Origin: an uncultured Opitutaceae bacterium
GTDB lineage: Bacteria; Verrucomicrobiota; Verrucomicrobiia; Opitutales; Opitutaceae
NCBI GenBank assembly: GCA_964512415.1
Contig: CAZEJZ010000001.1
Location: forward strand, 1 to 26,549
Direction of reading: 5' to 3'
Length of the DNA stretch: 26,549 nucleotides
How positions within the stretch are numbered: position 1 is the stretch's first letter; each line of letters opens with the position of its first letter. The notes under the pieces were generated by a model. It worked only from the letters and a program-made list of their open reading frames with translations, did no database searches and was not told where the DNA came from. The translations under genes were made by a program, and so were the position numbers. Below, one piece after another: positions 1-26,549 of this stretch.

Positions 1-1
1 G

Positions 2-763
2 GGCATCAAGCCCTGCGATCCCCTCATCCCCGTCGGCGACGCCCTCACGCACGCGCCCGTCCCCACCCCGCTCCGCGACGGGCGCATGCCGGTCAACCTC
101 GCCGCGGCCCGCGCCGTGCGCCGCGAGGTGGGCGATGACTTCTGGCTCCGCGGCGCCATCTCCGGGCCGTTCTCCCTCGCGATCTCGCTCGTCGGCGCCG
201 AGGCGCTCTTCCTCGCCTGCCTCGACCGCCCCGACTGGGTACGCGAGGTCCTCGCCTACGCGAGTCGCATCATCAAGGCGTTCGCCCGCGGCTACCTCGA
301 CGCCGGCGCCGAACTCATCGTCTTCGATTCCCAAGCCTCTCCGGAACTGCTCTCCCCTCCGATGTACGAGGAGTTCGTGCTGCCCGTCACCGAGGAACTG
401 GTGCAATGGGCCGCCGGCCAGGGCGTGCGCGACCTGCCCCTCGTCATCGGCGGCAACACAACGCCGATCGCCGAGCTGCTCCTCCGCACCGGCGCGAACA
501 ACCTGCTCTGCGATTTCACCGCCGACTTCGATGAGTGGGCCGCGCTCTGCGCCCAGCACCAGCGCAGCTTCCGCCGCAATCTTTCCCCGCGGCTCCTCGA
601 AACCGCCACGCCCGACGAGATCTATGCCACCGCCCGGCGCGAGCTCGCCCGCGGCCGCTCCCTCCCCGGCTTCATCATGGGCACCGCCGTCATCCCGTTC
701 GGCACGCCCACCGCCCATATCCTCGCGGTGAAGCAGGCCTGCCTCGACTGCGCCCCAGCCTGA
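2..763 (+). CDS. Uroporphyrinogen decarboxylase / MtaA-CmuA family methyltransferase (5'-partial)
   Basis: The frame is open from position 2 (GIKPCDPLIP...DGRMPVNL), so the ATG at 86 is internal. Family-like segments: 'DGRMP', 'GAISGPFSLA', 'FDSQASPELLSPPMYEEFVLP', 'GNTTPI', 'RNLSP', 'PGFIMGT..IPFGTP..HI.A'. It lies directly upstream of a corrinoid protein. Confidence 0.85.
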   Translation, partial: GIKPCDPLIPVGDALTHAPVPTPLRDGRMPVNLAAARAVRREVGDDFWLRGAISGPFSLAISLVGAEALFLACLDRPDWVREVLAYASRIIKAFARGYLDAGAELIVFDSQASPELLSPPMYEEFVLPVTEELVQWAAGQGVRDLPLVIGGNTTPIAELLLRTGANNLLCDFTADFDEWAALCAQHQRSFRRNLSPRLLETATPDEIYATARRELARGRSLPGFIMGTAVIPFGTPTAHILAVKQACLDCAPA

Positions 764-819
764 ACCGGCTTCCGGCCACGCCCTCCCACCGCCCCCACTT
801 CCCGACCTTCGTCTTCCCC

Positions 820-1464
820 ATGCCGGACTACGCCCAGCTGAACCAGTTCCTCTACGAGGGGAACGCCAAGGAGGTCGAACGCCTCGTCCGCGAAGCCCTC
901 GCCGAGGGCCGGCCCGTCGATGAGGTGCTCAACGACGGTCTCATCGCCGGCATGGCCGTCGTGGGCGAGGACTTCAAGTACTCCGTCCTCTACGTCCCCG
1001 AGGTGCTCGTCGCCGCCCGAGCCATGAAGGCTGGCATGGCCATCCTCAAGCCGCTCCTCGTCGCCGACGCCGCCAACCACCCGCCCCGCGGGACGCTCAT
1101 CATGGGCACGGTGAAGGGCGACCTCCACGACATCGGCAAGAATCTCGTCTGCATGATGGCCGAGGGCGCCGGCTTCAAGGTCGTCGACATCGGCGTCGAC
1201 CAACCCACCGAGTCCTTCATCGCCGCCGCCCGCACGCACCAGGCCCACATCGTCGGCATGAGCGCCCTGCTCACCACCACCATGCCCTACATGAAGGTGG
1301 TGATCGACGCCTTCCAAAACGAACCCGACCTCGCCCACGTGAAGCTCGTCATCGGCGGCGCCCCCGTGAACCGCATGTTTGCCGACGAGATCGGCGCGGA
1401 CGGCTACGGTCCCGACGCCCCGAGCAGCGTGGAAATGTTCCAGCGGTTCATGGCGGCCCAGTGA
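820..1464 (+). CDS. Corrinoid (cobalamin-binding) methyl-carrier protein, MtaC/MtbC-like, 214 aa
   Basis: N-terminal cap domain (LNDGLIAGMAVVGEDFK...YVPEVLVAARAM) plus B12-binding motifs GDLHDIG (DxHxxG), SALLTTT (SxL) and IGGAP. ATG at 820; the ORF-track extension from 535 is not protein-like. Confidence 0.95.
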   Translation: MPDYAQLNQFLYEGNAKEVERLVREALAEGRPVDEVLNDGLIAGMAVVGEDFKYSVLYVPEVLVAARAMKAGMAILKPLLVADAANHPPRGTLIMGTVKGDLHDIGKNLVCMMAEGAGFKVVDIGVDQPTESFIAAARTHQAHIVGMSALLTTTMPYMKVVIDAFQNEPDLAHVKLVIGGAPVNRMFADEIGADGYGPDAPSSVEMFQRFMAAQ

Positions 1465-1539
1465 TCCCCTTTCTCGCCGTCGACTGCACCCGCGGCGGCA
1501 AAGACGCCTCCCAAATCCTGACCCCGAATCCCTTCCGAG

Positions 1540-3153
1540 ATGTCCTCCCTGCGCGACAAGCTTGAAGGTTCCGACCGCTTCCTCGTGGGCGTGGAGTTGG
1601 TCTCCACGCGGGGCACGATGGAGGAGGCGCGGGCGCAGCGGGCGGTGCGCTTCGCCCGCGACCTCGCGCGGGAACCGCGGGTCGACTGGGTCTCCGTGAC
1701 CGACAATGCCGGGGGGCATCCGATGCTCGCTCCGGCGGCGCTGGGGCGACCGATCCGCGAGGCGGGCGGCACGGTCGTGGTCCACTTGTCCTGCAAGGAT
1801 TTCAACCGCAACGGGCTGGAGTCGACCGCGTGGCAGCTGGCGAGCGAGGGTTTCCACGATGTGCTCGCCCTCACGGGCGACGCCCCGGCCCCCGGCGTGG
1901 CCGGCGGCGCGAAGCCGGTCTTCGATCTCGACTCCGTCGGTCTGCTCACGCTGCTCGAGCGGATGAACGCCGGCCTGCCGGCCCCACGACCCGGCGCGAC
2001 CGACACCGCGGCGCCGACGCGCCGGCTCACGCCCACGCACTTCTTCAGCGGGTGCGTGGTCACGAACTTCAAGCGCCACGAAAACGAGGTCGTGCCGCAA
2101 CTGCAGAAGCTCGCCGTCAAGGTCGCCGCCGGCGCCCGCTGGGTCATCAATCAGGTGGGCTACGATTCGCGCAAGATCTCCGAGCTCATCGCCTGGTCCC
2201 GCGCCCACCTGTCGACGCCGGTGCCGCTGATCGGCAACGTCTACGTGCTCAACCCGACGGTCGCGCGCCTGTTCCGCTCGCAACAGATTCCGGGCGTCGT
2301 GGTGTCCGACGAGCTCGCGGATCTCTGCGCGCGACACGAGACGACCCCCGACCGGGGCCGCGCGTTCTTTCTCGAATTCGCCGCCCGCCAGGTGTCGATC
2401 TACCGCGGCCTCGGTTACCGCGGCGTGTACCTCGGCGGTGTCCACGCGGTGGAGGATGTCCGGACCGTCCTCGATCTCGCCGAACGCCATGGGCCCGAGG
2501 ACTGGCGCAGGTTTGCCCGCGAGCAGCGCTTCTCCCGTCCGGGTGAGTTCTTCTGCTACGCCGAGGATCCGGCCACCGGACTCGCGGATCCGACGCGGCC
2601 GACTCCCGCCACCACCGCCGCGAGCGGACGCGCGTCCCTCGGGGACCGCTGGGTGTACCGGTTCTCCAAGTTCACCCACGCCGCCTTGTTCACGCCGGAC
2701 CGCGGACTGTGGACGCTCGGCGAGCGTCTGACGTCCCGCGCCAAGGATCCCGCGCAGGGTCCCCGCTGGATGCGCGCGCTGGAACACGTGGGCAAGTCCG
2801 CGCTCTTCGACTGCCGGGACTGCGGCGACTGCTCGCTGCCCGACATCGCCTTCCTGTGTCCCGAGTCCGCCTGCGCGAAGAACCAGCGCAACGGTCCGTG
2901 CGGCGGCACCCGCGACGGGCAGTGCGAGGTCGGCGACTTTCCCTGCATCTGGTCCCGCGCGTACGACCGGCTGAAGGCCGAGGGCCGCGCCGACAAGCTG
3001 CTCGCGCACGCGCCCGTGATCCAGGACCAGACCCTCCGCGGCACGTCCAGCTGGGCCAACACCTGGCAGCGCCGCGATCATCTCGCCCCTCGCCTCACCG
3101 CCCCCCCGCCGCCTGCGCCCGCGGCGTCGGCCGCCCCTCCTCTTTCCTCATGA
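1540..3153 (+). CDS. metF: Methylenetetrahydrofolate reductase MetF fused to a C-terminal MetV/MTHFR_C Cys-rich domain, 537 aa
   Basis: MetF motifs: VELVST (catalytic Glu), SVTDNAGG, VHLSC, LALTGD, VINQVGYD. The C-terminus has 8 Cys: CRDCGDC...CPESACAKNQRNGPCGG...CE...CIW, typical of MetV. Confidence 0.9.
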   Translation: MSSLRDKLEGSDRFLVGVELVSTRGTMEEARAQRAVRFARDLAREPRVDWVSVTDNAGGHPMLAPAALGRPIREAGGTVVVHLSCKDFNRNGLESTAWQLASEGFHDVLALTGDAPAPGVAGGAKPVFDLDSVGLLTLLERMNAGLPAPRPGATDTAAPTRRLTPTHFFSGCVVTNFKRHENEVVPQLQKLAVKVAAGARWVINQVGYDSRKISELIAWSRAHLSTPVPLIGNVYVLNPTVARLFRSQQIPGVVVSDELADLCARHETTPDRGRAFFLEFAARQVSIYRGLGYRGVYLGGVHAVEDVRTVLDLAERHGPEDWRRFAREQRFSRPGEFFCYAEDPATGLADPTRPTPATTAASGRASLGDRWVYRFSKFTHAALFTPDRGLWTLGERLTSRAKDPAQGPRWMRALEHVGKSALFDCRDCGDCSLPDIAFLCPESACAKNQRNGPCGGTRDGQCEVGDFPCIWSRAYDRLKAEGRADKLLAHAPVIQDQTLRGTSSWANTWQRRDHLAPRLTAPPPPAPAASAAPPLSS

Positions 3154-4088
3154 GCCTGCACATCATCGGTGAGCTGATCAACAATGCCTACGCCCGCGCG
3201 CGCCGCGCCTGGGAGGCCCGCGACGTCACCGGCTACCAGACCCTCGCCTCGCTCCAGGCCGCCGCCGGCGCCGCCGCGATCAATCTCAACCTCGACGGGA
3301 CGCAGCGCGTGCCCGTGCGCCAGGAGGAGATGATCGCGTTCCTGCCCACTGTGATCCCGGCCCTGCAGGCCGTGACCGACGTGCCGCTGAGTTTCGACAA
3401 CCCGAGCCTCGGCTACCACCGCGCCGCCATCGCCGCGTACGATCGGTCGCGCTGCCGCGGCAAGCCCATCCTCAACTCGCTCGCGGCCTCGCGCCCCGAG
3501 CTCGACGGCATGATCGCGCTCATCCGCGATCACGACCTGCGCTGCATCGTCATGGCCTCGGAGAAGTTCCTCCCCGGCGGCGGCAGCGGCCAGAGCCTCG
3601 ACGCGCGCGACAGCCACGAGACCATCGTCCGCTTCGTCGACCGTCTCGTGTCCGAGGCCAATCGCACGCTCGACGACATCATCGTCGATCCCGGCCTCGC
3701 ACCGGTCGGCGCCGACACGTACGGGCTGATCAACATCGGCCTGGACACGATGCGCCGCTGTTCCGAGGACCCGCAGCTGCGCGGGCTGCACTTCTCGGTC
3801 GGTCTCTCCAACTTCGCCTGGGGCACGCCCAAGGGCATCAAGGACGAGCTCGAACGCGCCTACCTCACTCTTGCGCAGCGCGTGGGACTCGACCACGCGC
3901 TCGCCAACGTGGAACACAACGCCACGCCGCTGCCGGACCACGATCCGCTGGTCGCGGAGCTCGCCGCGGCGCTCGAGGCCGGTCGCGCCGGCCCCGGTGA
4001 AACGACTGAAGAGGCCGGGTTCCGCCAGGCCGAGAAAGTCATGGACATCTGCAACGCGTACCTCGAACGCCAGGAAGCCGCTTCATGA
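3150..4088 (+). CDS. Pterin-binding methyltransferase, AcsE/MeTr-like (methyl-H4folate:corrinoid methyltransferase), 312 aa
   Basis: ATG at 3150 overlaps the metF stop (ATGA). Motifs IIGELIN, PLSFD, ILNS, IVDPG and GLSN correspond to the MeTr pterin-binding residues (D75, N96, D160, N199 of Moorella MeTr). Confidence 0.85.
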   Translation: MSLHIIGELINNAYARARRAWEARDVTGYQTLASLQAAAGAAAINLNLDGTQRVPVRQEEMIAFLPTVIPALQAVTDVPLSFDNPSLGYHRAAIAAYDRSRCRGKPILNSLAASRPELDGMIALIRDHDLRCIVMASEKFLPGGGSGQSLDARDSHETIVRFVDRLVSEANRTLDDIIVDPGLAPVGADTYGLINIGLDTMRRCSEDPQLRGLHFSVGLSNFAWGTPKGIKDELERAYLTLAQRVGLDHALANVEHNATPLPDHDPLVAELAAALEAGRAGPGETTEEAGFRQAEKVMDICNAYLERQEAAS

Positions 4089-5374
4089 ACCCATCCGTCT
4101 CCCGCACCCCGCTCCGTCTGCCGCTCCCGAAACGCGGCGCACCCTGCTGGCTGCGCCTCGGCACCGTCTTCGACGGCCACGAGGTCCTGACGGACGCGCA
4201 CCTCGTCTACGATGCGAAGCGGATTCTGCACGTCGGCGGGCCGCCGCCGTCCTACGTGGTCGGCGCCGACCGGACGGAGCCCGACCTACACCTTCCGCAT
4301 CACACCGCGCTGCCCGGACTGATCGATGCGCACGCGCATCTCTTCCTCGAAGGCGGCGAGTTGGACCCGGCGCGGCGCGCGACGTACCTCGGGCTGCACG
4401 ACACCGAGTTGCTCGCGCGGGCCGAGGCCCGGCTGCCGCGGTTGTTGCGGCTTGGCGTTCTCGCGGTCCGCGACGCCGGCGACCGCAATGGCGTCGGCCT
4501 CGCGCTCCAGCGTCGCGACCTCTCCAGCTCGCGCGGGGAAATGCCCTATCTCGATAGCCCCGGAGCCGCGCTGCACCACCAGAGCCGCTACGGCTCATTC
4601 ATGGGCGAGACGATCGAGAGCTTCGGCACGATCGAGCAGGCCATCGCCGCCCGCGTCGCCGCCGGGGCGCACCGGATCAAGCTCCTCGCCACCGGCATCA
4701 TCAACTTCGAGAAGGGTGCGGTCACGACCAAGCCGCAGATCTCCGTCGAGGAGCTCACGCGCGCCGTCACGGCGGCCCACTCCCTCGGGCGCGAGACCAT
4801 GATCCACTGCTCCGGCAACGACGGCGTGCAGAACTGCATCGCCGCCCGCGTCGACACGATCGAACACGGCTTCTTCATCGACCGCGACCAGCTGGCGCGG
4901 CTGCGTGATCTCGACATTGCCTGGATACCCACCTTCGCCCCGGTTCACTTCCAGTGGGAACACGGCACCGCGCTCGGCTGGAGCGAGCTCGTCCGGAGCA
5001 ATCTCCGCCGGATCCTCGATGACCACGCCGCCCGCCTCCGCGAGGCCGGCGAACTCGGCGTGCGCATCATCGCCGGCAGCGACGCCGGCTCCCACGGCGT
5101 GCCCCACGGCTACGGCTTCTTCACCGAGCTTGAGATCATGGAGGCCGCCGGCCTCTCCACCCTCCAAGTCCTGCGCTCCGCCACCGGCGCGTCCGCCGGT
5201 CGCCTCGGACTCCGCGAGGATCAGGGGCGGCTGCGCATCGGAGCCCGCTCCCGCTTCCTCCTCACCGACGCGCCCGTCCTCGAGGGCGTGCGCCATCTGC
5301 GCCAGCCCATCACCGTGGTCTTCGACCACGCCGTCTTCTCGGGCGGCGATCCGTCCGCAAAGCCCGGTCTCTAG
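4085..5374 (+). CDS. Metal-dependent amidohydrolase (Xaa-Pro dipeptidase/imidazolonepropionase-like subgroup), 429 aa
   Basis: LIDAHAH (HxH), IKLLATG (Lys), MIHCSG, TIEHG and GSDAG (Asp) form a complete binuclear-site motif set. ATGA overlap with the upstream gene. Confidence 0.9.
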   Translation: MNPSVSRTPLRLPLPKRGAPCWLRLGTVFDGHEVLTDAHLVYDAKRILHVGGPPPSYVVGADRTEPDLHLPHHTALPGLIDAHAHLFLEGGELDPARRATYLGLHDTELLARAEARLPRLLRLGVLAVRDAGDRNGVGLALQRRDLSSSRGEMPYLDSPGAALHHQSRYGSFMGETIESFGTIEQAIAARVAAGAHRIKLLATGIINFEKGAVTTKPQISVEELTRAVTAAHSLGRETMIHCSGNDGVQNCIAARVDTIEHGFFIDRDQLARLRDLDIAWIPTFAPVHFQWEHGTALGWSELVRSNLRRILDDHAARLREAGELGVRIIAGSDAGSHGVPHGYGFFTELEIMEAAGLSTLQVLRSATGASAGRLGLREDQGRLRIGARSRFLLTDAPVLEGVRHLRQPITVVFDHAVFSGGDPSAKPGL

Positions 5375-5395
5375 GCCCGCCCACGCCCGATCCCG

Positions 5396-7045
5396 ATGTC
5401 CGCGACCGTCACGCTGAATGGGCGACTGCTCACGCTCGCGCCGGGCCGTTCCGTGTTCGACGCCGGAACCGACGCCGGGATCCTCATTCCGTCATCCTGC
5501 CGCCAACAGGGACGCTGCCGGGAGTGCCTGATCGAGGTGACCGCCGGCGCCACGCTCCTCACCGCCCCCGCACCGGAGGAACGCGACCTCCGCCCCGGCT
5601 TCCGGCTGTCCTGCCGCTGCCGGCCCGCCGACGACGCCGAGGGCGCGATCGTCGCCCACACGCTGCTGCGGCCGACGCTGCGGATCGAGGACCGCGCCCT
5701 CCACCTGCCGGCGTCCACCCGCGGCCTTTCCCTCGACCCCGCCGTCCGCCGCGCGGGCGACTCCATCCTGCTCGATGGCCGCGAGATCCACCGGGGCCCC
5801 GGCCCGCTCCTAGGCGTCGCCATCGACCTCGGCACGACCACCGTCGCGCTGCGCGTGCTCGACCTCGAGACCGCCACCGTCGTCGCCGCCGCCTCGTTCG
5901 AGAATCCCCAGCGCTTCGCCGGATCCGACGTGATGGCGCGCATCCAGTACGACACCGACCACCCTGGCCGCCTGCTCCAGCGCACCCTGCTCGCTTACCT
6001 GACCCGCGTGATCAACGGGCTGCCCATCGCCGCGTCATCTATTTTTGAATACGTTATCGCGGGCAACTCCACGATGCGCGATCTGCTCTTCGGCCTCGAT
6101 GTCCGCCCGATCGGCCAGAGGCCCTACCGCTCCACCATCGAACAGGCCTGGCGCGACGGAGCCCGGCCCGACTCCAGCGTGAGCGCCCGCATCCGCGACC
6201 TCCGCCTGCCCGGTCACCCCGAGGGCCGGGTCTACGGCCTCCCGCTCGTCGGGGGCCACGTCGGGGCCGATGCGGCGGCCTGCCTCCTCGCGCTCGAGCC
6301 GCATCGGAGCGACGCGCTCGTCGCCATCATGGACATCGGGACCAACACCGAGGTGTTTCTCGGCAACCGCCACGGCCTGCTCGCCGCCTCCTGCCCCGCC
6401 GGCCCCGCCTTCGAGGGCGGCGCGATCAGCTGCGGCCTGCCCGGCGTCACCGGGGCCATCGAACGCGTGCAGATCGCCGACGACGGCACGGTCCACGCGC
6501 GCGTGATCGGTGACGCGCCCGCCGACGGCGTCTGCGGATCGGGATTGATCGACCTGCTCGGTGAACTCAGCCGCACCGGACAGATGAACGAGCGCGGACG
6601 CCTGGAATCCGGCGACGAAGCGTTCGTGGTCGACGCCGGGCGTGGGATCGCGCTGCGCGAGAGTGACATCAACGAGCTGGCGCAGGCCAAGGGCGCGAAC
6701 GTCGCCGGGCTCCAAATCGTCGCGCGCCGCGCCGGCCGCCGTCTTGCGGATCTCGACTGTTTCTACCTCGCCGGTGGCTTCGGGCGCCATATCGACCTCG
6801 CGGCCGCGCGCCGCATCGGGCTCATCCCGGACCTGCCGGACGACCGCGTGGTGGCCGTCGGCAACATCGCCATCGAGGGCGCCGCGATCGCGCTGCTCTC
6901 CGTCAGCCGGCGCCGGGAGCTGGAGGCATTGGTGGGCACCATCCAGCACGTGGAGCTCGAGACCGATCCTGGGTTCTTCGACGAGTTTGTCGCGGGCTGC
7001 CAATTCCAGCCCTTCGGCAGCTTGGAGGACGCGCCGCTCCCATGA
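5396..7045 (+). CDS. RACo/RamA-type ATP-dependent reductive activator of corrinoid proteins (N-terminal 2Fe-2S ferredoxin + ASKHA/DUF4445), 549 aa
   Basis: CRQQGRCREC...LSC 2Fe-2S motif; ASKHA motifs AIDLGTTT, GGHVGADA, DIGTNTE, AGPAFEG, GVCGSG, LAGGFG. Confidence 0.93.
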   Translation: MSATVTLNGRLLTLAPGRSVFDAGTDAGILIPSSCRQQGRCRECLIEVTAGATLLTAPAPEERDLRPGFRLSCRCRPADDAEGAIVAHTLLRPTLRIEDRALHLPASTRGLSLDPAVRRAGDSILLDGREIHRGPGPLLGVAIDLGTTTVALRVLDLETATVVAAASFENPQRFAGSDVMARIQYDTDHPGRLLQRTLLAYLTRVINGLPIAASSIFEYVIAGNSTMRDLLFGLDVRPIGQRPYRSTIEQAWRDGARPDSSVSARIRDLRLPGHPEGRVYGLPLVGGHVGADAAACLLALEPHRSDALVAIMDIGTNTEVFLGNRHGLLAASCPAGPAFEGGAISCGLPGVTGAIERVQIADDGTVHARVIGDAPADGVCGSGLIDLLGELSRTGQMNERGRLESGDEAFVVDAGRGIALRESDINELAQAKGANVAGLQIVARRAGRRLADLDCFYLAGGFGRHIDLAAARRIGLIPDLPDDRVVAVGNIAIEGAAIALLSVSRRRELEALVGTIQHVELETDPGFFDEFVAGCQFQPFGSLEDAPLP

Positions 7046-7617
7046 CCCCCGCGACCCAGCCATTCCTGTGGGAGACTCGCGCCGTACCGGACGTCACGGA
7101 CGAGGCGTTCAAGCGCTTCCTCAAGCTGCCGCCGCGGCGGGAATTCACCGGGGCGGTCGCTGAGGCCGCAGCGGAGGCGCGCGCATGGTACCTCCAGCAC
7201 GGGCGCCCGTGGGGCGCGGCGATCGCGACCGAGCCCGCGCGCTGGACCGCGGCCTGCGCCGAGCTCCGGGCGGCCCCCGCCGCCGCGCTCGTCGCCGTCG
7301 CTGCGGGCACGGAAGTCGCCGAGGAGGCCGCCGCCCGCTGGACCCGCGACGAGCCGGATCGCGCCTTCTTCCTCGATCGCTTCGCCGCCGCGGTCACGGA
7401 AGCCCTCCTCGCCGAGGCGAAGCGCGCGCTCGGGGCGACCTTCCACGACTGTCCGGGATTCTGGGACTGGCCGATCACCGGCAACCTCGACCTCCTCGCG
7501 GCCTTCACCGCCGTGGCGCCGCTGCCCGGCTCCTTGGACGTGCTCGAGTCGGGGATGCTGCGTCCGAAGACCTCCCAGCTCGCTCTCTGCGACCGCCCCG
7601 CCGTGAACCCCGCCTGA
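7042..7617 (+). CDS. Stand-alone methionine synthase activation-domain-like protein (Met_synt_B12-like), 191 aa
   Basis: Pattern 'AVAAGTEV.E...FFLDRFAAAVTEA...CPGFWDWP...LESGMLRPKTS' resembles the family's 'avTiG.e.E...ylLDa...a.Ea...SPGYgDWp...lteS.mm.P.kS'. ATGA overlap with the RACo stop. Confidence 0.7.
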   Translation: MTPATQPFLWETRAVPDVTDEAFKRFLKLPPRREFTGAVAEAAAEARAWYLQHGRPWGAAIATEPARWTAACAELRAAPAAALVAVAAGTEVAEEAAARWTRDEPDRAFFLDRFAAAVTEALLAEAKRALGATFHDCPGFWDWPITGNLDLLAAFTAVAPLPGSLDVLESGMLRPKTSQLALCDRPAVNPA

Positions 7618-8192
7618 TGTCATCGGATAACGGATACACCTTTGCCCTCCGCGCGCTGCGCCGCTGGCGCGACGAGCGGCTCACGCTGGCGCCGCGGGAG
7701 GCCGGCGGCTGGCGGGCGCGCTTTCACTTCGACGGCAGCACCTGCGGCAACGTGGCCTTCGTGCTGCACTACGACATCGAGGTCGATGCGGCCGGCGTCA
7801 TCGTCGCGCTCCGCGCGGCGGCGGCGCCGGGGGACGAGGGGCACCAAAGCCTCTGCCGCCACCGCGAGGATGCCGCCTCCCTGCGCGAGGAGCTTGCGAC
7901 GGCGGGGCCGCTGCGGGGCCGGCCGCTGGACGACGTGCTCGCGTGGCGGCCCGCGACCTCGCCGGCGGGCTGCGTCTGCACCGCGCCCGCGCGGGCCCAC
8001 AAGTGGCACGCGGCGCTGCAGACCCTCCACTTCGCCCTCCACGCGCCCGCGGCGGGCGCAACGGGCGGTCCTCGGCCGCTGGGAGTCTCCGCCATGCCAG
8101 GAGCCTCGCTGGCCCCGGCACAAGCAACCCCCGCTTCGGCGGCGCGCATCGTCCGTCCCCCTCCATCCTTCCCGCCCCCCGCTTCCCCATGA
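7617..8192 (+). CDS. Hypothetical protein with Cys/His clusters, 191 aa
   Basis: ATG at 7617 overlaps the upstream stop (TGATG); coding-like codon bias; motifs GSTCGN, HQSLCRH, GCVC...HKWH; Ala/Pro-rich tail. Confidence 0.75.
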   Translation: MSSDNGYTFALRALRRWRDERLTLAPREAGGWRARFHFDGSTCGNVAFVLHYDIEVDAAGVIVALRAAAAPGDEGHQSLCRHREDAASLREELATAGPLRGRPLDDVLAWRPATSPAGCVCTAPARAHKWHAALQTLHFALHAPAAGATGGPRPLGVSAMPGASLAPAQATPASAARIVRPPPSFPPPASP

Positions 8193-8524
8193 AGATCGAA
8201 CTCTGTCCTGCCAATCCCGCCGCCTTGGAACAGCTCCGGCCGGAGAAGAACGACCGGTCCGGCATCGGCGTCCACTACGTCGACGCGATGCTCAAACCCC
8301 TCAAGTCCGGCATCGCCCTCCCCGACGGCACGAAGTTCTCGGCCAAGCGACGGGGACTGAAGATCACCCTCGCCTGCGGCACCACCAAGGGCGAGGGACT
8401 CCTGCGCCGCCTCGCGGTCGGACCCGACCCGGTCGCCATGTTCGACGCCGCCCTCGGCGAGGCCGCGGGCAAGCTCGGCGGTCGGCTCTTCATCGCGGAC
8501 GGGCGCTGGTGCTGGGAACGCTAA
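8189..8524 (+). CDS. Hypothetical protein, 111 aa
   Basis: ATGA overlap at 8189-8192; strong G/C third-position bias; globular-looking sequence (MKIELCPANP...WCWER). Confidence 0.75.
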   Translation: MKIELCPANPAALEQLRPEKNDRSGIGVHYVDAMLKPLKSGIALPDGTKFSAKRRGLKITLACGTTKGEGLLRRLAVGPDPVAMFDAALGEAAGKLGGRLFIADGRWCWER

Positions 8525-8623
8525 ACCGATCGCCCCGACCCCGGCACCCACCGGCCGCACCCTCCCCCGCCAGTCCGGTTTACGCTCGCCCCACACCCCG
8601 CTTCCCCCCACGGTGCGGGTACT

Positions 8624-8908
8624 GTGAACGCGATCATCGCGACCCTCACCACAGCCGACCGGATCGCGAAGGTGCCCTCCAGCACGTGGTGGACCCTCGG
8701 GTTGATCATCGCCGCGGTGTTCCTGATTGCGCCTTTTTTCCGCAAGCTTCGCGAAATCAGCGGCATCTGGATCGCCCTGACTCTGCTGGGCGGCCTCACG
8801 GTGCTCAGCGTGCACTGGGTGCGACACCGGACTGAGCCAGCGGTGCTGACGCCGCTCGTGGACACGGTGGCGCAATTCTTCCCGAAGAAAGCGGCGCCCC
8901 GGCGCTGA
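8624..8908 (+). CDS. Small hypothetical membrane protein, 94 aa, two hydrophobic segments
   Basis: GTG start; hydrophobic stretches WWTLGLIIAAVFLIAPFF and IWIALTLLGGLTVLSVHW separated by a basic loop. Confidence 0.6.
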   Translation: MNAIIATLTTADRIAKVPSSTWWTLGLIIAAVFLIAPFFRKLREISGIWIALTLLGGLTVLSVHWVRHRTEPAVLTPLVDTVAQFFPKKAAPRR

Positions 8909-8981
8909 TTTAACGCTCATCGGTTCGCGCGAGATTGGGATTGGCGCGTCCCGCGGTGGTGCGTAGCTCTGACCCTTGCGT

Positions 8982-10487
8982 ATGCCCAAGACACACTCTG
9001 ACATCGGACTCATCGGACTTGCGGTGATGGGTCAGAACCTCGCGCTGAACATCGCCGATCACGGCTTCCAGATCTCGGTCTACAATCGCACGACCGAGAA
9101 AACGGACGCGTTCGTGGCGCAGAACCCGAACACCCCCGGCGGCCTCGTGGGCACGCGCACGCTGGAGGAATTCGTCCGCTCCCTCTCCCGTCCCCGCAAG
9201 ATGGTCATCCTCGTCCAGGCCGGCCGGGCCACGGACGCCGTGATCGACGGCCTCGTGCCGCTGCTGGAGAAGGGCGACATCATCATCGACGGCGGCAACG
9301 CGCTCTGGACGGACACGATCCGCCGGGAGAAGGCGCTCCGCGAGAAGGGCCTCCGCTTCATCGGCTCCGGCGTCTCGGGCGGCGAAGAGGGCGCGCGCTT
9401 CGGCCCGTCGCTCATGCCGGGTGGCGAGCACGCGGCGTGGCTGGAGCTGAAGCCGATCTGGGAAGCGGTGGCGGCGAAAGTTGACGCGAAGACCGGCCGT
9501 CCGATCCCGGGCGCCCAGCCGGGCAAGCCGGTCACGGGCGGCGTGCCCTGCACGACCTACATCGGCGAGAACGGTGCCGGTCACTACGTGAAGATGGTCC
9601 ACAACGGCATCGAGTATGGCGACATGCAGATGATCTGTGAGGCCTACGCGCTGATGAACGGCCTGCTCGGCCTGAAGCCGGCGGAGATGGGCGAGATCTT
9701 CAGCGAGTGGAACCGCGGCGCGCTGGACTCGTTCCTGATCGAGATCACGGCCGACATCCTCAAGCAGCGCGACCCGCAGACGAAGCGGAAGGCCTTCGTC
9801 GACGTGGTGCTCGACACCGCGGGCCAGAAGGGCACGGGCAAGTGGACCTCGACCAACGCCCTCGACATGGGTGTGCCGGCGCCGACGATCGCCGAGGCGG
9901 TCTTCGCCCGCTGCATCAGCGCGCTCAAGGACGAGCGCGTGGCCGCCTCGAAGATCCTCAAGGGTCCCGGCCGCAAGTACCGTGGCTCGAAAAAGGTGCT
10001 GGTCGCCGCGATCCACGACGCCCTGTACTGCTCCAAGATCTGCTCGTACGCGCAGGGCTTCCAACTCATGCGCACGGCGCAGGCGGAATTCGGCTGGAAG
10101 CTGAACTTCGGCGAGATCGCCCAGATCTTCCGCGGCGGCTGCATCATCCGCGCCGCCTTCCTCCAGAAGATCACCGAGGCCTACGCGCGGAATCCGAACC
10201 TCGCGAACCTGCTGCTCGACCCGTACTTCAACCGCACGGTCAAGAAGGCGCAGCAGAACTGGCGCAGGGTCGTCTCCCTCGCCGCCGAGTGCGGCGTGCC
10301 CGCCCCGACCTTCTCCTCGGCGTTGGCCTACTACGACAGCTACCGCTCCGCCCGACTCCCCGCGAACCTGCTCCAGGCCCAGCGCGACTACTTCGGCGCC
10401 CACACCTACGAGCGCGTCGACGCGCCGCGCGGGAAGTTCTTCCACATCGACTGGCCCGAGCCGACCCGCCCGCAGCTGCCGGCGTAA
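8982..10487 (+). CDS. gndA: NADP-dependent 6-phosphogluconate dehydrogenase (decarboxylating), 501 aa
   Basis: [19 protein letters not shown] (NADP-specific Arg), [53 protein letters not shown] at 8982 is preferred over TTG at 8976. Confidence 0.97.
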
Positions 10488-10650
10488 GCATCGGTCCCCG
10501 TTTGGAACACGAGGCGGCGCACCCGCGACGCCGGGCGCGCCTCAGTGAGGGCCGGCCCGAGCCAGCCTGCATCGAGGGGCGAACGGCCACACTGCGGTCG
10601 ATGGGAACTGGATTGCGCCCGTCCACCCGGCGGTTTTGCGTCACGGCATC

Positions 10651-11844
10651 ATGACCCGACGGCAACTCCTCCAGCTCGGTTCAACCGCCGCGGCGGCGTC
10701 CTTGCTCACGCGCGCCGCGATTGCTGCTCCGAACACCGGCACCACCCGCCCGCGCCCCAGCCCCGTCGCGGTTCCCGCCGCCTCCGGCGTCACGCGCGCC
10801 GAGCGCCCCCTCCGCCTCCTGATCCTCGGCGGCACGGGCTTCACCGGACCCCAACAGGTCCGCTACGCTCTCGCGCGGGGCCACCAGGTCACGCTCTTCA
10901 ACCGTGGCCGACGGCCCAAGGAATGGCCCGGCGAAGTCGAGGAGTTGATCGGCGACCGCGAGACCGGCGATCTCCAGGCGCTGGCCGGGCGCACGTGGGA
11001 TGCGTGCATCGACAATCCCACCAGCGTGCCCCACTGGGTCCGCGATCTCGGCACCCTGCTGCAGGGCAAGGTCGGCCAGTACGTCTTCATTTCCTCGGTC
11101 TCGGCGTACGCGAACACCGACCAGCCGGGCATGAAGGAAGACGCGCCGCTTGCGGCCTACACCGGCCCCGACGCACTTCGCGAGACCCGCGCGACGCTCA
11201 TTGCGAATATGGCGTTGTTCGGTCCGCTGAAGGCCGCCTGCGAGGCCGAGGCGGCGAAATGGTTCGGCGCCACCACCACGATCGTCCGACCCACGCTGAT
11301 CGTCGGCCCGGGCGACGACACGGATCGTTTCACCTACTGGCCGGCCCGGCTTTCCCGCGGGGGCGAGGTCCTCGCTCCACCGCGCGAGGACCCGGTGCAA
11401 TTCATCGACGCTCGTGATCTCGCCGAGTGGACGATCCGGCTCGTCGAACAACGCGCCTTCGGCGCCTTCAACGGCGTCGGTCCCGCCTCGTCGCTCCCGG
11501 TCGGCGACCTCCTGATCGGCATCCGCGAGGCGATCGGCTCCACCGCCACGCTCGTCCATGCCGACGCCGCGTTCCTCGAAGCGCAGAAAGTCCAGCCTTG
11601 GTCCGACCTCCCCGCGTGGGTACCGGGCAGCGGCGAGACCGCCGGCTTCAGCCGCGTGAGCAACGCGCGCGCCGTCGCCGCCGGCCTGACGTTCCGGCCC
11701 CTCGCGACCACCGCCCGCGACACCCTCGCCTTCTGGAATGCTCTTCCGCCGGAGCGCCGGGCCCAGCCCCGCGCCGGCATCAGCACCGAACGCGAAGCCG
11801 CCGCCCTTGCTGCCTGGCGTGCCCGCCCAACCAACGGAGCCTGA
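10651..11844 (+). CDS. NAD(P)-dependent epimerase/dehydratase (atypical SDR) with a Tat-type signal peptide
   Basis: N-terminus MTRRQLLQLG + Ala-rich h-region; ILGGTGFTG Rossmann motif; FISSVSAY; IVRPTLIVGPGD..DRF.YW; IDARDLA. Confidence 0.85.
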   Translation: MTRRQLLQLGSTAAAASLLTRAAIAAPNTGTTRPRPSPVAVPAASGVTRAERPLRLLILGGTGFTGPQQVRYALARGHQVTLFNRGRRPKEWPGEVEELIGDRETGDLQALAGRTWDACIDNPTSVPHWVRDLGTLLQGKVGQYVFISSVSAYANTDQPGMKEDAPLAAYTGPDALRETRATLIANMALFGPLKAACEAEAAKWFGATTTIVRPTLIVGPGDDTDRFTYWPARLSRGGEVLAPPREDPVQFIDARDLAEWTIRLVEQRAFGAFNGVGPASSLPVGDLLIGIREAIGSTATLVHADAAFLEAQKVQPWSDLPAWVPGSGETAGFSRVSNARAVAAGLTFRPLATTARDTLAFWNALPPERRAQPRAGISTEREAAALAAWRARPTNGA

Positions 11845-11963
11845 GCCCGCCGCGGGGCCGCCCCCCCGCGGAGCTTCCGACGTCGGTAATTGACGGCCCA
11901 GCCGGCGCCGGCGGACTCTTCAGGTCCTCCCAGTAGCCCGCGGCAAGGCCGCCTCCGCGGGCT
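11845..11963. repeat. Pair of related GC-rich hairpins (REP-like) between the SDR and SGNH genes
   Basis: CCGCGGGG/CCCCGCGG stem at 11850-11871 and AGCCCGCGG/CCGCGGGCT stem at 11935-11963; both units read GCCCGC-N5-GGCCGCC-(N)-CCGCGG-(A)GCTT. Confidence 0.35.
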
Positions 11964-12020
11964 TGCTTGCCCTCGCACCGCCGTCGAACCATCGCTGCAC
12001 TCCACCCGCTCTCGTCCACC

Positions 12021-13001
12021 ATGCGCCGTCGCTCCTTTCTTCCACGTCTCGCCCTCAGCGTTGTCCTCGGTCTCGCCCCCGCGCTGCCGAGCTTCGCCGC
12101 GTCCACCCCGGCAACCGCCCCGCTCCCGCACCGCACGCTCATCCTCGGGGACAGCATCACCCAGGACGGTCGGTACGTTTCCTTCCTCGAGTACTACCTG
12201 CATCGTAGCGCTCTTTCCGATACGTGGGACGTGATCAGCATCGGCCTGAGCGGCGAGACGGTATCGGGGCTCTCAGAGGCGGGCCATCCGTCGCCCCGGC
12301 CCTGCGTGCTCGACCGCCTCGACGCCGCGCTGGCGGCGGTCCGGCCGACCCGCGTGCTCGCCTGCTACGGGATGAACGATGGGGTCTACCATCCCTCCTC
12401 GCCGGAGCGGCGCGCCGCTTACGTCCGCGGGCTGACCACCCTGCGCGATCGCGTGCGGGCGGCCGGTGCCACGCTCGTCCTGATCACGCCGCCGATCTTC
12501 GACCCCCTGCCGATCACGGACCGACTCGCCAAGCCCGACGCGACCAGCTTCGGCTACCGGACTCCATTCGCCGGGTACGACGGCGTGCTGACCGAGTTTG
12601 CGGATGAGGCCCTGCGGCTGCGGGCTCCGGGCGTCGACGTGATCGATCTCCACCGCGAAATGCTCGCCGCGCTCGCCGAGCGGCGTCGCACCGATCCCGC
12701 GTTCTCCTTCAGCGCCGACGGAGTCCATCCGGGCGGGCTCGGCCATCTCATCATGGCGCGGGCCATCGCCCAGGGTCTCGGGCTGAATCTCCCCTCCGCA
12801 GCGGCCGAGAATGAACTGCGGCGCATCGAGGCAGATCCCCGCTTCAAGCTCATCCACCAGCGCCGCGCTCTTCGCTCGGAGGCGTGGCTGCCGTTCGTCG
12901 GCTACTTCCGCGACCGCAGCTTCAAGTCGCCCTCCGTGAACGCGGCCGAGGCCGTCGTGGCCCGCCTGCACGCCGACCTCAAACGACTCGGCCAACCCTA
13001 G
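12021..13001 (+). CDS. SGNH/GDSL hydrolase (esterase) with a Tat-like signal, 326 aa
   Basis: Blocks LGDSIT (Ser), SGET (Gly), GMND (Asn), DGVH (DxxH); N-terminus MRRRSFL + hydrophobic region + AxA-like site. Confidence 0.9.
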   Translation: MRRRSFLPRLALSVVLGLAPALPSFAASTPATAPLPHRTLILGDSITQDGRYVSFLEYYLHRSALSDTWDVISIGLSGETVSGLSEAGHPSPRPCVLDRLDAALAAVRPTRVLACYGMNDGVYHPSSPERRAAYVRGLTTLRDRVRAAGATLVLITPPIFDPLPITDRLAKPDATSFGYRTPFAGYDGVLTEFADEALRLRAPGVDVIDLHREMLAALAERRRTDPAFSFSADGVHPGGLGHLIMARAIAQGLGLNLPSAAAENELRRIEADPRFKLIHQRRALRSEAWLPFVGYFRDRSFKSPSVNAAEAVVARLHADLKRLGQP

Positions 13002-13413
13002 GGTTCCGCATCGTCGCGGACGCTGCGCACCCGAGTTCCGGATCGTGGCGCGGCCCCGCGCCGGGTTCGCCTGGTACGAACCGGTGGAATTCCGGCTCGG
13101 CGAGGAGGCCGCCGACCGATTCGTCGTCCCCCACAGTACCTGGTGCATCGATGGCAGGTTGTTCCACCGCGTGGATCGACCGACCGCGCGCTGCAAACCC
13201 GCGTCGGCCGGACCTCGCGACTTCCGCAGGCAGCAGCCCGAGGGCACGGCCGGGCCCCGAGGCGCTCCCGGGTTGACCCGCGAGACCGGGAACGAGACAG
13301 TCCGACCGCGCCCGCAACCCGGCTTCGGTTTCCGCATCGGAACCGGTGGCCGCGAGCGTTCTCCGTCGCACCACCGTCCGGCCTTCTCCCCAAGCCGCCC
13401 CCGCACCCGCCCC

Positions 13414-15588
13414 ATGACCCTCCGCTGCGTCGTCGCCTTCATGCTGTCCGCGCTTCCCCTGACCCTCGCCGCGCAGTCCCCGCGAGTGCTTCCGGAGGGA
13501 ACCCGGCCCGCGGATGCGCGGCTCGCCGCGCCGAAGGACCTCGACGGCTACTTCCCCTTCGCGCCGCCCACGACGCGCGCCGCGTGGGAGGCGCGGGCCG
13601 ATGCCGTCCGCCGCCGCATCCTGGTCTCCCAGGGTCTGTGGCCGATGCCCACCCGCGCGCCGCTCAACGCGGTGATCCACGGACGCATCGAGCGCGAGGA
13701 TTACACGATCGAGAAAGTCTACTTCGAGAGCGCGCCGGGCTTCTTCGTCACGGGCAACCTCTACCGTCCGCGCGCGCCGAAGGGCCGCGTGCCCGTGGTG
13801 CTGTTTGCCCACGGTCACTGGAAGGACGCGCGTCTCTCGTTCGAGACCGACGCGAAGCTGCGCGTGGAAATTGCCTCCGGGCAGGAACGCTTCGAGCAAG
13901 GGGGCCGGAGCCGGTTCCAATCCCTGTGCGTGCAGCTGGCCCGCATGGGCTGCGTGGTCTGGCAGTGGGACATGCTGAGTGACTCCGACTCGATCCAGTT
14001 CTCGGCTGACGTGATTCACCTGTTCAAGCATCAGCGACCGGAGATGAACGCCCCGACCAGCTGGGGCCTTTTTTCGCCGCAGGCCGAGGCTCGGCTCCAG
14101 AGCGTGATGGGCCTGCAGACGTGGAATGCGATCCGCTCGCTCGACTTCGTGCTCACGCTGCCGGAGGTCGACCCGGCGCGCGTCGCGATCACCGGCGCGA
14201 GTGGCGGCGGCACGCAGACGATGCTGCTGTCCGCGATCGATCCCCGCGTCGCACTCTCGTTCCCCGCCGTCATGGTGAGCACCGCGATGCAGGGCGGGTG
14301 CACCTGCGAGAACGCCTCGCTCCTCCGCGTCGGCACGGGGAACGTCGAGTTCGCCGCACTCTTCGCGCCGAAGCCGCAGGGGATGACGACGGCGAACGAC
14401 TGGACGATCGAGATGGCGAAGAAGGGATTCCCGGAACTCCGCCAGCTCTACGGCCTGCTCGGCGCGCCGGACGCCGTCATGCTCCACCGCGGCGAGCACT
14501 TCCCCCACAACTACAACGCCGTCTCGCGCTCCGCGTTCTACACGTGGCTGAACCGCCACTTCGGGCTCGGGTTCACCGAGCCCGTCATCGAACGCGACTA
14601 CGAGCCACTCACCCGCGAGCAACTGACCGTGTGGGGCGAGGAGCATCCGGCGCCGAAGGCCGCCGACCCGGATTTCGAGCGTCGGCTCCTGCGTTGGTTC
14701 GCGGACGACGCCGATGGCCAGCTCCGCTCCCTGCTCTCGCGGCCGGACCGCTTCCGCGAAGTGACAGGCCCCGCGGTGGAAGTGATGGTCGGCCGCACCC
14801 CGGCGGAGACTGGAGACGTCGTCTGGAATCCAAAGACCTCCCGTGACACGGCGGGTCACCGCGAAGCGATCGGCCTCGTGCGCAACCTCACCCACGGCGA
14901 AGAACTGCCGGTGATCTGGCTGCGGCCGAAGGCCGCGACGCCGGTCCGCCGCACCGTGGTTTGGCTCGACGACGCCGGCAAGGCTTCGCTCTACGCCGCC
15001 GATGGCAGGCTGCTCCCAGCGGTGCAGCGACTCCTCGAAGCCGGCTGCGCGGTGATCGGCGCCGACCTTCTCTGGCAGGGCGAATTCCTAGCCGCTGGAG
15101 AAACCTTCACGCAGACCCCGAAGGTGGCGAGTCCCCGGGAGTTCGCGGGCTACACCTTTGGCTACAACGCCTCGGTCGCGGCGCAGCGGACGCACGACCT
15201 CTTCACGCTTCTGGCCGCGGCCCGCCGCGAAGGCCAACCGGTCGACGTGGCCGCCTTCGGCTCACTCGCGCCGGTCGCGGCGGCCGCCCGGGCGCTGGCG
15301 GGAGCACAGATCGCCCGCGCCGCCCTCTCGACCGGGGGCTTCCGCTTCGCCCAGCTGCGCGACTTCCGCGATCCCCGTTTCCTGCCCGGCGGGGCGAAGT
15401 ACCTCGATCTCCCGGGACTACTCGCGCTCGCGGTCCCGCAACCCCTCTGGCTCGCCGGAGAGGGCAGCGGCCCGCTGCTCATCGGCGACGTGTACCGCCT
15501 CTCGGAAAACCCGCGCCAGTTGCAGGTTTTCCGCGGCGCGGCCGGCGAAGAGGCCCTGGCGGCGGCGGAATGGCTGGCGGCGCCGTAG
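13414..15588 (+). CDS. Secreted alpha/beta-hydrolase (acetyl xylan esterase/dienelactone hydrolase-like), 724 aa
   Basis: Signal peptide MTLRCVVAFMLSALPLTLAA; YTIEKVYFES.PG.FVTGNLYRP; nucleophile elbow TGASGGG (Ser at 14200); GGCTCEN; a second degenerate alpha/beta domain at the C-terminus. Confidence 0.85.
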   Translation: MTLRCVVAFMLSALPLTLAAQSPRVLPEGTRPADARLAAPKDLDGYFPFAPPTTRAAWEARADAVRRRILVSQGLWPMPTRAPLNAVIHGRIEREDYTIEKVYFESAPGFFVTGNLYRPRAPKGRVPVVLFAHGHWKDARLSFETDAKLRVEIASGQERFEQGGRSRFQSLCVQLARMGCVVWQWDMLSDSDSIQFSADVIHLFKHQRPEMNAPTSWGLFSPQAEARLQSVMGLQTWNAIRSLDFVLTLPEVDPARVAITGASGGGTQTMLLSAIDPRVALSFPAVMVSTAMQGGCTCENASLLRVGTGNVEFAALFAPKPQGMTTANDWTIEMAKKGFPELRQLYGLLGAPDAVMLHRGEHFPHNYNAVSRSAFYTWLNRHFGLGFTEPVIERDYEPLTREQLTVWGEEHPAPKAADPDFERRLLRWFADDADGQLRSLLSRPDRFREVTGPAVEVMVGRTPAETGDVVWNPKTSRDTAGHREAIGLVRNLTHGEELPVIWLRPKAATPVRRTVVWLDDAGKASLYAADGRLLPAVQRLLEAGCAVIGADLLWQGEFLAAGETFTQTPKVASPREFAGYTFGYNASVAAQRTHDLFTLLAAARREGQPVDVAAFGSLAPVAAAARALAGAQIARAALSTGGFRFAQLRDFRDPRFLPGGAKYLDLPGLLALAVPQPLWLAGEGSGPLLIGDVYRLSENPRQLQVFRGAAGEEALAAAEWLAAP

Positions 15589-15650
15589 GCGCATCCGTCG
15601 CGCGCCCGTTGTGCACGGCACGCCGCCGCGTCCCGCACTCCCGCGAAAAC

Positions 15651-16820
15651 CTAGGAAGCCGCCGGTGCGGATCCGGTGCCGCGCTTGAACCGCCCCGGCG
15701 AGAAGAGGCCGATGTCGAGGCGCGAACGGCCGTCGACCACCAGCTGGGCGAGGATTTCTCCGACGACGCTGCAGAATTTGAAGCCGTGCCCGGAGAAGCC
15801 GCAGGCCACCGTCACGCGCGGGCTGGCCGGATGCGGCGCGATCACGAAGTGCTTGTCCGGCGTGTTCGTGTACAGGCAGGTGACGCCTTGCAGCAGCGGT
15901 CCGCGCAGCGCCGGCAGCAGGGGCTCGATCGCCTGCCGCATCAGCGCGATCTCGCGGGGGCGCAGCACGCGGTCGACCGAATCCGGATCGCAGCGCTCCA
16001 CCTCGGGGGCCCGGTAGAAGGCGACCTTCACCCCGCCCTTCGGCCCGTCGATCGCCGGGAACCCGTACGGTGACGCCCCGTCGGGCGTTTCCCAGATGAA
16101 GATCGGGAAGTGCCCGAACCGGAACGGCTCGATGCCTCCCACCGGATCAAACCAGTACAGCACCTGCCGCTCCACCTCGAGCGGCACCCCGAGGTCCGCC
16201 AGCACGGTCGGGGCCCAAGGTCCGGGGCACACCACCAGGCGCTCCGCCTCGTAGGTGCCGCGCGCGGTCCGGACACGCACGCCCCACGAAGTCTCCTCCC
16301 ACGCCAGCGCAGGCTCCTCGAAGCGCAGCTCCGCGCCGAGCGCGGCCGCCCGGTCAAGGTGGGCCTGCACCGACGCCTCCGTGCGGACGAATCCCGCGGC
16401 GCGCTCGTACAGCGCGACCGTTCCGGGCGGCGGCTGGAACGCCGGGAAACGGCGCCGGATGTCGGCCGCGGTCAGTTCCTCGTGCGGCAATCCATAGAGG
16501 CGTGCACTCCGCAGACTTCCCGTCACCACGGCGCTCGAAGGATCACCCATCATCAGGCCGCCCACCTCGTGCAGGAGATCGACCCCCGTTTCGCGGGACA
16601 GTTCGCGCCACAACTCGTACGCGCGGAGCAGCAGCGGCACGTAGGCCGGGTCCTCATAGTAGCTCTGCCGGATCACCCGGGTGCGCCCATGGCTCGCCCC
16701 CCGGTCGTGCGGCGCGGTGTAGCGCTCCAGCCCCACCACACGGAGTCCGCGCCGCGCCAGATGGCAGGCCGCGGCGCTTCCCATTCCACCCAACCCAAGA
16801 ACAATGACGTCAGCAGGCAT
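15651..16820 (-). CDS. solA: N-methyl-L-tryptophan oxidase / monomeric sarcosine oxidase family flavoprotein, 389 aa
   Basis: VIVLGLGGMGS (GxGxxG); HDRGASHGRTRVIRQSYYE; TCLYTNTPD (position of the covalent-FAD Cys); GFSGHGFKF. Confidence 0.92.
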   Translation of the reverse strand: MPADVIVLGLGGMGSAAACHLARRGLRVVGLERYTAPHDRGASHGRTRVIRQSYYEDPAYVPLLLRAYELWRELSRETGVDLLHEVGGLMMGDPSSAVVTGSLRSARLYGLPHEELTAADIRRRFPAFQPPPGTVALYERAAGFVRTEASVQAHLDRAAALGAELRFEEPALAWEETSWGVRVRTARGTYEAERLVVCPGPWAPTVLADLGVPLEVERQVLYWFDPVGGIEPFRFGHFPIFIWETPDGASPYGFPAIDGPKGGVKVAFYRAPEVERCDPDSVDRVLRPREIALMRQAIEPLLPALRGPLLQGVTCLYTNTPDKHFVIAPHPASPRVTVACGFSGHGFKFCSVVGEILAQLVVDGRSRLDIGLFSPGRFKRGTGSAPAAS

Positions 16821-16821
16821 G

Positions 16822-16848
16822 GCGTGCGGACTTCATCCGTCCGCACGC
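16822..16848 (-). promoter_or_regulatory. Perfect 9-bp-stem hairpin immediately 5' of the solA start codon
   Basis: GCGTGCGGA (16822-16830) / TCCGCACGC (16840-16848), 9-nt loop, 1 nt from the ATG at 16820; no U-tract. Confidence 0.35.
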
Positions 16849-16897
16849 GGGACCTTAGCGCACCCGTGACCGCTGTCCATGCCGGACCGGCGGCCGC

Positions 16898-17371
16898 CTA
16901 CATGCCCGTCATCGTGTAGTACGGTTCGTAGAGCGGCTCGAGTTTCCGGTAGTGCGGCTGGAGGAAGGTCACGAGGTCGATCAGCTGCATCACCGTGAGC
17001 TGGTCGTTCACCGAGGGCATCGGCGAGACGGTGCTCTTCTGGGCGAGCTCGCGCGGCATCTTCGGCGACAGCTCGAGCGACGGGTGGATGATCGCGGTCA
17101 GGAGCTGGCCGTAGGTCTTCACCCGCGCCACCTCGCCGCCGATGACCACCACCCGGTCCGCCGCGACGGTCGGCGCCGGCAGCGCCGGCAAGCCGTCCAC
17201 CCGGTGGCAGGCGGTGCACTTCATCGCGACAAACACCTGTTCGCCCCGCTGGGCACTGCCTTCCGGCAAGACAAAACCCCGGACCGATTTTGGTCCCCGG
17301 TCGCAGCCAGTCGCCAGCAAGGCGACGATCCCCAACGCCAATCCCATCAGCCAGTGTGTGCGCGCATTCAT
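16898..17371 (-). CDS. Monoheme c-type cytochrome, probable lipoprotein, 157 aa
   Basis: CTACH heme motif; lipobox-like LLATG|C; SPMP as candidate axial Met; purine-rich GAAGGAAAG upstream of the ATG. Confidence 0.85.
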   Translation of the reverse strand: MNARTHWLMGLALGIVALLATGCDRGPKSVRGFVLPEGSAQRGEQVFVAMKCTACHRVDGLPALPAPTVAADRVVVIGGEVARVKTYGQLLTAIIHPSLELSPKMPRELAQKSTVSPMPSVNDQLTVMQLIDLVTFLQPHYRKLEPLYEPYYTMTGM

Positions 17372-17686
17372 GGTGTCTTTCCTTCGTGTTTGCGATCACC
17401 GGACGAGCCACGTGTCGCGTTTCCTCGGAGACCACTCGGACGGCCGAAGCCGACCGCGCCAACCCGAGGACCACGGCACGCCACTCGCGGGCGCACTCCC
17501 ACTTTAGCAACTTCCAGCCATTCCGCTGCGCAGCTCTTGCTCATTGCTGCGCATCCTTACCATCCGTCTGCGGCGCACCTTTCCGCGTGGACTGCAGCGG
17601 GCCCGGGCCGCCCGCCAGGATGCGCTCCAGCCGTGATCCCAGACCCCTTGGCACCCTATACCCGAGCGCCGCCGGGCGGCACCGCT

Positions 17687-20098
17687 TCACGGAATCTCGT
17701 AGATCTCAAGCAGGGCGTCGCCTGGCGTGCCACTCCCCTGCACTTGCACGATGTAGGCGGCCCCCGCGGTGAGGTTGAGGCGTACGGCGGCCGACTTCGC
17801 ATCCCCATCCAGCGGGAACGCGCCGGCGGCGGCGAAGTCGGCGGCCGTGACCCTCTGCGCCCAGTCATCGTTGTCCGCCGCACGCACCCCGTTGCGGAAG
17901 ACCTCAAGCCGCGGATCCGCCGCGACCCCGGTCAAGCCGAGCGCGGTCAGTCTCGGACCGACGGCCCGGACAAGGACCGCCTGAGCGCCATTGCCCAAGA
18001 CCACGAACCCGGCGGTCAGTCTCTCCCCGGGACCACCGATCCTCCCGCGCGTCGAGAAATTCCGCAGTCTCGCGCCGGGCCCGGCGCCGTAGACCTCAAT
18101 GAGGGCCTCACCGGAGGAACGGGCCGCGAGGTGCAGCGTGTGCGCCCCCGAAACCGCCCGGGTGATGACCGCATCCCGGCTGCCGATCGGCAGCGCAAAC
18201 GCCCCCACGGCCGCCATCAGAGTCTGATTGGCCGGCGTCGCCACCCAGTCGTCGTTCGCCTCCAAGAGCGTCGCACCCGAATAGATCTCCAACCGCGGAT
18301 CGCCCACGGCACCCGCCACGCCGAACGGCGCCAGACCCGGTCCGACGCCGCGCAGGAGCATCGAGTCAGCCCCCGAGACGGAGAAGCCAACGATGGACGG
18401 CTGCCCCGCAGAGACCGTGGCCCGAATCGAGCCATTGACGATCCGCGCCACCGTCGGCCTCACCTCCAGCACCGCGACCGAGCCGTCGATCGAACCTTCA
18501 ATGCCCTCGTAACCCACGAGGAGGATCGGCGTCCGTGTCGGACTCTCGACTGCGGGCACGAAGACGAGCGTCTCGGGCGAGACGAAGCGCGTGCCGGTGA
18601 TGACGTTGATGCCGTCGACGAGATTGTAGTATCCGACGATCGAGACGTTGTTCAGGTCGGTGACGTCGAACTGGAAGATGCCACCCTGCCGCTCGGCGCC
18701 CACGAAGACGTACTGGCGCCCGTCCACCTCACCATAGGCCAACGCCTCCGGCTCCGGACCCTTGTCGTCCGAGCGCGTGTCGATCGCGGTGGTCGTGCCA
18801 TTGTTCATGTTGAAGGTCAGCGGGGCGTTGGCCCGGACGAAGTCCTCCAGCATCGAACCGCTGTCGAAGACGCGCTGTCCCTGCTCGTCCCAGAGCGAGA
18901 AGCTGCGCGTACCGATCATCGTCGGTTCCTCAATGAGGGGATCCGCGTCGAGGTTCCCGTCGAAGCGCGAGATCGTGAGCCGCCCGAGCCCGGTGGATTC
19001 ACTGAGGCTGCCGGAAAAGGCGAGGTCTCCGGGGCCGTCGGCCACCACGTCGACCACGTTCGCCGCACCGGCCCGCACGACGTCGCCGTCGTCCGTGCGG
19101 GCATCCCCTTCGTTGGCGGTGGCGAGCAGACGCCGACCTCCCTGCAGGAAGGTCGCGATCGTATCGGGCATCGGCAGGCCCGGGACGACGTCGTCAATGT
19201 TGATGGCTGCCAAGCCGCCGTTCACGGGGTCACGGTCCGAGGCGTCGATCCGCTGCCGGATGGTGCCGAGGGGCAGGATCGCCGAGATCCGCGGCGCGCC
19301 ACCGCCCTCCAGCTCCACGACGGCGATCCCGTTGTTCTCCTGCAGCGTGACGTAGGCGCGCTCGTTCGTTGTCGAGGCAAACTCCGGCTCGACATGGAGG
19401 TAGCGGTCTGCGGGCGCAATGCCCGCGACGTTGAAACGCAGGCCGTCGAGCGTCACGCCCGGCGCGAGTCCGTCCCGAAAATCCACCGTGGCGACCAACG
19501 GCGCCCGCAGCTGGAGATCGGTCGAGCCATTGACGCCGGTGAGGTTCACGATGCTGACGGAGCCGGGAGCCTGGGCGGCTCCGGCGGTGAACTCCCCTTC
19601 GTTCGCCACGATCAGGCGACGGCCATCCGGCGTGAAGCGCACGGCATCCGGATGGAATCCGACGTCCACCACGCGGAGGATCGCGCCCGTCTGCACGTCG
19701 AAGAACGCCACTTTTCCCGGGACGGTGGTGTTGTCCTTCGGGATGATGCTCGCGACGCCAAACCCGCGGCTGCGCGGATCCGCCGCGACGCTGCTGACCG
19801 AGAGGGTCGCGCTGGCACCGAAGATCGCGTCGAACTCCGCCACCGCCTGCGGCGTGAGCGCTCCCGAGGCGGCGAGCGAGTAGATGTCAACCCGGTGACT
19901 CACGCCGGACGTGCGCGCGAGCGAGTTCGTCACCAGCACGCGATCCGGCCCGGAAGCCGCGTTGTAGTGGGCCACCACTTCGCCGCCACCCGGAATCGTG
20001 ACGCCAGACAGCAGCGTGAGTTCCGCCCGGAGCGGAGGCGAGGCGAAGAAGAGGGTGAGGGCGCAGAAGGACGAGAGGAGTCGCGGTGGGGTGAGCAT
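17687..20098 (-). CDS. Secreted choice-of-anchor I family protein (beta-propeller, often annotated alkaline phosphatase) with a tandem Opitutaceae-type C-terminal domain, 803 aa
   Basis: Signal peptide; family motifs VANEGE, EPEF...AYVTLQENNGIAVV, DASDRD, MPDTIA, ANEGDAR, GTRSFSLW, RSDDKGPEPE, FVGAER.GGI; two C-terminal repeats ending ...ALLEIYEIP. Confidence 0.85.
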   Translation of the reverse strand: MLTPPRLLSSFCALTLFFASPPLRAELTLLSGVTIPGGGEVVAHYNAASGPDRVLVTNSLARTSGVSHRVDIYSLAASGALTPQAVAEFDAIFGASATLSVSSVAADPRSRGFGVASIIPKDNTTVPGKVAFFDVQTGAILRVVDVGFHPDAVRFTPDGRRLIVANEGEFTAGAAQAPGSVSIVNLTGVNGSTDLQLRAPLVATVDFRDGLAPGVTLDGLRFNVAGIAPADRYLHVEPEFASTTNERAYVTLQENNGIAVVELEGGGAPRISAILPLGTIRQRIDASDRDPVNGGLAAINIDDVVPGLPMPDTIATFLQGGRRLLATANEGDARTDDGDVVRAGAANVVDVVADGPGDLAFSGSLSESTGLGRLTISRFDGNLDADPLIEEPTMIGTRSFSLWDEQGQRVFDSGSMLEDFVRANAPLTFNMNNGTTTAIDTRSDDKGPEPEALAYGEVDGRQYVFVGAERQGGIFQFDVTDLNNVSIVGYYNLVDGINVITGTRFVSPETLVFVPAVESPTRTPILLVGYEGIEGSIDGSVAVLEVRPTVARIVNGSIRATVSAGQPSIVGFSVSGADSMLLRGVGPGLAPFGVAGAVGDPRLEIYSGATLLEANDDWVATPANQTLMAAVGAFALPIGSRDAVITRAVSGAHTLHLAARSSGEALIEVYGAGPGARLRNFSTRGRIGGPGERLTAGFVVLGNGAQAVLVRAVGPRLTALGLTGVAADPRLEVFRNGVRAADNDDWAQRVTAADFAAAGAFPLDGDAKSAAVRLNLTAGAAYIVQVQGSGTPGDALLEIYEIP

Positions 20099-20143
20099 GG
20101 CGATGACTGAACGCGGTCACGGGTTCGTTGCACGACCGGGATT

Positions 20144-20159
20144 GTGAATTCGCCGTGAC
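20144..20159 (-). promoter_or_regulatory. Pho-box-like 11-bp-period direct repeat
   Basis: The minus strand reads GTCAC-ggcgaa-TTCAC (half-sites 11 bp apart), in the divergent spacer between the choice-of-anchor-I gene and the phosphoesterase gene. Confidence 0.4.
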
Positions 20160-20216
20160 TCCGTCACCTTTCCGAAGCGATTCTGCCCCGCCATCCGGAT
20201 TCCCCGTCCACCGACC

Positions 20217-21182
20217 ATGCAACGCCGCCACTTCCTCGGCCGCCTCGCCGCCGGCGCCACCCTCGGAACCGCCGCCGCCCCCTTCCTCGCCGCCAGCGCC
20301 CCACCCGCGCCCCGTCCCAGGCACCGGGTCCTGCGCGTCGCGCACCTCACCGACCCGCACGTCTTCGGGGACCGCGGCGCCGACGCCGGCCTCGCGGAGG
20401 CCCTGCGGCATGCCCAGGCGGCCAAACCTGACTTCCTCTTTTTCGGGGGCGACCTAGTGATGGATGCGCTCGGCAAGGAGAAGGACGCCGCGATCGCGCA
20501 GTGGTCGCTGTGGGAGCGGGTCCTCGCCGCCGAGCTGCGCACCCCGCACCACGCCTGCGTCGGAAACCACGATGTCTGGGGATGGAAGCTCCGCGATGCC
20601 GCCGGGACCGCCGCCGCCACGGATCCGCTCTTCGGCAAGGGCATGGCCCTCGAGCGCCTTGCCCTGCGCGACCGCTACTACTCCTTCAACCAGGCCGGCT
20701 GGCATTTCATCATCCTCGATTCCACGCAGCGGGTGGATGATCCGAAAATCGGATACACGGCCCGGCTGGACGACCAGCAGTTCGAGTGGCTGGTGCGCGA
20801 TCTCGCGGCCACGCCCCCCGCCACGCCGGTCTGCGTGCTGTCGCACATCCCCATTCTCTCCGCCTGCACCTTCCTCGACGGCGAGAACGAGAAGACCGGC
20901 AACTGGCAGGTGCCCGGACAATGGATGCACCTCGACGCGCGGCGGCTGAAGACGCTCTTCCGCCAGCACCCGAACGTGAAGGCGTGCCTCTCCGGCCACA
21001 TCCACCTCGTCGACGAGGTCTCCTATCTGGGGGTGCGCTACTTCTGCAACGGCGCCGTCTCCGGGGGCTGGTGGAAGGGACCGTACCAGGAGTTCGGTCC
21101 GGCCTACGCCGTCGTCGATTTCTACGACGACGGCTCGCTCGACAATCGCCTCGTCTACTACCGCCAGCCGGCGGGCGCCTAG
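20217..21182 (+). CDS. Metallophosphoesterase (Icc/CpdA-like, calcineurin-like fold) with a Tat signal, 321 aa
   Basis: MQRRHFL signal; motifs DPH, GGD, GNHD, SH, GHIH. Confidence 0.92.
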   Translation: MQRRHFLGRLAAGATLGTAAAPFLAASAPPAPRPRHRVLRVAHLTDPHVFGDRGADAGLAEALRHAQAAKPDFLFFGGDLVMDALGKEKDAAIAQWSLWERVLAAELRTPHHACVGNHDVWGWKLRDAAGTAAATDPLFGKGMALERLALRDRYYSFNQAGWHFIILDSTQRVDDPKIGYTARLDDQQFEWLVRDLAATPPATPVCVLSHIPILSACTFLDGENEKTGNWQVPGQWMHLDARRLKTLFRQHPNVKACLSGHIHLVDEVSYLGVRYFCNGAVSGGWWKGPYQEFGPAYAVVDFYDDGSLDNRLVYYRQPAGA

Positions 21183-22444
21183 ACGAGCGGCGTCTCGCCG
21201 GGGATCGGCACGGCGCCGAAGATGCCCGGGCCGGGCGCGGGATTCTTCGGGAAGAGGTCCAGCTTCGAGCCGCTGAGCAGCCAGCTCCACGAGATCTCGC
21301 GGCCCGAGTAGGCCGCCATGCGGCCGCCAATCGCGGTCAGCGTGCTCTCCGCGATGCGGATGCCGTCGTTGATCGGGTTGTTGGCGCGGATGCTCGTGAT
21401 CAGGTCCGTGTGCTCCTGCACCATCGGGTCCACCGCCGGTCCGCTGAACTCGTAAGGCTTCGCCCCCTTGATCCAGCGGCTCGGGTCGGACGTGCCCTTG
21501 GTGCCGACGACGCGCTCGCCGACCCGGCCCATCGTCTTCGCCGCATGGCGGCAGAAGCTCGTGACGCGGGCCCCGTTCGCGTACTCCAGCTCGACGGCGA
21601 AGTGATCCCAGATGTTGCCGGGGATGCTGCCACGGTTCTGGCGTCCGCCCATGCCGGAGAACTTCACCGGGGGACCGCCGTAGGCCCAGTTCATCACGTC
21701 GATGTTGTGGATGTGCTGCTCGACGATCTGGTCGCCGCTCAGCCAGTCCCAGTGGTACCAGTTCCAGCACTGCCACTCGAAGTCGCTCAGGTCCGCCAGC
21801 CAGTCCTTCTTCTCGCGGAACCAGATGCCCTCGCTGTTCCAGTAGCACTGGCCGCCGACCAGCTCCCCGAGGTCACCGTCGTGGATGCGCTTCATCACCT
21901 CGAGGTAGCTGGCCTGATGGCGGCGCTGGGTGCCGACGCCGACGCCGAGATTCTTCTGCTTGGCCAGACGCGAGGCTTCGATTACCGCGCGGGCTCCGAC
22001 CGGGTCGACGGCCACGGGCTTCTCCATGAACACGTGCTTGCCTGCGGCGACCGCGGCGGCGAAATGGCTCGGTCGGAATCCGGGCGGCGCGGCGAGGATC
22101 ACCAGGTCCACGTCCGTCGCGAGGAGCTTCTGGTAGCAGTCGAAGCCGTGAAAGCACTTCTCCGCCGGCACCTTGAAGCGCTCACGAAGGCGCTCGGTCT
22201 GGCGCGGGAACAGGTCGGCCAGCGCGACGATCTCGACGCCGGGTGCCGCATCGAGGCAGTTCTTGGCCGCTCCGGAACCACGGCCGCCGCAGCCGATCAG
22301 GCCGACGCGAATCCGGTCCGAGCCGCCGGTCGCGCCGAACGCGCGGGGCATCGGGCTGGTCGCAAGCAACCCCGCCCCTGCGGTCAGCGCGGACAGGCGG
22401 ACGAAGGAGCGGCGGGTCAGGGAGGTATCTTCGGGGATGTTCAT
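21179..22444 (-). CDS. Gfo/Idh/MocA family oxidoreductase with a Tat signal, 421 aa
   Basis: LTRRSFV signal; VGLIGCGGRG; HVFMEKP; EQHIHNID. ATG at 22444. Its stop overlaps the stop of the convergent phosphoesterase gene (shared CTAG at 21179-21182). Confidence 0.92.
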   Translation of the reverse strand: MNIPEDTSLTRRSFVRLSALTAGAGLLATSPMPRAFGATGGSDRIRVGLIGCGGRGSGAAKNCLDAAPGVEIVALADLFPRQTERLRERFKVPAEKCFHGFDCYQKLLATDVDLVILAAPPGFRPSHFAAAVAAGKHVFMEKPVAVDPVGARAVIEASRLAKQKNLGVGVGTQRRHQASYLEVMKRIHDGDLGELVGGQCYWNSEGIWFREKKDWLADLSDFEWQCWNWYHWDWLSGDQIVEQHIHNIDVMNWAYGGPPVKFSGMGGRQNRGSIPGNIWDHFAVELEYANGARVTSFCRHAAKTMGRVGERVVGTKGTSDPSRWIKGAKPYEFSGPAVDPMVQEHTDLITSIRANNPINDGIRIAESTLTAIGGRMAAYSGREISWSWLLSGSKLDLFPKNPAPGPGIFGAVPIPGETPLV

Positions 22445-22497
22445 GGGGTATCGGGGAGAGGGAATGGCACGGCGACGCGATGGGTGTCCGTCATGCG

Positions 22498-23703
22498 CTA
22501 GGAAGTCGGGGCAAGATTCTCGGCCACCGGGACGCGGTACGCCTTGAGCGCGGGGACGATCCCGCCGACGGCGCAGAGTGCGATCATCGCCAGCGGCGCG
22601 ATCCAGAGCACGGGATGCCCCGCCAGCACGTCGATGACCACGCCGGTCTGCGCCCGGATGATCCGCGCGACCCCCGCGAGCAGGGCGCCATAGACCACGA
22701 ATCCCGCCAGCGCGCCCAGCGCGCCGATGACAGCGGCCTCGGTCACCACGGCCGTGAAGAGGGTGTGACGGCGGGCGCCGAGGGCACGAAGGATGGCAAG
22801 GTCGCGGCGACGCGCGCTCATCGAGGCGTAGATGCTGGCGAGCACGCTGCCCGCCGCCACGAACGCCACGAGATAGGCGACCAGCGCGAGCACGCGGTCG
22901 AACCATCCGATCTTGCCGAAGAGGTCCGCGATGATCGCACCCACCGGGTACGCGAAGGTCAGGCGATTCCCCTGCCGGTTGTACATCATGTCCAACATGA
23001 ATCCCGCCTGCGGCGTGCGCAACTGGAGCAGCACCGCGCTGAGATCCGTGGCGAACTTGGGGTCATGCCCCTTCATGTTCTGGATGCCCGCGAGCGGGAT
23101 CCACAGCACGCGGTCTGCCGGCGTATTCGTCGGTTCGAGGATGCCGACCACCGTGTAGACTTCCTCGTGCTGATTGGCCGGGTCGAAGACGAGCCCATGA
23201 AAAGGCTGGAAGGTGTCGCCGACCCGCAGACCCAGTCGCTCGGCCACGAACGATCCCACCAGCGCCTCGTGCGCCGCGCCGGCGAAGACCCGGCCGCCCG
23301 GCTGCACCGCATAGCGACGGCCCCGCGCATACTCGACGCGCGTGAAGAGGTCCTCGATCGTGCCAACGATGCGGTAGCCACGGTAGTTGTCGCCCACCGC
23401 CAGCGGAATCGCCGCCTTCACCGCGGGGTGGCGGCGGATCTGTTCGAAGTCGGCGGCGGCGATGTTTCCCGGCGACGCTTCCAGATGGAAGATGGCGTTG
23501 AGCACGAGTTGCAGCCGGGACCCCCGCGCCCCGAGCACCGCATCGAAACCCGTGCTCGTCTCGACGAACGCGCGCTGGGACTGGGCCTTCACCATCCACA
23601 CCACCATCAGAAGTCCCACCGCGAGGGCGATGCTCCCCGCCGTCACGAGCGTGGAGAGCGCATGCTGCCGAAGGCTGCGGTAAAGAATGAGCGGCAGGGT
23701 CAT
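22498..23703 (-). CDS. ABC transporter permease, MacB/FtsX (LolE-like) family, 401 aa
   Basis: One N-terminal TM, a large periplasmic domain (GARGSRLQLVLNAIFH), then SARRRDLAILRALGARR and three C-terminal TMs. Confidence 0.9.
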   Translation of the reverse strand: MTLPLILYRSLRQHALSTLVTAGSIALAVGLLMVVWMVKAQSQRAFVETSTGFDAVLGARGSRLQLVLNAIFHLEASPGNIAAADFEQIRRHPAVKAAIPLAVGDNYRGYRIVGTIEDLFTRVEYARGRRYAVQPGGRVFAGAAHEALVGSFVAERLGLRVGDTFQPFHGLVFDPANQHEEVYTVVGILEPTNTPADRVLWIPLAGIQNMKGHDPKFATDLSAVLLQLRTPQAGFMLDMMYNRQGNRLTFAYPVGAIIADLFGKIGWFDRVLALVAYLVAFVAAGSVLASIYASMSARRRDLAILRALGARRHTLFTAVVTEAAVIGALGALAGFVVYGALLAGVARIIRAQTGVVIDVLAGHPVLWIAPLAMIALCAVGGIVPALKAYRVPVAENLAPTS

Positions 23704-23716
23704 GGTAACCAGATGC

Positions 23717-24400
23717 TCAGGTGGCGCTCGGTGCCGCGGGGCGGTTGAGCTCGGCGAAGTCGCGCACGGGGCTGAACTGGGCGAGCACCTCCGGGTCGTG
23801 GCTGACCAGCAGCAAGGCCGCCCCGGCCTCGGCGCACGCCTCGCGGATCAGGGCGAGCGCCTCCTGCCCGCGGCGGCGGTCGAGGTTGCCGGTGGGTTCG
23901 TCCGCAAGCACGAGCCGCGGCCGGTTGGCCAGCGCCCGGGCAACCGCGACGCGCTGCTGCTGGCCGGTGGAGAGCTGCCGCGGGAAGTGCTGCAAACGCG
24001 CTCCGAGGCCCACGCGCTCCAGCAGGGCCCGGGCATGGGCCCGGTCAACCCGGCCCCCGCCGAAACTCATTCCCAGCACCACGTTCTCCAGGACCGTGAA
24101 TCCCTGCAGGAGGTTGAACGTCTGGAAAATGTAGCCCATCCGTTCGGCGCGCAGGCGGTCCCGCGCCGCCTCGCCCAACGCGACCAGATTCGTGCCATCG
24201 AAGTCGATCCGGCCCGAGTCGGCCGCGAGCAATCCCGCGATCAGGTTCAGGAAGGTCGTCTTGCCGGATCCGCTCTCGCCGCGGAGGGCGACCTGCTCAC
24301 CGGCGCCAAGCGCGAAGTGCGCGACGTGCACGATCTCGACCGGCCGCCCGCCCGCCTCGGGCGAGGGGAAGGACTTGCGGAGGTCGGTGATCGTCAGCAC
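23717..24400 (-). CDS. ABC transporter ATP-binding protein, LolD/MacB-like, 227 aa
   Basis: Walker A GESGSGKT; Q-loop IFQ; signature LSTGQQQ; Walker B/D-loop LADEPTGNLD; H-loop VSHD; GTG start. Confidence 0.93.
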   Translation of the reverse strand: MLTITDLRKSFPSPEAGGRPVEIVHVAHFALGAGEQVALRGESGSGKTTFLNLIAGLLAADSGRIDFDGTNLVALGEAARDRLRAERMGYIFQTFNLLQGFTVLENVVLGMSFGGGRVDRAHARALLERVGLGARLQHFPRQLSTGQQQRVAVARALANRPRLVLADEPTGNLDRRRGQEALALIREACAEAGAALLLVSHDPEVLAQFSPVRDFAELNRPAAPSAT

Positions 24401-24436
24401 GGCGCAACTCGGGCTTCGGCGAAGGATTGAGGCGAC

Positions 24437-26281
24437 TCAGTCTTGCGCGGATTTTTTCGTCGCCTTGCGCGCCGGACGCGCGGGGGACGCGCCCTCGGCC
24501 TCCGGTGACGCCTCGTCGGTCGAACGGGACGCTTTGCGCTTGGCCTTCGCCTTGGCCTGCAGACGCAGGACGCCGTCCTTCGCGCCCTTCTCCAGCCACA
24601 GCTGTTCGTCGGCCAGATCGACCGGCACCGACTTTCCTCCGTCCTCCGTCGGCGCCGACAAACCGGCGGCCGCGAGTGCCGCGAGGAGGTCGGTCTCGCC
24701 CTGACCGGTCGCTGCCGCGAGGTCGGCGACGGACGCCGCCGCGCCGCCGCGAGGTTTTGCTTCCAGACGCGAGCGCAGGCTGGCCAGGAGCGCTTCGCCG
24801 GCCGCGGGCGCCGCCGCCGCCGCGGGTGCGGGAGCCGGACCGGCGGCCACGGCAGGCTCGGGGATGAGGGCGGGGGCGGGCGTAAGCGTCGGTTCGGGAG
24901 ACGGTGCCACCGAGGTCGGCGCGGCCGGAGACTCAGCCGCCGGGGCCGGACTATCTGCCGCGGGCGCGGATGCCGGGACCGCCTCGGCCACGGGTGCGTT
25001 CGCCGGCGCCGGAGACGCCCCGGGGGCGCCCCGATCGCGCTCACTCCGCTTGCGACCATTGATCCAAAGACCACCGCGGCCGTCCTGATTCAGCCAATAC
25101 GACCAGTTGCCCACGTCGAGCGGGGCGGGACGGTCGTTCGGGCCCGACGGCACGATGAAACCGACCGACACCAGCGTCGCCGTGAACTCCTGCTCGGTCT
25201 GCTTGAGCGCGCGGGACAGGAAGCTGATGCTGCCGGACACGCCGGGGCTGCGCCGGTTGCGACGCATCAAGGGCCGGAGCCGGCGGAGCAGGTCGGCCGC
25301 CGGGCCGGTGGCCTCGGGCTCCGGCGTGGTGTCCGGCGCGGAATCGTCCTCGTTGCCTCCCGCGCCGGTTCCCGTGTCCTCCGCAGCCGAAACCGCAACG
25401 GGAGCGGGAGCGGCGGACTCCACCGGTGCGGTCGCCACCGCCTCCGGCGTCGTTGCCGCCGCCGGTGCAGCCTCCACCCGTCCGCGACGGCTGCCGTTGT
25501 CCTGGCGGCCCCCGCGATCGTCCACCGGCTTTTCCGGCGCGGCGACGGGCTGGCCCTTGACGGTGCGGAACACCGGGCGTGGCTTCTCCTTGGTGTTGAT
25601 GAAGAGCTGGTGGTGACGATTCACGTTCACCCAGTACAGGTCCCCGTCGTACTCCAGGTACACGGGATCGTCGTCCTCCCGCTCGGGGATGACGAAATCA
25701 CACTCGCGCAGCGCGGCCATGACTTCGGCCGGCGTCAGGTCGATCTTGTTCGCGAGGTAATCGACCGCGAGGGACATGCCCGGGCCGCGCTGGTTGCGGC
25801 GCATGTGCGGACGGATGAACTCGAAGAAGCTCGGAAGCTCCTGCTCCGATTCGAGTTTCTTCCACTCGTCGTCCTCGTCCTCGGCCAACTCCTCGGGATC
25901 CTGATCGCGATCCGTGTCGCGCAGACGACGGAGACCATCCTCCCCGGCTGCGGCCTCCGCGACGAGCGAGGCGGGCTTGTCCTCGGCCGCGGCGGCCGAC
26001 GAGGCGCCGGCCTGAGCCGCCTGGAACTTGGCCGCGAATTCCGCGCGCAGCTTCTCGGCTTCGGCCTTGGCCGCCGCCGCCGCCGCGTCCTCCAGGGTCC
26101 AGTCGCGCTGGGTGGTCCGCCGCGCGAGACCTTGGAAGGCGAGCGGGTTGTCCGGTTGCGTGTGAAAAGCGATGATCTCCCACTCGTCCTTGCCGAGCTG
26201 GTTGAGATGCGTCTCCAGGAGGGCCGGGCTGCCAAAGCCGCCTTTGCCGCTGCTGATGATCTTATATTCCCAAAGGGCCAT
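24437..26281 (-). CDS. Hypothetical protein, 614 aa: N-terminal DUF4177-like domain, three repeated ~80-aa domains, Ala/Pro-rich linkers, basic tail
   Basis: MALWEYKII...LETHLNQLGKDEWEII resembles DUF4177; internal repeats are visible by eye; ATG at 26281 is preferred over the upstream extension. Confidence 0.8.
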   Translation of the reverse strand: MALWEYKIISSGKGGFGSPALLETHLNQLGKDEWEIIAFHTQPDNPLAFQGLARRTTQRDWTLEDAAAAAAKAEAEKLRAEFAAKFQAAQAGASSAAAAEDKPASLVAEAAAGEDGLRRLRDTDRDQDPEELAEDEDDEWKKLESEQELPSFFEFIRPHMRRNQRGPGMSLAVDYLANKIDLTPAEVMAALRECDFVIPEREDDDPVYLEYDGDLYWVNVNRHHQLFINTKEKPRPVFRTVKGQPVAAPEKPVDDRGGRQDNGSRRGRVEAAPAAATTPEAVATAPVESAAPAPVAVSAAEDTGTGAGGNEDDSAPDTTPEPEATGPAADLLRRLRPLMRRNRRSPGVSGSISFLSRALKQTEQEFTATLVSVGFIVPSGPNDRPAPLDVGNWSYWLNQDGRGGLWINGRKRSERDRGAPGASPAPANAPVAEAVPASAPAADSPAPAAESPAAPTSVAPSPEPTLTPAPALIPEPAVAAGPAPAPAAAAAPAAGEALLASLRSRLEAKPRGGAAASVADLAAATGQGETDLLAALAAAGLSAPTEDGGKSVPVDLADEQLWLEKGAKDGVLRLQAKAKAKRKASRSTDEASPEAEGASPARPARKATKKSAQD

Positions 26282-26403
26282 GTTGGATTTCCTGTCTGTT
26301 GTTGCCGCTGACCGCCAAGGAATCCCAAATGCAGCTCGGATTGCCGAGCCTAATCGTCTCCCCGCACCCGCCCCATCCCCATCCGCATCCGCCGTTCCCT
26401 GCC

Positions 26404-26549
26404 ATGCTCCGCCCACTCACGTTCTTCGCCCTCGCCTCCGCGCTGCTCGCCGGCCCGCCCTCCGGACACGCCGCGGCGCCCAAATCCGGCGCCGCTTGGC
26501 CGGTCCCGGCGCCCGCCGACGAACGCGCCGCCGCCGTCCAGGTGCGCGT
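26404..26549 (+). CDS. 5' fragment of a probable secreted protein (3'-partial)
   Basis: ATG at 26404 gives MLRPLTFFALASALLAGPPSGHAAAP..., a signal-peptide-like sequence; the frame is open to the window end. Confidence 0.55.
   Translation, partial: MLRPLTFFALASALLAGPPSGHAAAPKSGAAWPVPAPADERAAAVQVR

Follow-up and report, generated by a model that had tools for sequence, protein, structure and literature searches.

The nine-gene operon described here probably encodes an inducible, self-contained four-component corrinoid-dependent demethylase that brings its own methyl-H4folate-oxidizing enzyme, and its sequence features suggest that a methyl group is passed from X-O-CH3 via cobalt to CH3-THF and on to CH2-THF; we put the probability of this reading at roughly two in three. 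The earlier note on this DNA had proposed a reversible route from CH3-X via CH3-Co and CH3-H4folate to CH2-H4folate that could either demethylate a substrate or run in reverse to methylate an acceptor. Our sequence comparisons support this chain of reactions, and of the two directions they favor the demethylating one and narrow the substrate class.

The window, that is, the whole stretch of 26,549 nucleotides that was analyzed, is one complete contig of a 743-contig assembly. As loci with a g1 that is 94–100% identical to ours carry the label 'MAG: Opitutaceae bacterium', the source genome belongs to the Opitutaceae, as had been presumed; the host is described as a freshwater Opitutaceae bacterium. 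ORF calling and direct sequence reading recovered all nine co-oriented genes and the five translationally coupled junctions reported before (ATGA overlaps at 3150, 4085, 7042, and 8189, and TGATG at 7617), and all nine gene assignments held, with Pfam matches for g1–g6 and a profile comparison with the PDB for g7:

g1, 2..763, + strand: URO-D/MtaA-CmuA-superfamily methyltransferase, proposed MT I (substrate:corrinoid) (Pfam URO-D, 2e-29)
g2, 823..1464, + strand: corrinoid (cobalamin) carrier protein (Pfam B12-binding_2 and B12-binding)
g3, 1540..3153, + strand: fused MetF-MetV methylene-H4folate reductase, 537 aa (Pfam MTHFR and DUF5981)
g4, 3150..4088, + strand: methyl-corrinoid:H4folate methyltransferase, MT II, MeTr-like (Pfam Pterin_bind)
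g5, 4085..5374, + strand: binuclear-metal amidohydrolase (Pfam Amidohydro_1)
g6, 5396..7045, + strand: RACo-type ATP-dependent reductive corrinoid-protein activase (Pfam Fer2, Raco_middle, and RACo_C_ter)
g7, 7042..7617, + strand: separate protein homologous to the AdoMet-binding reactivation domain of MetH (profile against PDB)
g8, 7617..8192, + strand: unknown protein with a Cys4/His core (alignment A2)
g9, 8189..8524, + strand: unknown alpha/beta protein, 111 aa, always after g8 (alignment A4)

In the proposed mechanism, g1 would move the methyl group of the O-methyl substrate onto the Co(I) of g2, g4 would transfer it from CH3-Co(III)-g2 to H4folate, and g3 would oxidize CH3-H4folate to CH2-H4folate, which could then be assimilated or oxidized as a C1 unit. 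Accidentally oxidized Co(II) would be re-reduced by g6 and ATP, presumably with the assistance of g7, g8, and g9, and g5 would act for the folate branch. The operon would be switched on by a divergent AraC/cupin regulator that is seen in relatives and was lost here at the contig end. The contig start also cuts the 5' end of g1, and the missing part of about 98 codons is absent from the rest of the assembly. The description as self-contained applies in this genome, since it encodes no non-HemE URO-D protein other than g1 and no RACo other than g6. We found no acs gene and no homocysteine-binding domain in the remainder of the window, as stated before; downstream, there is a match to GDSL-family esterases (7e-14) and a second putative esterase ORF whose AXE1/CE15-like matches are weak and below threshold. 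No protein attains an NCBIfam equivalog cut-off, and g7, g8, and g9 have no Pfam or NCBIfam match at all, which agrees with the view that the gene set is not a characterized system.

Conservation of the gene order far exceeds what chance would give. Eight or more of the nine genes are collinear in 23 of the 80 related loci that were fetched (Opitutaceae) and in 11 of 13 congeneric genomes, which settles the question, raised from the sequence alone, of whether the set is co-conserved elsewhere. The region ahead of g1 harbors a divergent AraC regulator in 20 of the 23 collinear loci, and none of the 23 has a homocysteine domain in the operon or upstream, which speaks against the split methionine synthase that the earlier note had considered. 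In a type-B sister cassette (L128), located within glucuronoxylan/glucuronate loci, the RACo, g7/8, g9, corrinoid protein, MetFV, MeTr, and amidohydrolase are 30–69% identical to those of the window, whereas the URO-D enzyme belongs to another clade and is only about 21% identical to g1. As the other eight genes are orthologous and the URO-D gene is exchanged, the URO-D protein is likely the swappable, substrate-specific part of the cassette; this pattern is expected if it determines substrate specificity. Another exchange is found in 12 syntenic loci. There, g1, MetFV, and g7 are kept, and the corrinoid relay is replaced by an aryl O-demethylase of the DesA/LigM family that depends on H4folate (567/525 bits; E = 1e-130 to LigM structures). 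In these variants, which have no corrinoid gene in the operon, g1 must act in trans or do something else; a g2-like corrinoid protein (45–49% identical) is present in the island of three of five such genomes. Finally, there are solitary g1 genes that are 72–80% identical to g1 and near-orthologous, although the tree does not resolve the branching within the clade. They adjoin cytoplasmic GH51, GH2, and GH42 enzymes, with GH78 close by, and in nine loci they are found behind an SSF importer. All four solitary-g1 genomes checked contain corrinoid proteins.

The full-length g1 of relatives has 350–353 residues, and the best PDB match of g1 is MtaA (4AY7); CdmB is not among its PDB sequence matches. 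In the tree, g1 forms a clade of its own with 100/100 support, separate from CmuA, CmuC, HemE, and the type-B URO-D proteins. In g1, V-I-G and T stand in place of the Zn ligands of MtaA, HxC and a C-terminal Cys, and eight g1 orthologues retain this replacement. MtaA and CmuA both have this HxC...C zinc site, which is known to activate thiol acceptors, and its loss in g1 argues against a thiol acceptor. The sole candidate for the non-folate half-reaction is g1.

Concerning the relay, g2 carries the DxHxxG His-on motif (D-L-H-D-I-G in the translation), and its best NCBIfam matches are MtgC-type corrinoid proteins (186 bits, with a cut-off of 370). The DUF5981 region of g3 is a MetV-type C-terminal domain; g3 follows g1 in 46 of 80 loci and has no PDB sequence match at E <= 0.001. 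The start of g4 overlaps the g3 stop in an ATGA, and g4 matches PRK07535 (91 bits, below cut-off) and, in the PDB, MeTr/AcsE and the MetH folate domain. The amidohydrolase g5 falls into a prolidase/carboxypeptidase/ochratoxinase-like clade, with 2P9B, 2QS8, Cc2672, and the amide hydrolases of the LlADH type as PDB relatives. It occurs together with MetFV and MeTr orthologues (type A, type-B L128, and L087/L089/L090) and is absent from the Hcy-type and DesA/LigM-type variants. Its use as a pointer to the substrate is weakened, because the gene travels with the folate branch and not with the URO-D enzyme, and g5 is best regarded as a putative folate-branch accessory. The activase g6 has an N-terminal 2Fe-2S ferredoxin domain and, overall, a Fer2, Raco_middle, and RACo_C_ter architecture (227 bits). 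By profile, g7 matches the Thermotoga maritima MetH activation-domain homologue (PDB 1J6R, E = 9e-6), and its protein-atlas neighbors carry PF02965; it is fused in frame with g8 in G021, L127, and L128, and variants whose operon lacks a corrinoid gene still retain it beside g1-MetFV. The conserved core of g8 comprises about 140 residues with four invariant Cys and a His (TCxN, C80, GCxC, HKW...H), followed by a variable Ala/Pro tail, and its AF2 model (pLDDT 69) has no significant PDB fold match. The same holds for the AF2 model of g9 (pLDDT 81.5), a protein with a mean column identity of 74% whose family has 7089 members at E <= 1e-5, every one named 'hypothetical'.

Several observations argue for a catabolic direction of flow: control is by an AraC-type regulator, the genome has a housekeeping MetF and MetH apart from the cluster, a DesA/LigM-family demethylase can stand in for the relay, and dedicated MetF paralogues oxidize CH3-H4folate in the cmu pathway, where metF2 is essential (PMC4949252), in Sphingobium lignivorans SYK-6 (PMC11868366), and in Ruegeria (PMC12478193). 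SYK-6 shares the principle that a demethylase generates CH3-H4folate, which a dedicated MTHFR then oxidizes (PMC11868366), and the DesA/LigM-family gene of the syntenic Opitutaceae operons provides a link. However, LigM and DesA are cobalamin-independent, the window has no such gene, and g3 is a MetF-MetV fusion that is likened to S6MTHFR by role. The phenyl-methyl-ether O-demethylases of anaerobes (Acetobacterium dehalogenans Odm/Vdm, Desulfitobacterium hafniense, and archaeal MtoABCD) have the same four components: their MT I belongs to the URO-D superfamily, their corrinoid protein is small, their MT II methylates H4folate, and their activase is ATP-dependent and of the RACo type. The methyl group also ends on H4folate. 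OdmB and VdmB belong to the UroD superfamily (PMC10418091), and g1 is likened to both at this level only. Here, in contrast, a polysaccharide degrader of the Verrucomicrobiota is the host, which is not an acetogen and has relatives with oxidases, and the operon includes the fused MetF-MetV, an amidohydrolase, the three accessory genes g7–g9, and AraC control. Type 1 mlp clusters (Kountz and Balskus) and methanogen MtaABC likewise combine an MtaA-like URO-D protein, a corrinoid protein, and a RACE/RACo activase, but mlp clusters have two or three Mlps, no H4folate methyltransferase, strictly anaerobic hosts, and proposed methyl-S/Se substrates (PMC10418091), and in methanogens the Zn site is present in MtaA and the donor enzyme is MtaB, whereas the window has one Zn-site-less URO-D protein with MeTr and MetFV. 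Orthology to cmu, MtaABC, or MtgBCDE was rejected.

The glycosidase and SSF neighbors of the solitary g1 genes, and the esterases downstream in the window, suggest a plant- or alga-derived O-methyl compound as substrate. This may be an aryl methyl ether (vanillate-, syringate-, or ferulate-like, perhaps freed from glycosides or hemicellulose esters), which we name as a tentative candidate; an O-methylated sugar is possible but doubtful, and the same can be said of anything else. The aryl-ether and sugar lines of evidence diverge.

That the operon is instead a methyl-transfer hub mainly for methionine, MtgCDE-like or as an alternative methionine synthase, appears unlikely. CH2-H4folate would then be reduced by g3, and the methyl group would pass from CH3-H4folate via g4 and CH3-Co-g2 to homocysteine, the final step being carried out by g1 or by a separately encoded Hcy-domain protein of the split Opitutaceae MetH. 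Ruegeria pomeroyi and Phaeobacter inhibens provide proof of such a design: in these oxygen-exposed heterotrophs, the MtgBCDE/RamA/MetF2 hub operates as a corrinoid relay, with a corrinoid protein that stands alone, a pterin-binding MT that works in both directions, a RamA-type activase, and a methyl-H4folate-oxidizing MetF paralogue (PMC12478193). The MtgC-type matches of g2 and the MetH homology of g7 would fit, as would the PF02574 homocysteine methyltransferase that takes the place of MetFV-MeTr in the sister cassettes G021 and L127, the core-MetE-like genes near g1 in L115, L123, and L124, and the fact that no Hcy-domain ORF was found in the source genome (88% complete). However, g2 stays far below the MtgC cut-off, the donor enzyme of the hub is the MttB-family MtgB (glycine betaine) and not a URO-D protein, its accessory protein is DUF1638 instead of g7–g9, and our operon has no Hcy-binding MtgE, nor do the 23 loci have an Hcy-binding domain there or upstream. 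Moreover, g1 lacks the Zn-thiolate site common to MetH, MetE, BHMT, and MtaA, and AraC control and the DesA/LigM exchange fit catabolism. A MetH C-terminal part of about 835 aa and a canonical MetF (300 bits, on another contig) are encoded in the source genome, and an Hcy-domain ORF of about 365 aa is present in 13 of 13 congeners, including two without the cluster; the cluster was thus rejected as the housekeeping methionine synthase.

MeTr-type enzymes are reversible, and so is the MetF reaction, and a biosynthetic flow in which a CH2-H4folate-derived methyl group reaches a non-thiol acceptor via g1 (such as a metabolite, a metalloid, or a sugar of the cell envelope) has to be weighed. In Kryptoniota and Bacteroidota, a g1 homologue with 47% identity stands where MtaA would be, next to MtaB and a corrinoid protein; this arrangement, seen in three other phyla, would agree with a role on the acceptor side (MT II). 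We nevertheless consider this flow improbable, as methyl-Co(III) requires a strong nucleophile and the context suggests none, the regulator is of a catabolic type, the demethylase standing in for the relay is unidirectional, and, given a second, housekeeping MetF, there is no need for a dedicated reductase. Very improbable is a cmu-like use of a methyl halide (CH3Cl/CH3Br), methanol, methyl-sulfur, or another small C1 compound by g1, with the remaining genes, the puzzling accessory amidohydrolase included, acting as in the chloromethane pathway. The logic of CmuA, CmuB, and MetF2 in Methylorubrum extorquens CM4 and Hyphomicrobium is identical, from MT I via corrinoid and H4folate to a dedicated MetF2, and cmu clusters also contain a hutI-like amidohydrolase, an Fe-S reductase (paaE), and a small Cys-rich protein (fmdB), accessory genes of unknown role whose deletion lowers fitness by 25–47% (PMC4949252); in addition, CdmB is a zinc-free URO-D-fold MT I for chloromethane (PMC13222342). 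Yet similarity to the pCMU01 cmu cluster, which has no RACo, does not exceed the superfamily level, and so the tight grouping with a characterized system that the earlier note had allowed for was not found. The sole match is that of g2 to the CmuA corrinoid domain (34% identity); g1 and the CmuA N-terminus align with an hhalign probability of 90% at 23% identity, g5 and the cmu amidohydrolase have only the HxH motif in common, and no window protein matches cmuB or metF2. CmuA is an MT-corrinoid fusion with the HxC...C site, whereas the window has two proteins and no such site, and CmuB bears an MtrH-like annotation (tetrahydromethanopterin S-methyltransferase subunit H), whereas g4 is a Pterin_bind protein without a tblastn match to it. 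AraC/cupin control, the SSF importer, and the glycosidase neighbors rather point to a larger, imported organic substrate. It is also highly unlikely that g1 is a HemE-like cofactor-less decarboxylase of an aromatic or sugar-acid substrate, with the relay served by an unrecognized MT I such as g8/g9 or g5. The persistence of g1 beside DesA/LigM or alone near glycosidases, with no adjacent corrinoid gene, and its lack of a recognizable metal site would agree with this, but the otherwise rare RACo is present in nine of nine tested genomes with a g1 homologue and in only one of 14 control genomes. Furthermore, the MtaA/CmuA model gives a full-length g1 orthologue about three times the score that the HemE model does (TIGR01463 mtaA_cmuA, 105 bits, below cut-off; hemE, 37 bits), a corrinoid gene directly follows g1 in type A and in Bacteroidota/Kryptoniota, and the same slot is filled by another URO-D protein in the sister cassette.

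We therefore favor the inducible corrinoid-dependent O-demethylase with its own methyl-H4folate oxidation. Its general design is already known, and the operon would represent this design in an enzyme set, a host lineage, and with a substrate that are uncharacterized so far.

The nine forward-strand open reading frames between base 2 and base 8524 of the window, which is one complete 26.5-kb contig of an Opitutaceae MAG (743 contigs, 88% complete), form an operon that is real, conserved and self-contained. The overlaps at five junctions claimed in the earlier note were all read in the sequence (ATGA at 3150, 4085, 7042 and 8189; TGATG at 7617), and its description of the cassette as self-contained agrees with the gene content of the genome, as g1 is the only URO-D protein besides HemE and g6 the only RACo, and both lie in the operon. 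Pfam domains place the first six genes as follows:

g1, 2-763, forward strand: predicted substrate methyltransferase with a URO-D domain (2e-29), truncated at the 5' end; full-length orthologue 2e-36
g2, forward strand: corrinoid protein with a B12-binding_2 cap and a Rossmann B12-binding domain, whose DxHxxG motif reads D-L-H-D-I-G in the translation
g3, forward strand: MetF-MetV protein, MTHFR and MetV-type DUF5981 in a single 537-aa reading frame
g4, forward strand: Pterin_bind protein, MeTr-like
g5, forward strand: amidohydrolase (Amidohydro_1)
g6, forward strand: RACo activase with an N-terminal 2Fe-2S Fer2 domain, Raco_middle and RACo_C_ter (227 bits)

With the NCBIfam models, g1 scored best on the MtaA/CmuA subfamily (105 bits, below the cut-off; HemE model 37 bits), and the best family match of g2 was the MtgC-type NF047996 (185.6 bits, cut-off 370). 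No Pfam or NCBIfam family match was obtained for g7, g8 or g9. The label "MetH-activation-like", previously given to g7, stands because its profile matches the Thermotoga MetH activation-domain homologue 1J6R (E = 9e-6) and because its atlas neighbours carry PF02965; a search for publications on activation domains that stand alone gave nothing relevant. The core of g8 comprises about 140 residues with four invariant cysteines and conserved histidine, and g9 is a conserved alpha/beta protein of 111 aa, from a family that by itself comprises more than 7000 proteins. Opitutales bacterium ASA1 encodes a homologue of g9. With the AlphaFold2 models of g8 and g9 (pLDDT 69 and 81.5), Foldseek found no significant match in the PDB, the best TM-scores being about 0.25. 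Downstream of the operon, the window encodes a GDSL esterase (11937-13001, family match 7e-14), and after this esterase and an epimerase follows an 882-aa open reading frame (12940-15588) with weak, sub-threshold matches to acetyl-xylan esterase (AXE1) and to CE15-like fungal glucuronoyl esterases, which may provide a connection to esters of hemicellulose or of lignin-carbohydrate type.

The remainder of the g1 5' end is absent from the assembly, and the upstream context was therefore read from relatives, in which g1 has 350-353 aa and heads the operon, preceded by a divergently transcribed AraC/cupin regulator. Neither MttB nor a homocysteine-binding domain (PF02574), both of which the earlier note had considered possible further upstream, was found within the operon or upstream of g1 in these relatives, and an Rfam search of the window and of two relatives gave no match to a B12 riboswitch or any other RNA. 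Among 80 loci retrieved with a g1 profile, 23 hold at least eight of the nine genes in the same order, 20 of them together with the AraC gene, and the gene set, whose conservation had been left to be checked, is thus collinear in these loci. Median identities range from 83% (g2, the highest) to 44% (g7, the lowest), and the cluster is present in 11 of 13 genomes of the same genus. One relative, Opitutus sp. WM.026 (locus L115), has a core-MetE-like gene and a gene for an AP_endonuc_2 TIM-barrel upstream of the operon (7075-8997), and a second AraC gene with a 452-aa URO-D and corrinoid pair downstream (19682-21053); AP_endonuc_2 again adjoins AraC-g1 in two further loci (L112 and L116).

Related loci contain the same components in other combinations:

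L128:5925-15199; L127:6117-13423; L022:16255-19567 plus L028:2568-5606: type-B sister cassettes, among glucuronoxylan/glucuronate genes
L117, L118, L119, L121 (whole loci): Opitutaceae methyltransferase islands
L123:10001-16685; L124:10001-16672: Kryptoniota/Bacteroidota loci with an MtaB-family protein (430 bits) and a core-MetE archaeal-type protein
L112:12590-14893; L123:13234-15567; L124:13222-15555: c13, a protein of about 770 aa beside g1 homologues

The type-B cassette L128 has the order RACo, g7-g8 fusion, g9, URO-D, corrinoid protein, MetF-MetV, Pterin_bind and Amidohydro_1, and compared with g2-g9 its proteins show 30-69% identity, whereas its URO-D protein belongs to a separate clade and is about 21% identical to g1. 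This constant backbone with a different URO-D protein implies that the latter is the exchangeable, substrate-side module. In two of three type-B genomes, a PF02574 homocysteine methyltransferase substitutes for MetF-MetV, MeTr and amidohydrolase, so that H4folate and homocysteine appear as alternative sinks. The fusion in type B indicates that g7 and g8 belong together, and the constancy of the block of corrinoid protein, RACo, g7, g8 and g9 suggests that g7-g9 are helpers of the carrier and the activase. In three independent genomes, LacI-ThuA-UxuA immediately precede type B, and its neighbors include GH43, GH10, GH35-like proteins, alpha-glucuronidases of GH67 or GH115, TonB receptors and a glucuronoyl esterase of CE15. 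Type B is a candidate 4-O-methyl-glucuronate demethylase. In L127, the folate branch is replaced by an alcohol dehydrogenase (ADH) and a homocysteine methyltransferase, and a 51-codon remnant of a MetF-MetV N-terminus (11471-11626; 47% identical to residues 1-55 of g3) resembles the footprint of a module exchange.

A second kind of exchange is found in 12 syntenic Opitutaceae loci, in which the AraC gene is followed by g1, MetF-MetV, a gene X and a g7-like gene. X encodes a 450-aa H4folate-dependent aryl O-demethylase of the DesA/LigM family (DesA model 567 bits, LigM model 525, LigM structures E = 1e-130), and in one other genome, in the same chromosomal context, this position is filled by a g5-type amidohydrolase. 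The DesA/LigM-variant genomes have no g4 orthologue, whereas the genome with the amidohydrolase has one elsewhere (67% identical), and g5 therefore tracks the MetF-MetV-MeTr folate branch rather than the type of URO-D protein. This weakens the idea that the amidohydrolase could unmask the substrate. All these genomes encode one RACo each, which lies within a methyltransferase island that we mapped in three DesA/LigM-variant genomes and in the genome with the amidohydrolase. The islands combine one corrinoid protein, RACo and a PF02574 homocysteine methyltransferase with several URO-D paralogues of great divergence (about eight where mapping covered a full stretch of about 20 kb). Next to the island of one genome (L122) there is a second MetF-MetV-MeTr pair, and in three genomes the contig with RACo also carries a distant MeTr homologue.

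There are also solitary g1 genes, which are 72-80% identical and are not separated from the operon copies in the tree. They are found behind an SSF importer in nine loci, before genes for a cytoplasmic GH51 and a protein of about 770 aa without family match, behind GH2 in Geminisphaera colitermitum TAV2, and before GH42 in Latescibacterota, and RACo and corrinoid proteins are encoded elsewhere in all of these genomes. Kryptoniota and Bacteroidota have a g1 homologue with 47% identity in a TonB-receptor locus, followed by genes for a corrinoid protein, MtaB, the protein of about 770 aa and a methionine synthase of the core-MetE type; this arrangement looks like a route from methanol or methyl ethers to methionine in glycan degraders; MtaB is also found beside g1 homologues in Methylacidiphilales. 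The protein c13 occurs in 11 loci, after GH51 in Opitutaceae, where it is cytoplasmic, and after MtaB in Bacteroidota and Kryptoniota, where it has a signal-like N-terminus. For c13 and a second recurrent neighbour, c19 (about 800 aa), Pfam, NCBIfam and PDB sequence searches gave no match beyond a weak GH63-like trace.

A corrinoid carrier requires two half-reactions. In the operon, the folate side would fall to g4, and the sole candidate for the non-folate side is g1. When g1 is aligned with MtaA (4AY7), the zinc ligands His-x-Cys and the C-terminal Cys are gone and read VIG and T, and the corresponding positions in eight g1 orthologues are L-x-I-G-G-N and M-G-T-A-V, while CmuA retains the ligands; a thiol acceptor is therefore unlikely for g1. 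From sequence and context we infer, for every step, a mechanism that we regard as moderately well supported: g1 would move the methyl group from X-O-CH3 onto Co(I)-g2, g4 would pass it from g2 to H4folate, and g3 would turn the resulting CH3-H4folate into CH2-H4folate, with g6 and g7-g9 repairing oxidized cofactor and g5 probably serving the folate branch. Four arguments favor this demethylating direction, namely the AraC control, the presence of canonical MetF and MetH apart from the operon, the one-way DesA/LigM demethylase that takes the place of the relay in syntenic operons, and the dedicated MetF paralogues that oxidize CH3-H4folate in cmu (PMC4949252), SYK-6 (PMC11868366) and Ruegeria (PMC12478193). 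A split or alternative methionine synthase, which the earlier note had kept in view, was rejected as the main role, as the relatives have no homocysteine domain upstream and MetH and MetF are encoded separately. PF02574 is found elsewhere, as a reading frame of about 365 aa, in 13 of 13 congeners with or without the cluster. MetH itself is apparently split in Opitutaceae into this homocysteine-domain-only frame and a separate one for the remainder (about 905-918 aa in three further genomes of the family, an open frame of about 835 aa in the window's genome), whereas the MetH frames of the order's other families have 1210-1330 aa:

G000 contig C428:2317-2538 (window's genome); congeners, e.g., G007:C4:205285-206208: split MetH

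Of the known systems, the four-component O-demethylases of anaerobes share the architecture of the cassette: the TIM-barrel URO-D protein g1 would be the substrate methyltransferase, g2 is the small corrinoid protein with cap, Rossmann B12 domain and DxHxxG motif, and g4 and g6 would be the H4folate methyltransferase and the ATP-dependent activating enzyme. These enzymes demethylate phenyl methyl ethers, with OdmB, VdmB or MtoB as the substrate methyltransferase, and the DesA/LigM-family gene in place of the relay in 12 syntenic loci is an indirect hint at such a substrate here. CdmB was absent from the PDB sequence matches of g1. The chloromethane cluster cmu, which we retrieved from pCMU01, is similar in that it also has an accessory gene of the amidohydrolase superfamily, a notable parallel, but CmuA fuses an MtaA-like and a corrinoid part and has an HxC...C site, whereas g1 and g2 are separate and lack the site. 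g1 is a remote homologue of the CmuA N-terminus (hhalign probability 90%, 23% identity) and g2 shares 34% identity with the corrinoid half; g3, g4 and g5 had no tblastn match in the cmu region at E <= 0.01, and g5 and the hutI-like amidohydrolase of cmu have only a 14-residue HxH stretch in common. Without orthologues of CmuB, MetF2 or the amidohydrolase, orthology was rejected, and by sequence cmu is only analogous to the cassette. MtaABC differs by its donor enzyme MtaB and by the Zn(His,Cys,Cys) site with which MtaA serves a thiol acceptor, as the window has no MtaB and g1 no such ligands. The aerobic MtgBCDE/RamA/MetF2 hub has the logic of carrier, pterin methyltransferase, activase and MetF2 in common with the window, but there the donor enzyme is of the MttB family and a homocysteine module takes part, and the operon has neither. 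The Type 1 mlp cluster has at least the paralogues Mlp2 and Mlp3 and no H4folate methyltransferase, whereas the window has one URO-D protein and a Pterin_bind methyltransferase. In the acetyl-CoA synthase/CFeSP branch, acsB, acsC and acsD lie beside MeTr; a domain search found none of them in the window, as had been noted before. The literature search found no description of this Opitutaceae operon.

The evidence on the substrate points in two conflicting directions. One is aryl methyl ethers, suggested by the replacement with DesA/LigM under an orthologous regulator, and we assign them a probability of about 40%. The other is carbohydrates: glycosidase and SSF genes neighbor g1 copies that are nearly identical, the loci in other phyla are PUL-like, and type B has a sugar-acid context. 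A methylated sugar is a somewhat less likely substrate than an aryl methyl ether, as is a compound of another kind. Methoxylated phenolics imported as glycosides or hemicellulose esters, such as ferulate, sinapate, or glycosides of flavonoids or lignans, would be compatible with both directions. 4-O-methyl-glucuronate was downgraded as the substrate of the window's own cassette, since this context belongs to type B with its different URO-D enzyme. More speculative, and on the whole unlikely, is the idea that g1 founds a URO-D clade of corrinoid-dependent methyltransferases without zinc site, which would cleave the alkyl methyl ethers of sugars that glycosidases release in the cytoplasm, with type B, in its GH67/GH115/CE15/UxuA context, as the missing 4-O-methyl-glucuronate demethylase; the literature search found no enzyme that demethylates this sugar. 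If this were true, g1 and the type-B enzymes would represent the first sugar O-demethylases that depend on B12, and they would account for an oxygenase-free use of methylated sugars from hemicellulose, pectin and algal polymers by glycan degraders of the PVC group, Bacteroidota and Kryptoniota.

Textbook examples of corrinoid demethylases come from acetogens, methanogens and a few methylotrophs; Opitutaceae are known as polysaccharide degraders. Freshwater and soil Opitutaceae now appear to hold a complete operon of the corrinoid demethylase type, conserved and regulated, with its own folate oxidation and repair set. The operon defines three accessory proteins, g7-g9, and a folate-branch amidohydrolase for B12 enzymology, and the same backbone with swapped URO-D enzymes represents a clean natural experiment. 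Activity of the operon or of type B on methylated sugars would close a gap in the catabolism of hemicellulose and pectin, and if the substrates are lignin-derived or glycoside-bound methoxy-aromatics, these bacteria would constitute a widespread, overlooked sink of methoxyl carbon in humic lakes and rivers.

Follow-up and report, generated by a model that had tools for sequence, protein, structure and literature searches.

The gene at positions 24,437 to 26,281 on the minus strand of the window (the whole 26,549-nucleotide stretch of DNA that was analyzed) is real and conserved, and its 614-residue product is best explained as a cytoplasmic, modular, and largely disordered protein specific to Opitutaceae. 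From the N-terminus onward, it comprises a DUF4177-like domain, an Ala-rich helix, an acidic linker carrying a short conserved motif, three repeats of about 85 residues (R1, R2, and R3), and a basic C-terminal cluster. Neither Pfam nor NCBIfam contains the domain family formed by the repeats, in agreement with the first-pass annotation, which had described the domain as unrecognised. The protein is tentatively read here as a multivalent nucleic acid binder that would act via the Arg-rich hairpins of R1 and R2, a reading to which a probability of about 0.4 is assigned.

The coding sequence (24437..26281, minus strand) extends from an ATG at 26,281 to a stop codon at 24,437-24,439, and its translation yields 614 amino acids plus stop, so that the gene coordinates of the first-pass annotation were right. 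Read from a GTG, the same minus-strand frame (24,437-26,416) stays open over 659 codons. ATG 26,281 is considered the true start because the aligned homologs begin at a common M-[AS]-[LI]-W-E-Y-K; the GTG at 26,416 was dropped, since alignment starts at MxxWEYK and the upstream extensions present in some homologs are variable and unaligned. A word-index search returned more than 1,367 homologs from Opitutaceae or Verrucomicrobia bins, nearly all of which are unnamed or carry the names "hypothetical" or "DUF4177 domain-containing". The JGI label "HemP" on one homolog looks spurious, and two matches of the protein were set aside as noise, namely the NCBIfam "Sp36 family" over the DUF4177-like stretch (16.7 bits versus a cut-off of 50) and Pfam THEG4 (E 0.42). 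Searches of PHROGs and PADLOC with the protein gave zero matches and therefore neither a phage nor a defense link. No paper was found that deals with Opitutaceae together with such a protein.

The distribution of the family was examined at two scales. When 1.84 billion representative proteins were searched exhaustively by HMMER with the repeat profile, 203 clusters were retrieved, and all inspected matches of at least 300 residues had the same architecture or were fragments thereof. Across the phylum, six-frame searches of 400 sampled Verrucomicrobiota genomes detected the repeats in 32 of 35 Opitutaceae genomes, with one gene in each and always within one open frame. In the other sampled Verrucomicrobiota families, no repeats were found beyond two marginal matches (genomes G112 and G047), the one in G047 lying in an unrelated 212-residue frame and being considered spurious. 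The N-terminal module was present in 24 of 26 Opitutaceae genomes and elsewhere gave two weak stand-alone matches only. The family was found in these searches only in Opitutaceae rather than across Verrucomicrobiota, which narrows the earlier remark that such a protein would be notable in the PVC group. Its single-copy occurrence in most Opitutaceae genomes suggests a housekeeping role, probably one that other lineages do not fill likewise, and a near-universal, single-copy, and highly conserved protein of this kind might be used as a molecular marker for Opitutaceae. The three Opitutaceae genomes with no repeat match are small (2.1-3.0 Mb).

All three repeats lie on the minus strand: R1 at residues 150-240 (25562..25834), R2 at residues 330-415 (25037..25294), and R3 at residues 497-578 (24548..24793). 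Each was delimited by alignment, hhalign, and HMM matches, with the AF2 model adding to R1, charge to R2, and the repeat tree to R3. The narrower repeats of the first-pass annotation (residues 152-233, 331-412, and 498-578) map exactly to 25,828-25,583, 25,291-25,046, and 24,790-24,548, and the three repeat-HMM matches in the source genome cover 25,580-25,831, 25,043-25,297, and 24,539-24,799. When single sequences were compared, R1 matched R2 with a BLASTP E of 8e-12, R3 against R2 gave a value that is not convincing (E 0.008), and R3 against R1 gave no match. Profiles were also built for each repeat, using one alignment per position with 24 diverse homologs each, and compared by hhalign over 81-85 columns, which yielded 99.8 % for R1/R2 (E 1e-28), 99.6 % for R2/R3 (E 7e-25), and 99.2 % for R1/R3 (E 1.4e-19). 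R1, R2, and R3 are considered homologous because of these probabilities, and the repetition proposed by the first-pass annotation is thereby borne out. The three copies have only core positions in common, namely a Leu of helix 2, an Asn, the Trp of the hairpin, and the G-x-x-x-P that follows helix 3. R1 is the best-conserved copy (mean column identity 81 %), followed by R2 (69 %) and the most diverged copy, R3 (60 %). In a maximum-likelihood tree of 45 repeat copies, branches are shortest for R1 and longest for R3, and the copies cluster by position with support of 100/99, 86/73, and 99/98. It follows that the triplication took place before the sampled members of the family diverged and that each copy has been maintained on its own.

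For fold prediction, R1 was modeled by AF2 with a 45-row alignment covering all three repeat positions. The model (pLDDT 89.4, pTM 0.77) displays the order H-b-H-H-b-b-b, with helices at 7-14, 28-34, and 39-48 and strands at 24-27, 64-66, 69-75, and 81-87. This predicted topology corresponds to the winged-helix order H1-b1-H2-turn-H3-b2-wing-b3, and the core is predicted to be a strand-helix-helix-strands unit of winged-helix or IF2_N-like type behind an extra N-terminal helix. As modeled, the repeat has a winged-helix-like topology far from any solved family. Foldseek searches of the PDB with both models returned nothing at E <= 0.001, in agreement with the candidates that were re-examined, and a PDB sequence search with the repeat profile gave nothing meaningful. 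Helix-turn-helix and winged-helix families were likewise absent from the Pfam and NCBIfam matches of the protein at E <= 10. In the ESM Atlas, the R1 model recovered clusters of the protein itself at TM 0.88-0.92, with a drop to TM 0.48 in the row that followed, and searches by shape and by features brought up its own Verrucomicrobiota clusters alone.

Comparison with known winged helices reveals several differences. The comparators were ArsR/SmtB and MarR repressors (NolR 4omy, SmtB 1r1t, and MepR-like 4xrf) and the protein-binding UFL1/DDRGK1 (8b9x), ESCRT-II (1w7p), and YjbH (6ghb), and the best-matching winged helices include these three protein-binding modules along with PCI and Scc1; the structural matches to winged-helix subclasses are weak, too weak to pick among them. 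Unlike the winged-helix families, with which it has no sequence-profile relation, the repeat adds a long Arg-rich hairpin between helix 1 and strand 1 as well as a third long strand in the sheet, and, in contrast to dimeric winged-helix repressors, it sits in three tandem copies within an acidic, disordered protein. Helix 3 also differs, being neutral to acidic and almost devoid of basic residues in all three repeats (PAEVMAALRE, EQEFTATLVS, and ETDLLAALAA in R1, R2, and R3; family consensus Ala, Leu, or acidic), whereas DNA-binding wHTH factors have a basic or polar recognition helix H3. The winged-helix pattern suggested by the first-pass annotation is retained in the order of elements of a confidently modeled R1, but not in the character of helix 3.

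Between its first helix and first strand, the repeat bears an Arg-rich loop, which follows the pattern RPxMRRNxRGPG and is near-invariant in R1 and R2 of 24 diverse homologs. In R1, the alignment places this loop, RPHMRRNQRGPG, at residues 157-168 (25778..25813, minus strand), where it is modeled as a hairpin, and P158, R161, N163, Q164, R165, G166, and G168 are invariant. The corresponding loop of R2, RPLMRRNRRSPG, occupies residues 336-347 in the same alignment (25241..25276, minus strand), with M339, R340, R341, N342, R343, R344, P346, and G347 invariant. R3 has lost the loop and carries RSRLEAKPRG-G in its place. R1 additionally ends in an invariant basic extension, NTKEKPRPVFR. The Arg-Asn...Gly-Pro-Gly hairpin loosely recalls the R-N-P-x-T-G tip of HU/IHF arms.

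These basic elements are embedded in a protein with a pI of 5.0 and a net charge of -21, and all 24 homologs are acidic as well (pI 4.7-5.8, net -6 to -33). R1 ranges from -3 to -6 across the family and R3 is about neutral; R2 alone is clearly basic, with a net charge of +8 here, a median of +5 in the family, and positive values in 23 of 24 homologs. The linkers between the repeats, defined by composition and alignment on the minus strand, contain 27 % Ala and 18.5 % Pro as a set. Linker 1 (residues 241-329, 25295..25561) is enriched in Ala, Pro, Glu, and Gly, shows little conservation, and measures 49-98 residues across the family, and linker 2 (residues 416-496, 24794..25036) consists of 38 % Ala and 26 % Pro here and varies from 35 to 144 residues. 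The C-terminal tail (residues 579-614, 24440..24547, minus strand) was characterized from its translation and charge; it comprises KAKAKRK, an acidic run, and RPARKATKK, and has a net charge of +5 over 36 residues. Most of the 24 homologs share the plan of an acidic run followed by a terminal basic cluster such as RRPRPKKK, with the last 35 residues ranging from -3 to +9 across the family. The short Lys/Arg/Ala-rich C-terminus resembles those of HU/IHF arms, mycobacterial HupB, and chlamydial Hc1. However, the protein is unrelated in sequence and fold to HU/IHF, H-NS, or H1, the basic cluster here spans about 10-15 residues, and histone-like or nucleoid-associated proteins are distinguished by a net-basic composition or a long Lys/Ala tail that this acidic protein lacks. 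The "histone-like basic tail" of the first-pass annotation was therefore an overstatement for what is a small group of basic residues preceded by an acidic stretch.

The region preceding the repeats is likewise composite. The DUF4177-like domain (residues 1-63, 26093..26281, minus strand) is predicted by AF2 to adopt a strand-helix-strand-strand arrangement (pLDDT 80-88) and contains many invariant residues. The N-terminal two-thirds of the DUF4177 profile (PF13783) match the first ~45 residues in all 63 of 63 family members at E <= 1 (best E 1.3e-5), and NCBI labels some orthologs "DUF4177 domain-containing protein"; the score of the 614-residue protein is 17-20 bits (17.1-19.9), below the gathering cut-off of 25, so that the earlier assignment has sub-threshold support that extends across the family. 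DUF4177 proteins are typically short and single-domain, whereas here the domain heads a multidomain protein of ~600 residues. A solved-structure sequence search with the N-terminal profile gave nothing meaningful, and a dimer prediction with two copies of residues 1-100 scored 0.01 (mark 0.42), a value that speaks on neither side of the oligomerization question. The near-invariant Ala-rich helix (residues 64-92, 26006..26092, minus strand) is modeled by AF2 at 63-91 with low confidence (pLDDT 54-61), and Leu78, Phe82, and Phe86 form a single hydrophobic stripe on it. Charge and the homolog alignment define the acidic linker that follows (residues 93-149, 25835..26005, minus strand), in which residues 101-149 have a net charge of -12 and the pLDDT is below 50 at residues 92-111. 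Within this linker, the alignment exposes a conserved short motif, DG-[FL]-R..RDT.RD.DPE (residues 115-129, 25895-25939, minus strand), of which R118, D122, T123, and D126 are invariant; near-invariant positions of the linker are D115, G116, R125, D128, P129, and W140. Three further features of the first-pass annotation are present as well, namely an Ala-rich helix, an acidic patch, and a basic cluster at the C-terminus.

Another resemblance concerns IF2_N, which the first-pass annotation had also raised. Pfam IF2_N (PF04760) matches 4 of 24 R3 copies (best E 0.0088) and has no match in the 614-residue protein, in which the gathering cut-off of 25.3 bits is not reached. An IF2_N alignment was built from the IF2 genes of the source genome and related Verrucomicrobiota, and hhalign of the repeat against IF2_N gave 36.6 % and 35.4 % (E 3.7e-4, about 4e-4) over 39-42 columns that cover the two-helix core only. 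In the opposite direction, the repeat profile picked up the IF2 gene that lies downstream of nusA in genome G112, at its first IF2_N domain (E 5.7e-4), and a six-frame IF2_N scan of the source genome produced three matches at E <= 0.01 (contigs C630, C636, and C449) and none in the 24437-26281 gene. What the two share, besides these weak matches in both directions, is a strand-helix-turn-helix core with the pattern hydrophobic-x-x-LA-x-x-L-G-x-x-x-x-x-L-x-x-x-L-x-x-x-G-hydrophobic and an occurrence in more than one copy with disordered linkers between; by contrast, IF2_N is without the N-terminal helix, the Arg-rich hairpin, and the W-x-N...W-I-N hairpin of the repeat. At the sequence level, the signals point to a consistent but sub-threshold resemblance rather than membership, and the earlier IF2-N idea holds as a set of marginal matches below every threshold.

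The genes around the locus were compared in a synteny set of 19 loci, including one per genus for 15 genera. On the same strand, 36 bases downstream of the 614-residue gene, lies a pair encoding an ABC ATPase and a MacB/FtsX-type permease, and a signal-peptide gene lies upstream in divergent orientation. The order of the gene, ABC_tran, and MacB_PCD/FtsX is found in the window and in loci L001, L003, and L036, and no terminator-like site was found between the gene and the ABC ATPase on the minus strand. The pair follows the gene in 4 of 19 loci and in 1 of 15 genus representatives, the next gene in Opitutus sp. ER46 is unrelated, and no neighbor is universal among the 19 loci. The adjacency is therefore regarded as inherited local synteny in one subclade. 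The ABC pair, an upstream esterase, and a pseudouridine synthase were not accepted as operon partners, as each adjoins the gene in 4-6 of 18-19 loci, and in the absence of a conserved neighbor the context provides no functional clue.

According to the favored reading, the near-invariant Arg-rich hairpin (MRRN.RGPG) of R1 and R2 would project from the sheet side of the domain, and nucleic acid, either RNA or DNA, may be contacted by the hairpins together with the basic extension of R1, the net-positive R2, and the terminal basic cluster. R3, in which the hairpin is lost, could be a structural or partner-binding copy, and the N-terminal module and the acidic motif might mediate docking or oligomerization, giving a multivalent tether that would not be a sequence-specific reader via helix 3. 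Nucleic acid binding is favored because the loop Arg, Asn, Gly, and Pro are invariant in R1 and R2 and the KEKPRPVFR extension is invariant, because R2 is net positive in nearly all homologs and most of them carry the terminal basic cluster, and because the winged-helix fold class includes many DNA and RNA binders. It is weakened by the family-wide acidity of the protein, with R1 negative and R3 about neutral, by the near lack of basic residues in helix 3, the usual DNA-reading helix, by the absence of helix-turn-helix or winged-helix matches in Pfam, NCBIfam, and PDB sequences, by the protein-binding nature of several best-matching winged helices, and by the lack of any neighboring gene in nucleic acid metabolism. 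A bolder form of this proposal, which is considered rather improbable, would make the repeat a new nucleic acid-binding module that reads its ligand by an invariant Arg-rich beta-hairpin instead of helix 3, and the protein a multivalent, partly disordered RNA or nucleoid organizer that defines the Opitutaceae lineage, possibly with condensates, and whose acidic linkers tune or auto-inhibit binding. If the hairpin does bind nucleic acid, it would represent a new binding mode for the winged-helix/IF2_N structural class and might help explain what IF2_N-type modules do.

A protein-interaction hub might show the same acidity and the same non-basic character of helix 3, together with a conserved linear motif within a disordered acidic segment, and protein-binding modules do figure among the best-matching winged helices. 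Under such a scheme, the winged-helix-like modules and the acidic motif would bind partners, the acidic linkers would act as spacers, comparable to those of the acidic bacterial hub protein PopZ, and the Arg loops would recognize acidic peptides or phosphorylated partners. This explanation is the chief competitor of the favored reading, if somewhat less probable: no partner is indicated by the gene context, the structural matches cannot choose a winged-helix subclass, and the clustering of invariant Arg with Asn and Gly-Pro-Gly on a hairpin beside the wing is more typical of polyanion contact. Were it correct, the protein would be among the few candidate organizing scaffolds known in Verrucomicrobiota.

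The IF2_N resemblance described above would instead suit a ribosome- or translation-associated factor, in which diverged IF2_N-type repeats and Arg hairpins would attach to rRNA or the ribosome, as is thought for the IF2 N-terminus. The Ala/Pro/Glu linkers, being disordered, are similar to the N-terminal part of IF2, and the matches to R3 copies, the hhalign E value, and the IF2 domain found in G112 all point in this direction. Nevertheless, such a role appears unlikely, considering that the hhalign probability is about 36 % with two helices aligned only, that no repeat of the protein reaches the Pfam thresholds, that the IF2_N scan of the source genome missed the gene, that translation genes are absent nearby, and that IF2_N itself has no established ligand. 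The lowest probability is given to a role with the downstream ABC transporter, either as its regulator or as an accessory subunit in the cytoplasm; shared gene order in four loci and the lack of a terminator-like site speak for it, yet it is very unlikely because the adjacency is not conserved, the pair being missing from most loci and from all but one genus representative, with no universal neighbor and an unrelated next gene in Opitutus sp. ER46.

With regard to the N-terminal module, no paper was found that gives a function for DUF4177. YjzH, a small DUF4177 protein of B. subtilis, was found in the RNA-bound protein fraction (bioRxiv 10.1101/2025.03.21.644579), which offers a weak lead toward a nucleic acid-related role of the 614-residue protein.

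Both the winged-helix-like repeats and the N-terminal module were absent, where both were searched, from three of the sampled Opitutaceae genomes (G219, G399 and G285), which are 97-99% complete and of which G219 and G399 belong to one genus. These are the smallest of the sampled genomes of this bacterial family (2.1-3.0 Mb), a pattern suggestive of loss in the course of genome reduction.

Within the protein, residues 115-129 of the acidic linker (window 25895-25939, minus strand) form a brief motif that hardly varies, DG-[FL]-R..RDT.RD.DPE, in surroundings that are otherwise disordered, and this motif looks like a putative docking peptide for a partner.

Directly downstream of the gene, an ABC ATPase (PF00005, 227 aa) and a MacB_PCD/FtsX permease (401 aa) are encoded on the minus strand (22498-24400). 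The pair looks to be of the Lol or MacB type; no membrane-fusion-protein gene lies beside it, and its placement after the studied gene is confined to one subclade. On the other side, a divergently transcribed plus-strand gene (26403-26549), starting about 120 bases upstream, continues past the window end, and its predicted N-terminus, MLRPLTFFALASALLAG..., looks like a signal peptide. Among the 18 loci compared, six have a same-strand alpha/beta-hydrolase gene (BD-FAE/Abhydrolase_3) upstream, and in six loci there is a pseudouridine synthase gene further upstream. The loci concerned are L027, L033, L039, L001, L003 and L030; the synteny is partial, and no clear functional connection emerges from it.

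Elsewhere in the window, the 803-aa product of the gene at 17687-20098 (minus strand) carries a 'choice-of-anchor I' domain (PF22494, E 4e-49) and is probably secreted or surface-located. Genes for a DAO-family FAD oxidoreductase (15651-16820, minus strand), a calcineurin-like phosphoesterase (20217-21182, plus strand) and a GFO/IDH/MocA oxidoreductase (about 21179-22312, minus strand) lie near it.
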